A stretch of DNA of 64,000 nucleotides, taken from positions 1-64,000 of the forward strand of contig QPGO01000103.1 of the NCBI GenBank assembly GCA_008632985.1. The letters run 5' to 3'. This DNA is from Psammoneis japonica. Taxonomy: Eukaryota. Positions within the stretch are counted from its first letter, which is position 1. The number at the start of each line of letters is the position of its first letter. Below are positions 1 to 64,000 of this stretch, piece by piece. The translations under genes and the position numbers were made by a program. A model generated the notes under the pieces. The model was not told where the DNA came from. It ran no database searches and was given only the letters and a program-made list of their open reading frames with translations.

Positions 1-1196
1 CACTCGCCATTTTCGTGCGAGAACCTCGTGAAAATGGAATTTGCACCAGAGTCTACGTGGCAATGTTTCTGCGGTTTTCGCGCGCAGGATGCAGTGCCCA
101 ATGCACAACGCACAAGACGAAAACGCACAAGACACACAACAACATGCCACACCTCATTAGCAACACCAATCGGCGGTTGTCGAACGTCACATTGCTGCAT
201 TGCCGTCATCACATCATTGCTGATGGTGGACGTGGACACCATGACCAGCCAGCAACCTTCTCTGCCTGGTCAGTTGGGCTGCAACATGGGAGATGCTGAC
301 AGCACGGCCCAAGCCAACAGGGCGGCCACAAGGCTGTGTGAGGCGTTTCGCAATTCGACGGGCAGGCTGCCGACAGCTCAAATGTGTTTTGTCGAAATTG
401 ATGGCGAGAATTTGGAAGCAGAGATGTTTCAATTCTGTTTGTGGATTTCCACCACTCCCATTCCAGCAAACTTTGATGCCAACCTTCAACCCCCGAGGAG
501 TCACAATGCAGACGAGCCCGTCAAGCTGGTGATGGCATCTTCTCTGTCAAAATGCATTGGCAAGGTCATCAAGTTCTTGCGAGAAAAATTTCCAAACCAC
601 CCAGACTTTCAAGGCTTGAGGCCATCAGATGTGCCTGAGTGGTGGAGCAGAATGTGCCCCACTTTTGAAAGAGAGTGCACTCGGCTCCACACGTCTCCAG
701 GCGGTGAACACACATTTGGCAACACTGCCACCCAGCCACTCTGTCAGGACAATCGTCTCTTCCGAGGCAATCAAACCACACCCGGTGATGACATTGGGGC
801 CATGCTTCAGAAGATTGATCTCCTGAGCATTGTCAAAAAGCTTTTCGACAAAGCCACGCTGCTGTGCGACAGGGAAGGAGCCTTGCAGCAGCGATGTTGG
901 CTTGTGATGCTGTGTTTTGCGGTGGGTCGAGGTGGTGAAATTAAGTTCAACAGCTGCATTGATTGGCGATGGCACCCTTTCTTTGAAGTGACAGACACTG
1001 GGTGGGTGGAGCTCAAGCTGCTCCGAAAGCATGCCATGGCAATGGTCCCGCACCGGCTTGAACTCCTCCTGGATTTCTGTCATTGCATGGCAAGCTTTTG
1101 GGCCATGGAAGGTGGCCTGTTTCGTTCTGGTGCAGATGAACAGGCCATTGCCAACTTTGTCTTTCCAGATCTTCACAAGTGCAAGGACAGTCAGGT

Positions 1197-1641
1197 TGCA
1201 ACACACAGCTGCTGACAAGAGTCAATGCATCACGGCGACGTGTCACAGCCTTTAAATGTCACAAAGGGCGTGACAAAATAACCTTTTGTCTGCATGCATG
1301 CTGCATTGTGAATTCACAGCGGAGTGGTTCATCGCAACCATTGGGCAGGAGGCCAGGGGTTCGAAACCCTGAGTGGGAGTTGTCTGCAGCAACGTTGATC
1401 ACTGTCGAACGCGCAAAACTCTGTGCAGTTCTGCATGTTCCTTCGCATGCACCCACACTGTTCCGCCAAAACCGTGCAGTGTCAGTGCACGTCAGCAAAG
1501 AGCCGCGTGGACACGTGATGCATGGGGAGGAGTGCAACACACAGCTGCCAACAAGAGTCAATGTGTCACGGCGACGTGTTGCAGCCTTTAAATGTCACAA
1601 AGGGCATGACAAAATGACCTTTTGTCTGCATGCACACTGCA
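1197..1641 (+). mobile_element. TRIM-like miniature LTR retroelement (445 bp)
   Basis: 109-bp direct repeats at 1197-1305 and 1533-1641, each TG...CA. 4-bp target-site duplication AGGT (1193-1196, 1642-1645). Polypurine tract GGGGAGGAG directly before the 3' repeat. Excision restores the host recombinase frame. Confidence 0.9.
1315..1372 (+). promoter_or_regulatory. tRNA-type RNA Pol III internal promoter-like sequence (A box + B box) inside the TRIM
   Basis: A-box-like CAGCGGAGTGG at 1317-1327 (TAGC.. if a TA>CA change is reversed). B-box GGTTCGAAACC at 1358-1368 within the hairpin CAGGG-GTTCGAAA-CCCTG. Spacing is about 30 bp. Confidence 0.55.
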
Positions 1642-3148
1642 AGGTGACAAAACTTGTCACCAAGATCATTCATGATGATCCACCCGATGATTGTTCCAAA
1701 AATGTTGCAAAGATGTTTTCAGCCAAATCCGGGCGACGTGGCTCCATCACGGAACTCATGGCTCACCCTTCGATTGGGATCAAAGATGTTTGTTGTCATT
1801 CAGGGCACACCACTGGCATGTTGTTGGGTTCCCATGCAGACTGCACTTTGTTTGTGCTGGGACTTGGAGCTGCTGAGGCCCTTTGTCGACATGACAATGT
1901 CGATGTCAACATGCGGGTCCCCCGACTCGAGAGCCTGGGAATGCATGTTGCTGCACAGGTGGAGGAATTGCTGATGAAAACGTTTGTCATTTCAGCACAA
2001 GGATTCAAAGACAAGCAGAGCGGGCTGCACCAAATCCTTCGGACGGGACTTGCATCATTGACAATGTGTCATGTCTGAGTGACCCCAAGAATGCAAGGAC
2101 CACAATGCAGTGGTGACGAAACTTCGCACTGCTGCCAGAAGTGCAAGCATTTCTGATGCCTGATTCCCAGGGATTTCTCCAGACGCTGTTCTTGATGAGT
2201 GGTCCGCCACAATCATGAAAGACTTCCGAGAACGCAATCCAGAAACAGCCCAAGTTGCTCCAGGTGGAGGACAGGCCCAAGTGACAGCGGTTGTCAATCA
2301 ACAGTCAAATGTTCTGTTGGAACCAAGGCAAATGGTGGCAACGCTGTTGCAAGAAAAAGAGTCTGATCGCCGCACTGTTGCCTCATTGCAAATGACCCTG
2401 CACCAGCAACAACACCAAATTCAGGAGCAACAACAAGAACTCCAGGTGTCACGAAGCAAGCTGTCACTGTTGAAAACTCTGCCGGGAGCCAGAGCATCAA
2501 GGCAGCACCCCAGAGAAACCAGCAACGCAGAGGAGAGCAACAAGAGCCCAAGACTAGAAGCGCCCTCACCTGCACAAGCTCCACCAGTCGCAACCGCACC
2601 CAGTGCTGCCGCCGCCGCAACCAGTGCCACCGCCGCCGCCCCACCTGCTGCCGCACCAAACTTTCTTCCAGCAGCTGCAAGAACTTTGACACACAATTCA
2701 GCAGCCAGGGCTGTGGCTGAGAAAAAGGACAACAAGAAAATGATGGTTTCCACGTTGTTGAGAGATTTGTTCAAAGACCGGCAGTTTCACAATGACCCCG
2801 GCTCTTGGAAAAACATCCCAGCTCCACATCACACAAGCGAGAAGTCTCTGCTCAAGCGTGCATTGGAGCTTGTTGAACACGTGGCCCATGAGGAGGACAA
2901 GACAACTCTGGAATCAAAAGAAGTGGACGACAACAACCTGTCTGTGTGCGCAAGGCATCTGGAGGATGGATGCATGGCAAAGATGTTAGAGTTTGAGGGG
3001 GTGAGCCCTGAGGTTCAAAAAACAACTGGGCAGGAAAGGGCAAGACCAAAAGCTTCCTGCTCACCTTGCCCTGGGTGGGCGAGTTCGTGTGCACAAGAAT
3101 GAGCTGAAAAAAATCTTGGACAATGACGAGCCGGGTCCGCCTTTGCAA

Positions 3149-4049
3149 GATCGGCCCAAGCCACCAGAAGGAACTCCTCCCAGACTCGGGTCCAAGAGGC
3201 GGTTTTTTGGAGCCCCCTGAAAATGACAATTGCAGGCATGGCAATGTCGAGGGTGATGTCAGTGGCACACACATTTTGAATTCACCAAAGTGACCCACTT
3301 GTTTGGGCTCTCTTACGATGTGTGTCGGATCGGCCCAAGCCACCTGAAGGAACTCCTCCGGACTCGGGTCCATGAGGCAGTTTTTTGGAGCCCCCTGGAA
3401 AAAGCAATTGCAGGTGTGGCAATGTCGAGGGCAGTGTCAGTGGCAGACACACATTGAATGCACAACAGCAACCTGCTTGTTTGGGCTCTCTTACAATGTG
3501 TGTCGGATCTGCCCAAGCCACCTGAAGGAACTCCTCCAGACTCGGGTCCACAAGGCGGTTGTTTGGAGCCCCCTGAAAACAACAATTGCAGGCATGGCAA
3601 TTTCGAGGGCAATGTCAGCAGTGTGCACATTTTGAATTCACCAAAACAACCTGCTTGTTTGGGCTCTCTTACGATTTATGTCGGATTGGCCCAAGCCACC
3701 TGAAGGAACTCCTCTGGACTCGGGTCCATGAGGTGGTTTTTTGGAGCCCCCTGGAAAAAGCAATTGCAGGTGTGGCAATGTTGAGGGTCATGTTGGTGGC
3801 AGACACACATTGAATGCACAACAGCGACCTGCTTGTTTGGGCTCTCTTGCGACATGTGTTGGATCGGCCCAAGCGCAAGCCACCAGATGGAACTCCTCCC
3901 GGACTCGGGTCCACAAGGCGGTTTTTTGGAGCCCCCTGAAAATGACAATTGAAGGCGTTGCAATGTCAAGGGCAGTGTCAACAGTGTGCACATGTTGAGT
4001 GCACAACAGCGACCCACTTGTTTGGGCTCTCTTGCGACATGTGTCGGAT
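3149..4049. repeat. Tandem array of five ~178-179 bp units with alternating A/B subtypes
   Basis: Units start near 3149, 3328, 3506, 3684 and 3862 (GATCGGCCCAAGCCACC...GTTTGGGCTCTCTT). Confidence 0.95.
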
Positions 4050-7000
4050 GGTGTCATCATGGCCGCCGCTGCTTCGCTCATGTGCGATTTCGTACAACAA
4101 ATTGCTCTAGCCACACAAGGCGTGTGTGCTTTTCGTGCTTCCGCGTGGCAAAGCCGTGCAAAAAGACCCGTGGGTTTTCGCGCTTTCACGCGAAAACGCG
4201 GCTCCGCCGTGAAAACCACGATTTTTCCTGCTCGCACTGGCGCGCCGTCACCCACCCGTCCCAACGCGCCATCGTTCGAAATTGAAAATGGCACACCCGC
4301 ATCTTCTTGCATGCCACGCCATGGTGTGGAAGGGAAAGACACACACATTGTCACATTGGCCGTTGCTTCGTCTGTCTGCCAAACAAGTTGGATCAGTTGG
4401 GATCAAAGTGGTGGGTGGGGTCTGTTGCTGTGCAGATTCACATTCCGGCAGAGTTGTCAGAGAGAAAACACAGGATCAAAGTGAGAGCAAAGAACCCACA
4501 CAAGGCACACAATGCAGCAGCACTGACTGCATGAGCAGCCGCCCCAAGAAAAAACCAGCAATCGGGGCCACATCTGACCAACATGGAAAAAATTTCCAAA
4601 TGAAGCTGACACAGGCTCTGACTGCAGTTGGCGCTGCTGTGGTCATGATGTGCTCTCTCACACATCGACAAAAGCGCAGGTTGGACGAGAAAGGCAGTGC
4701 CCACACTTGTTTGGAGCACCAAAAGTGCCCAATCAACTGTGTGGTCTGGCCACAACATCCCTCTGCCACCTGCCTGTGCTCAGCCCACCACACACATCAG
4801 AGCCCCTGCTGCAACGCCAGAGCCCACATGTTTGCCACCACCACATGCCCCCCTTGCTTCGTTTTCTTGCTGCAAAGATGTGTGCCTTGCTTTGCTCACA
4901 AAGAGAAAAATCACTGAACCCAACCAAACATGTGGAGTGGGTGGCACCAAAAGCTTGTGCACACATGCTTTTGCATGTGTGACAATGGGAAGCTGTGGTG
5001 TGTGATGCTTGAATGAGCGGCTGTGTGCTTTGCCAGCCAAAAAAGTTGCTGTGCAATGGGGCAGGCATCAGATTTGTGAAGTTGGTGTGCAAACAAAACA
5101 GAGCAGTGTGCTTTGTCATGAGATGGAGCAGGCAGGCCTCCTCAGGGTGCATCAACTCCTCTTCATTGTCTTTGTGTCTTTGCCACATCTTCAGAGTGTG
5201 CTGCAAGGTGATCTCCGCATCATTGTCTTCATCTTTCACATCCGTGTGTGTCATCTCATGTGAGGACAGGCATTGTGAAAGTTCACCCACAGCATCAGAT
5301 GACAGACCAACACAAAAGCATTGTCAAAAGATGAGCCTGTGCTGCTTCATCCTCTTGAGATGGAGAAGGGAGCTTGGCTGCAGATTTTTCTGCCACTGCA
5401 CCACTGGTTGTGACACAAGAGAATGCAGCTGCTCACACTCAACAACAACTGGCTCTCGTTGCCCACCTCTTTTAAATCACAATGGTGGGTGCTGGTGCCA
5501 CCACAGCCATTGCTTGCATCTCCTTTGTTGCTGCTGCTCTGGCTGTGCAGATTCATTGTTGTCCCCTTTTTCACTCACAATTTGTGAAGCACCTGCAATG
5601 CAAGTCCACTTGGCGCATCTTAAAAGGACAAATGATGTGATCAAATGACCTCACACCTCAGACAATCATGCGCGCCATTGTCAGAAGGGAGGGGGGCAAA
5701 CACAAGGTTGACAACAAAGTGGGGGGGGACAAAGTTTGGGTGGAAAAATGGTGTGTTTGTTGAATTTCATGGGGAGGGTTGGTGCACTGGCAGAGTGCCA
5801 GGGTGACACATGCATTGGCTGCACTCTTGCATGGTGGCCAACAGAGACCAAACAACCAGCCAAAGTTTCCAAGTTAAGGCCAATGTGAGATTTCAAAATG
5901 TGGTTGACACTGCTGGGACATTGTCGTGAGATGTTGTGAAAAACATTGTGTGAGATTCCACAGCAGCTGGCATGTCTTTTGAAACTAAAAAATCATTGCC
6001 ACCACACACCACAAGTGGCAGATGTGAGGAAACAAAACAAGCAAGTTCCTTGCACAGAAGTGCTTGACAAGCGAAAACAGCAGCATTTTGGCAATGGTGC
6101 AGCACAAAAATGAAAGCCATGCAATGATGTTTTTTTAATGTCTGTGCCATTTTTTTTGTCATTGCAGCCACAAATCAGGGTCATGTGATGATCAAGCAAC
6201 CATGTCTTGCTGAAGCTTGTGGAAAAGCTTTGCAAGACCATGACATGGATGAAATGAAACAATGATGCAATGAGCCAACTTTTTCATTTCATTTTGCTTC
6301 ATTTGCTGCTTGTGTCCTGCCACAAATTTGCACAAACTGTCATTTCTTTTTTCCTGCACACTCAAGCTGCAACAAAGAAAACTTCTGTGACATCATTCTG
6401 GACAAAACACTTGGTGCCCAAAGGCCATTTTGGAGTTCTGAAGGCACTGTTTTGGGAGCTCATTCACAAATGAAATGTTTTTTTTGTTCCTTCATTTTTA
6501 CATTTTTCATGAGCTGGGGCTTGTGACAAACTCTTAAAAAATGTGACATCCAAAGAAAACCAGCTGAAACTCCACATCTTCCTAGAGATTTCTGCTGAAG
6601 GTGTGGCGATGGTTGTTGTTGACCATCGCTGTGTGCAACATGGGAGCAAGAGTTGTTTTCAACTTTGTCATCGCACAACAAGAAGGGGTGCTCTTGCATG
6701 CTGTGCAGCTCACTTCAGAGTGGTGCAGGCCTTTGCTTTCATGTGCTCATGGCTCCACCATGTGAAGTCAGTGCAGCATTGCTCATGACTGACAGCTGAC
6801 AAAGCACACCAGCAGCTCAGACCACCATGCTGCACACATCATTTGGCGGCACCCTGCTGTGTGGCAAAGATTGCGTGATTTGTGAGAAGCGCGCACAGCT
6901 GCAGCTGAATGAAGGAACCCCCTTTTCAGGTGACTCAAGAAGAGGGTGTGCATCCTGTCAATGTGTGGCAGAAAAGGCTTGCAAAGTCCAAGACAGTGTC

Positions 7001-10000
7001 AACAAACTGTTGCCATCAGGCAGCACTGCCACAGACATTTGTTGTGCATGGCTGTTTTTGTGCCAACAGCAAGCATGGTGCACTGGGTGGCAGATCAGCT
7101 GCTGTTGCCTGGTGAAGAAGCAAAAGAGCGCCAAACAAAGTGCTTTTTCAACTTGGCTTCAGCTCTCAGCCAGAAAAGATTGCATGAAGAACAAAAGCTG
7201 TTCCAGGTCATTGGCTGATGGATGCAAAGCAGTGCAAGTGTTGAAAGTGCAGCTGACAAAACCAGCAGCAGCTCTTTGCAGCTGTGCCCTCCTTCATCAT
7301 GATGTTTGCTGGAGACAGACAGCTGTCTGCCTGTGGCTTGATGACAAGCCACCTTGCAGCCATCTTCTCACATCAAACAGCACCTGGCAGGCTGCACTGC
7401 AGCTGGTGAGAAATGAGAAGCACCTGTGAAAATGTGCCAGCTGGGGTTGTTTTTTGTTTCTTGCAACGCCCAAAGAACAAGGTGATTGCTGCCATGACAA
7501 CCACCCTGCTTCTGCTGTTGCTTCCTCTGTCTGGCACTGCCTGCAAGTCTGTCTCATTTTTGAGGTTGCTGTGTCAAGCACTTGATGCAAAAGTCATGAG
7601 AAGCAAAAACCCTTCAAGATGCCAACATGGCAAAGCCTTGCATGGAATTCTGTGCTTGGCAGCTGAAGCAGCAATCATCTTGAAAGAGTTGATGCTGCTC
7701 CTCAATTTGAGATCAGAAGAGTGAGACAAAGAATTGAGGGCATGATCTCAGCTGAAGCAGGAACCAAAATGCTCAAAGAAACAGGGAAGGCAAGACCAGA
7801 AATGTCATTTGACATGATGGTGGCACAGCTTTCAGCAGCAGCTGGTGGCCAACTGTGCAATGCTGGAGGTGCAATGGAGAAGGTGGCAGCAAGGAGAGCA
7901 CCCACTTGGAGCAATGGACAAGTGGCACTGGCATCATGCAGCCAAAATGCTCTGCAGTGCAGCAAGAGAGGGGACAAACAAAATGTGAGTGCCAAAAAGC
8001 AAAGTGCTGCTGTGCCCACCCAGCACAAGCAGCTCAGAACTCTTCACAGAGCAGCGACATGGTGTGAGGTGGGAGGCAAGCAGCTGGTGCTCCAGTGTGA
8101 AAATGTTTGCCAGCAGCCTGGAGAGACAGCACTTGGGTTGGGGCTCAATGCACTGGACAAGAAATGGGAGCATTGGCTCTTGCACATGCATGAAATTTGA
8201 TGCTTTGCTGAATGGCTGTGTGTGTCGTTGTCTCCATGAACACAGAGCTGAGACAAAAGTTTAAATTTTCAAGGATGAACACCATGTCATTTTTCATTCT
8301 TAGAGAGAGGGACATCTGTGACATTCTTGGGCTTCACTGTTTGCCTGCAAAGACTTTGAACAATGACGCCAATGGTTGGGTTGTTTTGTTCAACTCAGAG
8401 GAAACTGCTGATTTGGGGAGATGATCCAGCGTGGGGCAAGAAGATTCTTTCATGCTTTTGAATGATTCAAGGGCTGGCTGCAGGTGATGTGAAGGATTTC
8501 AACAAGTGCATCATGATTGCATCTGGGCCTGGCAACAATGCTGCTAGATCAAAGGAAAGCAACATCTCCAGCAACGCAACCCATGCTGTTGCCGCCAATC
8601 TCAACAGGAAGCAATGCTGTCAATGATGGCATTTTCAAGAAGGTGTCAGAAGGAACACACTCAAAATCTCTTGCACAGTCACCTCCAACCCACACCATTG
8701 TGGGCTGCGCAAGCAACTTCAAGTGGAAAAGCAGGGAACCAGGTGCAAGCATGTGGGTTTGCAAGATGAGAGCTGCCCAAGAACATTTTGTTTGCAGCCC
8801 TCTGTTTCATGTGGCTCCAGGGAGAGAGACATGTGCACTTAACTTTCTTGTCCCTGTGATGGGTTTCATTGACAAGAAAACTCCAAGAATCAGTCAGAGG
8901 ATGCAGATGACTCAGCCCCCAGTTTTGTGCAACACAGTGCAACAACTCTGTGCAAGCTCCAGGGGAGGACAGTTGAGAGCCTGGTTCTTGCCAACAACTT
9001 TGACTGCAAAAAAAAACCAAACCTGATTTAAAGTGCTGTTGCACCTTTGCCCAGCAACACCGGCGCCAGCCAACTCACACCTCCGGCACACCCCAAAATT
9101 GGTGCGGCAGAAGTGCGCGCAATTGGCCTGAATTGGCGTCTCCCTGAGGAGACGCCTGATGGAAACAGTTGGTGCAGAGAACACAACAACACTTGGAGTT
9201 TGCTGCGGCACCACAGAGGACAGTTGCATTTTTGGGAAAAACTCACATGAGAGCCATGAAAGAAGCCAAAAGGAAGTCAAAGGAAGAGTGCCAAACCACT
9301 GGCTGTCGCTCATCAAGGGGGAAACCTCATTCAAACCTTGAAGAAATGAAACAACAGAAAGATCACTGCATGCAACAGAGAGCTTGGTTTGCCAGCAAGC
9401 AAGGGAGGGTTCATCCAAGACTGGGAGACAAGAAACAGGAGCACTTGATGATTCGGCGAGTCAGTCGTCAGGAAAGACATTTTCCATGCGTGGAAACCGC
9501 GCTGGGTCTTGCACAGAAATGCCGGTGCACACAGCAAATGGATGGCAGTCACTTGTTGCCAAAGGGAGGTTTGCACTCACACTTTTGTCAGCTTCACAAC
9601 AGAAGCAGTGCTTTCACCACAAGCAGCGAAGGACTTGATTGGCCAACGGGAACAAAGAGAGTCATTGGAAACGGAAGGGCATGGGGCATGAGAAGCTCGG
9701 AGACTTGACAAAACATTCATTGTTGGGGTTTGCCAAAGCATGTGGAATTTGCACTGAAGTTCTTGGATCCGCAGAAAACAACGAAAATCATGATCAATGT
9801 GCAGCAAACGACCCACAAGGAGTCGACGCCAATCATTCTCCACTTGGTGACGTTGCCAAACATGCTGAAACAAAGGCACACCATTGACAGAAAGGGCCAG
9901 CATGGTCGTGGGAGACCCAGCAAAATGCCATCTGAGAAGGGCAACATCAGCACGAGAGCGTGCGCAGAGACACACTCAGGGTTTCTTGGTGGGCAGCTGC

Positions 10001-11045
10001 CGCAGAATTGCAACAGCTTTGACTGCAGAGACAACTGGGTTCAGGTGGTTCCATCCAGAGTGACAACAAGAAAGGGACTTCATCTCAGAAAGCCAAGATG
10101 CTTGGTGGCATGAAAGCAAAGGGCATGTCACTGGCATTGAGTGAGTTCCTTGGTCACTTTGGGCGTGCAAGAGGGCTCCAATGTGGCTCTCAGACTCCTG
10201 CTGCAAATGACCATGCAAGGCATTGCAGCTGATGACTGTCATTTGCATTGTCTCTGCTTTCAATGTGCAAGGTGTGGCTTTGACAGCATGCCCTGCTGCT
10301 TGTTGCTCAAAGAACAATGAAGCACTGCCTGCCCCCCAGCTGGCATGCCCAGAGTGTGGCACGCCCAAAGAAGAAGCACAAACCGGCATGGCGGGTGTCT
10401 CAGCTTGTGTGGAGCACACAGCAAGAACAAGAGATGATGAACCCGGGGTGCAGAGACAGCACAGCGGTGGAGAGCTCGTCGTTGTGTGAGTGCTTCAAAG
10501 ATGTCTGTCTTCCCTTGCTCAGTTGCGGTCCGCTCCCCCAGCCACAGAGCCTCCTGATGGTGGGCAGGCAGCCAGACTTCAAGGTCATCTCAAATGACTT
10601 GAAATGACTGCAAATGACTCGCTCTGCCTGTTGACAAATCACGAGTCTCGCACATACACATCATCATTAGCATAAAATAGAAATCAACATTTATCGGATA
10701 ACATGTTTTCTTAAATACTGTATGTGTATCGGACTATTGGAAAATGTTCACTCATTTAGTCTATCATTACATTTGAAACTTTTTTACATAGGGAAATTGT
10801 GTTCAACGGATATCCTTAACAAAATGAACAATCTTCGTTCATTAAGCTTATATTACATCTCAACTGCTCTCCAAGAGTCGATCAAAATTTCAAAGACCAC
10901 CGCATGCACCACGCGTACAGTACCGAAGCCACGTTGATTTCTACGTGAGTCGGAGCATCAAGCCGTTGGAGGCACCACGCATTCGCAGAGCGGGACATCA
11001 TCTCTTTTTTCATTCGTTTGCCTCACACACACGACGAGAATCACC

Positions 11046-13271
11046 ATGGGACTTCCGTTGGAAACCATTGGCATTCTATCAACGTGCCTCGTTACATTGG
11101 CAGGATGGATTGTACAACATTTCTCGAGTCCAGGAACATCGTGTCTGTTGAAGCTGGCAGTGACTGTCTGTTTTGCTTTGGGCTTTGGAGGGATTGCTTT
11201 GTTGCCGATTGATTTGACAATTACGCGAGTGTGAGTTTTGATTTGTGCTTCCTTCATGTTGAAGAGGATTGTTGCTCATGTTGTTTGTTTTGGCAGATTC
11301 GAAGAAGGCGAAGGAGCAGATCAACCACCCAACGCCACGTATAGTTCATGGCAGGTCACGTATTGGTCGACGTTTCTGTTGGGCTTTGGGGCGTTGCCTC
11401 TGTTTCGAGAAGCCATTTTGTCGGGTCAATTTACCATTCGTAGTCGATTCCGAGAAGGATGTCGACGAGCGGTGCGAACGTATATGATTTTGCTCGTTGT
11501 AAGTTTTTGCAAAACGTCACAGAAGTAATTTGTTCTGGAGGAGTCATTCACTGATTCATGTTCTTTTGTGTTTATTATGCCAGGTTGCAGTCACTGCGGT
11601 TATGATTTTAGCAATAAAATTACACGATTGGCATGTCGTTCCAGTTCTCATGGCGCTAGGAAACACCTATGGTCTCTTGTTGGTAATGTTGCTGCTGGGG
11701 TACGGACTGGTTGACGTGCCGCGACACATGTGGAGAAAAGCAGACCCACAAACAGAACTGAGACGAAAGCAAATCATGGCGAGCAATGCCGATGAAGCAC
11801 TCTTTGATGCTGTATGGGAATTGCAGGTGAGTAGGTTGGGATTGATACTTGTAATTACCCTTTAGAAGAATTGAAGGAAAGGCTCATTCGTGTTTTGTTT
11901 CTGTGAACTTGCTGTCTCTCTCCCTTTTTTCATTCAGGACTGTGAAGACTTGGTGGACGCGGCTGCTGCCATGGTAGGTGGTGACACTAGCGATGAGAAT
12001 GGAGTTCGACCACAGCTGGATTTGCATTACTCGTACTGCTTGGACAAGTTGCTGACCCATCGTAAATCGACGGCAGTCCTGAGTCCCGAATTGCAACGAC
12101 GACGAGCCAATACCAATCATCGACGACACGAACACAATGCCGAAAATGGCGGAACGACTCGCGAACTAACCAAAGTCCCAAATAGCGAGGATGAAGCGAC
12201 ATGCTACCCGACGCTGGAATACTTGGCGTCGCTCAATGCACGATTGGAAGCCGCACAAGCGGGTGTGGTGATTGCCGAACAACAATGGAATTTGCTGGTT
12301 TCGAAAAGCAACCTCTATACGCATCTTGCCGATGGGACAGTCCCACGGCCGGATCCAGTGGGAATATCAGCCTTGGACGATTCGTTTTGTACAAAATTGC
12401 ACAAGAGGTTGTCGTGGATTGGTGCGCATTTTAGATACTGGTGGTTGACGTGCATGAGAAGTCCCGTGTTGCGTGTGACGAGTATGATTGCCGCGGCACT
12501 GTCGGTCGCTGTCATGTGGAGCGAAGCAACTTTGGCAATTCCATTCAATTTGTCGCCCTTTGCCTTGGCATTGAGAGTGTTTGATAGGGACGGTGACAAG
12601 GGTGTGCTGTTTCAGATTGCAGCCATGGTTCCGCTCCTTTACATGGCAACGTGCGTCTATAGCAGTTTGTTCAAATTGAGTTTGTTTGGAAGATATCGTT
12701 TGCGCGGACACAAGCAGAGTGAGGGTGTGGCGTTGGTTTTTAATGCGCAATACCTTGTGAGGCTGCAATTCCCGTTGGCTTACAATTACCTCCTAATGTA
12801 CGTGGTGGTTGCGTGCGTTGTGTGTTCGTTTGCTGCATCTTGACGCAGCGCACGTGTTATTACTGCTCTTCACTGTTTCCTTACTATTCTCTCTCCCTCG
12901 ACTTTTTCTCAATATACAGGATCAAATACGACACGTCCACAACGGACTGTGCCTTTTCCCACGTCATGAGCAACATGTCTACAGTTCCATTCTTGGGAAC
13001 GAGTTTTTCGGTCTATGCCCCGCTGTTAATTTTGGCACTCTGTGGCTTTACGCTCTGCAACGGTTATGGCCGGTTACTGGCTGTATTGGGGATGGAACAC
13101 GAAGACTCGATATTATCGGGTGATCAAGAAACGCTCGACGGTAAGGTAAATGAGGGAATCATGCTTCTGAGACGTCATTCTCAACGTCGACAGTCGTCTG
13201 GAATAGAGGACGAGGCAACATCACCCAAGTCTGGCGACGGCAGTCCCAGTTGGAGAACAGGGATTGTATGA
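11046..13271 (+). CDS. LMBR1-family multi-pass membrane protein (LMBRD2-like), 5 exons
   Basis: Motifs LLPIDL, WQVTYWSTFLLG, MALGNTYGLLLVMLLLGYGLVDVPRHMW, YLVRLQFPLAYNYL, FSVYAPLLIL. GT-AG introns near 11229-11296, 11499-11583, 11827-11937 and 12799-12919. Confidence 0.88.
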
Positions 13272-13402
13272 ATATTATAAATAATACAATAGAAGAATAT
13301 ATTTTGTGCATGCTGTAAACCTAATGCTCTAGAATAGTTGATATACCAGCATGTCTTTTCGCGTATTCTTACACTCAGTGGCGAGTCGTCCCTCACTAGA
13401 GT

Positions 13403-14328
13403 CTAAGCTTCAGCCTTTTCTTCTTCACCCTTCTTGTCATCATCCCCCTTGGTATTGAGAGACTCGAGTGCTTCTGCAGCTTCCGCGGCAGCACCATCCT
13501 CATCCGGTTTGTCCTCTCCGGCCAAGAGCACTTCCATCTCCTTGACAACTTCTTTGAATTTCTCTGCAAACTCGTTTGCCACATCGGAATTGATGAATCG
13601 CACGGCAAACACCGTCTCTTCCAATACACCCTCGGCAAAGTCATAGGCCGTGTAGACCCACGATCTGTCGGAACCGACATTGGGTTCGAGCGCAATGCGC
13701 GGATCAATCGCGTGGTTGCAAATAATCTTCATGGTCTTTTCTTGACGCATAATGGCACGGATTCGCTGATGCTCGCGGTGACGGAGGATGCGATAATCAC
13801 CCACGCCGCGTTCGCGCCACGTCTTTTTGCCCGTGCCCTTGTCCAAGAGCGTTTCGCCAAAAATGAAAAGCTTGGCGCGTTGTGAATAGAGGCATTCCTG
13901 GAAAACGTGATTGTAGAGAGAGATAGAATCATACGAGGTGAGTTTACTACAGAGCAAAAGCCAATCCTGCAACCAACATACGCAATAACACTCTTACCTC
14001 TTCTTCTTCACCACTCTTGACTTCAACCTCCTCAAGTTTGACCTATATACAAAAAGAAAAGAGTCGAATCGAAAAGAGGTGAGAAAAAAAAACAATGCCA
14101 GGATCGTGTTTGGTACGTTCTTGGTACGAAAGTCACGTAGAATCTACGCAACGCGCAGGTCGTGGATCCCATCACACAGACGCTCATGACTCATGTACTT
14201 ACCACCGGTTCAAAGGTTGCACCACTTTCCTCTTCCGCCACCTTTTCCTCAGACTCAGTCTTGGGAGCTTCCTCCGTCTTGGGAGCCTCCTCGGTGGCTG
14301 TTGCTTGCTTTTCTTCCTCAGCGCTCAT
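13403..14328 (-). CDS. RANBP1: Ran-binding protein 1 (RanBD), 3 exons
   Basis: TFEPV|VKLEEVEVKSGEEEE|ECLYSQRAKLFIF...WRERGVGD...MRQEKTMKIICNH...GSDRSWVY..YDFAEG...FAVRF. Two GT-AG introns. Confidence 0.93.
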
Positions 14329-14625
14329 GATGGTGATCCGGTGTTGTTGTTGTTGATGAAGTTGTGGGAAAATGACGGGATGCGCGGGGTTGTGTGTGCA
14401 GTTGGTGTGTGGCCAGACGGTCGAAAGGATTCTACGTAAGAATCATACTGAGAATGTGTGTATGTACCATTCTACTGCAGTTCCCATACGATCCGTTTGA
14501 GTACTCGGATTTGCGTTCATTCTTACATACGTCAATCCTACAGTCAGATCTCGTATCGTTTCGAAGACAAACGCACCGCTTATTCCATCACAGCACACAT
14601 CAGCAAGCCGAAGGGCGGTGTCACC

Positions 14626-15587
14626 ATGGCGTCGGCTACCGCTCTCGTCACAACCGCCTCGAGGCGATTGGTTACGAAATCAGCCTTTTTGTCACCAACG
14701 GCTACTACTTATAGACATTTCTCATCAAGCAGTAGTAGTGGATCGTCAAGCTTGCGTCAAGTAGCAACCTTTGCGGTGGCAGGTGGTATTGGCTTTCTTT
14801 CGTATTATGTTGTAAACGAATACTACATGAATTCAAACAAAAAAGAAGAAGCAATTGATCCAAACAAGCCGGGTAAGTTGTAGAGTGAACTGAGTTGTGT
14901 GTTCTGTGCCGTGTTATTCTCTTTGCTACGCTGCTACAGATGAACTTATGCATGCGTTGTGAACCGTGGAATTTTTCTGAACTTCTTCTGTTTTACCTCC
15001 GCGTTTCAACTTCATTATCAGTCCCACCACAAGCTGAAATTACGTCTCGTGTCTTTTTTGACATTTCTATTGATGGCAATCCCGCGGGGCGCATCGTCAT
15101 GGGCTTGTACGGGGGTGTGGTTCCCAAAACGTGCGCCAATTTCCAAGCCCTCTGCGAGGGAAATCAAAAAGTTCGACGCACCAAATTGTCCTATGAAAAG
15201 AGCACCTTCCATCGGTGCATACCCGGTTTCATGATTCAGGGTGGAGACTATACAAAACACAATGGTATGGGCGGATTGAGCATTTACGGAGAACGCTTTG
15301 ACGATGAAGATTTTTCACTCAAACACACTGGTCCCGGTGTTTTGTCCATGGCCAATGCCGGTGCCAATACGAATTCGTCTCAATTTTTTATCTGCACGGC
15401 GAAAACACCGCACTTGGATGGACGCCATGTCGTCTTTGGAACCGTGGTGGAGGGATGGCCCACGGTCAAGTTGATTGAAAAGCATGGATCCAAATCGGGA
15501 ACCACCTCCAAGCGAATTGTGATTGAAAAAGCCGGCGTCTTGCCAAAGGAGGAAGACGAAGAAAATGGCAAGGAAAACAAACAGTAG
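14626..15587 (+). CDS. Cyclophilin-type peptidyl-prolyl isomerase with mitochondrial-like presequence and TM segment, 2 exons
   Basis: [71 protein letters not shown]. Intron ~14873-15020. Transcribed divergently from RanBP1. Confidence 0.93.
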
Positions 15588-15623
15588 CAGACAAGAAATT
15601 ATATCTAAACTAGCATGATTATT

Positions 15624-17072
15624 TTATATCCATTCGATGTTTTTCTTGCGCAGTATATAGTGCCGCACGTCTCCATCATCGTATTCGACGCAATGCTTTT
15701 TCGTTTCAGCATTGTACGAACGAATCGTTCCGGCATAAAACTTTCCCTTGCTCCATCGGACACGAAGTCGCTTGCCCACCATGCTTTGCATTCTTGCTTC
15801 ATCGGCTTGAAGGCTGTTCTTTGTAAACTCTTGAACGCTGTTTGTAAATTCAGCAATGATATCCTCATTGACGTCGTTACAACAACAGATGCGGCTGTAC
15901 ACCAAGAGAGTGGCAACGTGGTCACTTTTCATATCCAGCTTATAGGGGCGACAACTGAGCAGATCTAGCACGTGAATCAACACCTCTTCTTCTCCTTGCA
16001 TGGGTTTTACATGTTCATCATCCAACAAGAGCCAAGCTTCGTTGTTTGTTTGGCTCTTATTGTCACGAACCAGTGCGATGTAATGCCCACCTTCTTCATC
16101 CTCCGACTCGTTGTTGTTGCTGTCCGACACGTGAAGGATTGCTCCAACCAACTGGTATTGAAAACAGCAGGACGAATAACGACAATCAGTATCAGAAGGA
16201 AATGACTCGGACATGTAGTCCATCATGCTCAAGGATGCTGGAACGTCGATTGGGCTGGAAAAGACTTGAACGCTATTGTTGTCGTACGAAAATCGTTGTT
16301 GCAAGTGGAGAAACAAATGCTGTGGTAACGTGAGAATTGGCGTGGTTTTATGCGTGGTCCAGCTCGTTTGGTGCTCCGCATATTCCTCTTGTTCTCCTTG
16401 TTTTGTTCTCGTTTCTACATAATTTGTAGCATTCTCCCAATCATAGTCTCCCTCAATCACTTGCGGTTCCATTGTGGATTGAAACAAGGCTTCTGGAATC
16501 GACGAGGTGCCATTGGTTCCAATCACAAACGGACATGTCATGGCTCGAACCTTGGTCCTTGTTCTCACGTTGTTTCCCCGACGACCCACCAATGTCTGGT
16601 TGAGTTTGCCCCCAAACACACACTTTTCCATAACGTCATTGAGCCGTTGCAGCCAATCGATGCTTTTTTGTCGATCGACTTCTTTCATTACACAGTCATG
16701 AATGGTTTCGAGCAAGATTCGAAGTGCAGAAACCGCGTCACCCAACTCGTGCGGATCAATCGCGCTTGATGATACCAAATCAAGTGCTTTGTACAATTGC
16801 GTTGGATCGACTGCAGTAGTAGAATCCGACTCGTCATTTAAATCACAAAACAAGCGTCCAAGACGAGTCAGAAACTTTAGTTCTGCGGAAGTAACAACAA
16901 CTACCTCCTCAAGTTCCGCCAAAGCCATCAAGCATGTTTTGAGCTGCGGTAGAGAATGAAAGATGATTTGTATGGCAGCTGTCAAGTGGCATGATACACC
17001 TGAAATGTTCATTATGCCTCGTGTCATGATCCAAGAAGGAGGATGTTGTGCGAAACTGGACATTTCACACAA
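15624..17072 (-). CDS. Ubiquitin-specific protease (peptidase C19) with C-terminal Tudor-like domain
   Basis: Cys box GIMNISGVSCHLTAAIQ, His box GGHYIALVR, WLLLDDEHV. C-terminus VGKRLRVRWSKGKFYAGTIRSYN...HCVEYDDGD. Confidence 0.85.
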   Translation of the reverse strand: MCEMSSFAQHPPSWIMTRGIMNISGVSCHLTAAIQIIFHSLPQLKTCLMALAELEEVVVVTSAELKFLTRLGRLFCDLNDESDSTTAVDPTQLYKALDLVSSSAIDPHELGDAVSALRILLETIHDCVMKEVDRQKSIDWLQRLNDVMEKCVFGGKLNQTLVGRRGNNVRTRTKVRAMTCPFVIGTNGTSSIPEALFQSTMEPQVIEGDYDWENATNYVETRTKQGEQEEYAEHQTSWTTHKTTPILTLPQHLFLHLQQRFSYDNNSVQVFSSPIDVPASLSMMDYMSESFPSDTDCRYSSCCFQYQLVGAILHVSDSNNNESEDEEGGHYIALVRDNKSQTNNEAWLLLDDEHVKPMQGEEEVLIHVLDLLSCRPYKLDMKSDHVATLLVYSRICCCNDVNEDIIAEFTNSVQEFTKNSLQADEARMQSMVGKRLRVRWSKGKFYAGTIRSYNAETKKHCVEYDDGDVRHYILRKKNIEWI

Positions 17073-17300
17073 GTTGCGCTGCCGTCGTTTTCAGTTTGCG
17101 CCGTCATCGTCTGCGATTTCCTCAGAGAGCAGAGAGCGGAGAGCGCGATGATGGATGCGTGAAATAGAACTCTATTTCTATTAGGCTACTGTACTCTTTC
17201 CAAAATTAGGACAAGATAGATAAAAACAAAGCAACATCACCCGCCAAAGGTTCCCAACCCAAAACTTGCGTGCTCTGGCACCTAGCTACTAGCATCCACG

Positions 17301-19170
17301 CTAATCCTTTGTTATGTATACCACAATCGCACAGAGCATGCTAACCAACCAAGGAATTACCCGAGAGCAATCGGTGTTGAACAGAGCATCGCACCGGTTG
17401 TTCAATTTGAACAATGACTTGCACATGAACCCGACGAAAGAGTGCGACCAAGATAACACCCGACCCACAAAAGCAAATGGAGATATGCGATTGGCGCAGA
17501 GAATGACCATTGTTGGAACGCCAAGTAGTAGCGCAAGCTCCCATGATGCGATTGCTTTGACCGCCTTCGTCGCATAAACCATCACTTTCCAAGTTATGAA
17601 AAACCCACACAAGTTGGAGAAATCATAAGTTTCGTTCGGTTCAACACCATCCGCAGTCATGAGAAGCCTCGTATACAACGTAAAGATAACGCCAATTAGC
17701 GAAATCGACGCGGAATTGTGAAAAACATAGCGACCGAAAAGGTAGCAGAGCAACACAAAGGCAGTCCGCGCCCAATCAATGTTTTTCATGGTAGCCACAA
17801 TCTCGAATACAAGATGCTTGAGGGCTGGTAGAACTTTCTTGTACGCTAACGAATCTTTGGCATTTTCTGTCTGGGACTGCAACAGAAGCAAAATGTTCGC
17901 ATTGACTGCAATCTCTGCGAAATTCAAGGGTAGCTCTCCATACACATTCTTGGCCAAGAGTGTTTCCGGCAGAAGACCATCATACTGGCTAGCGCAAAAG
18001 AAAAGGAATCGGATCATTTCTTCTGATTCATAGTAGGCAGCATAGTGCATGAGCGTATTTCCGTCGCCATCTAGCTCTTGGAGGAAATAGGCCGCGGCGG
18101 TCTCAGTCATGGACGCCTCGTCATAGACATCCACAGGAGGAAATCGTCCTCGTAGAAGATATCGTAAGGATAGCTCGCGAACAGCCGCTTCATGCATGGT
18201 GTGCAGTTCAGTTGGAATAGATTAATGGCAGCATCTACCATACCCACGCGGAGTGCGACAACAATCTGTTCCGTACAGCATTCCATAACCAATTGCGTGG
18301 CTTCGGTGGCTCGTGCGACTCGGCTTCATGGTCAATATCATCAAGATTTGGTTCACGTTGCGACTGGTCTCCCATTGAACACTTGCAATATTTGACCTGT
18401 TGGACAAAGTTCTCGTGGACATCTTGACGACCTCTGCGGGTGTCCAACTCATAATCATCTCGCATCCTCCTTGCTTTCCCCTGTATGTCGCGTTGAGCAT
18501 GGCGTACTTGGAACATTGCTTTGCGAATTTTTTCCTGTTCCTTTTTCATTCCTCCTCCATTTCTTTCCGCACTCGTTCTTGTGCTTTCTGCGCTTTCGCT
18601 CTTCCTTCTGGCGGCTTGTCGAGCTGCTTTTCTTCCTCCTGACGTTCCTTGGCCGTTCGGCTCCTTGCTTGCTTTCCGTCTCGCCGACGCTGTTTCTTTG
18701 ACTTTTTCTGCTTGTTGTTCTTACCACCAGTTTCCTCTTTTGTATCCACACGGATCTTTATTCTCGTCCGTTTCCTCCTCCGCAACATTTTCTTGATCCT
18801 CCTCGGTCGCCGGATTGAGCTCTTCTTCAATCAACGCGTGCGCCGCGTTGAGCCTTTGAGTTTTCTCCTTGCTCTCGGGTGTACCCCCATTTCGATCGGG
18901 ATGAAAACGAAGACTGAGCTTCTTGTATTGCTTACGAACTTGCTCAAATGTACCGGAGGTGTAGCTCCATAAAGCTGTATGCCTCCTCCAGCGCCGTGTT
19001 TTTGTTTGCGCCGTTGCTGCAGGTTGGGTCGTCGTCGGAAGCATTGTGAGCAAACGAGGGTCGTTTCGAAAAAGCAATCTCAATCAGATCCGTCAGTAGG
19101 TTCAGCAAGATTGCAATAAGATACTGTAACATGGTTATGATCGCAAACACAATGCAAAAGGGCCCAACTC
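17301..19170 (-). pseudogene. DnaJ-domain + ankyrin + multi-TM protein, split by several frameshifts (pseudogene or assembly indels)
   Basis: J domain VRKQYKKLSLRFHPDRNGG (ORF 18721..19083), charged linker, ankyrin DGDGNTLMHYAAYY...KNVYGELPLNFA and a hydrophobic C-terminus (ORF 17301..18197). The pieces lie in different frames. Confidence 0.65.
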
Positions 19171-19332
19171 TGCTATGATCTTAACAGTTATAACGCCGCA
19201 ACGACGATGATAAAAAATAAAAATGAAGTAAAGTCGTGGTCTGGCTTGTGCGGGTCGGAGGGAAGTTTGACTCGCCTGTCGCATGTCGCTGTGATGGAAG
19301 CCCGACTTCCCCAACTCTAGCTACTTCTAGTA

Positions 19333-20340
19333 GCCAGAGAGTGCAAGTTTGCACACTGCACACACCGCACACCCGCTCAGGAGCAAGGGAGATCATTTTC
19401 TCAAGCTGCCACATGTGCACTTGTTGCTGACAATGTTCTGAATTTGGTGGTTGCTGGCTGCCCCCCCGGGCCTCCTCTCTTGCACACACAGAGAGAACAG
19501 GAGGAGCAGGCCACTTCAGCCCAGCTGTGTGCCCATGTTCACAGAGCATTTTTCTCTTGTGCAATGGCAGAAAACTCCACTTGCTTCTCTGTGCAACAAT
19601 GGAAAATTCTGGTTTTCTTCTCTTTCTTTTTTCTCAACAATTGCGGCGGGCTCCACTTGCTTTTTTCTCTCTTTTCAACACAGAGAAAATTGGGCTTTTT
19701 CTTGCTCTTCTTTCTTTCTGCAGCACAACAAAAACTTCTGTTTGACATGTGTGTCATGCACACAAACAATGGAAAAAGAAGCTCTCTGCTGCTTGTTTTG
19801 TTTGCCTTTGAGCTGCTCGTCAGCAAAAAAAACCTGAGTGCATGTGCATGCATTGCCACTGCAAATGTTGTGCCATGTGTGGCCCAGCAGTGCACTGAGC
19901 TTTGGGCCAGAGTGCACCCAGCACCGCGAGAAAGCTTGCGCAGTGTGGCTCAGATGGCAATTGAGAAAGGAGAGCGGGCAGCCAAGAGACCCCCCCCCCA
20001 AGAAGGTCTCTAACTTTTGAAAGATGCTGCTGACCCACCAGGCCAGAGACTGGAAAGTTTGCAGATGATGGCAGTTGGCTGGGCAACGGGGCGGTGCACA
20101 ACAACCTGTTTCGAGAGCTTTCTAGAGAAAAGATCGACCCCCACACACAAAGAAGAGCTGCATCAGATCAATGGAACACTGTTGCCTGTCACTGTGGTGC
20201 AATGTTGCAGCAATGTGATGCTTCACACCACCAAGAAAAGCTCCTAGTGTGTAAAAGGCAGTTCCTGCTTGATGCTGCGTGACGCTCCAGCCCAAGACCT
20301 TCCCGCATGTGTGACGAACGCAGGTCCCTGCAGCAACACG
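19333..20340. mobile_element. Small TpA-depleted non-coding island, probable non-autonomous repeat
   Basis: No TA found between 19333 and 20010 and only four in 20011-20340. Flanks are TA-rich. No credible protein and no termini identified. Confidence 0.55.
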
Positions 20341-20703
20341 CGACAAAATCAAACGGACTTAATGACTCCTCTCAGTGACTTTGAATCGTGAAATAATTAA
20401 GAACACAATATTGAAATGACCTCTTATTTTTTTAGTGATTGAATGTTTTATTTTGGAAAGGCGACCGACCGTTGGTGTGGTATTTATCAAATTTTGAAAT
20501 GACTTTTTATCCATGGTCATATCTAAATATGTCATGACATTTTTTTCTTTATGAGACTACGCAGAAATTCGGCCGTTGTCGGAGGATCATAACGAACTTC
20601 GTTCACTCACCTCTAACACCAACGCAAAACACGAAAAACCAAACTCCGCAACACACTTTCCCACCAATCATTCATCGCTCCACAGCATTCTAATCCTACC
20701 GAC

Positions 20704-23271
20704 CATGTTATCAGCTTTGATCAATACCAAGCCAATCGGGCGTGTCATTTGGTCGCACAGAAGAGGTTTGATGAAGGCATTGTCTGTTATGTGGTGTTGG
20801 ATAATGCTCAAGGAGATTAACTTAGTCCGAACGGCCATCAATTTCGAGATGAACTTCGGATCTCGAATCCTTCTAACCGTGGCGAACCATTGCACGATCC
20901 CGTTCGCTCTCTGGACATCTTGTCCGTCGGCTCCATTACCAGGCCCAAGTATCTTCAATCTCAGTTGGAAACATGGGCTTCGCACGTGTCCATTAGATCA
21001 TTCATCGGGGTGACCGAGATGGACGATCATAACCAAACGTGCTCGCAAATGAGCAGCAAGGAAACTCTTACGTACATTAGTTCCTGCAGGACAACTCCAA
21101 GCTTTAGTGCCCCCATCAAGGCTTTTGCGCGTGAGCACTACTCTCACACGGAAGGAGATGTGCCAGATACCTATGTATTCAGGACTGATCCTGGTTGGCA
21201 CTGCGCTCAGAGACGATTCGGTCAATCACTGCAAGTCCTCGAGAACAGCATCAGGAATTCAGCTGAAGAGACAATTGCAGACTATGTCGTCATGGTGGAC
21301 GACGACACTTTTTTCAACGCTAACATGTTTCAGGATCATATAGCATTAGCTGACCCTGATGAAGCTCGAGTCTACGCGGGGTGTTTGTTTGAAGCAAACG
21401 AGACAATCAATATTCCATATGATTTCCCCTACGGCGGATTTGGCGTTGTCTTCTCCAAAGGAGCGGTCAAGCGTATGATCAAACCCGTTTACTGCTCCAT
21501 GCAAGGCCTTCGTGGCAATCGCGATACAGATTCTTCCGCCAATACAAAGGAAAATGATGACTACTTTCTCAAAAATGCCTGCAACGCTATTCAATCCAAT
21601 CGGATAGGAGAAGAAGACTTCTTCCAAGAAGGGATGTCCATCGTTGATCTCATTAGCGAGTACTCCGCTCGAAGCCCACAATTATGCCTCCACTCCGATT
21701 GGCTCATTGGATACATGGCAAAGTACTACCTAAGCTTGAAGCCGCCCGTCGTTGAAACCAATTCTACCACTATCTATCCCATCCTGACATGGCCCCATCA
21801 ATGCGGCAATCACAGCCTAGTTAACACGTGTAACTCGAAAGCTATGTTTTGCCATCGTCAAGCTCCAGAAGACATGGCGGCGTTGACTGAAGAAATGCGA
21901 GAGGTAAATCCGGAAAGCTTCCGCTATGGAAGCCTCGTCCACGATACCAGTATGGCCTTTACGAACATCGCCAACATTACCTCGCACGTCGCGAGTCTCA
22001 GCAAACTGAAGGCCGTCAAGCCTACTGCCAATCATATTTTGCACGTATCCGACTCCGCGAAAGCATGGTTGAAGGATTTCAAGTCTTCAAAAAAGATCAA
22101 AGCGAACGAGATTGCCCAAAGAGAATCAGAAGAAGCCAATGCCTGGTTGGAAATGCTGAGGAACGACACGATTCTGCAAGAGCAACAAGCGTCCACCCAT
22201 CGTGACCCAGAGTACGTCTGGAAGGCCCCTCTCAAATGGATTACTCCAAGACAAATCTTACCTCCAACCATCTACGACAATGAGCTAGCTCATATCTTTG
22301 ACCAACTACGGAACGGAGAGATCCTCAAGGCGACATCGGCGACTGGAGGTTCGCAGCTCAAGCTTCTATTGGAACTCAAGGGCGGTCAACAAGTTATCTT
22401 TAAACCCATGAGGGTACACCCAGGGAATGACTTGCATAGCTCAGAGATTGCTGCATTTCATGTCTCTCGACTCTTGGACATACGACGAGCCCCAATCACC
22501 GTCGGTCGTCGTCTAGATATCGAAAAGGAGATTTTGCCGGTAGCCACGCCCGAGTTTCGTGATACATTTACCAATGCAGAGGGAAAGAAGAATTGTTTTT
22601 ACGGAATATGCGAGCACTGTAGACATCCCGTATGTCCCAGAGAGGACGGAACAATGGAAGGGGTTATGATTTTGTTTCTGCCTAAGGAGATACGCGAAGG
22701 ATCAGACCTCGTCATTGGCCACACGAACACGAGATTTCCGCTCAAGGCGTGGAACGACAAGGACCGAGAACGAGCAGAGCTCATGAAAACAAAGGATTAC
22801 TGTGACGCCTACGTTAAACCTGAGTCTCCTTTGGAGCCTCGCATCCTTGATGTCGTCGAAACAGCCATCTTTGATTTCCTCACCCAGAACATTGATCGCC
22901 ATACGCACGAGTTTGTAGATGAAGAGGATAATGGTGCAGTGCTTCTGATCGATCAGGGCAAGAGCTTTCTACCAGAGTCTGCGGAATACGATGAGATGAA
23001 ACTCTTGGTGCCCTTGGTCAGCTGTTGCATCTTGCGAGAAACATTTTTTGAGCAGCTTCAATGGATTTCAAGGTGGAATATGAGCTTCTCCGATGCCCTG
23101 GTTCATCTAACGTCGGTTGATATCGCAAGTCATGCCAGGGGAAAGAAGAATATTTTGTCCGATGGTGAGCTTAGTGCCTTGGACCGGAGACTGGGAATCG
23201 TCCTGGATGCAATAAATACCTGCCTTGACGAGCGGGGTAGGGAAGAAGTCTTGATGGACTCTCCGCAGTAG
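20704..23271 (+). CDS. Type II membrane protein: Fringe/GT31-like glycosyltransferase fused to a FAM20-family secretory kinase
   Basis: ORF 20890..23271 has DYVVMVDDDTFFN, YGGFGVVFS and HSDWLIG (GT31/Fringe), then GGSQLKLLLEL...VIFKP, SEIAAFHVSRLLDIRRAPITVGR, CFYGIC, IFDFLTQNIDRH and LIDQGKSF (FAM20). The probable N-terminal anchor MLSALINTK... at 20704 is out of frame (indel). Confidence 0.85.
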
Positions 23272-23739
23272 GCCAATTCCAAACGGTGGTGATCGGTCTT
23301 CATTCCTGAAAAAGTTCTTGTAAACTACAGATTTAGACACTTCAGAGCAAACACACTATTGAAGCGATTTCCATACTACTTCTATTTCTCCATCGTAGCA
23401 ACGGTTGTAGCACTCCCACCCAGTCGTCGGTTCCATAAAGTAGGTGTCAAGAACTGGTGAAGGATGAAGGCAAGCATATGCAGAACACAGGCTCTCCAGT
23501 GCTGCGTTACCGCTCCAACGCCACTTGCCGGGATAAATTTCAGCATTATTGGCACGCTGTAGGGTGCGGCAATCGCTGTCATCAAGGGGTGAGTGCGATG
23601 GTGAAATCGAATCACCCAGGAATTGAGATACCTGGTAATGAATCACTTCCTATTCCCCAACCACATGCTCAACGGACACGAACGCGGCGAAAACAAATGC
23701 GGCTCGATCAGGCTAAGGCCGAGTTTACGTAGATGGTAC

Positions 23740-23985
23740 CGGAAAAGTTAGCTCCATAATATAAAGCTATCTTTGCCTCTTCCAGCGGCGTGTTTTTGAT
23801 TGCGCCGTTGCCGCTGCTGCGCTGCTTGCGAGTTCGTCGTCGGAAGAGCATCGTGAGCAAACCAGGGCCCTTTCGAACAAGCAATCTCAATCAGAGCCGT
23901 CAGTAGGTTCAGCAAGCTAGCAATAAGATACTGCAGCATGATTGTGACCGCCAACACAATTTCTAAAGGGCTGCCCAACTCTTTT
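23740..23985 (-). pseudogene. Diverged partial duplicate of the 5' part of the DnaJ-ankyrin gene
   Basis: Clear nucleotide similarity to ~18955-19172. Peptide MLQYLIASLLNLLTALIEIA versus MLQYLIAILLNLLTDLIEIA. Confidence 0.8.
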
Positions 23986-25798
23986 TTCTGACTTTATCTC
24001 AACAACGATCCAGAATCCAGAGCCGCGATAGACGAGAGAGCCGCGGATATCCGGGTTTTCCAAAATTTCAAAATACTGTTTGAGGGGGACGCATAAAACA
24101 TGCCAAATTATGTCCCGCAACATCACTCTTTGATCCCGCCGGCTACGTTGATTGGCCGTGACCGATGCCCACGCTACAACTTGTCAAGGGCCTGAAATCG
24201 TGACATTGAAGATCTACTCATTGTATTGTCCTCTGGAGCACGTCCTTTTCATTTCATAACAAAATGGCGACAGCATCCTTTAACACGGACAAAATGGCAG
24301 TCGCTTATGGACTGGCACTTTTAGGAACGACTTCTCTTACACTCGCGACTTTCGCGTCAACTCTCATCCATGCTTGCGGGAATCTTTCCTGCGGAAGAAG
24401 ACGCTATTTGGTCGAAATGCACTCCATCTTCTCGGCAGACAAGTGAAAGTCTGGGGAAAATGATCCGTGACTTTGTTATCCGAGTAAAGAATGCACATCG
24501 CAATCACACGGACAATGCCGTGATGCTTGGATCCTTTTACATCGCGTAGGGCTTGAGCGGAGCAGATTCGATACCAGCCCGACGCATGATTCTTGGTTCA
24601 GCCATGCTGAGTTATGCACATGGAACGCTCTACACTTTTGATGTCGCGCCATGGTGGTGTACTACTGTTTTTCACCTGGCTGCTCAATGGCTCGGAAGCC
24701 GTGTTTGCAAAATTGGAATGACGGCCATTAACGGTGCTTCCGAGTAGATTTCATACCGCAGTGTGTACCAACATGAACAGTGTTGCAAAAGAAAACATTG
24801 CAATTTCACCAGCTCATAGGTTTCACCAAGACTTTAATACCTCCAATCCAACGCTTTGTGAGTTCTTTTGCTTTTCGTCGCTTAGTGTATAGGCGAGCGG
24901 TCGAATACGGAGCCGTGTCGGGGCAGTAAAGACGAAACTCGCCGCAGTCCTCCAGTGCATCCGAGGTTAGCACCCCATCCACCACGACCGCACGGCTGCC
25001 AGATGGTAATGCCTCGAGAGCTTTGGCAAGCTTGGGCAATTGCCTACCATCATTACCTCGAGACCATGTAGTTGCAAAGTAAACCGCCAATGTTGTGTCT
25101 TGAACAATGTCCAACACGGTTGCCTCCTTATTTGCGTTGTTTTCGCCCGATGAATTTTTAATGAATCCTGAATTGCATCGTGAATGTCTCCCAGGTAAAA
25201 TTCCATGGGACTGCAGCTGAAATTATTTTCTTCTTGAAGCAAAAGAAGTTTTGATCATACATTACAGATGGTTCATGGTTCATGGAGTGCTGGTATGATT
25301 TCAAGTCCTCTTGCAACTCGCACGTGCTCTCGAAACAACATGGCTGCACCCGCCACAACCAGGCCATCTCCAGAACCAATGTCTAAATAATATATTCATT
25401 CGGTCGGACTTCAGCGGCATCCAAAAGAGTTGCTGCAGCCTCCAGTCCGAGTTCGCCCCCGTTTTTTAACATGTTCATGCCGGTCCAACGCAACGCTGCT
25501 GTCGCTATGCGAAAGATCAATAATTGCCGCTTGCCTTCTCTCGATTTTTTTTCAAGTTCAAAGTCGTCGACACGCGTGCGGGTCGGAGGGAACTTTGACT
25601 CGTGACTCACCGATTCATGATGCCCAATTTCCAACTCGGGACTCAAACGAGCAAAACGCGATCTTTTTTCTTTTTTGATGCTTACGCTTTTTTCGTTGAG
25701 ATCGTATCAAGATGATACACTGACAACTGACAAGTTCTGTGACAGCACAGTAGAGAGCAGATGAAACGAGACTTATACAGCATCTAACCACGACGACC

Positions 25799-27350
25799 AT
25801 GAAAGAAGTGTTGGTGACCCCACATCCGTGCCTGGCATTGAGCCACATTATGACTTTTGTGAAAATTGGAAACGCTGCTGCGCGCAACGGCTACCACTTT
25901 TCCTTGTTGCTATCCGGAGCGGATGTTGACGCTGTGACAGAGGCAGGACTGGATATTGGCAATATGGATATTCTGAAGTATCCCGGAGCATTCAATCGAA
26001 TGGAATGTCTTGATGTTGCTGCGCAGTACGCGGAGTTACAACCTTTGCAAGTGGCGATGCTTTATGTAGCGTGGGAGTAAAATCTTGCGAGGCGTTGCTG
26101 TCGCATCCTCCCTCTGGGATACGCTGCGTACTGCACACTTTGATGTCTTTTTCGGTGATTTATCGTGGCCATGCTCTTCTTTGGTTGCTGATAAGCTTGA
26201 CCAGGACGACGACTCCTCTTTTGCCGCAGCGACGCCTTTGCCTCGTGTAATGTTTCAAGGCAACATTGCTATTGACCCATGGTGCGAGCTCTATGGAGTT
26301 CCCTCACCCGCAAATGAAATTACTCAAATCCTGGGAACAGGTCACTATTTTCTTCCCGACAAGCAAGAGACCATGTCTTTTGGGAAACGATTGTTGAATA
26401 TAATTCTTCGAGAGGTTGCAAGGTGGACCGTGAACCTAGTCATGCTGCGTCCGTACACGGCGCTCCGAGCTCAAGCTGGACTCAAACCGGTAGATATGCA
26501 TGCTTCAGCACAAGTGTCAGAGGCTATCATTCTTTTACCCGCCGTCTGGGGTATAGAACCTCCTAGGGCTCTTCCTCCCAATTGGAAAGCCATTCATCCC
26601 ATTTTGCCAAGTCCTGCCAATGCCGTTGTTGGACCTTTGGCGGACTTTATCGATCGCCAATGCGTAGACAAGGGATTGGTTTTGATTTCGTTTGGTACGC
26701 AAGCGTCAGTATCATTAGACCAAGTGCACAAGATTGGCCAAGCTGTTGAAGCTTTGAAAGACTTTTGTTTTCTTTGGCGATTGCCATCGAGCAGTCCTCG
26801 ACCGCCAAAGTTTTCACAACACCTTGACAATGTCAAGATTGTAGAATGGTTGCCACAAAACGATTTACTAGGACACTCCCAGATTCATGCCTTTGTATCG
26901 CACGTGGGTTACGGCAGTCTTTATGAAGCTGCCTATCACGGTGTTCCAATCATTGGGATTCCCATGTTTGGAGATCAAGATGACAATATTCACCGAGCGG
27001 TCCGGTCGGGATTCGGGGTCCGCTTGGATAAGAATGGCTTCACATCAAGCGAGCTGGTAAAAGCCGTTCAACAAGCTGGTTCCATGAAATCACAGGCCAT
27101 GAAATGGTCCCAACGAGTTCGTGCGAAATCGGGAGTAGAGGAGGCAATGGAATGGATTGAATACGCTGACGTTCACGGTGTTCAACACTTGCTTCCCATT
27201 CCATCCATGAAAGCATCATATGTGGCCTATTATAATTTGGATGTGGGGCTTGTTCTTTGTACGACGGTCTCTGCAATTTGCTGTGGGTTGTGGTTCATTG
27301 TCCGCGGAAAGTTTGGGACTAAATCTCGAGAGAAGGAAAAGACTTCCTAG
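25799..27350 (+). CDS. UDP-glucuronosyl/UDP-glucosyltransferase (GT1) with C-terminal TM; frame break near 26080
   Basis: UGT signature WLPQNDLLGH..IHAFVSHVGYGSLYEAAYHGVPIIGIPMFGDQ, YYNLDV plus TM. The N-terminal SHIMTFVKIG segment lies in upstream ORF 25799..26080. Confidence 0.88.
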
Positions 27351-28215
27351 AGAGGGCACATCACGCGTCGTCTTCCTTCATGTGAACTCTCTATTCCATA
27401 TTCACTCGCTTGCGCTCAGCACATTATGGACGTTGGCTGGCTCACCGTTTCGTATTATTCTTTCATCAATCGGCGGAAGTACATCGAGGAAAACAAAGGT
27501 CTTTCTTGTTCAGCGAATGCAAAGTCAATACTTAAGAGGCTATCAAAGGTTCAGCATTCTTGCAAAGCTGGGAAAATACCACTTATAGATTACGGAGGTA
27601 CGATCATAACTCCGACCGCCAATTCAGCTTAGGCTGACCCCAACTCAACGGCAATGACAGAAGCAGCTCCAAGGTACGATTGTAAGGGATGCAGGGACTC
27701 AGGACTCAGCGCGACTTAAATATGCTCTGCTCCCTCCCGTCTTCTTGTCGATTTGGGTTTGCTCAGTCGACCAATCGATTCGATGTCAAGAGACCTTTCT
27801 TCTTCCTATCTATCAAAGCCCCCCAAACACTCGGTCCCAATAGCAAAAGGAGGTGGGCTTGCGGAGCGATAGATACAGTAAAATCGCAGTTTGTAGCAGA
27901 GAAAGTGTTGTCTACGATTGCACTACCGATCAGAGTTTACAGACTACTGATGTTGTCTTGAATTGACTTACGCATGCGTCACCTCGAAAACAAATCTCAA
28001 TCCTAGCTAGCAATAGCCAGTTTGATGTCATCGTTGCGAGGAACCGTGTGGAGCGGTGTAAGAACTATTTCATATCTTTTCCAGTCTCGAACTCAACACT
28101 GCGTACAGCCATAAGGTCCAGCCATGCGGTTGCCTTCCTCGACTGTCTGCCAAAGAACTCTTGGAATCAAAGTAGCCGGCAATGAAATAGCCTTCCGTGT
28201 AATCGAACCTTTCAT

Positions 28216-28690
28216 TCACATCTCCATGTCTTGGTTTTCGTTGTCATGATCTTCACTATTTGCAAGGGATGGACACCAGTAATTTGTATGCTGCTCCCAT
28301 CTTGAAGTCGCAACCATTCCGTTGCACATGCTACAAATAACGGATGATCCGTCTTGCATGGCTTGTTCCAAAATGTGTTGCTTTCCTCGTTGATGCAAAA
28401 AGGTGCTTTCGTCATTCATCAATTCTTGTATAATTCGCCTCGCTCGTTCATTGTTTACCGCTTGTGCGTCTTGGGACGCCCCGAGCTCTGCACGGATGCG
28501 TTCCATGGCGGCATCGGCACTTGCTTGGCCGCCGTTGAGAGTGAGCGCCTGCATCAAGGCGGCGAGTGCCTCGGATGGATTCTCTTCATAATTGGAACGT
28601 GCAAATTCAACCAGACCACTGATTTCTTGTGATCTTGACGACGAAGCTGTTTGTTGAGTGTTTGAAGGTGGGGAGTAGTCATATGGGAGT
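28216..28690 (-). CDS. Small protein with C-terminal C2HC zinc finger (start uncertain)
   Basis: STFLHQRGKQHILEQAMQDGSSVICSMCNGMVATSRWEQHTNYWCP (C-x2-C...H-x4-C). Confidence 0.65.
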
Positions 28691-29334
28691 GCACAATAGA
28701 ATGGTGTTGCACCTAATGTCACTATTACTGTAATCACACCCTCGCGCTTGTTCTTCTCAATCACGCGCAGAATCATTCTGTACACAACTTTCAGTACATT
28801 TTTTACGGCGAATTTGGCGGGAAAAGAATGTGCGCCCGCTACATCCACAGGTCGCACAATGCCACTAGACCTACCGATGTGTATTGCATCTCTGGCATTA
28901 CGAGATCAGCAACCTGGCGTCACAGTGAAGAGAGCGTTACAACATTGCTGGAAGGAGGCACAAATGCACTACATGATTCAGTCGAAAGACAGTACTGTAG
29001 TTGTCAGCGGCATCACTGCAGAGGCGACGGCACGGGTAAGATGGAGGAGTGTGTTGTTCGATCGTTGTCGATCTTGACAAAGATTGTTATTACGTTTGAC
29101 AAAGATGATATGCGGCCTTTCAAATCACCTTCTATAATACCGTCTCTCTGCGATATTGCAAGACAGACATGAGCATACAGTCACCGTAGTGGTACTACCC
29201 GCGATACGACAGACGGTACCAAGAATGCCGTCTTAATCTTATCTTACCTGTGCCACCATGGAGCGATTGCTTTGGGCTGCAGTTTACATTTCCGATTCAT
29301 TGCTGAGAGCTCGTTCTTTTTTCAACTTGCTGTA

Positions 29335-30303
29335 TTACCCCTTTTTCATTCTGCTGAAACCTAAGCCTGCTGCTTGTTTCGTTTTTGCTGAGGACGATTC
29401 CCCCAACCGTCGTCCTCTTCCTCGATGGATGCGCCGTTGTCCCGCACAGCGTCGACCCGGTCGCCGCTGATGTTGCATCAACCGAGCGTGTTCTTGTTGT
29501 AGCTCGGCCATCAATTGATAAAAGGCCTTGCTGTGATCATGATGCACGCAATGTGCCAGTTCGTGACACATTGTCTCGCAGAGCTCCGAGTAGGAATAAA
29601 ATTCAAACATTCTATTTTCAATTGTCCGCAGTCGGAGTCCGATGCGGTATTGATACCGTCCCAGGGGAAACACCAATCCAAAGAAACGTACATGGAGGGC
29701 GACCTTAATGGGCATATTGTACCCCAAAACTTTAATTTCTATTTCGTCCTCTTCGATCCTTGTCACTAGGTTGTGGGGCTGACCCGTGATTTCAACAATT
29801 GCGTCGCGGTCGTCCGTGAATTCTCCCACCATCTTAACGTTGTACCCACGTCGTTCGATAATGGGAGCAAATTCTTGCTGAATTTGTTCCAAAAGTTGGA
29901 GTGCTTTGACCTCGTTGGGTTTACCCTTTAAGTGTTGGTACATGATGCTGTTCTTTGAGAGGTTGGTTGAAGGCAAGAGTCTCTTCCAACCAGTCTGGAT
30001 TCGTTTCCACACCATTCTCAGTGTCTGCATTGTAACATGAAGCACTGTAGAGAGTGTTCTCGCTGCGGCGGCTGGTATCATTGTTAGCTTTTGCCTGATC
30101 CCCGGAAAACCATTCGTTTGCGGTCCATTCGACTTTTTGACCGACCACCCCGCCGTGTTCTTGTCGTGGCGAAACGACGACGGGCGGGTGCCAAACGGAA
30201 ACGAATGGCGGGTAGTGACCGGTCGCCTCATGGCCGACGCCGTTGGAGCGAATACTACGACGGCAGCACCGATACATAACCGAATCATCAAGTATTTCAT
30301 CAT
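29335..30303 (-). CDS. WLM-domain (Wss1-like) zinc metalloprotease with N-terminal signal/transit-like peptide
   Basis: ALQLLEQIQQEFAPIIERRGYNVKMVGEF, VLGYN, IGLRLR, TMCHELAHCVHHDHSKAFYQLM (HExxH). Confidence 0.85.
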   Translation of the reverse strand: MMKYLMIRLCIGAAVVVFAPTASAMRRPVTTRHSFPFGTRPSSFRHDKNTAGWSVKKSNGPQTNGFPGIRQKLTMIPAAAARTLSTVLHVTMQTLRMVWKRIQTGWKRLLPSTNLSKNSIMYQHLKGKPNEVKALQLLEQIQQEFAPIIERRGYNVKMVGEFTDDRDAIVEITGQPHNLVTRIEEDEIEIKVLGYNMPIKVALHVRFFGLVFPLGRYQYRIGLRLRTIENRMFEFYSYSELCETMCHELAHCVHHDHSKAFYQLMAELQQEHARLMQHQRRPGRRCAGQRRIHRGRGRRLGESSSAKTKQAAGLGFSRMKKG

Positions 30304-30424
30304 GTTCGTTGTACATTGAACATGTTCGTGACGATCTTTTTTTTTTTCTTTTGGATCGTGGGGTGTGGCCGTGGGTTCGCAGTTCGCGCACGGTGCGCAC
30401 TCCCAAGAGGAGCGAACCGCCGCA

Positions 30425-30670
30425 GAGCTATCTACTTTAGGCCCTACTCTCTCTAGCTAGAGTACCGGTATAATAGGGACGGTACTCTCTACTCTACTTC
30501 CAACTTAGCTAGCTACTCTAGTAGTAGCTAGTAGTCTCTCTAGCTAGCTCTAGAGAAGTAGAGATGTCCTACCACGTATTCTCTCTCTCTCTCTACTCTA
30601 ACTAGCAAGAGTATAGTAGAGTTACTACCAGCATCATAGCTACAGCATGAGTAGAGCTGAATTTAAGTAC
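30425..30670. repeat. Low-complexity CTAG/TAG/TAC/CT-rich tract
   Basis: cttagctagctactctagtagtagctagtagtctctctagctagctctagagaagtagag... Confidence 0.8.
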
Positions 30671-30880
30671 AGCAGAATTGGCGGCAGAGATAGGTTCTGT
30701 ACAACCTGCACCATATATAACACCGGTACCGTAGGACAATAGATTGACAAAGTCTCTTGTCGTTGGCTGCTCTTATTGTCACAGATAGAGAGACAGAGAC
30801 AGAGAGAGAGAGACTACTTAGACCAGCTGATGACGTGTCTTCGACCCATGAATAATAAGCGCCATCTAAAAGTTGTATTA

Positions 30881-33052
30881 CTACGCCTGGTTTGTGTATT
30901 GGTTCCCCTTTGCGTTTACAAGAATACGAATGTCTTCGTTTGCCTTGTTTCCGTCAGCGTACAACATTTCCAATCCATAAATGCCAATTCGAACGTGGGT
31001 CTTGCTGTAATGCTGCGTCTTTTGGTTGTCCTCTCGATCCAGGTTTTCCCTATCGTCATAATCGGGCATATCGGTAGCAGCAACCACCATGTTTTTCTCC
31101 AACAAGGTGAATCGATGAGCACCCATATCCCACTTGTTTTGCTTCAAAATAATGGACCGTCCGGGAATTCGAAGACTCATGGGTGAATCCGAGGGCAGTC
31201 CAACCACAAACGAGGTACTATCCTTCAATACGTCAGCTTGGCCCGTTCCACTCAAATCTCCCGGCTCGTACTGAGTCTGTCCGTGTCGACCCAACACCTT
31301 GTTCACAACACCACCCAGAATACATGGACCAGCGGTAAAGAGGGTGTCAAAGGCATGCAGGATGGATAGTTCTGGATCTGGACAAAAGGCTTGGTCCATG
31401 TCGACCGAAGTGAAACGGTTCCGAACGTTATTCACAATCGTCTCGATTGCCTTGGCCAAAAAGGGATGGCCCGGAGCGACAGCAATAAAGCCGTTCCATA
31501 GACACATGCGCTTTTCTACTTGTTTACCCGGCTCATCCAGAGGCACCATGAAACCCACGTCGGGCGACACGGCCTCGTCCAAGTTGGATTCCAACATGAC
31601 ATCCATGTCAGCATAGACACCGCCGTAAATTAACAAGACACAGTAGCGGAACAAGTCAGCCTTGAAGGCACCGGGATTGAGTGCCTTGTACGCTTGAAGA
31701 ACTTCGGGTGGAAAGTGCTTCTTGAGAAACAACTTGGCGTCCTCGTCGCCATAAAATTTGTACTCCCATCCGGACCGTTTCCAGGATTCCATCAATCGAC
31801 TCATGTTGGGATATTCTTCCTTCGTGACAACTTCAAACCAAGTCTGATGAATAATGCGTGGAATGATGCGATTGGGATCACGGGAAAAGAGCGGTGGATT
31901 CACAACGAGCTCCTTGGCCACATGCTTGGGCTCCACCTTGTCCTTACAGAGAGACTTGCAGTAACAAGAGCACTTTTCATGACACGTCGTGCAGTTGGCA
32001 CCCTTTTTCTCTCTCAAACACGAACTGCATTCCTTGGAGTCGGGCAAGCACTTTTGTGCCAAGAGCATGTCGTAGTAATTGGGAGTCTTCTTGTTGGACG
32101 TCGGTGGGTCCAGGATTTTCTCAGTCACAGTAGCGATGAAGGGCAGCTCATCCTTGGGAAAATTCTTGTCATTGTAGGGCTTGGGTAGAGAGGATGCACT
32201 AGGCAAGACTTGATACGGCAAGAGCGGGTATCGTGTCATGAGCACCATTCCCAAGGACTCATCGTGGACACGGCAACAGAAGCCGTGCTGCTTGGGACAG
32301 ACATGCGTTACAGGTCCTGGGTCTTCAAAGGTCCGAACTGGATCTACGGTACACTCGTGTTCTAATAGCACCCATTCGTCCTTGTCTTGCTTGGATACCA
32401 ATTCATACAAGCGCCTTGGGATCAAGAGTGGAGACGAATCAAAGCTCTCCAACGGAGTCGACACCAGAAGCTCAATCATTTTTTCCGCAACATTAGACTG
32501 AGCTTGTCGAATCACCAAAAACGAACCATGCAGCGTATTGGGAAATGCCTTGGAATGCGACTTGGTCGCCACGTTTTGGGCTGGGTATTCTTGCAGCACC
32601 CGATCCAACGGTACAACGAGCGGCGATTCACCATCAACGTATGCGCCTCCGTGTTGATGCAATGCGCAGTACTTCCACAATTCTTGCGCCAAGTGGAATC
32701 GTTTCGACAAGAGCAATTCATCCAATCGCGCCAAGATATTCGGACGACTGCAATATTCTGTCGACGACGACAGGTAGTCTCGTTGCTCTGTCACACGGAG
32801 CGTGACGGGTTCCAACAGTGGACTCGCTGCCCAGTCTCGACGTTGCTTGGCTGCAATCGCATTGTCAACACGAGCACTAAACACGTGTATGCGATCAAAA
32901 TTTTGTTCTTCTTCTTGCAGACGTCTCGATGAAGCATCCGTTGCTGCTGTTTCTCTTGTTGCAGCAAACACTGACAGAAATAGCAAAATGCCTCCAACGG
33001 CTGCCGACAGCAGCGTCGTTCGTTTCCATGAACTTTCTTTTTGATCCGTCAT
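30881..33052 (-). CDS. GT32 (OCH1-like, DXD sugar-binding) glycosyltransferase with two GT32-like modules, type II membrane
   Basis: N-terminal TM. Degenerate module ELWKYCALHQHGGAYVDGE. Canonical module IPRIIHQTW...GAFKADLFRYCVLLIYGGVYADMD. Cys-rich linker between them. Confidence 0.9.
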   Translation of the reverse strand: MTDQKESSWKRTTLLSAAVGGILLFLSVFAATRETAATDASSRRLQEEEQNFDRIHVFSARVDNAIAAKQRRDWAASPLLEPVTLRVTEQRDYLSSSTEYCSRPNILARLDELLLSKRFHLAQELWKYCALHQHGGAYVDGESPLVVPLDRVLQEYPAQNVATKSHSKAFPNTLHGSFLVIRQAQSNVAEKMIELLVSTPLESFDSSPLLIPRRLYELVSKQDKDEWVLLEHECTVDPVRTFEDPGPVTHVCPKQHGFCCRVHDESLGMVLMTRYPLLPYQVLPSASSLPKPYNDKNFPKDELPFIATVTEKILDPPTSNKKTPNYYDMLLAQKCLPDSKECSSCLREKKGANCTTCHEKCSCYCKSLCKDKVEPKHVAKELVVNPPLFSRDPNRIIPRIIHQTWFEVVTKEEYPNMSRLMESWKRSGWEYKFYGDEDAKLFLKKHFPPEVLQAYKALNPGAFKADLFRYCVLLIYGGVYADMDVMLESNLDEAVSPDVGFMVPLDEPGKQVEKRMCLWNGFIAVAPGHPFLAKAIETIVNNVRNRFTSVDMDQAFCPDPELSILHAFDTLFTAGPCILGGVVNKVLGRHGQTQYEPGDLSGTGQADVLKDSTSFVVGLPSDSPMSLRIPGRSIILKQNKWDMGAHRFTLLEKNMVVAATDMPDYDDRENLDREDNQKTQHYSKTHVRIGIYGLEMLYADGNKANEDIRILVNAKGNQYTNQA

Positions 33053-33469
33053 GACTTCAATTGTAGCTTATGAAGGATCCAGTCAATTATAAAAGGTATG
33101 ATAAGGGAATAGGCAACAGTTCTGAAAGCAGATGTAGTCGGTGTCTCCTGCTGTTTTTTTTTTTATGTCGTCATCGTCGGGTGAAATACCGGCGCAGCTC
33201 GCGGCAGTACAAGAGCAAACTACGTCGCGAAATGAAACAAAATGTAAACATTAGGCTTTACATAAAGCGATACAGAAAATTTTTATAAGGTATCCAAAAT
33301 TTAGAAAGATAATAAAATATTTATGGATACACTAATATAATCATATCCTTTTATATTACATACATAATGCAACGATTACAACTTTATGTTGAATGATGCG
33401 TATTTAACGACTGCGAACATTTAACGTGACTCAAAGACCGGATTATTTAGGATGATCGGTAACATTTAA

Positions 33470-33863
33470 GGGGGGTCATCCCCGCGTTTATCCTAAAATT
33501 ACCGTTGCATTTGAATAAGGTTTTTTATAGTGTTTATTTTTGAATACAAGAATTATTCATAGTCACACCCGATCGCGCACGAAAACGAGAACCATCACCA
33601 CCGCGACCGAAGCACGACGATGATGACAATCATCGATATTTCTCAAAAACGTAGTTTGCCGTCTACCAACTTTTCATGTATATACAATCTTTGATACATA
33701 ACAAACATAAAATAAATGAGAGTTGGTAGACGGACCACCTCCGTCACAGACTTATGGCTTGTTGTTTTCACCACGGTGAAGCACGGTGAAATTCAGGAAA
33801 AATCATGCAAAACACGAGCTATTCGGCCGAATTCGAGCTAAAAAAAGTAGCAACCGACCACCC
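33470..33863. mobile_element. Possible MITE (short imperfect TIR, TTAA flanks)
   Basis: Left end TTAA|GGGGGGTC, right end GACCACCC|TTAA (reverse complement GGGTGGTC, 7/8 match). Non-coding interior. Confidence 0.3.
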
Positions 33864-34271
33864 TTAACATGTCGTAGTAAAACCATTATTTATTGAATGA
33901 CATTTTGGTCGAATCAATCATCCACCCCCACGCTACAAAAAAGAGAAGAGTGCACGGCGCGAACGACGCAAAAAATATCGCGACCGAAAGATGTTTTTGA
34001 CTCTTTGACTGTACGATGATTTTATCTCTCAAACAGCGGAACACATGCTCAATAAAGGCAAGAGAGCAGGACTCTAGTGCTTTGTGTCTGTTATCTATAC
34101 TCCAAGGTCACATGACTCACTCATCCTCCATGTCTCACAAAATCAAAAATGTGTTGCCTGCCAACAACATCATGACGGATATAGTTCAAGGCTGTCGCCG
34201 CAATATGCCTTTTATGGACTGCCATTCCTTCTTCGTGTGCAAGGACCAGAGAACCTAAAGATACAGAGAAT

Positions 34272-36575
34272 GTGGTTGTTCACAAAACGGTCGACGACGA
34301 CAACGCTCGAAAGCTAATGTCATGCCCACGAACTCCGCGTCAGCAGAACGTCTTGTTCGAATTGAATGCAACCTCAGAAGAGCTACATGTTGGAACCAAC
34401 ACAGACATATCCGCGGACGGAAAAAGGATCGCTGTTGCCAGCCAGCTCAAGGACGAAAGCGGCATTATTCGAGTATATCAAGACAATGGTAATGGACGGT
34501 GGGAAAAGCTTGGCGATGACATCCCCATTTATGGTAGACTGGGTCGGAACGCGAATAAAATGACCCCCATGTCGCTCTCGGGTGATGGAAAGATGTTGGC
34601 AGTATGTTCACACTATGCCGACGAAAAATCTGGAACTGGTAGAGTGGATGTATACAAGTACACAAAAAAAGGTACCTGGCACAGACGCGGCGGCCCTATT
34701 AAAGGAATTCGATCCGCTGAACGCTACATGCCAGTGTCGCTCAATTATTGGGGCTCTCGTTTGGCTGTTGGTACGAACTGGTCTATTGGGCGGGACAAAT
34801 GGCGTGGAGTTTTCCGTATATACATGCTGGAAGGTACTTGGAAGCCATTCGGCAATGACATTGTTTCAAACAAGTACACTACCTTTGGAATCGATGTTTC
34901 ACTTGCTCCCACCAGTAACCGTATAGCCGTGGCATCGTACACAGGACTTCATATTTTTGGCATCAACCGGGACAAAACAAAGTGGTTTCGCATTGGAAAC
35001 AAAATCGACGCTGACTTTGGCGGCGGACCAATTTCTCTTTCGAATGACGGGAGTGTTGCAGCCGTCCGAAATAGTGTCTACCGTTACAACAGAGGAAAGA
35101 AAAGATGGATTGGAACTACCTTTGATTTTCGCAATCAAGGAGATGAATTAACTAGCAGCTTGTCTGGGAACGGCAATCGCCTTCTCTTGGGCAGTCCAAG
35201 AGGCGGGAGGGCGCTACGCAATACCGGCACCGGTTACATTAGTGTTTTTGACTATGATGGAACCAAATGGTGTGAGATTATCAGGCGTCACTCTGGTCGA
35301 CAAGGCTCTAATTTTGGTTGGAGTGGAGCGCTTTCAAGTGACGGCCTTCGATATATCGCTAGTGCAATCGAACCGACAACAGACGATTCGTACATTCAAG
35401 TTTCTGACATTCAAGAGGAAGTAACATGCCCTGACCCTGGTACCACTCACAGTGTCAACCTGTTGTTTGAGACAAATTCCACAAACAGCGAAAAGCATCG
35501 TGGAGGTAGTGTCTCCATGTCTGCAGATGGAAAGAGGTTTGCAGCCCTAATCCAGTTACGGGATAACACTGGCTTTGTCCGAGTTTGGCATGAGCTCCGT
35601 GGCAATTGGAAGCAGCTTGGGCAAGATATTCCCATTGTTGGTAGAATGACGTTTGAGTCATGGCATGAAGTTTCTAAAGCACAAATCTCGCTTTCTGACA
35701 ATGGCGAGTATATTGCGGTTGCGTCCCCTTACTTTGACGAATCTGCATATAGGGGACAAGTCGATGTGTACAAATTTATTCAAAATGAATGGCGTAGACA
35801 TGGTGAGGCCCCGATTACAGGGATCCACTCACCCCGACACTGGGATTTGATTTCTGTCGATCTTTCTACGGACGGGTACCGCCTGTTGGTTTCCACAGAT
35901 ACCAACCAAAAAAACAGATTTGGATACTTTAATGGCTATGCTCGGGTGTACGACCTCAACAGGCAGTCAAACCATTGGGAGCAAATTGGAAAGGATATTG
36001 AGTCTGCTGAACCGGAAAAGAACATTTGGTTTGGCTGGCAGGCGTCTCTTTCACCCAGTGGAAAGAGGGTTGTTGTGGGATACAGCGATTTTCCTAACAA
36101 CTTTCCAACATATCGGTTCTTTGATTACAGTGACTCTTCTTGGAGGCAAGTGGGGAAAGATATTTTGGGTGGACCGGTTTCCCTATCATTCGATGGAAAT
36201 GTCGCAGTCAATGCTGCAAAAGTTTATCGGTATGACAACGTTAGCGATAATTGGATATCCATGTCCCTGCCGGGATTTTTCCATGATTTCATCAATGCCG
36301 TAGGTATCTCGGGAGATGCAGGAAGGGTTGTTGTAGGTGAGACACAATCTTTTCCTCACGGTCGAGTTCAAATCTTTGATTACAACGGTTCTCGCTGGTG
36401 CAAGGTAAAATCCCAGAAAGGGAGAAAGGAGCCTCAGTCCTTGTTTGGAACATTTGGACACAGCCTTGCAATGTCACGGGATGGAAAACGTTTTGTCGCG
36501 ACTGGCGGTCCCTTTGAAACTCAGGATGAAGGGTATTCCAGCTATGTTCGAGTGTATGAAATACGTTCAAAATGA
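34272..36575 (+). CDS. FG-GAP-like beta-propeller repeat protein with two tandem propeller units (5' end uncertain)
   Basis: Recurrent (F)GxxVSLSxDGxRxAV and GxVxVYxxxxxxWxxxGxDI motifs. Two similar ~370-aa halves begin NVLFE and NLLFE. Confidence 0.8.
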   Translation: MVVHKTVDDDNARKLMSCPRTPRQQNVLFELNATSEELHVGTNTDISADGKRIAVASQLKDESGIIRVYQDNGNGRWEKLGDDIPIYGRLGRNANKMTPMSLSGDGKMLAVCSHYADEKSGTGRVDVYKYTKKGTWHRRGGPIKGIRSAERYMPVSLNYWGSRLAVGTNWSIGRDKWRGVFRIYMLEGTWKPFGNDIVSNKYTTFGIDVSLAPTSNRIAVASYTGLHIFGINRDKTKWFRIGNKIDADFGGGPISLSNDGSVAAVRNSVYRYNRGKKRWIGTTFDFRNQGDELTSSLSGNGNRLLLGSPRGGRALRNTGTGYISVFDYDGTKWCEIIRRHSGRQGSNFGWSGALSSDGLRYIASAIEPTTDDSYIQVSDIQEEVTCPDPGTTHSVNLLFETNSTNSEKHRGGSVSMSADGKRFAALIQLRDNTGFVRVWHELRGNWKQLGQDIPIVGRMTFESWHEVSKAQISLSDNGEYIAVASPYFDESAYRGQVDVYKFIQNEWRRHGEAPITGIHSPRHWDLISVDLSTDGYRLLVSTDTNQKNRFGYFNGYARVYDLNRQSNHWEQIGKDIESAEPEKNIWFGWQASLSPSGKRVVVGYSDFPNNFPTYRFFDYSDSSWRQVGKDILGGPVSLSFDGNVAVNAAKVYRYDNVSDNWISMSLPGFFHDFINAVGISGDAGRVVVGETQSFPHGRVQIFDYNGSRWCKVKSQKGRKEPQSLFGTFGHSLAMSRDGKRFVATGGPFETQDEGYSSYVRVYEIRSK

Positions 36576-36965
36576 CGAGACCAGGATACCGTGGCATTTG
36601 TGTGTACCGGTGGAAGTTCAAGCTGCAGCGCCAGTGAGACAGGCCTACTTTCTCTTTACAGTACAGAAATAGAGAGTAGAGCGCTCTCTCTGTGTGTGTG
36701 TGTTTGTGTACTTTTAGAGAGTATCACATTGGTGGACGTGTAGCCACCTGTGCTTAGAGAGGAGAGAGGACTGTAGTTGTAGCTACTCTCTGCTGGTGAC
36801 TAGATAAGAGTCTCTCTATCGGACTCGGACCCCTCTGATGAGAAAAGACCAGTCGTAAATAAGAATCGTTATTTAGAAAAGGCATGATAACCCCGAGTGT
36901 ATGAATTGGGTTAAAAGTGAGTCTCTGTGCTGTCTCTAAATCATGTGTCTCCTGTTGTGAATAGA

Positions 36966-37400
36966 TCAAGCAGCTTTATGCTTTTCATGCGAGGTTTCTC
37001 TTTTATCCTTGACGAGTAATGGAAAAAGACCATACACAAGTTGCCCGCAAATGCCAATTCGTTTTGGCAGTGATGTTGGAATCATGACTTGTTCGACAGA
37101 CTCTTGGAGTGTGTTGCCCAACAGCAGAACGCACATTGTAATTTCCCACTGCAAGAGAAATAAAAATGCAGCAGTGCCCATGACAAGACAATCTTCTGGA
37201 TCAACGTTATATCTTGAAATGGTCCATTTGGCAGACATCCAGAAATTGACAGAATCACGGGCATTTCCAAGAGGACCGCCAAGAGCTCTCCAAATTGAGG
37301 CTCAGAATCAGAGTTCGAATCACTCCCAAAACAAACCTGCACCAAATGCAAGCAGCGAGACACAAATGCAGACAGGAGAGCTGTGGCAATGAATGATGGC
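36966..37400 (-). CDS. Small multi-TM membrane protein, frameshifted
   Basis: MPSFIATALLS...EPQFGELLAVLLEMPVILSIS (ORF 37082..37498) continues as MSAKWTISRY...MGTAAFLFLLQWE...GQLVYGLFPLLV (ORF 36966..37238). Confidence 0.5.
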
Positions 37401-37833
37401 ATTGTAGTAGTAGATGCGGGGTGCGTTTTTGTCATGTTGCAGCCGAGCAAAATTGAAATTGTGAGCTTTCTCTGTCGTTCTTGGGCTTCGCATTCCATGA
37501 CTACTTTTTGCTAACTAAATTTTTATTTATAACATTAAATCAACCAAATAATATATTATTTATGATCAACTCCAGTATGATAATATGAAATAACTTATAT
37601 AACATCCGATAAACTAAAAATAGTTCCATCCGTTGGATGACGTATTGACGGAATCTGAGGTCACTCTGCTTTTCACGGAGGTTTTTCTGTGCGCTTTTTG
37701 CTTGCGCTTGTGGTGTTTGGTGGTCATTGTTGTGTCACCGTGAGGCTGACATTACTCACTTGTGAGTTCGTCTCTTGTCTCCATCAGGAGCATAATCTGT
37801 TCTTTATTGCAGTCAGGATCCCATTGAGTCGTC

Positions 37834-40800
37834 ATGTTGTCTTGGGCGAGTCAACAGATTGAAAAAATCTCCGAAAAAGTCGCTCCTCCTCCGCAAGACG
37901 CGGCGGTCGCTATGTCTATGCCATGCAACGCAAGGACGAGAGGGAGCTCTTTGGCTCTGGATGAAATGCCCGATGCGGCTCATGCGTGGTTCAAAGCGCC
38001 AAGGGTTCCACGGCACTCCATGTCGCGTGTCAAGCCTGTAGTGCCGGGTCATTCGGCATTTGCTCACTCAAGTCGGTGCGAGTCTGCAAGCGCTGGATAA
38101 TTTTGGAAACACTCCGTTGCACTATGCGTGCATGTCTACCGATAAACAAGCCGTCACGGTGGTCAAGATGCTAGTGACGGAATTGGAGCGAGTGTTGTGG
38201 TAAAGAATGGCGAAAACAAGACGCCGTATGACCTGGCGGCTGTGGATGGAGTGAGGCAGTATCTACTGCCCCTGCAACTTCAGCAGGAAACGCAACATGC
38301 GTTGGACAATGGCGGAGTGGGATTGCCACCGGGTATTGATTTGGGTGGGTTGCGTATCAACAGAGCCAATGTGGCACCACCACCCATTATGGGAGGAGGA
38401 GGAGGGTATTCCTCTGCTCCTCCAACGGCTTCTTCTTCTCCAGCTACTCCTTATCAGGTGCAGCAACAGGCAAACATGCTGACCACTCCTCCCCGACAGC
38501 TGCTGCTACTGCGAAACCACCTACGGCGCCTTCTTCTGGAAATCGAGAGTATGCACGCTCAGGATCTTCTTCGGCTGCCGTTATACGGGCGGAGCCTACA
38601 AGCCGGATGGCTTTCATTCGTCGAGTTCAGACCGGAATTTGCAGAAATTGTACAATCACGCCGACACGTCTCGTGCCATGAATGTGGCTCCACCTCCCCG
38701 ATCGGGCAATTCGGCACCCACCTCCTTGGCCAGTACGGGGGGTCTTGGCCGTCTGAGCAGTGTGGGCGGTATCCCGTCTATGACGCTGTTTCGGGAAGAA
38801 CCACATCGGGAGGAAGTATTGGAGGAGGAGCGCCGTCTTCGCTAGGGGCCTACCCGACAGCTACGCCACCTCACAGTGGTAATGTCTTTAATCCGGTGGC
38901 TGTGAATCCAGCGTTTGCTGCACCTGCGGCAGCAACGGCACCCGTGGCTGCACCAGCGCCAGCCTCTCAGGGTAGTACTAGTCAGCCCGAGCCTTTGGGA
39001 GATTTGCCCGAGGGTTGGACACAAATGGCGGATCCTGCGAGTGGTCGAACCTATTATTACAATGCGGCACAAAATTTGACAACCTGGGATCGACCCCAAG
39101 CTGCGCCGCCTACCGGCTTGCCCGAGGGATGGACCGAGGCCATGGACCCAGCGAGCGGTCGGTCCTACTTTGTGAATGCTGCGCAGGGCATTACGACATG
39201 GGAGCGACCAACGGGTGCTACTGCTGCTACTACTGCTGCCATGAAACAAGACAGAAAGTACCGCGACTGCTGAAACAAAGACGGAAAGTGCCGCTACCGA
39301 AGAGCCAATGGCGGATGCGAAGCCAGAAGAACCTGCAGCATCTACGGAAATGGCGTCAGAATCAAAGCCTGAAGAACCAGCCACGGCTGCGGAACCAACG
39401 GCAGAGTCAGACGTCAAGCCAGAAGAACCCGAGGCAACAAAGGAAACAACTACAGAACCCGAGGCAACAAAGGAAGAGAGCAAGAGTAGTGCACCACCAA
39501 GCAATGGACTACCAGATGGCTGGACTGAAGTTATGGATCCCGCTAGTGGTCGTCCCTACTTTGTCAATGCGGCGCAGAACGTAACCACATGGGAACGGCC
39601 GACTGTTACTCCAGCGAGCGAGCCTACAGCTGCTCCTGAACAAAAGGTCGAAAAGACTCAAAGCTCAGAGGACGTTTTTGCTACCCCTCCTGCTGCAGAA
39701 AAGGAGGAAAGTGCGGAAACAAATGATGTGGCAGCTGTTGTTTCCACAGACACTGCTAAAAAGAGCAAAAGCGCAGAAGATTTGTTTGCGACTCCTCATG
39801 TTGCTGAAAAGAAGGAAAGCCCAGAGGATTGGTTTGTGGTTTCTCAGAATACCGAGAAGGAATATTCAGAAAAGAAGGATGAAGAGCCCAAGGTGGAGCC
39901 CGAACCGGAAAAGGAGCCTGTTGTAGAGACTACACAGACAGAAGACGCGAAAGACTCGGTTACAGAGAATGCTAGTGATGTAGTGGACAAAACAGAGCCA
40001 TCTGCTGCAGAAGCCTTGCCTGAAGGATGGGTGGAAGCTACAGATCCAGCGAGTGGCCGCATATATTATCACAATGCAGCTCAAAACATCACGACGTGGG
40101 AACGACCTCCTAATCTTCCCGAGGGTTGGGCCGAAGTTATAGATCCTGCCAGTGGACGACCTTACTATGTGAATGCGGCTCAAAACATCACATCATGGGA
40201 ACGCCCCAGTGCTCCGCCAATGCCGGCGCAGCAACCAGTTTCGAATGTTGCATCTGTAAGTTCGACTGCCAGTGCCGAAGAATTGTTTGCTAATCCTTCT
40301 CCGACAAAACCCGCAAGAGAAGAACCGAATTTGACCACTAGTAACACGGATGAACAGCCATGCCAAAGATGAGATCAATCACCGATGATACCGCCATGAC
40401 ATCATCCTCGACAGCCGCCGAGCTCTTTGCGTCACCTGCCGCGGCGGCTGCGAGTAATCAGCCAGCTATAAATGGCGCTGCTGACGAAGTAACGAACTCA
40501 TCTAGCAACACTTCGTCAGCGGCTGAACCTACAGCCGAAAGCAGCACCGCCGCAACACCAGCGACCGCGGTAAAGAATGAAAATGCCGTTGGTGACTCTC
40601 CAGAAGAAATGAGTGAAGTACCACTGGACGCGGCACCGGATGCAAAGGTGGCAAAGGAGACGACGCAGGAAACAAATGGTGTGGGCGATTCTTTTGAAGA
40701 AATGAGCGAAGTGCCACTAGACGAGACCCCGACGGTGAAGCGAGAACCATTCACGCAGGAATCATCGACGACGGGGGCGACTAACAATGGTGAGACCGAC

Positions 40801-40857
40801 TCATCCTTATTCTCTGCCATTGGACTCCCGCCGCCGCCGTTTCGATCTGGACAGTAA
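37834..40857 (+). CDS. Ankyrin-repeat + five WW-domain protein, broken by several indels
   Basis: Ankyrin GSTALHVACQ, TPLHYA and KNGENKTPYDLA. Five LP(E/D)GWxxxxDPASGRxY(Y/F)xNAAQxxT(T/S)W(D/E)RP motifs. Acidic low-complexity linkers. Ends IGLPPPPFRSGQ. Confidence 0.8.
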
Positions 40858-41230
40858 ATTACACTCGAGTTATTAGAGAAAATTTGTTATTTTGATCTCT
40901 ACTTCCATTGAGTGTCGTTTGCCATCCTTCTGCTGGAGTCAGTCTTTCAATTTTCGAAATTACACATTCCAACGGAAATGTGCTATGGACGAAAAATTCA
41001 CACTATCCAGCTTGAGTACTTTCTCTCGTATAAATTTATTCATAGTCTAAGTTTGAATAACTTATACTATCGAATTTGAGAGGTTTCTCTCATAATGCTC
41101 ACAGTATGTAATCTACATGACAAGAGCAAAACTGAGTTCGGGTACCTGGTGGAAGGCCTGAGACTTGACATGCCCATAGCGCAACGCTGCACGTTTCATT
41201 GCCGGCTTAGGTGTCGTATTAGTGACCGTA

Positions 41231-43015
41231 ATGACAATGTTGATTCGCTTGATTCTCTCTCTGCTCTCGGAGTTGGAATTGTTCATGCGCAGCAATGTAA
41301 TATCTGTGGAGACGGCAAGGTGATTGGCAATGGGTAAGAAACAGGTTGGGGACACCAGTGGAATGATCGGAAATAGACCTTCACTGAACTTGCCGATCCT
41401 TTGCTTTGCTCTCTTGAACCGTTTAATAGACAAGGACGGGTGACGAGCCCAATCTCGGGACTCGAGGTTTCGTGTACCTTGCTCCAGGGCATTGGTGCGG
41501 CTGGTGGCATCAGCACCGAAGATTGCGCTGCTTTGCCCGACGAAACGACGGAGCCTTGCGAATGTCAGGATCCTTGCACCGTTTGTGGTGAAGGATCCAC
41601 CATTGGAAATCCGTGAGTGTTGAAGTATTTCGTTTAAACACCTCATTTGAAGTGACTCGCAGCACTGATTTCGTTGTTTTGAACTCATTTCACCTCCATA
41701 CAGGGAAGGGGAAATCGATATTCCCGACCTTGGAACATTTGAGTGCGCCGTCGTTGATGCCTCCTTGCGGCTAGGAGGCATTTTAGTCGACCCTGAGGTG
41801 TGTGACACTCTTCCTTCGCTTGCGGACGACTGTGAGTGTTCCGAAGTCCCATCTGCTCCTCCGACGGCTGCACCAACGATGGTTCCTTCTGCAGCGCCGA
41901 CCGTACAAACGAATGATACTTCGGCTGCCCCGACTGGATCGGTACCCACTTCGGAAGCTCCCACCGCATCTCCGCCTTCCGCGGCCCCTACTGTCGTCCT
42001 TTTGACAATGGCACCCAGTGTGGCCACTGAGGCACCTACAGCGACTCCGTTGCAGGAGATTTGCAACATTTGCGGAGATGGTTTGGTGATTGGAGATCCG
42101 TAAGGAATCATTGAATGATGTGCTTGCTTCACCTCTTTAGCTTCATCTTACACTTTCTACCTTTTTACTGTTTATTCCCGTGTAAAAAACAGTCTAGGCA
42201 TGGTGGAAAACCCAGAAACGGGAACCACGTTTTCATGCGTCGCGCTCCAAGGTATCGCCACAGCTGGAGGTGTTTCGGCCGATGAGTGTGGAGATTTGCC
42301 TGATGCCACGGCCGAACCGTGCGATTGTCAAGAGCCATGCAGCATCTGCGGTGAAAACGCAATCGTGGGAAATCCGTGAGTTTTCTTATCCGCTTCTTCT
42401 TTGTCAAAGCCACCTGTCCTCGTGCACCACTTTAATTTGGATTGTATCATTGCTTTTTTCTTTCTTCTTAGCAATGGACAGGTGACCGTTCCCGACCAAG
42501 GCACATTCAGGTGCGGCAATCTTCAAGCCACACTCGATGCAGGCCTCCTGGTATTGGATCCTGATGTATGTGCCTCGATTCCTCCTGCTGCTGATGACTG
42601 CGAGTGTATTGTGCTCTCCTTGGCGCCCAGCACATCACCCGCTCCTTCGTCGGTACCGAGTGTAACACCTACGGAGTCGCCGGTACCGAGCGCTGCTGCG
42701 ACGTCGTCAGCACCGAGTGCTGCTGCGACGTCGTCGGCGCCGAGCGCTGCTGCCACATCGTCGGCGCCAAGTAGTACATCTACACCAACCTCCTCTTCGG
42801 CTCCGAGTGCTACTCCAGAAACATCGCAGCCGACCACCACAGCAAATGTGGGGACACCGCAACCTTCTCGTTCGTCCACGCCACGACCTACGTTTGCGGC
42901 CACAGAACCTGAGTCGGCCTCTCCGACTCAGTCCTCTGCTCCTTTCTCCAGTCATATGTGCGGAGCTATCAAGGTGGCTATGCTTTCGCTGTCCTTTTGC
43001 TTATGGGTTCAGTAA
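41231..43015 (+). CDS. Secreted/cell-surface protein with four Cys-rich repeats, Ser/Thr/Pro stalks and hydrophobic C-terminus; 5 exons
   Basis: Signal peptide (with a 1-nt slip in a CT run). Repeats C-x-(I/V)-C-G(D/E)..IG(N/D)P...C...C...C-E-C, each split by a GT-AG intron (~41334, 41612, 42099, 42376). APS/APT stalks and a 3x SAAATSSAP repeat. Confidence 0.8.
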
Positions 43016-43160
43016 ACTGTGATGGAGGAGTTTAAAAGGACAGTAGAAGTAGATTGCGTTAAAATTGTACGGCTTCTAAATAATGTCTTTTGTTAACGAG
43101 GGAAACTGCAAGTCTAAATGATCGTACGCGCTATCGATTTCCACACCTTTGATTAAGTGC

Positions 43161-44790
43161 TTACAAACTACCTTCCTCAAGCCATCGCACCAACTCGTCG
43201 ACAGTCTGGTCGGCCTGGGCGTAAAGTAAATTGTCTCTAGCAGTGTCAGCACCTAGAAGGTCTTCTGCACGAGAGGCTACATCCAATGGCGGAGCCAACA
43301 GGGGAGTAGCATGGCCCCCTTCCACTATTCGTCGTTGCAAATCAATGTCCATCATGGGTCTTTTCATTCGGGTCACCTTCTCCGCTTCTACCAAGAGTTC
43401 TTCTAACTCTTCTGATTCGTCCAAGCCATCGTTTTGATATTGCAAGATTAGCGTCCGTCGAGCACGGTAGGCCCGACGTGCCGCAGCACGGACTGATGAC
43501 GGTGGAGGAATAAAATCACGAGCGCCATCGGCAACCTGCACAATCTCAACATCATAAATTTGTTAGATTATCGGACAGACGAAACAGCTAGGATCGATAT
43601 ATTTCACGGCAACACTTAAGAAGTTCTCACCTCTTCGACAAGCATGTGAATTTGCTCTAATGTTCCCACCAGTTGATTCATGAACGGCAGCACCCCTGCA
43701 CTAGAAAGAGCTGCCGACGACGGTTCCACAACTGTAGAAAAAGCATCTCGAAGCGACGGAGGAATCGATATTCTATCGGTCGGAATGAGGTCAGAAGGAA
43801 GGACGAATTTCGATACTCGTTTCAAAAGGTCGTCTGACGGCAAATCCCCTGCAAAAGCGACAAATGAATATTTCTTTGTGAGTACGCAAATCACCAATCG
43901 GAACTTAATCCACAGAGGCAAAACCAAATAATAGTCTCCCAACATTTCCAAATCCAGAACGAAATCCATCATAGTCAAACCCTACCTTCAGTGGCGGATC
44001 GGGCTAGTTGTAAAGCCAGATTTAAGGCTTCCGTCCCGCTGGGATATGTCTGATTTCTGGCGGACATTGCGATAAAAAGTGGAGCAAATACCTCTTCAAA
44101 GAATGGCACAGCTTCCTTGACGGGCTTGTTGTTAAAGCTCAATAAGGCATTGGCTGCTCGAGGAGTGTCGGGGAAAAGACTGGTTATAAGAAGCTGCAAC
44201 AAAGCACCGCAAGAATGACCAACTCCCACAACGGGGACTGCGCCGTATTGTTTCGCCAGCATTGGAGCGATACGTTCAAACCGATTAATGACAGCATCAC
44301 ATGTATTGAGGTGATCAAAAGATAAGTTGTACGGCGTTGCCACTACCAAGTATCCCTGTTCCGCCAATCGTTCGAGAACATATCGATAGGAAATATGAGG
44401 CGCAGCTCCCACCAGGGCACCGCCAAGGAAATGCAACAAAGCACGTGGTTGACCGACTTCGACGGGTGGTCTCAAAATAAAGTTTCCATTGAGCTCTTCC
44501 CATCGTCCCAACGCTCCACTTGATTTTCTTCCTTCTTCCTCCTCAACAGGTGTTTCTTGTGCCTCGCTGACTGCGTCGGCCATTCCGAGCTGACTGCGCC
44601 ATTGGCCGTCGTGGCTCCCTGAAAATGCAACTCGTCGAGACTGGTCCTCCTGTCGAAAGCTGGATCTGGTTGGTCTGCTTGCGGATGAAAATGCAGACAC
44701 AGATTGAAACAAACAAAAAACCGACTGGCTTATGAAAAACGAAATCAGCAGAGGACCTGCTAGTTTCAAAAATTGTTGTTTACCCATCAT
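43161..44790 (-). CDS. DUF1350 alpha/beta-hydrolase-like protein, probably plastid-targeted, 3 exons
   Basis: ALLHFLGGALVGAAPHISYRYVLERLAEQGYLVVATPY, GVGHSCGA, LLSFNNK, GGHATP. Signal peptide followed by VSA-FSS transit-like sequence. Confidence 0.85.
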
Positions 44791-45426
44791 ATTCCCTTTT
44801 CTTTCCAATGTAGACTCGCTTGGCACTATTTGGTTGAAATTCAAAATCGAATCAAAATTCTAAGAGTTGACGGAGAGTATCAACGGATTAGTCACTGAGA
44901 ATAGTTTAAAAATCAAGTCGAAGGTTAGCACCGCAACAACTGCGCAAGACTTGCTCATCGACTTGGTATGCGAAAAGAAGTTCACCAGCGAAGAACACGT
45001 CAACATGAACACATGCCGTGCTCATTGCGTGTTGTGTTGCGGTTGGCAATGAGCCAACAAAAGCGCGCACTCTTTGATGAGTCAGTCACTCATTTTTCAG
45101 TCGAACTAGTCAATGATGAAACGATGGCCAGACCAAAAAATACCGCAGAGGATTTGGAGAGATTTGCAGTGTTTTCTGTGAAAATGGTGTTGTGCACCTG
45201 TTTTGGCAGTTTTGAGGAAAAAATGTCAGGCAGAGTAGGCGCACGATAAAAAAAAAAGGGCGGGAAGCCGAAGCGATGGCATTGACATCACAAACATCCG
45301 CGAATCTCAATCCCCGCTACGACTCACTTTCGCTGCATCTTCTCGTCTTTGGAGTGTACCAATCAACAAGTTGAAAGCGTATCACATTTGAAATTCGAAT
45401 CCACAGGGAAAATCTTGAAGAACAAG

Positions 45427-46385
45427 ATGGACGAAAGAAAATATAAAATCTTGTCGACGATGATGGAAGAAAAGAAGTTCCCACCCCATTGGGGAAGGCC
45501 ACCGCAAGTTCAGGTGAGCAAAAGTGTTCTCGTATTCTTCACTGACACGAATCACCGCTTCTTTTCTCTGAATTCTTCTCATACTCTTACTGTTCGCGCA
45601 CTAGAATATGGACTTGGTGAGCCTTCCGGGAGGATACGGACAAGGGTCGTCTACTGTCGGATCGTGGATTCAGGCCAAGATGCACGAAGATGAAATGATG
45701 GCTGAACTGAATTTGGTCTTTAGTGATCCGTGGTTCTCGTGGTGGATTGAAAACATTGCGTGGCTTATTTTTGTAGGGCTCACAATCTTTCTCAAACGCA
45801 GAAGCCTGCAACGTGGTGAGTAATCGAGCAGTACTCTGTTCGCACGACTAACTGATGAGGCTTGACACTCATTCATTTTCCTTGTTAAAAGGTGGGTATA
45901 TGTACCAGTATGATAAGAGTTGCGTTGACAAGGAAGTATATAACCGCCGCAGACGCCTACGAGACACTCTGAATGATCCAGTGCTGGTCAGACACTGGGA
46001 GAAGAAGATGGAGTACACACTAGGCAGTGTTGAATTGGCCAAACAAGAAATCCAGACATGGAGAGAAACCGTGCAACGTTGGGAACAAGGAGAAGACGAT
46101 GAGCACAAGGAAGCCAACTTTATTCGTAGGCGTGGCAAGGTTATTGTTCCGTCACTTAGGGTTATCAAGTTCCTGTTGGTAGCGCCGTTTTTCTACTGCT
46201 CGTTTGTATTTCTGGACCGAGACACGATTCGCATGTACGTGACCTTTGTTTTGGCTCATTTTGTTGACAATTGGTTGATTGAAAGAAAGTTTCGAGACAT
46301 GCGACGAAGAAGCAAGCGCTCCAAGAACGTGGCAGTTGTTGCAGCTATTGGAATCCCGGCGGCAGAACCAGTATCGATAGTTTGA
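45427..46385 (+). CDS. Membrane protein of unknown function, 3 exons
   Basis: FPPHWGRPPQVQ|..DLVSLPGGYGQGSSTVGSWIQ, TM segments, GT-AG introns near 45514-45604 and 45817-45891. Confidence 0.6.
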
Positions 46386-46522
46386 GATGCCCCAGCGTTG
46401 GTATCGATCAGCTACGGTACAACTGGCGCCACACTTACACATAAAAAGTACATCCCCGTGGTTTTTTTATTATTAGCAAGAGTCTATTTGATGGTATGGT
46501 CTTGTAAAGTCTTTTTTGCTGT

Positions 46523-48789
46523 TCAGTTTGCCCCTTGCGAAGATGCCCGATCCAACGACACGGTGGGAGCAAACACTTCTCGGTTGGTTTGGTTGATCTC
46601 TCGCTCCGCTTCTTGCCGACACGTCTTTTGTTTCTTGACACAAGGCCCTTCCTCCGAGTTGGAATCTGAATCATTCGAAGTGTTATCGGAAGGATCTTCC
46701 GACCCTGACCCACGGGAAGATCCAATCGCCGACTCGCTCTCTTCTGTACCCAGATCTGACGTTTCACTTGCAGATATGATATGCGGTGCAGCTCTTCTCA
46801 TGTAGGACTGTGGGCGTTTGGCCGTGGTAGATGCTGAAGTGGAATTCAGCTGTTCTTTTCTCTGTGCTTGCTCGGCAGCCGCCTTGGCATGCGCACGCAG
46901 ATTAGCGGCATTGACCACAGACGACCCGTTGGGCGCCACTCGTACGTGTCGATGAATGTGGGGTTGGTTTGCACTGTCGCCGCTCACACTCACCACAGAG
47001 GCGCTGCTGTTGCTGCTTGGCTGAGTTTCAAACTGCTGTACACTTGCACTGGAGGGCGTGTTGGTCCCGGATGGCACAGCCTCGCTGCGACAATAAGCCG
47101 AGTGCTGACTGACAGCAAGAGCCGACTCTTGCGCAAACATGGCATATGCATCCGCCGTCAAAGTGTCGGCATCTAACTCTGGCTTGTGCTGCTGGCGAAC
47201 CGCGTTCGTCGTCTTGCTGTTGTTGTCTTCGAGTGGAAGCAGGTCCTTTCCGAGAAACTTGTGAAAGTCGTCAAAGGATCGGCTCGTAAAGGGCGGCGAG
47301 TAAGGAGACGTGACCAAATCATTCGATTGCCCATTCATGGTTGGTCCTTGATACTGTGGCGCTGTCCCGTTTGGCGGCGGCGGCGGCGCCCCGTTTTGCT
47401 GCTGTTGCTTGGCGGCTGCCTTGTCGAAACCCGATAGTATATCGGGAATATCGTGTAAACCACTTGCGGCTGCAGGAAAGGCACTCGGTTCCTCCTTTTT
47501 AGTCTCGGGTGGTCGAGGTGGAATGGCCAAGTTTGTAGCTGCAGTACCGCTTGGATTCTCTTCTTTGGCTGGAAGATGCTGAGGAGGCATGGCGGCAGCC
47601 GAAAAGTTCTTTTGCATCTGGTTAAGAGCATCCACATAGGACTGATGCAAATGCCGGGTTGTATCGTCTGGCGGTGGTGGCTTGGTAGGTACAGCAGCAG
47701 CGGGAGGAGGAGCAGAGCGATTGGTACATGTCGAGTAGTACCAACAGGAGGCTGTGGCTGCTGCTGCGTTGGAACTTGAGCTACCGGAGGCGGCTGAGGC
47801 TGAGCAACAACAGTAGGGTCGGCTGGGTGACGAGGTGGAGCAGGCGGAATAACGTGCGCCACCCCAGTTGGAGGAGCAGGAGGCACCAGATGGTGCCCAA
47901 AGGCTGTATATGTAGGTGGCGGCTGAAACTGTAGATGCGGTGGATGATGAAGCATCTACAGTATATCAAGAGAAATAGAAACAAGTGTCAGTACCAGACG
48001 CGAGAACTGAATCAAGCTTAACTCTATTATACTCACAGGTCTCGCTCCCGCAGTTGGAGGCATAAATGGCGCAAGGGAATATGGTGAATGAGTGGACTCC
48101 CGATCTGTCAAGAGCGACTTGTAAAACGCCATTTCCAACTGTTTCAGCTTAGCCTCATCTTGGGGTGTTTGCACAAGTGTTTGCTTTCGATTCAAGAATA
48201 CGTGTTTCCCGATACTCTTGCCCGCATACTTTTTGGATATTCTCATGGGAGCACAGTGCAGTTTCTTGCTTAAAAAGGCGCGCAGCGTGCATCCGTTCTC
48301 ACAACCCGATACAGTTCCCTTTTCAAACTCTTGAATCAGCATTGCCGCGTAATCCTCTTCCTCCGGTGTCCACTTGCCTCTTCGAAGCTTCGTATGCTTG
48401 AAGACATCCGGAGGAGCTGCCGCCGCTGCAATGTGTTGTTGTTGCTGTTGATATCCAAAGTGAGAAGGAGCCGGATGCAAAAGTAGAGGATGCTGCTGTT
48501 GGTGTTGTGTCTGTTGTTGTTGCATTTGTTGAGCGTGTCCCATGGCTACAGCAAGAGCAGCAGTAGCTGCTGCAGCTGCTGCTGCTGCTGGGTTGTTAAG
48601 ATTGTTGTTTGGAAGCCTTTCTATTGGAACCGGTTGACTGTTTGTACCTCGCGGTGCTCCTCCAACCGATGCATTCCCAACTTCGGTCTTTTGGGGTGCG
48701 TGAGGAGGAACCATTCTCAGAAATATCCCAGTCCCCTTTTTATTGTTTGTTCTGTTTCTCTGAATAACCTCTGGCGGATACAGATACAA
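46523..48789 (-). CDS. Myb/SANT-like stramenopile-type transcription factor, Gln/Pro/Ala-rich (at least one intron; start uncertain)
   Basis: LRRGKWTPEEEDYAAMLIQEFEKG...GCTLRAFLSKKLHCAPMRISKKYAGKSIGK. Intron ~47957-48037. Poly-Q/A tracts. Confidence 0.75.
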
Positions 48790-49449
48790 GGACTATACGA
48801 TGAGTCGTAGTCGATCTCTAAGCTGTTTTCATCATCAAAAACAGAAGTTTCAGTACGACTCACCTTCTCGGGGTCACAATGACATGAAAAAATAGTTCTC
48901 GAAACTACGATTAGTGTTCAAAGCTGTTGTATATCGGTCAAATCGCGCACTCTCGAATCACAATGTTGGTTGCTATAACAGGCAATGACTGGCTCTTTTC
49001 GTTGATGTTGTTGATGGTAAACGCAATGGCTAGCAGAGTTGAAAGAATTGTTGTTGTTATTGTTCGGTTACGCAGGTGAAGCCCGTTTGTGGCAATAGGG
49101 TCGGACCATCTGGTGGTTGCCATCTGGTGCCATCTGTTCTTTCCCAGGACGAGATTTCCCAGCGTGACATTGGTCTAAACTAAAGGATTCGCAGCCCCTA
49201 AATAGAAACGTCAGCAAATTGACCCATTAGCCAATCATTTCTCTTCAGAGAACGTTATAATTGCCCTTAAAGTCCTGTTTTGCGTAACACTGATGTCACG
49301 TTTTCTCATTGCTTTTATTCAATGACGAAGATGTTTATTAAAAACATGAGAAGCGCAGATGGCTGGTGATAAATAACACCTGCTCACGAGTCAACGTCAC
49401 CCATCTTGTCGTTTTGAAAACCTTAAATAAAAATGCGTCATTTTACTGT

Positions 49450-52400
49450 ATCCCGTTGCTTCAACAAGACCTCGAATCTCGCATGGTGCAGAGCTCGTGA
49501 ACAGGAGGTGCCCTTTTGACTGTGATCTCTCTGTTTCTCAGTGCTGTCGTCATGACACACCAGTCTGAAAAATCTGGATTGTCTTGCAAAAATGCTTGCC
49601 ACATGAGAGAGGCAGAACCAGGAGCAGCTCCCCCACTTTGTTCTCTTTCTTGTGTCCAGAGTGCTGGGGGCTGGCTGGGAGCAAGGGCCAAAGCTTCTGT
49701 GGCACGCTCCAGCTCTGGGTGGGGCCTCGCACTGCTGAGCTGTGACATCAAGAGTTTTTTGGATCATGCTGCATGTCACACACATGCACATCTGCATGTG
49801 ATCTTCTATGAAATTGTTTCATGCTCCCTGTTTTGCGAAGCCAAAGGCTGCCCATGATTTTCGACACTCGCGAGAATGAAAATGTGGGCTGGGTGACGTG
49901 CCCCAGCTGCACATGAACCAAAACATGCAGAAAAATGACATTGGTGCAATTTTCTCACAGTCTTTGACTTGCAAACAAGCTTTCACCACCAAAAGCATGG
50001 GCTTGTCCAAATTTTGATGTTTTGCAATGCTGGCAAACAAGATTCACGTCAGCATTGCAACATTGTCGTCTTTGTGCAACACATGTTTTTTCATTGCAAC
50101 AAACGAGTTGCAACACAACAGATGTGTTTCACCAAATTTTGAACATTCATGTGCCATTGCTGTTTTGAGGTGCCAACACAAAACATTTGTGTGCACGCTT
50201 CGTTGTGGCAGTCTGCTTGCACAAAATTTTCTGCAATGTGAGCACTGACGTGCAGTCAGCATTGTTTCTGCAGAAAAATTTTATGACGTGCATTCCATGA
50301 AGAATTGAACACCCATGAAAAAATTGTTTGAATGTTCCTTTGCACTCCAACTGGGCATGAAAGCCAGGTGCGCAAGTGTTTTGACAAACAGCTTCAATGC
50401 ACGAAGCTTGCACAAGTTGTGCTCAAAAGGAGGGATCATCATTTTGTGCATCCCCCCGGGCTGGAACATGTTGGGTGTGTTCTTCAATGTCTGCAGAACA
50501 CACCCATGCAAACCATCAACAATGCACTTCAAGTGTGAAGGAGGAGATGTGTTTGCAAAACTGCCTCTTTTTCTGTTGGAGATCACCCACATTTTCGCTG
50601 CTCAACAAATTCACTGCAGAGCTCACATGCAGAATTCTGTGGCTCAAATGTCACACGGAGTCCCACCTGGTGGAGTGGAGCATGTCCTTTGGACACAATG
50701 ACCCAGAGGCCACCAGGTGTGGGGAGCTTGGACAGTGCTTCTCTTTTTGCCACACCCAAGTTTGGCTGCAGTGCTGCTCTCCAGATCTGCAGCAGGGTGT
50801 TGGCAAGTCTGTGATTTGCTGCCCTTTGCAAGTTGTGCCCTGCAGCTGACAAGCAAAGAAAACAATGAGGCAGGGGGGGGGCAGAAGAGAGGCAGGTCTG
50901 CTGGCAGGGCACTTCGTGTCATGTTTCCCAGCAAAAGCATTTCACCTTTCACACCCCCCAACAAACAGGAGGCTGCAGTCTGTCCTGTTGCACACACAAA
51001 CACTTGGAGAGAAGTGAGAGTGGGGCTCAACAGCAAGGGAGAGAGTGGGGAGTGCAGTGCTTCTGCGTGTCTGCAGTGGCTTCAATGGACCATGTGTGTG
51101 CACCCCCTTTTGCATGGTGTGATGTCTGTGGGGTTAATTGCGAAATGTGGCATCATCAGCAATCTCCCTCCATCAAAAAATTTAGCACACAAAAGTGCAA
51201 AGTGCACAAAGTGAAAAACACCGACAACCATGACAAGCACCGTCAGACAAAATGCCATCCCAGAGAGCCAGCTGATGGCCTCCACTTGCCCCTTTCAAGG
51301 AGATGACACAAGACACACCAAAGAGTTGGTGGTTGAAAAGGGGCAAGTGGAGATCAAAGAGTCAAACAAAAAACACAGGATTGCACTGAGAGAGAATTTT
51401 GCTGGATTTCTCCATGGTGTGAGGATGCAGCAAGAGTGGTGGTTCCCAATGAAGACAAGGGAAGCATTGGAAATGGGCAAAGGCCAGCAGAAACACTTGT
51501 TGGCACCTTGCTTGGGGGTTTGAAGTTGACGTCATGCAAGCTCGCAATTGCTGTTCTGGCTGAGACAAAAGGAAAAAGGAGACAACATTGTTGTGAAGCC
51601 GACAAAGTTGAGTGGTTTCTTCCATGAGCACTGCCTGAACAACAAAGTTGTGACAAGGAAATTTGGCACTAAAACAAATGGCAACAAGGTGCACTTTGTC
51701 AGAGTTGGTGGTGATGGTGACAGTGCAAAGGCTTTGGCAACAAAGGACCAGTTTTCCTGGGACAGAGAAGACCAACCAGAAATGCCAAGGTGCCAAGTGA
51801 CCAAGCTGCATCACAAACTCACTGTTGGGGTCAATGAAACTCTGCTGAGCACACTTGAAGAGTTTTGCATGGACAAGAACTTGACAGTTGAAGAGTCTGA
51901 AGGTGAAGAAAAAGATGTGAAAGATGACAATGCCCACGCAAAAATGAAGAAGAACATGAGGCACCCAAACCTGCATCAGCTGTCCCCAAGGAGGAGGAGA
52001 AGCAATCAGAGGAACCAACTTGGGAAGCTCTGGAAATGGAAAAGGGTGTGCCTGTAGATGACACTTGCTTCCCACAGCTGTCCAGGTTTGGCAATGGCAC
52101 AAAGGAGTGGGAGCTGTTGGCATTGGCACAAGATGTTGCAAAGTTCCGACAAGATCAGAGCCAAGATGCCATTGTTGGTGACTGCGATCCAATGCTGTTG
52201 GCGCCAATCCCCAGCACACGGCAAGTGAACTGCAAGAACTTTTGCAAGGGCTGTCAAAAATGGAAATGGCCTCAAAAGGTTCTGGAGCACATGGGAGGTG
52301 GTGCAAAGACCAAAGACAGCAATGCTGCCATCTCATTGGGAGCCGAGTGGCTTTGCCAGTGGCTGGCTGCTGAGCACAAAGTTGAGTTTCTCACAGCGGC

Positions 52401-55400
52401 AAAGGAAGCTGGCACCCCAGTCACACAACAGATGAATCGAACATCTGCAGGTGCCATGTGGAGTCAAGCCAATGTCAACGTCAATCAGCAGAGAACAACA
52501 TTGCAGCATCTCCACTGCCAGCTGGGAAGAAAATTTTTGTGCTGGAGAAGGATGTCCAGTCACTTGGTGATGGATTCATCCCCGCAAGCTGTGGAAAGTG
52601 CCGCTGCAAGAAAGAAGAAGGGAAGACACTGGAAGTCATTGATTGCTGGTCATGCTCTGTTCCAGAGCTGGTGTGCGCTGAAACAAAATTCCAGCTGAAG
52701 AAGAAGCAGATCGCTGCTGCAGAACATGATGGGGAAAAGGAGGAGCTGCCATTGGCCAGTTGCATGACTCATGATGGCAAGGGTTGGGGAATTGTGTGTG
52801 GAGGCAATCATGGAAAAAAGGGGTGGGCTGGTGTTGCCAAACTGTTCACCCACAGTTCATTGCACAGAAGATCTCCAAAGGAAAAAACTGCTCATGTTCA
52901 AGACAGTGAGCAAACAACAAAGGGTGGGTGCAGCACACTCAAGCACATGCAAGCATGCAGTGCACTGAGGACAGCTCTGAAATGCTGGCTGACACAGTCT
53001 CACTTTCCATCAACAAGGGGATGGAAAAGACAGTTTTGTCTTAACTTGTCGGCACGCAACAAGGAGAAGGGACTGGCACAGAGGCCGAGACAAGGCTCAT
53101 CCCCAAGGAGGCGTTTGCTGCATGCACAGTGGAGAAGGAGTCAATCAATGTGTTGCAGCGCAGCACCACAAGTGGTGAAGAAGGCACACCTGTTTCCATT
53201 GTTGGTGAGGCACTTGCTTTGCAGGGTGGGTTTGCAAAATTGTTCTCACCGTGCCCAAGTTCACGATCCACATCACTGGAGACCTCACGTTTTGTGCTGA
53301 TGTCCTTGGGAAGCCCAACTCAAGTGGGCATTGGCGCCACATTTGCCTGCTGAACTGGATGGAATGAAATTAGTGTCAGCATGAAAAAAGAGAGAAATGG
53401 ACAATCAAGAAATTGAAAGCTGTGCTTGAGAAGTTTCTCAACTTGAAAAGCACTGACACAGTCATGGGGGTGTGGGAATCAATGCACTGTGCCAAAGTCA
53501 GTCCTTGCCTGTGTGTTTGTCTGCCTCTTCATGTTGGAATTGAGCTGTTCAACAAGGTGTGGGATGAGTTTGCAGAGTGGATTGATGCCAAGTTAGAGCA
53601 ATTTGATGGTGAAGAGGTTGCAGTGCGGGTCAAGGCATTTGCTGCAAAAAGTGTGCTGGATGCTGCCACAGAGGTGCAAGCTCACACCAAAGATGTCACC
53701 AAGCCAGAAGAGGAGAGGGCAAATGACTTGGGTGAGCAAGCAAAGGCGATGGAGTTGGCAACAGCAATGGTGGAAAAAACAATGCAAGAGTCAAAGACGG
53801 GTGTGAAGAGAAAAAGTCCTCAAATCTTGCAAAGATGCAGTGGCCAAGCTTGAGAAGGATCGTGGGTGGCCAGTTGACAGCACAGCCATGCAGGTTGAGA
53901 TGACTCTGAAGAAGCATGGCATCAACAGGGAGGCGTGCCATGGTGGCAACTTTGACGGTGTGTCACGCCGCAGGTTGGGCACCTCCATTGCTGACATCAT
54001 GCCAGAAACAAGAGAGCAACTGCTTCAAGCCAGAAAGCAATCTGATTTGACTGATGCAGAGGCAAAACAAAAATGTGACATGCACGGGACTCTGCTTGGT
54101 TGGCTGGATGCCTTGTTCTCTTCAATGCAAGCCATCCACCCATTTGACAAATGAGGAGCTTGAGGAAACTGGAAAGTGCGCTGACCTTGTTGCAGAACTT
54201 TGGTTTGAGTTGGGTGTGTTGGTCATGACAAAAATGCACCAGGCATTGGATCATCTTCTTGACCAAGCACGGGATCTTGGCAAAGTTGGTGACAAGTTAA
54301 AACACCACATCGAGGCCGAACATCAAGTGTCTGCAAATGCTGCCAAACTGGCCCAGTGCATCCCAAGGTGCAACCAAAAACATGACTGTCAGCTGTGAAA
54401 TTGTGAAATTGAAGACAACTCAGTCACAATCTTGCAGAAGGAAAAGCTTGCAAAGGGGTGCAAGCAAACTTTGAATCCTGAGCATGAAAAGTCTCACACG
54501 ACAGCTTCAAAAAGGCAAAGGCAGTGAAGACAGAAAAACAAGAGAACTCCAAAGATGGCAAAAGTGCACAACACCAGTGTGGCTTCTTTGCACTCTGCCT
54601 TTCTTCCTTTTGTTTGGATTTTGCAATTGACAATGCACTGAGATGATTGCAGTGCAAAGAAAGTGCACCGCTGTGCTGTGACTGCAGTGTTTTGGTGTCA
54701 AAAAGACATTTTTTGGCTCCAAGCCTTGGATTTGTGAGACATCATCACTGTGTGGAAATGCACACAGAGATTTGGTGCACATCAGGTGAGCACCACATTC
54801 TGCACACAGGGTCCCCGTGCACATGCGTGAAACCATCCTGACTGGCGGGCTTCTTTTGTTGTTGCTGCTGACTGTGAGGACGAGTCATTGTCTGGTTGTG
54901 AAAAGCATGCAAACGTCCATGACTGTGTGCAAAAATGGTGTTGTGCATGTGCACAGACTTCATGTGGAGTTGTCTGTGTCCGGAAGGCTGCACAATTTGC
55001 TCCATGCCAAAAACCTGCCCGAACATGTCACCAAAATCTGGGAGGTCAAGAGAAGAGCAGGGGAACTCTGTGAGCTCTCCAACCTCAGGGCAGCAGGGAG
55101 TGGAGCAAGTGCATGTCATCTCAAGGCTGGATTGTCACTTGGTGGTCAATTTTGTTTGGGGCTTGCAAGCACCCAAAAATCACTCAGATTCGTCACACCA
55201 ACAACAGTGTGCACGTTCACCAAAAATGTGCCCAGCAACAGGTCGAACTTTGTCCATTTGCAAGATGTCATGGAGTGCATGCACAATGAATGCATGCAAG
55301 GGTTTGGGATCTCCAGAGCAACAAAAGCAGATGTGTCTGCAGCCAGTCAAGCACCAGTTGTTGGCCTTTCCTGGAAAGTTGCAGCTTGTCTGTCACCAAC

Positions 55401-58400
55401 AGCCCAATTTTGGCAAAAAACAGCGGTTTGTTGAATGTGACAACTGCGCCCAATGTGACAATTGGCATTTGAAGGTTGATCAGTGCAGCTCATGTGAAGG
55501 TCCAACAGCCCTGATGGGGGCCACACACACAAGTGTTTGGGGGTGCTCAGAGGCATTGCAAAACAACACGGGCAAAGTGCGAGAAAACTGTGAAATCATG
55601 AGCTGTTTAAAAAAACACCGCCAAACAATGATCCAGCCTTGATCCCGCACATTCCTTTGAATCATTCAAGCAGTTGCATGCACTGCCAAGACCAAATGTG
55701 GTGCAAGCTGCAAGTTCCTTTAAAAACAGTCTAAGCAGATGTGTGGCCACAACCATCATAAGAACCTGTCCTGGCTGGATCACACCCATGATCACATGAC
55801 ATCATGCAGCCTTTTTGCTGATGTTGCAGAGTCACACTTGTGAGTGCTTTCCAAACTGAATCATGCAGCACTTTTGTGCATGCCCCAACTCCTTTGTCAA
55901 TGAATGAATGTGCGACCATGTTAATTTCACACATTTCATTGCTGCTGCAGGTTTGATCATTCAACCAGAGCATGAAACCAACTGCATCGATGAAGGCGGA
56001 TTGAAACAGAACAAAAACACACAATGAGAACGGTGCCACCATGACAACAAGAATGCAACCACGGGGCTAAAACAAGCCATGTGAAGGAGACAAATTGATC
56101 ATAAAATCAAACTCATGCATGACTTGTGTGTGGTGAGCAACTTCTTCATTGTGTGAGCATCTGCCTGGAATTGCTTGAGAGAAGGTTCAGCAAATTGCTG
56201 TGCATCATGATGAGACAAGAGTGGTGCGCAAAGCACCTCAACACTGAAAGTTTCTTGCATGTGATCACACCACAGGTTTGTCTTGGATGGGACAAAGCCA
56301 CGCGCACTTTGGTTGCATCAAAAAAGCTGCTTCTGGGTCATTTCGTGTGTTGACCCAGAGGGTGTGATGTGGGGGTGTGACCTCGAGCATGTGTGCACGG
56401 TCATTGGGCTGTGCAGGTGTGTGCACATGTGTGAGGTGCAAGCACAACACATGCAGAATTGGCACTGACTGAGTTGACATGCGGTGGATTTTCCGCCAGT
56501 GCACAATCTACGTGGTCTGCATGGAAGACAAAATTGTGTTGGTCTCTTGTGGTTTCACATGTCATTGAAATTTCTTTGGCCTTGCAGAGATGCACACCCA
56601 AATTCAAAAAAGTGAGGAACACCCCAAAACACATTTTAGAGGATGAACAAAAAAAATTCTGTTTGACGGTCTGAACAGGGTCACCCTGAAGCTCTTCTCA
56701 AATTATTTTCAGCTTCCACAGAGCAAAAAATCCACTGTTGCTGAAAAAGAAGCACCGTCGATAAAATGGACCCCCCAATCCTTCACATGCAAACAGCAGC
56801 ACAACGTCAACACCCAACAACACCATGGCAAGCAATGCAAGTCTCATCCACTGATCTGCTTGCAGGCATTTCCAGAGAAGATCAACACAGTTGGACAACA
56901 TTTGGGCACTGCATTCCTGGGCAAAGTTGGGTTTCTTCTCATTGCTTGTTGTCGTGTCATTTTACAATGTTTTGACCATCGTGCATTTTTGCTTTGAAAC
57001 TTCTGGTTGCACCAACCAACAACAGCTTTTTCTGCAGGGTGTGGCCAGTTGGACAGTCACATTGAACCCAAACGTGTGCAACCAAGTGGCCCCACCCTGG
57101 CTGACCAACATTTCCAGAGGAACAGTGATGTCAGGTGTGGTCAAATGCATGACCCAGTTTGTTTGGAGAGGGTCCAAAGGACAGCTCATTCGAACATGAC
57201 ACAAGCTGGCACTTGTCTTGCACCTGTCCTTTGTGCAGCACACATTGCAGAACTCGCGCGCCACACTGCACAGCAGCCCCACAGTGATGTTCGAAGTTTG
57301 CCCCCACCGACGGAAGTTGAAGCCAATCAGAAGAGCTCAATTCAGGTGCAAATGTGTCAAGACCATCAATTGTTTTTTTTAAATGCACATCATCTTCATT
57401 TGACATTTCATTCCTTTTCTCCCACAGACAGACACCAACTCAACCTCAAATGGGCACAACACACTGATGACTTTGAGTTCACTGACCAGCTCATCCCTCC
57501 ATCCGACTTCAAATTTTCAACCCATTTTCTCTCTCATTCCCTCACTGAAGTTGAGTGCCGCATTGCACATGTTGTTGAGCATGAGCCCTGATGAACAACA
57601 AAAATGAAAGACACCGCCAATCACTTTGGTGGCACCGTGGGCATTCAGTTGCAGAATTGAAAGAACCCAATGAAAAAGGCAAAGAAAAACATGCACTCTC
57701 ATCTTGCTTGCATCAGCACAGGTTCATCATCCCCATCAAGACCAGCCCCAAGGCAAGTTCAATTGAATGTGTTTGGAATGGTTGATGACCAATTTGACAA
57801 TGGAGGGCAGAAACACAAGCAATGCAAACAAGGTCCCACCCACAAAAAGGGCCATGACAAGACCTGCTCCCATTCCAAGCACTGCATGAAGAGTGGGAAT
57901 GCAGTCAAGGTTGAGAAGAAACTCCAAGACCAAGACAACATCAGCCATGAGGTTCTAAATGGGATGAAACACAGTGGCAGAATTTGGGCCCTTCTTTTTT
58001 TTCAGCAGCCAAGAAGCACTGTGGAATCCAAAAATGGCTCTCCACCCAACACAAAGGACCCACCTCCAACTCTGACTGCTGTGACAATGAGCGCCAATGC
58101 CACACCATCCTGCTCAAACACAACCCTCTCTCACCGCAAGTGCTGAAAGAAGAAACAAAAAAGCAGATTCCAAAATTTTCTGCCAACAAGTCATCCTTTC
58201 CAGCAAGCACGCAAGCACTTGTGTTGCTTTCCATGACTTGTGTCTGTCCAGATTCAAGAGCGATTCAAATGACATGAGACATCATGGATCAGAAGCTGCA
58301 ATGGCATCAGAAACAATTTCCTGCTGGGACTCTGTCATTTGCTGTGCCACAAGATGACAAGTCTGTTGCTCCAGATGCTGTGCACTGTGAGATTGAGGGT

Positions 58401-60650
58401 GTCACAATTTGCATCATGTGATGGGAACTCAACAGCATTGACATCGAGTTGACATGCATGGATTGCGGGGGCAAGCTTGCACACCAACAATTTGTTGTCA
58501 CAAGAGACTGTCCACTTGCTCCTGTTTTTGACATCAGAGGACCTGCCGATTGGCTCAGCTCCATGTGGCACAAATGTGAGACAAGTGCAGATTGTCGTGT
58601 CACTGTGATGACAGGCGGCTCCTGCACTCTTTGCTGCTGCACCTGCAAATGGCCTGCCCAGTTGATGTGCAGCATGCCTTGGCAAACAACAGCTTTCATG
58701 TGACAAAGACAACCACATGCTGCATTGATCACATGATGCAGCAACATGGAAATGGCCAGGTGATTTCAGCGTTCCTGCACCAAATGATGGCAGCAGCCTG
58801 CAAGGACATGGAGATGTCCCATTGTTCACAATCAATTGCAGCCAAGTCCAAGTCAACAAAAGCACTTTCAGAGTTTGAAGATTGGACTGGACAATGTGGA
58901 CCAACAGGAGAAAACATTCAGTCAATGTGTGATGCTGTGGCTGACTTGGAATTGACTGAATGTGGTGTCTTGGACAAGATGTGTCACATGCCAGAGATGC
59001 AGTTGGTCGGGAGCAGCACAAGTGTTGCAAGTGACCACACCTTTGATCAGTTGAAGAATTGCTCGAAAACTGAAACATCTGGACTCTTTGCTGTGGGGGT
59101 TGAGACTGGTGAGATTGGTTCTGCCGTTTGTGTTCCATCCTTGGAAACCAAGGACTGTGCTCACGCAGCAGAACAATTTGCAAAGCGGGCTGACATGCAT
59201 CCAAAAGTTCATTTCTCGGATGCTTGGCTGAACAACAAATCGTTCATCTGGAAGGAAACATTTGATTGTGAGATGGGTTGTCATCTTGGATTGTGGCGCT
59301 GGATGAATTGCATCACTCAGACATTGCAGAAGACACATGTTGACTTTGGAAAGGCAGTTTCTGACTTGAAGCTTGCGTGTGACACAGCAAGGAGCTTGAC
59401 AAAGCAAGGGTGGCTGAGGCGTTGGCCTCTGGCAAGCTGAATGGAAAGAAGCACACCCCAGCAAGAGATCCAACAGAGCTCAAGGGGAGCAAGCTGCAGA
59501 AGAATTGTGCTGCAAATGTTTGAAAGTGGGCACTGCCTTTGGAAGAGAGAAACACAAATCTTGATGCATGGTTTCAGAAGTGCAAGCAGTGTGCCGTGTC
59601 ACCTGGGGCACCGCCGGTGCAAGGACGATGCGACCCTGATTCTGGAAAGCCGCTCTTCACCAAGGACACAAAAGATGCTGCAGAGAATGCTGAGAAAAAG
59701 ACAGCACCCAGTCTCTGTGAAGCAACAAGTCAGGACAAGATGCACAGGGTGGTGCTGCCATTGAAACACTCCAAGTCAAAATTGAACACCCACAAATCAA
59801 ATGTTCTTGGAACGGAATCAAGACTCGAAAAGCGCCACGATCTTGTCAAGAATTTTGCAAACACCAGCATGAGATCATCGCTTGCCAATTCTCAATCCTT
59901 GCAAGAGATGTGTGAGCACAACTGTGACATTTGCGAGCACATTAAAATTGATGAAATGACGCCAGAGGAACGTGCAGCGACTCCACATGCATTTCGTGGT
60001 GGGCACTGTTGTCGCTCATTGCAACCACAGCAGGTTGCATTTCATCAATGGGCTTGCAAGGCATGCTGGAGCATCGCATGATGTTCATCACAATGTCAGA
60101 CTGTTGAAGGAAGACGGTGGTGAGTGATTTTTTTCTGAATGTGTGGACCAACTGGTGATGCTTGACATGAAGGCACACGACAAAAGCAAGGACGTCAACC
60201 GGTGTGCCTGCAAACTCTGCGGGGGAGCAGTGCCGAGGTTGCCACATGCCACCCGATCAAATCCATGCACCAAGAGGAGCAATGTAGAATCTATTTTGGA
60301 GCCACCAAAAAAGAAATTGGTGGTGTCAACCGATTTAGAAACACAGCAAGACACAGCTTTGTGCGCTCCAAAATGCCCCCCAGAGCTGTGGAGGCGACAG
60401 CACCACGACCTGCATCCTCGACGCTGACTTCTCCTGTCACAACAGTGCCTCCAGCTTCCCTGCTTCAGTTCAATCCATTTGTTGTACCGTTGGGGTTTGT
60501 CATGCCACCAAACAACCAGGCAATGCTGCCGCCGATCAACAGTTTCTGTTGTTTCAAAGCAGCTGGTGCTTTCCATTGGTCCAAGCAAAACATTTTGGGC
60601 ACTGCAATGCGAGGAAGGGTCCCTCATGACCATTGGTGTATGTTTAAGCA
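49450..60650. other. TpA-depleted, TpG/CpA-enriched transposon-rich domain (right block)
   Basis: About 30 TA seen by eye in ~11.2 kb. CpG is also scarce. ORFs are Tyr-free and Cys/His-rich. TA is frequent on both flanks (ccttaaataa ~49425; ttttaaagtagtttatg ~60655). Confidence 0.93.
51230..54560 (+). mobile_element. Decayed Transib/RAG1/Chapaev-like DDE transposase
   Basis: Ordered motifs across broken frames: GG(N)HGK (~52800), ITGDLTF(C)ADVLGKPNSSGHW-R-HIC (~53270-53350), PLHVGIELFNKV (~53525), GINREA(C)HGGNFDG..RRRL (~53920-53975), TKMHQALDHL...G..G.....IEAEHQ (~54225-54330). Confidence 0.72.
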
Positions 60651-60657
60651 GTTTTAA
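57590..60657 (+). mobile_element. Decayed putative DDE-type transposase gene (family uncertain; resembles DUF6729-linked/Zisupton-like proteins)
   Basis: ORF 58592..59440 has ASDHTF, GLFAVGVETGEIGSAVCVPS, P-KVHFSD and LGLWRWMNCITQTL..HVDF. Downstream GTESRLEKRH..VKNFANT. Many stops and frameshifts. Confidence 0.5.
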
Positions 60658-61097
60658 AGTAGTTTATGTTTCATCAAACGTAATGCTAGGTCCAAAAACT
60701 AGGACCGACGGAAGGCGACGGAAAACCCCCGCCATCGTCTGTTGTCAGCACTTCAACACGAAATTATTGATTATAGGTTTTTGTGCTTTACTTTTCCTTG
60801 CTTGTTTTGCCGCCACAAAATGCTCGAAACAACGCACTTAGTCTACGGCACCATGTAAGTCTCTTGACAGAGGCTTCTTTCATATTTTCACCGGCAGTCT
60901 AGAGGAACCCGCGGAAGGTCTCTACACGTTATGCAATTGGACCATAAACACATGTTCATTTTTTCATAATAATGTTATCGAGTCAACATGAAGGAAGCTG
61001 CTGCTTGCAATGCCACCAACAGTCTGCCCATGCTTTTTGGTGCCAACTGACTTTGGAAACTGCCACTTGGGTGCCCAAATCATGACGGAATGCCGAA

Positions 61098-62647
61098 TTA
61101 CAAGAAGGCACCGAAAAGCAAAAGCATGGATATCTCCCACAGTAGAGTGATGAATGACAGCTTGGACTCTAGTACAGCCGCCGAACCAGACGTTGGGCCT
61201 CCCGATGTCATGTTTTCTGACGAGACGGGAGTGGGGGTGAAAGCTGCGGTGGGAGTGGGAGCGGGGGTGGAGGCGGGATCGGGGGTGAAAGCTGCGGTGG
61301 GAGTGGGAGCGGGGGTGGGAGGCGGTCCGTTCGAGCCTACTTCGTAGACAGTAACTTCCTGTTTATGATACAGTGGTGAATTGCAGACAAATTCGATTTG
61401 TGAGAAACATGCTTTGCACTTCACGCACCAAAAAAGCAAGACAAACGTACGTTATTGTCTGAAATCCCGACCAGCGTTCCATCCGGAGAGATGTCTAGAG
61501 CGCCTACGCTACCAAAATCTCCTCCTAGTTGCACCCAATCGCTGTCTTCCCAGGCAAACAATCGTACCACACGTAGTCCTTCAATCAGAATGCGATTTCC
61601 GTCGTCAGAAAGCGCGACAGACAATCCAAAATCCTGCAATGTGGAAGGCCCGTTTAACGGGCTCCCCAACAAGCTCCAGTCCATTGCAGCTCCGTCGGAT
61701 GAGGATGTGAGTTGGTAGACTCGGACTTGTCCTGCACCGAAGAAAGCGTCTGAGTTCCCTTTACATCCCACCGCAAAACGGTCTCCGGCCGCCGACAGTG
61801 CCACTGCAGCTCCGCAGTCTTCTAACCCATCGACTGATTCTATAGCACTTCCAAGCTGCACCCAATCAGTGCCAGTAAATTGGTAGGCGGTCGCTGTACC
61901 CAGCTCACCTGTAGGCAGCGCCCCAAAAGCAATGGTGCTGCCGTCAGCGTTGGCAGCTACTTTCCCTGTGGAGGCTATCGCATCCCCAAGCGGCTTGGGA
62001 ATGGCACTGCCTTTGGGAAGAAAGGACCCGCTGCCGATGTCATAGACATACACATCATCTACTGCTGCAATGACTGCCACCTGTCCGTCCTTGCTGAGCG
62101 CCACCTGTGAACCAAAATCACTAGTTCCACTTCCTTCCACCCGATCTTTGAACTCCCAGACTGTCCCATTCCAGTGGTACAAGTACGCCGCGCCACTACG
62201 AGCACCGTTTGGGTAGGCATATGCTCCCACAAGCAAGGTGGTACCGCCGCTGTCGAGGTCTAGGCTGAATCCAAACTCATCAAGCTCGTTCTCGCCTTGG
62301 AGGGGCATTCCACTCATGAGCTGCCAGTTGCCTTGGGTAAACTCAAAACAATAGACGTCCCCTGGCACGGTTCCGAAACGGTGTGACGCGGCCAGCCTCG
62401 GCGTGGTTCCCTCATACATGGCCAGAGCGATCAAGTTGAATGAAAAGAACTCATCAGGGGTCGTGCTCTGAATGGTTGGACCCAGCGGCTGAAATCCATC
62501 CGGCTGAAGCAGCCGAGTAGGCGAACCCTGCTGAGATTTCTTTTCAACATGATCAAGTCCACCAAGTTCATCTCGTCCGCTCGAGACGGAAGCAGCAGCC
62601 ACGCCTAACACTGAAGCAACAACCGAGGCAACAAGAATTGTCTTCAT
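61098..62647 (-). CDS. Secreted/cell-surface FG-GAP beta-propeller protein with Pro/Thr stalk and hydrophobic C-terminus, 2 exons
   Basis: Signal MKTILVASVVASVLGVAAAS. FGFSLDLDSGGTTLLVGAY, FGSQVALSKDG, FGLSVALSDDG. Intron ~61359-61450. Duplicated PTPTAAFTP stalk. Confidence 0.85.
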
Positions 62648-63232
62648 CCTGGGACGCAGTTCGAGGAGAGCCAATACATTGTGTGCATTAGCTCTTGGTA
62701 CATCGAGATGAATTGGAATGGGAATGGACCATACGCATACGCGGATTGCTGGGTCTTGGTCTTGGTAGTCGCGGGACCTAAAGTCCGGGTCGACGTCATC
62801 AGCGAACTTCATTTCATGCACATCTACGCATTTTAGGATGTTCATTGCAATGACGTTATTTAGTTTTGTCTCCTTTCTGATTTCGCGAATTTCTACTAAA
62901 TGTCAAAATGTCGGAATCTTTTTACATTTATTTAGATGTTAATGTTATAAAAGTATATTTAACTAAAAAGTCATTAATTTAGTCTATTGAATGCTTTCGT
63001 GAATGAACAGAAAGGAAAAGGCTCATAATGGCGGGAAAAGAAACGCGTTCTTGGGGGTCGTTGTTCCGTTGAATTCTCCCACCAAATCATTCGTACCGGT
63101 ACGAACTCGCTCAACGTGGTGTCAAAGAAAAGCAACCATTACGCCTGAATCCATGCCCAAGCCCTTTTATTGCCAAAAATATATATTCCTGAGCTTAAAC
63201 CAAAAGACACAGCACAAAACGTTTATTGAAAA

Positions 63233-64000
63233 ATGGCGGACTTCATGATGGACAAGATCGGAATGGAGGATGACATCAACGTGAATGGCATGAAACCTCC
63301 CAGAGACAACGCCATGCGGAGTAGGTTTCGCCGGAAGGGTCGTCGGGCGTCGGGGCGATCCTTGTTTTCATCATCAGATGCACAGTCCGTCGTGTCTGCA
63401 CCAGTGCAAAACTATGATGCGGCAAGCAGATCATACTATGATTATAGAATTACTGCCGTCGAATCAGCGGCACCTGCACGAGCACGAGCACGAAACTCTG
63501 GAATGAGTCTGAGTGGTCCAGGAGAATCTGTACCTCCGAGTTTGTCAAATCAGGCCGACTCAGGTCTGTGATGGTCGTCTATGATTGCAAATACGCGCAG
63601 AACCAAAACTCGCTCACCATTCATCACCCTTTTTTCGTTTTTTTCGTTTCGTTCAGCACTCATTTCTCGCCTTAAGCAGCAGGGTTACAGTACAGGTTTG
63701 GCAATGGCTTTAGCTTCCAACTCGAATGCATTTCATCATCGAATTTGGGTAGTAGATAACTCCGGTTCCATGATGGTTGGAGATGGTCGTCGCATTGTAG
63801 CAACGTCGAGCGGAAAGATAACCGAACAAAGAGTGACGCGATGGGAGGAGATTCAGGAGACCGTGGTGTATCATTGCCAAATGGCTGCTCTCCTAAAGAC
63901 TCCAACTGTGTTCAATCTCTTGAATAGTCCGGGTGTTCAAGTGGGTCCGCAGCGATTCAGTGTAGGAGAACGGGGCCGAAATGTTGGAGCTGATATTCAA
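63233..64000 (+). CDS. 5' part of an unknown protein-coding gene, runs off the window
   Basis: ORF 63233..63571 with a good start context (aaaATG). Probable intron from ~63563 to a pyrimidine tract/AG near 63680. Confidence 0.45.

Follow-up and report, generated by a model that had tools for sequence, protein, structure and literature searches.

A recombinase gene in a repeat island depleted of TpA

The stretch of DNA analysed here (the window) comprises the first 64,000 nucleotides of a Psammoneis japonica contig (QPGO01000103.1). It begins with an island of repeats that is almost free of TpA and poor in CpG, and the island encloses a broken gene related to tyrosine recombinases (Table 1). 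TA rho is 0.03-0.05 in 2-kb segments of the island (1 to 10,000) and 0.38-0.79 outside it (12,000-48,000). The border is sharp, with 0-1 TA per 500 bp up to 10,499 and 23-25 thereafter, and the island runs unbroken over several unrelated repeats. Pfam had no match among the 23 ORFs of at least 110 aa that overlap 3,100-10,800, and neither a second copy of the recombinase gene nor a second copy of the 445-bp insertion that splits it was found elsewhere in the window. The 5′ side of the element leaves the window at position 1 and its 3′ side enters the 178-bp tandem array.

Table 1. Positions of the island, the recombinase pseudogene and the repeats associated with it, in window coordinates.
Feature	Position	Strand	Remarks
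TpA-free, CpG-poor repeat island with the recombinase gene inside	1..10499	.	Edge at about 10,500; defined by TA rho and TA counts
Pseudogene, piece 1	241..1194	+	Frame 1, ATG at 241; N-terminal domain and first half of catalytic domain; 58-61% identity to relatives
Active-site residues of piece 1	928-930; 1015-1017	+	R-I; hairpin K
Tyr columns of piece 1	553, 742, 913, 955, 1078; 1030	+	Now Cys at the first five; now His at 1030
High-copy insertion	1197..1641	+	445 bp; LTR-like direct-repeat ends
Direct repeats of the insertion	1197-1305 and 1533-1641	+	109 bp, each TG...CA
Pseudogene, piece 2	1644..2084	+	Frame 3; K-x-x-R at 1725-1727 (K) and 1734-1736 (R); H at 1806-1808
Nucleophile codon	1833-1835	+	CAT (His) in place of Tyr
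In-frame stop of piece 2	2076-2078	+	TGA
Four-C run	2082..2085	+	+1 frame shift; the alignment to relatives switches from frame 3 (to 2084) to frame 1 (from 2086)
Pseudogene, piece 3	2086..3042	+	Frame 1; conserved post-catalytic region, coiled-coil stretch, C-terminal region
In-frame stop of piece 3	2161-2163	+	TGA where the relatives L001 and P0005 have Arg
Second frameshift and C-terminal tail	3043..3220	+	Frameshift 3043-3061; tail in frame 2, 3062-3217; stop TGA 3218-3220
Tyr columns of the C-terminal tail	3062 and 3092	+	Tyr-to-His
Tandem array	3149..4049	+	178 bp x 5; starts within the last codons of the recombinase gene

A preliminary description of this DNA had treated 900-1840 as a single reading frame and had expected the mutational process to leave a long ORF behind. 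Neither holds here: the frame is interrupted by the insertion, and the copy also has two frameshifts, as well as TGA stops in frame at two places. The first of these shifts may be peculiar to this copy or may stem from faulty assembly, because the sole source-sample contig that covers the site lacks one base at position 2083; the sequencing runs were all taken from a single sample within one study, probably the one behind the assembly, and are not independent of it. Mis-annotation of such remains as a Cys/His-rich gene, which had also been anticipated, was not seen: none of the five matches of a protein search, the best of which has 61% identity, is a copy of the window ORF.

The family has the predicted fold of tyrosine recombinases

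The family to which the gene belongs has 894 representatives, its full-length proteins are 700-900 aa long, and a cluster look-up gave no name or accession beyond ‘hypothetical protein’. A Phage_integrase profile search, proposed earlier as a check, was empty. Pfam, including PF00589, yielded nothing beyond chance coiled-coil matches in the three window pieces (E up to 1) or, with DUF3504 considered as well, in 24 family members (E up to 0.1); DUF3504 did not match the three window pieces either. Searches of the PDB by sequence were empty for a single sequence and returned coiled coils only for a profile. Since the profile search had failed, the case for the fold was made from structure.

It was judged on an AlphaFold model (pLDDT 88.9, pTM 0.86) of P0002, the closest intact relative, which is 58% identical to the window. 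Among the Foldseek matches listed, all those with E ≤ 0.015 are tyrosine recombinases (Flp, Cre, lambda Int, XerH). VIA-align superimposed residues 12-376 of the model on residues 27-319 of Cre (Z 15.8, 272 residues, rmsd 3.9 Å), and also matched the model to Flp (Z 14.9), Tn1549 integrase (Z 12.7), lambda Int (Z 12.4) and Ndc10 (Z 11.6), the last of which is described as Crypton-related by Kojima & Jurka (PMC3212892). As judged from this model, the family is a two-domain tyrosine recombinase, and the predicted fold of the relative is the one that the preliminary assignment called for.

The relationship to Cryptons is supported by two observations. First, on the 3,859-bp contig of the relative L001 the only ORF of at least 100 aa is one of 826 aa, that is, a recombinase and no reverse transcriptase, as in CryptonS; the window ORFs, which have no Pfam match, agree with this, the upstream side being cut by the window edge. 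Second, the language-model neighbours of the family (Atlas clusters) are diatom and oomycete proteins, followed by the Crypton-derived families NDC10_II, GCR1_C and DUF3504. The label Crypton-like, and a resemblance to CryptonS, are supported but not proven, the support for kinship with described CryptonS recombinases being indirect. A metagenome scan with a five-row alignment led to one locus.

The nucleophile and all other tyrosines have been lost

We aligned 72 family members with the window pieces. The family displays the ordered active-site set of R, hairpin K, x-x-R, H/W and Y, with K or R at the position of the first His: R-I is Arg in 71 of 72 rows, the hairpin residue is Lys in 72 of 72, the first position of K-x-x-R is Lys in 46 and Arg in 21, R-II is Arg in 67 of 70, and the H/W position is His in 48 and Trp in 16. 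At the nucleophile column 65 rows carry a residue; it is Tyr in 64 of them and His in none, the sole exception to Tyr, P0001, having an out-of-register tail. The window matches this set residue by residue (R, K, K, R, H) until, nine residues beyond the active-site His, a second His stands where the nucleophile should be, in the frame encoding ...SGHTTGMLLGSHADC. Five of the six residues are kept and the set fails at the Tyr. Both the R...KxxR...H-x8-Y pattern and the CAT codon at its end, noticed in the preliminary description, are therefore real, and His as the ordinary state of homologues, which would have spoken against a conversion, was found in 0 of 65. By its sequence, the window copy is a derived, inactive member of the tyrosine recombinase superfamily. 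As even the nearest intact relatives share no more than 50-61% identity with it, TAT as the ancestral state of codon 1833 is inferred and not observed.

The loss extends to the entire protein. None of the 798 translated codons of the window gene encodes Tyr, compared with 2.86% in 17 close relatives (neighbouring genes have 2.84%), and the calculated probability of such an outcome at the frequency of the relatives is ~1e-10. At the ten columns where Tyr is the plurality residue, the window has Cys five times, His twice and other residues three times; the 28 Tyr residues of L001 align with His (7), Cys (6), Phe (5) and other residues (10), and never with Tyr. Four Cys positions had been proposed earlier as former Tyr sites. 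Three of them, SKCIGK (553-555, TGC), PLCQDN (742-744, TGT) and DFCHCM (1078-1080, TGT), align with columns that have Tyr in 63 of 67, 64 of 70 and 44 of 72 rows, respectively. The fourth, MLCFAV (913-915, TGT), aligns with Tyr217 (TAT) of L001, but Tyr is not the plurality residue of the family there.

Probable transitions at TpA

Every Tyr codon begins with TA, so the conversion of TA to TG or CA removes all of them; that it makes no stop codons, as had been reasoned from the sequence, follows from the genetic code and agrees with the data. By the same code, a one-step change of Tyr to His or Cys is a change of TA to CA or TG. Tyr columns alone can therefore not separate a TpA-specific process from ordinary transitions, and the case for TpA specificity rests on dinucleotide counts.

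In the gene span (241-3220), TA occurs 6 times against 168.5 expected, TG 285 times against 167.7 and CA 323 times against 203.9. A local loss of TpA that is balanced by gains of TpG and CpA, neighbouring DNA being spared, is the pattern that defines TpA-restricted hypermutation. Of the TA sites of L001 that could be aligned, 128 in all, one is TA in the window, 23 are CA and 22 are TG, whereas the other dinucleotides of L001 are kept in 23-45% of cases. At 226 columns conserved in close relatives, the window has 52 mismatches, 10 of which are undone by reverting TG or CA to TA; the three other A-to-G contexts account for 1-3 mismatches each, and a shuffle control reached 10 TA-reversible mismatches in 0 of 2,000 trials. 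The amino acid excesses forecast for such a process appeared in part, with Leu-to-Pro found twice among the conserved-column mismatches and neither Ile-to-Val/Met/Thr nor Val-to-Ala present.

Neutral decay of an old pseudogene, accompanied by methylation-driven CpG decay and no TpA-directed process, would account for some of these observations. CpG is depleted in the gene span (105 observed, 202.8 expected), and 7 of the 52 conserved-column mismatches, among them Arg-to-His twice, can be put down to CpG decay, which also fits the Arg-to-stop change at 2161. However, CpG decay makes TG and CA and cannot remove TA. The near-absence of TA from the span, the survival of a single L001 TA site, the small share of the other A-to-G contexts and the sharp island border all argue against this explanation, which we consider very improbable.

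We propose instead that the DNA of the island took A:T-to-G:C transitions almost solely at TpA and on both strands, and that CpG decay acted in addition. The Tyr codons would thereby have become His (CAx), Cys (TGx) or other codons. The nucleophile, whose role is to form the 3′-phosphotyrosyl link to DNA, would have been among them, and the product of this copy would be unable to cleave DNA in the manner of a recombinase. The chemistry may be adenine deamination, as hypothesized in a preprint on Bigelowiella natans (Mettrop et al. 2026, bioRxiv 10.64898/2026.01.13.699255). TA sites that survive lie in the context TTAA in 18 of 50 cases, compared with 57 of 1,498 TA sites in normal DNA, which suggests that the putative enzyme does not accept an A with a second A after it.

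A nested insertion as a time marker

The insertion has the features of a retroelement-like sequence: TG...CA direct repeats at its ends, a polypurine run (GGGGAGGAG) directly 5′ of its 3′ repeat and a flanking 4-bp AGGT duplication (1193-1196 and 1642-1645). The summed contig depth over it is 20,000-123,000, compared with 65-356 on most of the gene, and loose ends (unmatched contig ends) are found at 1197, 1305 and 1642. L001 is uninterrupted at this point, and excision of the insertion restores the junction of DSQ with VTK, matching the relatives. A GT..AG intron at 1195-1643 was considered and dropped in view of the duplication, the terminal repeats and the purine run; the high depth with loose ends at the repeat ends and the uninterrupted L001 also speak against it, although splicing of the insert is possible. 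Within the insertion, 1356-1368 resembles a tRNA T-arm; ARAGORN and Rfam found no tRNA or structured RNA in 1-11,000.

The two repeats differ at six sites only, namely four TG/CA doublets, one TA/TG and one CG/CA. The TG/CA doublets could descend from CG equally well as from TA, but an origin from TA is favoured because three of the four visible CpG sites are intact in both repeats, which by parsimony leaves decay at only one of eight site-copies. A second marker is a sibling copy in the source sample, which has TGC (Cys) at the Tyr column 1030-1032 where the window has CAT. Both indicate changes on resident DNA. The tandem array, a third potential marker, is ambiguous because CpG decay yields the same doublets; it was rejected as a clock, its doublets being a mixture of CpG-derived and TpA-derived sites.

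ADAR enzymes favour a 5′ U. This preference, together with the retroelement-like nature of the nested insertion, would fit ADAR-type editing of double-stranded transcripts followed by entry into the genome through reverse transcription. Several observations point the other way: (i) the host element is recombinase-only, L001 having no second ORF that could encode a reverse transcriptase; (ii) the repeats of the insertion were presumably identical when it arrived and now differ at TG/CA sites, so that the changes postdate integration; (iii) the island is continuous over several unrelated repeats and has sharp borders; and (iv) the two strands are hit equally (23 CA, 22 TG). Editing of RNA is, in our estimate, just as improbable as neutral decay. 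Changes made in place, on DNA, after both the copy and the nested insertion had landed would explain the same observations. As the gene is split by an insertion whose repeats have lost TA since landing, the Tyr-to-His change was probably not the event that killed it; with so many lesions in the copy, it need not be.

Selection offers another way to lose a catalytic residue. Domestication of Crypton recombinases has happened repeatedly, the catalytic Tyr being lost in the process (Kojima & Jurka 2011, PMC3212892), and the window retains all the active-site residues but one, so the copy could be a host gene that gave up catalysis like the DUF3504 genes, with His as the selected state. However, the intact frame of DUF3504-type genes is missing: a high-copy insertion splits the frame, TGA stops lie at 2076 and 2161, and there are two frameshifts. 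Moreover, Tyr was lost throughout and not singly, the non-coding flanks have lost TA to an equal extent, and no relative has His at the nucleophile column. The domestication reading is close to refuted. Least probable of all is an assembly or sequencing artefact, for although one frameshift lies in a homopolymer run and the single contig short of one base at 2083 means that small assembly errors are possible, separately built contigs from public runs (same sample and study) match TA-free stretches of the window exactly, one at 431-654 (224 nt) and another at 2531-2682 (152 nt), and an artefact would not end sharply at gene borders.

Combining these findings, we conclude with high confidence that 241-3220 is a dead transposon gene for a tyrosine recombinase of a Crypton-like, recombinase-only stramenopile family, whose tyrosines were removed by TpA-directed transitions. 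A broader proposal is more doubtful, and we put it forward tentatively: a DNA-level mutator in the alga may target TpA in repeated or foreign DNA and, because it cannot make stop codons, may silently disable every enzyme that depends on Tyr, tyrosine recombinases and YxDD reverse transcriptases among them, while leaving their ORFs in place.

Discussion

The copy described here displays the effect of a TpA-erasing mutator on a protein at a textbook residue, the catalytic Tyr being gone while the remaining active site is readable. It also belongs to a large recombinase family that escapes every Pfam model, so that live elements and Tyr-free remains alike will be missed by annotation pipelines. 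The sparing of TTAA may add a context rule to a process that is in print from one preprint on another alga and, if true, the rejection of A followed by A would be a usable fingerprint for finding the deaminase.

Like Cre, Flp and lambda integrase, the family has, in its model, the two-domain fold and the active-site order R, hairpin K, x-x-R, H/W, Y. The H/W-x8-Y spacing of Cre, lambda Int and XerD equals that of the family. It differs from Cre, Flp and lambda Int in sequence (about 10-13% identity, no match to Pfam PF00589), in having Lys or Arg at the His of H-x-x-R, and in its extra coiled coil and C-terminal region.

The closest described transposons are the CryptonS elements of oomycetes and Phaeodactylum tricornutum (Kojima & Jurka 2011, PMC3212892), in which, as in the family, a tyrosine recombinase is the only enzyme and, as far as that account describes them, a GCR1_C domain is absent. 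Their sizes are alike at about 3-5 kb (4,671 bp for CryptonS-1_PTri; compare the L001 contig). CryptonS elements end in short direct repeats and lack terminal repeats that are inverted or long. Most of them are reported to have TATGG as terminal direct repeats, and the diatom one CTGTAAG (PMC3212892). The family departs from the R-H-R-Y tetrad given in the same paper in having Lys/Arg at its His, and the motifs GRGGE and RSGH are absent from the six supplementary files of PMC3212892. The taxa agree, the nearest protein clusters of the family being from diatoms and oomycetes; the likeness to CryptonS is one of description.

Dinucleotide-specific transitions that are confined to repeats and kill transposon genes are familiar from repeat-induced point mutation (RIP) in Neurospora and other fungi, which converts CpA to TpA and enriches TA. 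The process recorded in the window is likewise dinucleotide-specific and acts in repeated DNA, but its direction is opposite: TA is erased, and of 54 mismatches at columns conserved in the family none runs in the RIP direction.

A TpA-erasing process was found in print only in the 2026 preprint on B. natans; by title and abstract, the papers listed for diatom transposable elements and TpA depletion held nothing on the topic and, by title and the start of the abstract, those listed for Crypton or tyrosine recombinases in diatoms held nothing on hypermutation. The preprint describes hypermutation of integrated viral DNA at TpA only, yielding TpG or CpA, and an enrichment of transposon domains among low-TpA coding sequences (10.64898/2026.01.13.699255). 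The host is different, and so is the degree: the giant-virus region has a rho of 0.45, whereas the island of the window is near saturation at 0.03-0.06. Furthermore, CpG depletion accompanies TpA loss in the island, where the process is read from the sequence. The two cases are alike in that A-to-G and T-to-C changes occur only at TpA and that the effect is regional, adjoining DNA being unaffected (10.64898/2026.01.13.699255). If true, a process shared with a chlorarachniophyte would point to a eukaryotic genome defence that is either old or repeatedly acquired.

A dead recombinase gene and its relatives

The window holds a dead Crypton-like recombinase gene that has been hit by a TpA-erasing process. 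Relatives retrieved by sequence search (five matches in one search, the best at 61% identity, and 894 representatives at E ≤0.001 in another) are 700–900 amino acids at full length, and their matches to the window fall into four pieces. An intact relative is present on a metagenome contig, L001 (3,859 bp, observed/expected TA ratio, rho, of 0.89), as a single ORF of 826 amino acids; no second ORF of at least 100 amino acids was found on its 3,859 bp.

Features of the recombinase gene and the second TA-free island (window coordinates)
Feature	Position	Frame or extent	Remark
Piece 1	241–1194	frame 1	alignment to relatives
445-bp insertion	1197–1641		separates piece 1 from piece 2
Piece 2	1644–2084	frame 3	alignment to relatives
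In-frame TGA	2076–2078		lesion
+1 frameshift	2082–2085		lesion, in a C-run
Piece 3	2086–3042	frame 1	alignment to relatives
In-frame TGA	2161–2163		Arg at the same place in L001 and in P0005, a protein relative
Second frameshift	between 3043 and 3061		lesion
Piece 4	3062–3217	frame 2	alignment to relatives
Second TA-free island	49,500–60,300	~10.8 kb	abrupt borders

The downstream TGA fits conversion of a CGA codon by CpG decay. At position 2083 the sole source-sample contig has one base fewer, and the +1 shift may therefore be unique to this copy or reflect misassembly. At 3149–4049 lies a tandem array of five 178-bp units (82% matches). It starts within the final codons of the recombinase and thus repeats the element's 3′ end in tandem.

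The recombinase fold and its active site

The profile search suggested in the preliminary description gave no Phage_integrase match: Pfam was silent on the window pieces and on 24 family members, apart from chance coiled-coil matches, and searches of PDB sequences matched nothing relevant. The AlphaFold model of P0002, the closest intact relative (58% identical), was built from a 72-row alignment and has a pLDDT of 88.9 and a pTM of 0.86. For this model, Foldseek ranks Flp, Cre, lambda integrase, and XerH highest. VIA-align superimposes model residues 12–376 on Cre residues 27–319 with a Z score of 15.8 (272 residues, rmsd 3.9 Å), followed by Flp (Z of 14.9), Tn1549 integrase (12.7), XerH (12.7), lambda Int (12.4), and Ndc10 (11.6). 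On this predicted structure, which is clear where sequence profiles are silent, the family belongs to the tyrosine recombinases, the fold that had been proposed from the DNA alone.

The conserved columns of the family track the recombinase active site: an Arg (71 of 72 rows), a hairpin Lys (all 72), a K-x-x-R motif ending in Arg (67 of 70), a His (48 rows) or Trp (16 rows), and, nine residues on, a Tyr (64 of 65). The first column of K-x-x-R (K345 of P0002 in the family alignment) is that of the His in the usual H-x-x-R motif; of the 70 rows occupied there, 46 have Lys and 21 Arg, unlike the R-H-R-Y tetrad given for Cryptons. In alternating His with Trp and in its nine-residue spacing, the family matches Cre, lambda Int, and XerD, and the point at which the superposition on Cre stops (model 376 on Cre 319) fits the presumed equivalences H372 = W315 and Y381 = Y324.

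Loss of tyrosine by a TpA-directed process

The R...KxxR...H-x8-Y pattern described earlier can be placed residue by residue in the window (R 928–930, K 1015–1017, K 1725–1727, R 1734–1736, H 1806–1808), and the family Tyr column at 1833–1835 reads CAT, a His codon. None of the 65 rows has His in this column; the sole non-Tyr row comes from a relative, P0001, that is misaligned in its tail. The additional sites at which a Tyr had been suspected are likewise Tyr columns (553, 63 of 67 rows; 742, 64 of 70; 1078, 44 of 72) or, at 913, pair with a TAT of L001.

The translated window gene contains no Tyr in 798 codons, as opposed to 2.86% in 17 relatives, and is richer in Cys (3.26 vs 1.97%) and His (3.51 vs 2.55%), a gain that roughly equals the missing Tyr. 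Opposite the 28 Tyr of L001, the window has His (7), Cys (6), Phe (5), or something else (10), and never Tyr. In the genetic code, every one-step change from Tyr to His or Cys is a TA change, and the TpA specificity thus rests on dinucleotide counts and not on Tyr columns. The 128 aligned TA sites of L001 read TA once, CA 23 times, and TG 22 times in the window, near-equal counts that speak against a strand bias, while its other dinucleotides are kept at 23–45%. Both the observation of His at the nucleophile codon and its interpretation as Tyr loss through TA-to-TG/CA change hold.

Six close relatives agree at 226 columns, and at 52 of these the window differs. Undoing TA-to-TG/CA changes explains ten of these mismatches (Y>C 3, Y>H 3, L>P 2, N>D 1, R>G 1), a number attained by none of 2,000 shuffles; the three other A-to-G contexts explain one to three each and CpG decay seven. 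Of the predicted changes, Y>C, Y>H, and L>P occur among the TA-explained mismatches, which include no I>V/M/T or V>A.

Probable timing of the TA loss from a nested insertion

The recombinase placed at 900–1840 by the preliminary description is real, but the 445-bp insertion within it was overlooked. The insertion has a 109-bp direct repeat at either end, both TG...CA, a purine run, GGGGAGGAG, directly 5′ of its 3′ repeat, and a 4-bp AGGT duplication on both sides; its removal in silico restores ...DSQ|VTK... exactly as in the relatives. The summed depth of source-sample contigs on it reaches 20,000–123,000, compared with 65–356 on most of the gene, and these contigs have unmatched ends at 1197, 1305, and 1642. 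These data make it a discrete mobile element of very high abundance, and its features suggest a small LTR type; no further copy was found within the 64-kb window. Its interior (1321–1380) contains a tRNA-like T-arm, CAGGG GTTCGAAA CCCTG, at about 1352–1372 and a D-loop-like AGTGGTT stretch; ARAGORN and Rfam made no call at 1321–1380.

The two repeats differ at six sites only: four TG/CA doublets, one TA/TG, and one CG/CA. If they were identical on arrival, all later changes fell at TA-derived or CG-derived sites. The doublets could come from CG, but TA ancestry would be more economical because three of the four visible CpG sites of the repeat pair are intact in both. Such post-arrival changes imply that much of the TA loss postdates the split of the gene, and the Tyr-to-His change is thus probably not what killed this copy.

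One or more diverged siblings also show up in the source-sample contigs, with, for instance, 11 differences over the 150 nt of 816–965. The differences in X1, a sequencing run of this sample, are mostly transitions (134 vs 20 transversions). Among those listed, the Tyr column at 1030–1032 reads TGC in the sibling and CAT in the window, as would be expected if TAC-G had changed separately in each copy, ending as Cys in the sibling and, with an added CpG change, as His in the window. All four runs share one sample and one study, from which the assembly was probably made.

TA-poor islands

The gene lies in the first of two near-TA-free islands (the first 10.5 kb and ~49.5–60.3 kb), in which rho is 0.01–0.06 for TA and 1.5–2.0 for TG and CA, and CG is depleted. 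Their borders are abrupt, with TA per 500 bp rising from 0 to 25 at 10,500 and falling from 23 to 1 at 49,500. The DNA between them (TA rho 0.38–0.79) carries ordinary eukaryotic genes: 15 of 22 long ORFs match Pfam, including LMBR1, RanBP1, cyclophilin, UCH, Fam20C, and UDPGT, and Tyr makes up 2.84% of 12 of these ORFs when pooled. None of 56 ORFs of at least 110 amino acids within or at the edges of both islands matches Pfam (0 of 33 in the second island). Since TAA and TAG are gone and TGA is the sole stop left, long ORFs are open in all six frames of the first 5 kb (1–5,000), which 57 ORFs of at least 50 amino acids overlap, and gene finders could predict false genes there.

With the islands taken as 1–10,300 and 50,000–59,900, TTAA holds 18 of 50 surviving TA, compared with 57 of 1,498 in normal inter-island DNA (Fisher p ~1e-12). 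TTAA is the sole context in which the target A precedes another A on both strands. Because surviving TA is concentrated there, the mutator may disfavour an A after its target.

Comparison with known systems

CryptonS elements are described as encoding a recombinase only, with a conserved C-terminal region, and as residing in oomycetes and diatoms (Kojima & Jurka 2011, PMC3212892), a description that the window element resembles on each point. In a language-model search, its nearest clusters are from diatoms and oomycetes, ahead of the Crypton-derived families NDC10_II, GCR1_C, and DUF3504. By description and by these neighbours, the element is likely a CryptonS.

Fungal RIP works in the direction opposite to the TA-erasing pattern of the window. 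To the TpA-erasing process, already known from one preprint (10.64898/2026.01.13.699255), this locus adds a catalytic nucleophile that was hit, evidence on timing (from a nested insertion and one sibling copy), a recombinase family invisible to Pfam, and a possible TTAA-sparing rule. The window shares the mutation pattern that this preprint reports for integrated viral DNA of Bigelowiella natans, for which adenine deamination by an ADAT2-like enzyme is proposed (Mettrop et al. 2026).

Follow-up and report, generated by a model that had tools for sequence, protein, structure and literature searches.

Two terminal repeats of a miniature LTR-type insertion differ only by transitions that point to TpA-targeted hypermutation of mobile DNA

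The 445 bp at positions 1197-1641 of the window, i.e. of the 64-kb stretch of DNA analysed here, look like a miniature LTR-type insertion whose two terminal repeats differ exclusively by transitions in pyrimidine-purine dinucleotides. We consider it very likely that TpA-targeted hypermutation of a TRIM-like insertion, with divergence of the LTRs by a regional process, accounts for the whole pattern. According to this explanation, a non-autonomous LTR-type (TRIM-like) element of 445 bp would have inserted into the tyrosine-recombinase gene of a larger mobile element, thereby duplicating the sequence AGGT. The two LTRs would have been identical at insertion and would have diverged afterwards by a process that turns TpA into TpG or CpA, i.e. 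A into G on either strand. This process would be far faster than background mutation and confined to kilobase-scale, sharp-edged islands of mobile DNA.

The anatomy of the element is summarized in Table 1. Both 109-bp repeats begin with TGCA, finish with TGCA and are identical at 99 of 109 positions; the identity ends at both borders of 1197-1305 and 1533-1641, and BLAST and a repeat search recovered the pair alike. In agreement with an LTR retroelement, we found two terminal direct repeats with TG..CA ends, a duplication of 4 bp (4-6 bp are expected) together with an unbroken empty site in relatives and, by position alone, the purine tract GGGGAGGAG beside the 3' LTR. It is from this structure only that we infer the LTR mechanism. 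A TGG-type tRNA primer-binding site was not found directly after position 1305, where the site may itself be mutated, and the 64-kb window holds no tRNA gene that could be compared with such a site. Neither gag nor pol was found in the element, no Rfam family matched at E up to 10 within 1000-1900, and no proteins matching the open frame of the element were found. Searches of the window with nhmmer, sensitive blastn and a purine/pyrimidine-collapsed word search retrieved no other copy of the repeat. The LTR pattern had no match in metagenome contigs or genome contigs, and the pattern of the internal region had none in metagenome contigs. At about 1320-1373, there are motifs which we take to resemble tRNA A and B boxes.

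Table 1 Features of the insertion, its host gene and the TA-purged islands (positions in the window).
Feature	Position	Strand	Basis or remark
Target-site duplication, left copy, AGGT	1193..1196	+	recurs at 1642-1645, 3' of the second repeat
5' long terminal repeat, 109 bp, TG...CA ends	1197..1305	+	BLAST, repeat search; contig loose ends 1197, 1305
Internal region, 227 bp; 0 TA, 14 CG, 23 TG, 25 CA	1306..1532	+	dinucleotide count
Purine tract GGGGAGGAG, putative polypurine tract	1524..1532	+	adjoins the 3' repeat upstream; putative role, from position
3' long terminal repeat, 109 bp	1533..1641	+	BLAST, repeat search; contig loose ends 1533, 1642
Target-site duplication, right copy, AGGT	1642..1645	+	same letters as 1193-1196
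Host gene, N-terminal part, tyrosine-recombinase family (Crypton-like), 0 Tyr in 398 residues	1..1194	+	341 homologues, E up to 0.001
Host gene, continuation beyond the insertion	1644..2075	+	protein alignment with homologues
Island A, 27 TA in 10,654 bp, runs off the window start	1..10654	.	dinucleotide scan
Island B, 2 TA in ~900 bp, between genes	19332..20244	.	dinucleotide scan
Island C, 25 TA in 10,835 bp, CpG 15 per kb	49450..60284	.	dinucleotide scan
178-bp tandem array, 5 copies, inside island A	3149..4049	+	second record of the mutation spectrum

Miniature LTR retrotransposons are known as the TRIM/SMART class. The element resembles this class in its total length, its terminal direct repeats of about 100 bp with TG..CA ends, its short internal region with a purine tract, its 4-bp target duplication, its lack of coding capacity and its very high copy number, but differs from it in having no recognised tRNA-complementary primer-binding site and no known autonomous partner. 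A further likeness exists to introner-type transposons, as far as these are described in the available part of the source: owing to the AGGT duplication, there is a segment of 449 bp that begins with GT (1195) and finishes with AG (1643), and the excision of this segment keeps the reading frame. In contrast to introners, the element resides in a host gene that is itself inactivated, and its intron nature is a prediction from sequence only.

Ungapped alignment of 1197-1305 with 1533-1641 revealed differences at 10 of 109 positions (LTR offsets 16, 17, 31, 32, 47, 48, 73, 83, 102 and 103), which fall within six pyrimidine-purine steps with the states TG/CA, CA/TG, CA/TG, CG/CA, TA/TG and TG/CA in LTR1/LTR2. 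All ten differences are transitions, there are no transversions or indels, and the 97 positions outside the six steps show no difference at all. The six discordant sites and their states, as listed in the preliminary description of this DNA, were thus reproduced exactly, and so was its count of ten differences, all of them transitions in pyrimidine-purine dinucleotides without indels or transversions. When 10 positions were drawn at random from 109, four or more adjacent pairs occurred in 0.37% of 2,000,000 draws, a figure which counts adjacency only and leaves the transition-only and TG-versus-CA conditions aside. The all-transition pattern is not the local default, since 15 of the 28 variable columns outside pyrimidine-purine steps in the 178-bp array are transversions or mixed.

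A change of A>G or T>C at TpA fits nine of the ten LTR differences. At the four TG/CA sites, an ancestral TA would have been changed on one strand in the first LTR and on the other strand in the second, and at the TA/TG site, a TA would have been hit once. The CG/CA site is probably the product of a separate CpG transition, which is the simplest reading and would represent a second, slower erosion in the same islands. Three CpGs are unchanged in both LTRs. Applied to the LTR counts (four double, one single and three untouched sites), a single-rate model with CpG as the only ancestor fitted poorly (p 0.011), and a model with TA as the only ancestor was not rejected (p 0.17). An ancestral TA at the four TG/CA sites is supported indirectly, above all by the islands, the host gene and the X2 contig described below. 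Nine of the 12 putative TA site-copies (~75%) have changed, and the ratio between the rate at TA sites and the background rate estimated from the LTR pair is at least ~45.

The element is located in one of three islands from which TA has been purged almost completely. Together, these islands contain 54 TA in 22,402 bp (TA frequency 0.0024), with observed/expected ratios of 0.04 for TA, 0.32 for CG, 1.84 for TG and 1.74 for CA, as compared to 0.59, 0.97, 1.18 and 1.19, respectively, in the rest of the window. The edges of the islands are resolved within 250 bp, and runs of about 10 consecutive 1-kb bins inside them hold 0-7 TA. Island A carries mobile sequence in the form of the tyrosine-recombinase gene and the LTR element. 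Its TA density is ~2.8 per kb versus 36-40 outside, and CpG, which amounts to 53-58 per kb outside, is at 38 per kb between 1 and 5000 and at 6.2 per kb between 5001 and 9000. The loss of TA (~2.8 versus 36-40 per kb) is therefore far more complete than that of CpG (38 versus 53-58 per kb). Since CpG varies six-fold between the two parts of the island while TA is uniform across island sub-regions (0.6-3.0 per kb), the two losses are also uncoupled. Consistent with the purge, the ORFs of the islands encode not a single Tyr in 2456 residues, compared to a Tyr content of 3.09% in Pfam-matched genes (5792 residues), and they are enriched in Cys and His. None of 25 further island ORFs had a Pfam match, nor had any of the three island-C ORFs among 18 ORFs scanned.

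The tandem array in island A contains 13 variable pyrimidine-purine steps, of which seven hold CG, two hold TA and four hold only TG and CA. Five of the seven CG-holding steps show CG, TG and CA together, so that CG is the ancestral state at these five. CpG erosion is also acting in the islands, as a slower and separate process. CpG survival in the islands differs little between sequence contexts (0.25-0.63), and there is thus no basis for distinguishing fast and slow CpG classes.

The host gene provides the direction of the change. Pfam returned no family for the pieces of this gene or for eight homologues, a PDB sequence search yielded coiled-coil noise only, and no relatives of the recombinase family were found in viral contigs. 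For the homologue P0041, a structure model was available (mean pLDDT 76.9), and all listed Foldseek matches of this model (E up to 0.041) are tyrosine recombinases, namely Flp, Cre and its Tre variant, XerH and lambda Int. Together with the invariant R, G-H and Y columns of the homologue alignment, the model identifies the host gene as a predicted tyrosine recombinase with a Cre/Flp/integrase-like catalytic fold, the reading of the motif being putative. In the part of the gene beyond the insertion, the ..RSGH..DxYxD.. motif of the window has His in place of both its near-invariant Arg and its near-invariant Tyr, and the host gene is inactivated. Excision of 1197-1645 joins frame 1 to frame 3 to give ..DSQ-V-TK.., which aligns without gap to DSEVTKK in the homologues, and 11 homologues cross the insertion junction without an alignment gap. 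All five Tyr-consensus columns of the homologues are changed in the window, four of them to TGY or CAY codons, compared to 8 of 85 other conserved columns (Fisher p 2.9e-5). Six times, a Cys codon of the window stands opposite Arg in the two closest homologues. The conversion of conserved Tyr codons to Cys or His codons and the near absence of TA from the islands demonstrate that the change runs from TA to TG/CA.

For a survey of the element family, 1236 contigs from public sequencing run(s) were aligned to the window. The summed contig depth was ~1e5 over the element versus ~1e2 in the flanks, and contigs had loose ends at 1197, 1305, 1533 and 1642, i.e. at the borders of the element and its LTRs. 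The element is a dispersed, very high-copy family. Run X2, which stems from the same sample as X1, provided a single contig of 226 nt for the internal region, with 14 listed differences from the window copy. Among these, the contig has TA at eight sites where the window has CA (six), TG (one) or CG (one), and seven of these eight TAs are in RTA context. Relative to this contig, the window copy has lost 8/8 TAs and 1/14 CpGs (Fisher p 2.8e-5). At three sites among the variants listed, some family members have TG and others CA, and the X2 contig carries TA; these sites include 1434/5 and 1519/20, with TG:CA shares, estimated from contig depth, of ~71:26 and 26:74, respectively. Position 1506/7 (CG in the window, TA in the X2 contig) counts against the TA reading, as two steps would be needed there under the TA model. 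Single differences among contigs of host-gene paralogues comprise nine of CG versus TG/CA and one of TA versus TG, as one would predict if none of the copies had any TA left to lose. One contig skips 1189-1683 with six other letters in between and has 33 other letters in ~200; as a diverged paralogue, it gives weak support for an empty site.

The TAs that survive in the islands are not a random sample with regard to their flanking bases: 37 of 54 are in YTAR, as compared to 259 of 1649 outside (p 3e-17). These numbers suggest a preference TAY > TAG > TAA, equivalent to RTA > CTA > TTA on the other strand, on the assumption, made for the context rates, that the islands once had the same composition as the gene region. 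The TA that is kept in both LTRs is part of TTTAAA, the slowest context class. Some details of the LTR pair count against the TA reading: LTR site 1 would be CTAA, which belongs to a slow context class, the TA/TG site has changed on its slow strand, and ATAA survives in LTR1 even though the survival of this class in the islands is only ~5%. With regard to the enzyme, adenine deamination in DNA at T-A would be the most likely candidate activity, as proposed for Bigelowiella natans. The order TAY > TAG > TAA is reminiscent of U33-A34, the substrate on which tRNA adenine deaminases of the TadA/ADAT type act.

Cytosine methylation of transposons leads to CpG decay, i.e. to CG-to-TG/CA transitions. 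If such ordinary decay had produced the LTR differences, the four TG/CA sites would once have been methylated CpGs in which 5-methylcytosine was deaminated on opposite strands, and the depletion of TA would be a separate matter. The outright CG versus CA difference at one LTR site, the CpG observed/expected ratio of 0.32 in the islands, the five sites of the array at 3149-4049 with CG, TG and CA together, the nine single CG versus TG/CA differences in the paralogue contigs and the six Cys codons opposite Arg all agree with it, and CpG decay may have given rise to individual TG/CA sites. Nevertheless, we regard it as unlikely as an explanation of the pattern: the local loss of CpG is mild (38 per kb in 1-5000 versus 53-58 outside), CpG survival is nearly independent of context (0.25-0.63), the single-rate CpG-only model fits poorly (p 0.011), and the window copy retains 13 of the 14 CpGs of the X2 contig as well as the three CpGs in both LTRs, but none of the eight TAs. 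In addition, at the three sites among the variants listed where both TG and CA occur in the family, the X2 contig has TA, not CG. Methylation-type decay thus shares with the islands the CG-to-TG/CA transitions in mobile DNA, as seen in the tandem array and the Arg-to-Cys/His codons, but it cannot remove TA. That the differences predate the insertion or were imported, either because the repeats have a non-LTR origin and never were identical or because one repeat was overwritten from another member of the family by gene conversion or recombination, appears quite improbable to us. Donors do exist in this abundant family, which is polymorphic at TG/CA sites, and a primer-binding site, gag and pol were not found in an element whose LTR mechanism is read from structure. 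On the other hand, the TG..CA ends, the purine tract and the positions 1305 and 1533 of the inner borders are those of an LTR element, the matching AGGT on both sides argues against a recombination between two elements, the six sites span all 109 bp with alternating states, unlike a single conversion tract, and the same spectrum is found in the host gene, which represents a single lineage.

Fungal RIP changes C to T, mainly CpA to TpA, and yields TA-rich and AT-rich DNA. It is similar to the process proposed here in being a regional, dinucleotide-specific transition hypermutation that is directed at repeats or mobile DNA and kills transposon genes; the difference is that the islands lose TA and gain CA/TG. 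A RIP-like reading in the reverse direction, with C-to-T at CpA, CA/TG as the ancestral states and the X2 contig as the hypermutated copy, can draw on the fact that sequence context alone gives no direction and that seven C>T and four G>A changes lead from the window to the X2 contig. We consider this reading hardly credible, because the islands are almost free of TA instead of rich in it (observed/expected 0.04), conserved Tyr codons are now Cys or His, so that Tyr was lost and not gained, the sites at which some family members have TG and others CA require an ancestor of intermediate state and, according to the available text on B. natans, the change measured there was from TpA to TpG/CpA. 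Other candidates were ruled out: neutral decay by the lack of any difference outside the six steps, RIP by its wrong direction, GC-biased gene conversion as it has no reason to act on TA only, selection against UpA in RNA as it cannot diverge the two LTRs of one insertion, and ADAR editing of the RNA intermediate as one template for both LTRs would make these identical. TpA-targeted hypermutation after insertion is the reading we retain. Both interpretations offered in the preliminary description are accordingly supported, namely that TA and not CG was ancestral at the TG/CA sites (islands, Tyr codons, X2 contig, model fits and B. natans) and that a fast, targeted process acted after insertion (TA-purged island, 0/97 background differences and a rate ratio of at least ~45).

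A process of this kind has been described in Bigelowiella natans, where the available text of a preprint (Mettrop et al., bioRxiv 10.64898/2026.01.13.699255) reports that integrated DNA of giant viruses and virophages undergoes TpA-to-TpG/CpA hypermutation. According to this text, 230 of 231 mutations in two viral inserts were A>G or T>C in a mutation accumulation experiment, with all A>G/T>C changes on TpA at ~1000x the genome rate according to the authors; clusters were defined by at least three 1-kb windows with a TpA observed/expected ratio of at most 0.43 and CpA+TpG of at least 1.52, and depleted genes were enriched in reverse-transcriptase and DDE domains (10.64898/2026.01.13.699255). 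The islands analysed here (TA 0.04, CA 1.74, TG 1.84) lie within these cut-offs. As far as the accessible text allows a comparison, both cases share TpA-restricted transitions with either TpG or CpA as the product, according to the strand, the limitation to certain foreign or mobile regions and, as a lasting trace, clusters low in TpA and high in CpA+TpG, and the TpA frequency of the low-TpA genes of B. natans (0.0018) is close to that of the islands (0.0024). The same text also reveals differences. The affected DNA belongs to a tyrosine-recombinase element and to a miniature LTR element here and to viral inserts there; CpG erosion and a flanking-base preference (RTA, equivalent to TAY) are seen here, and the terms 'CpG', 'trinucleotide' and 'LTR' do not occur in the available preprint text. 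For the rate, the LTR pair gives an indirect estimate of at least ~45-fold here, compared to a measured ~1000x there, and TA makes up 4.0% of dinucleotides outside the islands, compared to 6.0% reported for B. natans. The organism studied here appears to be another one than B. natans: its best protein relatives show identities of 40% and 53%, and B. natans is not among their names.

Full-text literature searches retrieved no report of targeted TpA-to-TpG/CpA hypermutation other than the B. natans preprint. The window therefore represents independent, sequence-only evidence of the same process, apparently in another organism and acting on transposons. The LTR pair adds an internal clock, as the LTRs would have been identical at insertion and show no background change at ~75% putative TA loss, and the conversion of conserved Tyr codons to Cys or His codons offers a test of direction that needs no experiment. 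The flanking-base preference narrows the search for the enzyme. A practical consequence for such genomes is that mobile DNA loses its Tyr codons along with the stops TAA and TAG, which leaves long spurious ORFs in every frame and makes searches for protein families unsuccessful. It is a tentative proposition, for which we see slightly less than an even chance, that TpA hypermutation of mobile DNA extends beyond Bigelowiella and to transposons as well, as a widespread 'reverse RIP' defence by adenine deamination that operates beside an independent CpG erosion. If true, the process would occur in a second, poorly sampled eukaryotic lineage and would act, with kilobase-sharp borders, on transposons as well as on viruses.

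In a pairwise alignment, the 5' (1197-1305) and 3' (1533-1641) repeats of the miniature LTR element are gap-free over 109 bp and unequal at 10 positions. All 10 differences are transitions confined to six pyrimidine-purine steps, and the six discordant sites of the preliminary description were all recovered in their exact states. At least four adjacent pairs arose in 0.37% of 2,000,000 draws of 10 random positions in 109, a figure on which the conditions of transitions only and of TG-versus-CA doubles are not yet imposed. In a nearby 178-bp tandem array, of the 28 columns that vary outside pyrimidine-purine steps, 15 show transversions or mixed changes; the LTR pattern is thus neither chance nor the local default. 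The TA common to both repeats lies in TTTAAA, the most resistant class of context. Outside the six steps, none of 97 LTR positions differs, as against 9 of 12 putative TA site-copies changed, giving a rate ratio of TA sites over background of at least about 45. This contrast supports the earlier proposal of a fast, targeted process after insertion.

Features of the LTR pair, its internal region and the TA-purged islands
Feature	Position	State or value
TA-purged island A	1-10654	sharp edges, per-kb dinucleotide counts
TA-purged island B	19332-20244	sharp edges, per-kb dinucleotide counts
TA-purged island C	49450-60284	sharp edges, per-kb dinucleotide counts
Islands, observed/expected		TA 0.04, CG 0.32, TG 1.84, CA 1.74
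Rest of window (Pfam-matched genes), observed/expected		TA 0.59, CG 0.97, TG 1.18, CA 1.19
LTR pair	offset 16/17	5' TG, 3' CA
LTR pair	offset 31/32	5' CA, 3' TG
LTR pair	offset 47/48	5' CA, 3' TG
LTR pair	offset 72/73	5' CG, 3' CA
LTR pair	offset 82/83	5' TA, 3' TG
LTR pair	offset 102/103	5' TG, 3' CA
X2 contig against window	1414, 1434, 1446, 1450, 1493, 1496	contig TA, window CA
X2 contig against window	1506/7	contig TA, window CG
X2 contig against window	1519/20	contig TA, window TG
X2 contig against window	1342/3, 1486/7	contig CA, window TG
X2 contig against window	1448/9	contig CG, window TG
TTAA survival	islands	0.53
CTAA/TTAG survival	islands	0.19
CTAG survival	islands	0.14
ATAA survival	islands	0.05
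GTAA survival	islands	0.05
CTAC, GTAC, ATAG, ATAC, ATAT survival	islands	0 to 0.02

The insertion is a dispersed, very high-copy, non-autonomous LTR-type element of 445 bp, which we take to be TRIM-like from the definition of that class. Its repeats start with TG and end with CA, AGGT stands on both flanks (1193-1196 and 1642-1645) and a purine tract (1524-1532) adjoins the 3' repeat. Neither a primer-binding site nor any coding capacity was found in the element, and ARAGORN and Rfam searches gave no tRNA and no family, so we infer its putative reverse-transcription mechanism from this anatomy. When 1197-1645 is deleted in silico, frame 1 continues into frame 3 as ..DSQ-V-TK.., and the insertion point is uninterrupted in 11 homologues of the host protein, the closest of which reads DSEVTKK. 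With AGGT as the duplicated target, GT stands at the start and AG at the end of the insertion, which is thus readable as a candidate 449-bp intron (1195-1643) with the frame kept on removal, an introner-like geometry. Motifs at about 1320-1373 in the internal region resemble tRNA-type A and B boxes plus a T-arm-like hairpin, but neither ARAGORN nor Rfam calls a tRNA there.

With 341 homologues of its ORF (1-1194) at E ≤ 0.001 in a representative library, and no Pfam family in any of the eight scanned, the host gene falls into a large, uncharacterised family of eukaryotic tyrosine recombinases that has no Pfam model. A homologue of 708 residues was modelled with AlphaFold (mean pLDDT 76.9), and all the Foldseek matches listed for that model were tyrosine recombinases (Flp, Cre, XerH, lambda integrase). 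Arg, Gly-His and Tyr columns are invariant in the homologue alignment; in the window, His replaces both the Arg and the Tyr that are nearly invariant in the ..RSGH..DxYxD.. stretch. From the model matches and these lost residues, the host is a defunct gene copy from a Crypton-like mobile element. Its pieces lie at 1-1194, 1644-2075 and 2164-3099, with a stop and a frame change between 2075 and 2164.

The element lies in the first of three TA-purged islands, which border an ordinary gene region and whose edges could be placed to within 250 bp. Inside them TA is down to 0.6-3.0 per kb, against 36-40 per kb in the rest of the window, and TG plus CA reaches 208-235 per kb instead of about 150. CpG loss is uneven: the stretch 1-5000, which holds the element, has 38 CpG per kb, 5001-9000 has 6.2 and island C has 15. 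TA loss, by contrast, is the same throughout the islands. From this, two separate processes appear to act on the islands, the TA process being much more complete near the element; the uncoupled losses suggest either a second process or differing ages or methylation states. With TAA and TAG gone and TGA as the sole remaining stop, islands A and C contain ORFs of 150-340 codons in several frames on both strands. These ORFs, none of which matched Pfam, lack Tyr and are 5-15% Cys, and they would mislead gene callers. The window is of eukaryotic origin, and long uninterrupted ORFs in it match Pfam families: two neighbouring ones at 38146-40369 carry multiple WW domains, and other genes match Fam20C/Fringe, UDPGT, UCH, WLM, LMBR1 and DUF1350. 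For two of the long ORFs, the closest relatives in the databases stand at just 40% and 53% identity, so the lineage is poorly sampled. A diverged duplicate in the TA-normal gene region (18969-19171 and 23761-23982; 81.5% over 222 columns, gapped) keeps TA in both copies.

The direction of change was assessed from Tyr codons. Tyr is absent from 2456 residues of island ORFs, compared to 3.09% of 5792 residues in Pfam-matched genes, while Cys (7.0% versus 1.9%) and His (5.4% versus 2.6%) are raised; 45 tallied homologues of the host protein contain 1.9-5.3% Tyr. Among 90 columns with at least 60% consensus in 40 aligned homologues, the window host protein agrees in 77 and disagrees in 13, and the changed columns include 5/5 with a Tyr consensus compared to 8/85 of the others (Fisher p 2.9e-5). 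The codons at four changed Tyr columns are TGC, TGT, TGT and CAT. The absence of Tyr and the changes at Tyr columns indicate that TA became TG or CA and not the reverse, which rules out a RIP-like C-to-T reading.

Two public sequencing runs of one sample, X1 and X2, gave access to other copies of the element. Matching of X1 contigs to the window at 80% likeness placed 1236 contigs, with a summed depth near 1e5 on the element and about 1e2 in its flanks, and with loose contig ends at 1197, 1305, 1533 and 1642. From X2, a single internal-region contig of 226 nt (1312-1537) was obtained, ending at the LTR borders; no other part of the window was matched among the X2 contigs. Its 14 differences relative to the window comprise 7 C>T, 4 G>A, 3 T>C and 0 A>G. 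The internal region of the window copy (227 bp) has 0 TA and 14 CG and, against the X2 contig, has lost 8/8 TAs and 1/14 CpGs (Fisher p 2.8e-5). By contig depth, a rough estimate from one sample, the X1 family is about 71% TG and 26% CA at 1434/5, and about 74% CA and 26% TG at 1519/20, both TA in the X2 contig. TG and CA are both a single step away from TA; if an ancestral TA had been hit independently on one strand or the other, such a split would be expected alongside a copy that carries TA.

The LTR differences could instead have arisen through CpG decay. A CpG-only single-rate model gives a poor fit to the LTR counts (four doubles, one single, three untouched; p 0.011), and the data do not reject a model with TA ancestors only (four, one and one; p 0.17). 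Since practically every TA but only about one CpG in 14 is gone from the window copy of the element, an LTR site mutated in both repeats would far more likely descend from TA, the per-site likelihood ratio, roughly worked by hand from these loss fractions, exceeding 100. The CG/CA site of the pair is most simply a CpG transition.

CpG decay does occur at this locus. In the tandem array (3149-4049; five copies of 178 bp, higher-order period 356 bp), 7 of 13 variable pyrimidine-purine steps include CG, five of these with CG, TG and CA together; two others include TA and four TG and CA only. One 112-nt stretch of the array copies is identical after purine/pyrimidine collapse, so that the copies differ there by transitions alone. 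Nine of the 24 listed variant rows outside the element, from contigs of host-gene paralogues, are single CG-versus-TG/CA differences; the remaining listed rows include one TA-versus-TG single, three TG/CA doubles, six other transitions and two transversions. These counts are what two processes predict once TA is exhausted in all copies, and they also make the assignment of any single LTR double to TA probable rather than certain. At 1506/7, the window CG would need two steps from TA. Taken together, the claimed TA ancestry of the TG/CA sites is supported by the model tests and loss fractions, and we consider it likely, with good though not full confidence, that the LTR pair records a TA ancestor and a fast, targeted process.

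Survival of TA in the islands, taken as its density relative to the rest of the window, depends on the flanking bases. An additive per-strand model, calculated by hand from these ratios, fits, the rates being about 2.7-3 for A-TA and G-TA, 1 for C-TA and 0.3 for T-TA. YTAR accounts for 37/54 surviving island TAs compared to 259/1649 outside (p 3e-17), gains are biggest at ACA and GCA, and 7/8 TA sites of the X2 contig are in RTA context. On the changed-adenine strand, the preference would be TAY > TAG > TAA, presuming a gene-like starting composition of the islands. Not all LTR changes conform to it: the context at site 1 would be CTAA, and the change at the TA/TG site is on its slow strand. 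Transfer RNA adenine deaminases act on A34, in known tRNAs always after U33, and bacterial TadA reads U-A-C, which would fit TA with a 3' pyrimidine.

A full-text literature search on a TpA-to-TpG/CpA process returned nothing beyond the preprint of Mettrop et al. (bioRxiv 10.64898/2026.01.13.699255). In that work, 231/302 nuclear mutations in Bigelowiella natans mutation-accumulation lines fell in an integrated giant-virus region and a virophage region. Of these, 230/231 are A>G or T>C; the authors place all of them on TpA and give a rate of about 6e-7 per site per generation, roughly 1000 times that of the remaining genome. The preprint also describes 124 TpA-depleted, CpA+TpG-enriched clusters, an enrichment of reverse-transcriptase and DDE domains among TpA-depleted coding sequences, and a proposed ADAT2-like DNA adenine deaminase (10.64898/2026.01.13.699255). 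The composition of the window islands lies within the cut-offs given there, but their carriers are transposons, unlike in the preprint. CpG is also eroded and a flanking-base preference visible in the window, whereas a term search of the preprint text returned neither "CpG" nor "trinucleotide", nor "LTR". The window does not appear to belong to the B. natans reference: no hit of the two long ORFs bears a B. natans name or exceeds 40% and 53% identity, respectively, and TA makes up 4.0% of dinucleotides outside the islands compared to 6.0% in the preprint. After the preprint, the leading candidate chemistry would be deamination of DNA adenine within T-A, the product being read as G; thymine modification, giving T-to-C on the other strand, would have the same outcome and cannot be told apart from it by sequence alone. 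Specificity, direction, regional confinement and speed over background of the TA process are shown by the comparisons above. The TA process is a new instance of a very recently described kind. The preprint's description of TpA hypermutation is extended here by the LTR pair, by the test on Tyr codons and by the preference for flanking context.

Follow-up and report, generated by a model that had tools for sequence, protein, structure and literature searches.

Near-complete loss of TpA from two repeat-rich domains of a Psammoneis japonica contig follows a 3'-flank rule

The window, that is, the whole 64-kb stretch of DNA that was analysed, contains two domains from which the TpA dinucleotide has been erased almost to completion, together with the following features (strand given where a feature has one).

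1..10654: left TpA-erased domain, 27 TpA in 10.65 kb, running beyond the window start
238..3048, plus strand: dead tyrosine-recombinase-like (Crypton-like) mobile-element gene of ~800 aa, located by tblastn with 6 family members
3149..4049: tandem array of 5 copies of a 178-bp unit, each copy mutated independently
19331..20011: small TpA-free island of 680 bp within ordinary gene-dense DNA
49450..60284: right TpA-erased domain, 25 TpA in 10.8 kb, the region of the original observation
49450..50670: repeat of high copy number at the start of the right domain, depth 13207 and 6770 in bins 49337-50670 (flanks ~60)
55340..57340: middle-copy repeat, depth 815-1057, carrying 12 of the 25 TpA that survive in the right block
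58580..59437, plus strand: 286-aa open frame, a weak transposase-like lead
60285..60638: partially depleted right edge, 354 bp with 4 TpA (gTAg, cTAt, tTAg, gTAc)

The domain borders are sharp, falling at 10655 on the left and at 49449/49450 on the right. The final TpA of the left domain lies at 9029 and dense TpA returns from 10655, while beyond the partial right edge it starts again at 60639. In 1-kb windows, the observed/expected ratio (O/E) of TpA stays at 0.00 to 0.09 over 10 consecutive windows in each domain (1-10000 and 50001-60000) and ranges from 0.25 to 1.09 elsewhere; pooled, it is 0.04 in the domains and 0.58 outside. The island is the sole TpA-free run of at least 300 bp outside both domains in the 64-kb window, and the first two TpA after it, cTAa (20011) and cTAg (20122), are both in the YTAR context (Y, pyrimidine; R, purine).

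The left and right blocks are mutually unrelated in sequence, yet the same pattern is found in each. The left domain has O/E values of 0.04 for TpA, 0.38 for CpG, 1.79 for TG, and 1.71 for CA, and the right domain has values of 0.03, 0.26, 1.89, and 1.77, respectively (pooled TG 1.84 and CA 1.74). Gene-dense flanking DNA served as the background and ancestral proxy for survival ratios and product gains alike. Against this background, TA falls from 39.0 to 2.4 per kb, a 16-fold reduction, and CG from 55.0 to 19.6, whereas TG and CA together rise from 148.9 to 222.7 and G+C is unchanged at about 0.47-0.50. The balance is nearly exact, with the losses of TpA (36.6 per kb) and CpG (35.4 per kb) adding up to 72.0 and matching a gain in TpG and CpA of 73.8. 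Since this gain is split about equally between TG (33.3) and CA (40.5), with strand asymmetry per kb within ±0.19, the change has acted on both strands.

Both domains are repeated, transposon-derived DNA, the left by its recombinase-like gene and the right by contig depth. The left-block gene was recovered in three frame pieces (238-1200, 1632-2084, and 2089-3048), split by a 440-bp interruption at 1200-1641. It has 347 relatives at an E value of ≤0.001, the best with 61% identity, and an alignment of 15 relatives shows invariant R234, K263, H285, R375, H378, and Y387 columns. Foldseek placed Cre, XerH, Flp, and lambda integrase in the top rows for one family member, although weakly (E values of at least 0.018; TM scores of 0.35 to 0.43 on the target). 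None of the 11 family members tested matched a Pfam family, and a sequence-profile search of the PDB returned only coiled-coil noise. The gene is dead, as it is devoid of tyrosine and the position of the putative nucleophile Tyr now encodes His. Its final open piece ends at 3100-3102, where there is no TpA (2987 and 3314 being the closest), and the stop codon is thus TGA.

Summed contig depth in run X1 reaches 74 to 13207 across the right domain compared to about 60 in the single-copy flanks, which identifies the domain as repeated DNA. The 286-aa frame provides a weak lead to a transposase-like product: unnamed eukaryotic clusters came first in its atlas ranking (0.94 and 0.91), with DUF6729 ranked 4th (0.88) and MULE 30th (0.79), and the frame has no sequence relatives among longer proteins and no Pfam family. 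Across 145 open frames, Pfam gave no match at an E value of ≤0.001 and two at 0.0012 and 0.0079, both under the Pfam cut-off.

The direction of the change can be read from the left block. The recombinase-like gene has no tyrosine in 404 aa compared to 2.3 to 4.1% in 20 relatives, and its 24 codons that align with tyrosine in at least 3 of 12 relatives are now TGY (7), CAY (4), Phe (6), or other (7), with the three best-conserved positions reading TGC, TGT, and CAT. The split between Cys and His by the preceding base goes in the predicted direction in a tiny sample (His in 3 of 4 cases after a purine). Among the tandem 178-bp copies, TG and CA alternate at one and the same dinucleotide, and 35 of 62 variable columns of the array alignment are pure transitions. 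Together, the replacement of Tyr codons by TGY and CAY and the alternation of TG and CA between copies point to A:T-to-G:C transitions at TpA. Paralogous contigs from run X1 differ from the window by 5 TG-to-CA doublets and have CG at 9 listed sites at which the window has TG or CA, and, within the cluster of a relative, near-identical proteins show the exchanges H/Y, Y/C, H/C, I/M, V/A, R/H, and R/W. No fresh mutations were seen among the orthologous contigs of this one run, which differ from the right block by 0 to 1 bases.

The TpA sites that survive are not a random sample. As the first-pass annotation had noted, they are mostly YTAR and hardly ever RTAY, with 35 YTAR, 16 mixed, and 1 RTAY among the 52 in the domains (19, 7, and 1 of 27 in the left block; 16, 9, and 0 of 25 in the right). 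All 17 right-block sites that it listed carry the tetramer assigned to them (8 TTAA, 5 TTAG, and 4 CTAA), as do its 5 TTTAAA sites in the left block; its 3 left-block CTAG sites also exist, two of them 1 base away from the position given. The annotation's idea that the NTAN contexts of survivors depart from the background also stood after correction for composition. Background NTAN shares predict 8.2 YTAR, 28.3 mixed, and 15.4 RTAY (χ2 of 106, P = 9e-24), the domains' own flank dinucleotides predict 16.4, 25.7, and 9.9 (P = 7e-8), and the TG/CA contexts within the domains predict 11.2, 27.3, and 13.5 (P = 3e-15). Relative to background density, survival is 0.56 for TTAA, 0.22 for TTAG, 0.16 for CTAA, 0.12 for CTAG, and at most 0.09 for each of the other tetramers.

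The sample is small (n = 52), and 5 of these sites lie in internal duplicates: the tandem copies contain three tTAc (3314, 3492, and 3670), and a 115-bp duplicate contains two TTTAAA (1253 and 1589). Collapsing them leaves 34 YTAR, 14 mixed, and 1 RTAY, which does not alter the result. In the right block, the 9 survivors outside YTAR, absent from the list of the first-pass annotation, are at 49807, 50282, 52055, 55759, 56102, 56509, 56704, 56762, and 56963. Within the middle-copy repeat, the TpA sites at 55608-56963 are 7 YTAR and 5 mixed, and this repeat has possibly been less exposed to the mutator. The four TpA of the right edge comprise 1 YTAR, 2 mixed, and 1 RTAY. The hexamer TTTAAA is not depleted at all, with 8 occurrences in the domains compared to 3.1 expected from the background (Poisson P = 0.014), and TTTAAAT occurs 6 times compared to 1.0 expected. 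Removal alone cannot produce such an excess, and some survivors may therefore be functional motifs or later creations.

We fitted a removal model in which only the 3' neighbor of the target A determines the hazard on each strand (4 parameters, 16 tetramers). The model fits all 16 NTAN tetramers (deviance of 11.6 on 12 df, P = 0.48), with hazards of 2.87 for TAT, 2.56 for TAC, 1.23 for TAG, and 0.31 for TAA, and it improves strongly on a uniform hazard, with a likelihood ratio of 94.8 (P = 2e-20) for an ancestral state taken from the background and 65.1 for one taken from base composition. The products agree independently of the survivors. YTGY and RCAR gained 26.7 per kb compared to 10.9 for YCAY and RTGR (excesses over background of 586 and 229), a 2.4-fold advantage of TGY/RCA-type products that is present in both unrelated blocks, and the Y side was ahead in 8 of 8 Y-versus-R comparisons over the two blocks. 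The product P/Q ratio is 1.35 to 1.69 in 8 segments wholly within the domains and 0.95 to 1.31 in 5 background segments. Product counts show no separation of TAC from TAT or of TAG from TAA. The preference for TAY proposed at first pass is thus borne out by both the removal model and the product asymmetry, refined to a graded order of Y > G > A with TTTAAA spared.

Direct observations on these domains cover the direction and type of the change, the fact that it acted on already duplicated DNA, the dependence on the 3' flank, and the asymmetry of products that goes with it. The explanation that we consider probable for the whole is a change of TpA to TpG or CpA that has run close to completion on both strands of transposon-derived repeats, at a rate set by the 3' flank and most likely through an enzyme. 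In this process, TpA would be converted at the DNA level (A:T to G:C) almost completely, each strand being hit independently and at a rate for which the 3' neighbor of the target A matters most. The rate at TAC and TAT would be ∼8 to 9 times that at TAA and about double that at TAG, and a TA inside TTTAAA would be practically immune. The YTAR bias of the survivors would then arise because the strands are hit independently at 3'-base-dependent rates, leaving TpA only where neither strand presents a good target.

The same flank rule could in principle come from another chemistry, in which the thymine of R-T-A is modified, for instance oxidised, and read as C. Thymine oxidised to 5-formyluracil can pair wrongly with G, and an A-to-G change at TAY appears on the opposite strand as T-to-C at RTA, so that our counts, all strand-symmetric, fit both equally. 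We nevertheless regard this chemistry as unlikely, as the sole published proposal for such hypermutation, in the main text of the preprint discussed below, invokes an ADAT2-like protein that deaminates adenine.

Less probable still is that unbiased erasure was total and that the remaining TpA arose later through C-to-T changes with a context bias (at TCA, for instance). Such changes would yield the TTA or TAA present in 43 of 52 survivors, and a creation-only model (C-to-T at NCA, 4 parameters) is worse but not absurd (deviance of 23.2 on 12 df, P = 0.026). With an equal number of parameters, its negative log-likelihood is −37.8 compared to −43.6 for removal, it predicts 10.9 TTAA where 19 are found, and it leaves the product asymmetry of both blocks unexplained. 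In the 178-bp array, TTAC in copies 1 to 3 and TTGC in copies 4 and 5 also read more simply as retention.

Selection might instead have kept the survivors as functional signals, such as TTTAAA(T) motifs or TAA and TAG stops, and it is true that TTTAAA and TTTAAAT stand at 2.6 and 5.8 times background density and that TAR is the stop-codon set. Given that the only recognisable gene is dead (no Tyr, putative nucleophile changed to His) with TGA as its stop, and that selection on survivors makes no prediction of product asymmetry, we find this quite improbable. Hardly credible is an origin in the initial composition of the blocks, or in modified bases misread during sequencing or assembly: the window may derive from the very sample of run X1, which would then not be independent, but 19 TTAA at average survival would demand far more ancestral TTAA than the whole inferred TpA pool of ∼39 per kb, P remains at 7e-8 after flank correction, contigs at ∼60× depth match the window with 0 to 1 differences, copies differ at exactly the TG/CA sites, and two unrelated blocks agree.

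A second, separable process turns CpG into TpG or CpA in the same domains, where CpG O/E is 0.33 compared to 0.96 outside. Among sub-blocks, CpG O/E varies from 0.11 to 0.55 while TpA O/E holds at 0.01 to 0.05, and the flank effect on CpG is mild (hazard of 0.26 for GCG compared to 0.56 to 0.67). CpG decay by methylation and deamination resembles this process in the domain-confined loss of CpG, the matching gain of TG and CA, and the CG kept in paralogous copies, but would explain only half of the domains' change. Because this separate decay falls in the same domains, our results suggest that a common targeting directs two mutation processes linked to silencing.

Among known systems, fungal RIP turns CpA into TpA in duplicated DNA and so raises TpA and AT content. 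It shares with our domains a heritable transition hypermutation limited to repeated or foreign DNA, with sharp edges, dinucleotide specificity, and transposon genes killed, but does not fit TpA that is 16-fold down, CpA that is up, and G+C that is unchanged.

ADAR enzymes have a 3' G preference. Their A-to-I editing, which favors a 5' U/T neighbor (Discussion of bioRxiv 10.64898/2026.01.13.699255), resembles the present change in being A-to-G next to a 5' U/T. ADAR editing fixed by retrotransposition through an RNA intermediate does not match the domains, with both strands changed about equally and a hazard for TAG (1.23) below those for TAC and TAT (2.56 and 2.87). The sole identifiable element here is, moreover, of a recombinase-like type and not a retroelement.

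As the agent, we infer a sequence-selective enzyme, most likely a TadA/ADAT-type deaminase that works on adenine in DNA and is directed against silenced or foreign sequences. The natural site of bacterial TadA is U-A-C-G, and for both TadA and ADAT2-ADAT3 a U/T precedes the target A. The domains show an absolute 5' T and a favored 3' C, matching TAC, but 3' T is favored equally, so that TAT is hit as much as TAC; the +2 position is unreadable because CpG decays too. We know of no DNA-active TadA/ADAT relative shown to read T-A-Y. In the available text of PMC10354150, amphioxus ADAT2, which is active on DNA, favors GAA when it acts on adenine and TCG when it acts on cytosine, and ABE7.10, ABEmax, and ABE8e have a broad adenine context, with the 5' T restriction concerning cytosine; the 5' T preference of TadA-derived DNA editors, called established in the first-pass annotation, is thus only partly backed by this source.

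Read from targets in which erosion is complete, the quantitative flank rule serves as a biochemical fingerprint that can be compared with published de novo mutations, and it separates candidate enzymes, as the ADAR-like 3' G and the ADAT2 GAA preferences both mismatch. It also provides a means of finding domains of this kind in other genomes and of estimating their age. More tentatively, and with considerable doubt, one DNA adenine deaminase could act as a heritable genome defence, reading T-A-Y as TadA reads U-A-C of the tRNA loop, with a footprint (TAC = TAT > TAG > TAA, TTTAAA immune) unreported for natural DNA-editing enzymes. If this were true, the footprint would predict which enzyme to seek, and it would predict an escape route for mobile elements, namely, to retain TpA solely in the YTAR context.

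To our knowledge, TpA-directed hypermutation of foreign DNA has been reported only in a 2026 preprint. According to its main text, integrated viral DNA in mutation-accumulation lines of Bigelowiella natans undergoes de novo A:T-to-G:C hypermutation at TpA only, with 231 mutations and ∼1e-7 events per site per generation in some lines, 124 clusters are TpA-depleted and enriched in CpA and TpG, and an ADAT/TadA-type adenine deaminase (an ADAT2-like protein) is proposed as the agent (Mettrop et al., bioRxiv 10.64898/2026.01.13.699255). As described there, the hypermutation likewise hits only TpA, which becomes TpG or CpA on either strand in TpA-poor, CpA- and TpG-rich clusters, and the targets are foreign or transposon-like and often unannotatable, as are our 145 frames without a Pfam match. 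The reported NCLDV region is single-copy with a rho of 0.45, in contrast to the O/E of 0.04, the multi-copy repeats, the CpG decay, and the 3'-flank rule of the present domains. The main text of the preprint uses "CpG," "context," "flank," and "trinucleotide" 0 times, and its figures or supplements may hold a motif (bioRxiv 10.64898/2026.01.13.699255). By analogy, the hypermutation of our domains would be of the same kind as the live B. natans process, a process already described to which the dependence on the 3' flank and the near-complete sparing of TTTAAA seem to add new detail.

The window (G+C, ∼48%) contains two domains that are nearly without TpA and have sharp borders, a left block (positions 1 to 10654) and a right block (49450 to 60284). 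In 1-kb windows over 1-10000 and 50001-60000, TpA observed/expected (O/E) ratios were 0.00 to 0.09 compared to 0.25 to 1.09 elsewhere in the window, and CpG O/E was likewise down in the domains (0.03 to 0.65). The left domain ends abruptly, with a final TpA at 9029 and dense TpA again from 10655, and at the right domain dense TpA ends at 49449 while 60285-60638 forms an edge with partial depletion. The rest of the window, the background DNA, is gene-dense, with long frames carrying ordinary eukaryotic protein domains (LMBR1, cyclophilin, UCH, Fam20C, UDPGT, WLM, WW, and DUF1350). Three further features are used below:

238-3048, + strand: gene of an ∼800-amino-acid protein family, in three frame pieces, at the start of the left block
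3149-4049: tandem repeat of a 178-bp unit, five copies differing mainly by transitions
19331-20011: TpA-free island of 680 bp, low in CpG, amid ordinary genes, its flanking TpA being cTAa and cTAg

Compared to the background, the domains have 36.6 fewer TpA, 35.4 fewer CpG, and 73.8 more TpG plus CpA per kb, and their pyrimidine-purine step total equals the background total. This balance indicates that both self-complementary pyrimidine-purine steps were converted by transitions. The gains of TG (33.3 per kb) and CA (40.5 per kb) were similar, so both strands were hit, a result that speaks against RNA editing fixed by retrotransposition. The copies acquired the change by mutation once they existed, as seen from the differences among the tandem copies and among contigs of the sequencing run X1 that are paralogous to the right block. 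In the 178-bp array, TG and CA alternate between copies at corresponding dinucleotides, and one site is TTAC in 3 copies and TTGC in 2. At nine listed positions that are TG or CA in the window, the X1 paralogue contigs read CG, and they also show five TG-to-CA doublets.

The first-pass annotation had described the surviving TpA as mostly YTAR, with RTAY nearly absent, and had inferred a TAY target preference on both strands. Its survivor coordinates all carry the tetramer it gave, two of them shifted by one base, and its list lacked the nine right-block survivors that are not YTAR. The pattern is real: of 52 TpA in the domains, 35 are YTAR, 16 are mixed (YTAY or RTAR), and 1 is RTAY (19/7/1 in the left block and 16/9/0 in the right), and collapsing five sites in internal duplicates gives 34/14/1. 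The classes expected were 8.2/28.3/15.4 from background NTAN shares (p = 9e-24), 11.2/27.3/13.5 from the TG and CA contexts in the domains (p = 3e-15), and 16.4/25.7/9.9 from the domains' own flank dinucleotides (p = 7e-8), so that the YTAR excess persists after correction for composition, the check by which the first-pass annotation had proposed to refute it. TTAA accounts for 19 survivors and kept 56% of its background density, followed by TTAG (22%), CTAA (16%), CTAG (12%), and every other tetramer (9% or less).

We then described these counts with a Poisson model in which TpA is lost through an event on either strand, the hazard being set only by the base 3′ of the target A on that strand. 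When started from background tetramer densities, the model gave cumulative hazards of 0.31 for TAA, 1.23 for TAG, 2.56 for TAC, and 2.87 for TAT and reproduced the 16 tetramer counts (deviance 11.6 on 12 df, p = 0.48), whereas a uniform hazard was rejected from the same start (LRT 94.8, p = 2e-20). Starting instead from plain base composition left the hazard order unchanged (LRT 65.1). Following TAA, the survivors were also enriched in A at the +2 position (33 versus 21.7 expected, p = 0.008) and in A/T at +3 (p = 7e-4).

The model's prediction for the products makes no use of the survivors. Former YTAY/RTAR sites would become mostly YTGY (equal to RCAR) and less often YCAY/RTGR, the hazards predicting gains of ∼26 and ∼14 per kb, respectively, where no preference gives 20 each. 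The observed gains were 26.7 and 10.9 per kb (left block, 27.9/11.5; right block, 25.5/10.3), corresponding to excess counts over background of 586 for YTGY plus RCAR versus 229 for YCAY plus RTGR. The ratio of the two product classes was 1.35 to 1.69 in all eight 2.5-kb segments inside the domains and 0.95 to 1.31 in five background segments, and across four Y-versus-R pairings and two blocks the Y-side product was ahead in 8 of 8. The product comparison did not separate TAC from TAT or TAG from TAA. No similarity between the blocks was found with blastn (word size 9), and without common sequence they serve as independent replicates. The TAY preference of the mutation process, as first proposed from the survivors, is therefore supported by both survivors and products in two unrelated blocks.

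As for the chemistry, A-to-G at T-A-Y and T-to-C at R-T-A give the same sequence, which cannot decide between them. The survivors could also be new TpA created by C-to-T at NCA, but at an equal number of parameters this fits worse than removal (deviance 23.2, p = 0.026), underpredicts TTAA (10.9 versus 19), and is silent on the product asymmetry. Retention of the survivors through selection for stop codons fails for the only gene that is recognizable, the recombinase-like gene of the left block: there is no TpA at 3100-3102, the end of its last open piece, and the stop there is thus TGA. A basecalling or sequencing artifact is unlikely given 60x contigs with 0 to 1 differences from the window, with the proviso that the assembly may have been made from the X1 sample itself. 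An origin of the YTAR survivors in the ancestral composition of the blocks was dropped because TTAA survival would need more than the whole inferred TpA pool.

TTTAAA is enriched rather than depleted in the domains, with 8 occurrences versus 3.1 expected from background density; most are TTTAAAT (6 versus 1.0 expected from background).

TTTAAA sites: 1251, 1587, 5471, 8260, 9027, 55606, 55719, 57378

Since removal alone cannot create an excess, TTTAAA is either an immune context once common in these elements or a motif with a function in them.

CpG decay is a process separate from TpA erasure. Across sub-blocks, CpG O/E spread from 0.11 to 0.55 with TpA O/E steady at 0.01 to 0.05, and the two are uncoupled inside the left domain itself, where CpG O/E was 0.55 in 1-5000 versus 0.11 in 5001-9000 at TpA O/E values of 0.05 and 0.04. 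The flank effect on CpG was mild, with a hazard of 0.26 for GCG versus 0.56 to 0.67 for the others.

The right block is repeated DNA. Summed contig depth in X1 was ∼60 in the single-copy flanks and 74 to 13207 in the right block, implying roughly a hundred or more copies of 49337-50670 and ∼15 of 55340-57340. None of 20 short pairs was convincing as terminal inverted repeats of this block, a protein homologue search with two of its frames found no relatives, and viral contigs scanned with one background frame and one right-block frame gave no match. In both blocks, no Pfam family scored above the cut-off, with 10 long frames and then with 145 stop-to-stop frames of at least 80 amino acids.

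The gene at the start of the left block has 347 relatives in a library of 1.84 billion proteins, the best with 61% identity. No Pfam family was found in any of the 11 members tested, and a PDB sequence profile returned coiled-coil noise only. A set of R, K, H, R, H, and Y is invariant in 15 relatives, and a model of one family member, P0008, matched Cre, XerH, Flp, and lambda integrase best in Foldseek, in each case weakly (E of 0.018 and above). On the basis of the relatives, the invariant set, and these matches, we assign the gene with moderate confidence to a Crypton-like element. Scans of metagenome contigs, for which the queries were the recombinase frame of the window and protein P0002, gave no match.

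Tyrosine is absent from the 404 residues of the window's copy, compared to 2.3 to 4.1% in 20 relatives, and at 24 codons opposite Tyr (in at least 3 of 12 relatives) this copy has TGY at 7, CAY at 4, Phe at 6, and others at 7. DNA without TpA cannot encode tyrosine, so this copy of a tyrosine recombinase would necessarily be dead and its erosion would have followed insertion. In the cluster of the 61%-identical relative, near-identical members (P0001, P0151, and P0152, less eroded copies on other contigs, related to window 238-1212) differ by H/Y, Y/C, H/C, I/M, V/A, R/H, and R/W, the protein trace of TpA and CpG transitions in progress. A 115-bp direct duplicate (1197-1311 and 1533-1647, 90% identity) flanks a 440-bp interruption of the gene (1200-1641); an insertion that duplicated a long target site could have produced it, or else a duplication within the gene region.

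Ordinary flanking DNA shows no sign of being hit, as the single-copy flank 44001-48997 has 4 differences between X1 and the window, none at TpA. The segment adjoining the right domain, 48998-49446, has 10 substitutions (2 at TpA) and 5 small indels relative to the X1 contig, the preceding 5 kb having 4 substitutions only, and appears to reflect local divergence, between alleles or between strains, next to the repeat block. The island at 19331-20011 looks like a short repeat insertion given the same treatment as the domains, in which case targeting can be as narrow as ∼0.7 kb.

The background UCH-domain frame (15624-17090, − strand) lies closest in the atlas to clusters of giant viruses (Nucleocytoviricota), a weak lead (score 0.90). 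Given these neighbors, the long, intron-poor background genes, and a TpA O/E of 0.58, a virus might be the source of the background DNA itself, in which no hallmark virus gene was noticed. Also in the background, two adjacent 375-amino-acid frames at 38146-40372 (+ strand), each with several WW domains, have common internal repeats (72 to 75% identity) and constitute a tandemly repeated WW-domain gene region.

A deaminase is plausible as the agent, as a candidate only. The natural site of bacterial TadA is U-A-C-G, which agrees with the TAC of the domains but not with their equal use of TAT, and to our knowledge the tRNAs served by eukaryotic ADAT2/3 carry G, A, or C after A34, never U. ADAR-like editing was rejected because neither the strand symmetry nor the 3′ neighbor fits, and fungal RIP was also dropped, being similar in logic but with an effect on TpA opposite to that in the domains. 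A preference for GAA and TCG is reported for amphioxus ADAT2 acting on DNA, and a broad adenine context for adenine base editors (PMC10354150).

Besides fungal RIP papers, our search of the literature on TpA hypermutation and genome defense found only a preprint on Bigelowiella natans (bioRxiv 10.64898/2026.01.13.699255), by which the phenomenon is already described. As reported there, 230 of 231 single-nucleotide mutations in one integrated giant-virus region and one virophage region of mutation-accumulation lines were A:T-to-G:C, every A:T-to-G:C mutation in those regions was at TpA, and the mutation rate was ∼1000-fold above that of the rest of the genome. The B. natans genome is further reported to hold 124 clusters that are depleted in TpA, enriched in CpA plus TpG, and rich in unannotatable and transposon-like genes, and the authors propose an ADAT2-like adenine deaminase as the agent. 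The window's domains agree with each sequence-level feature of this hypermutation as the preprint presents it. The words “CpG,” “context,” “flank,” and “trinucleotide” do not occur in the preprint's main text, and a figure legend mentions a “specific mutation motif.” The flank rule and the CpG co-decay thus go beyond that main text, and the flank rule appears to add something new and useful to a known process.
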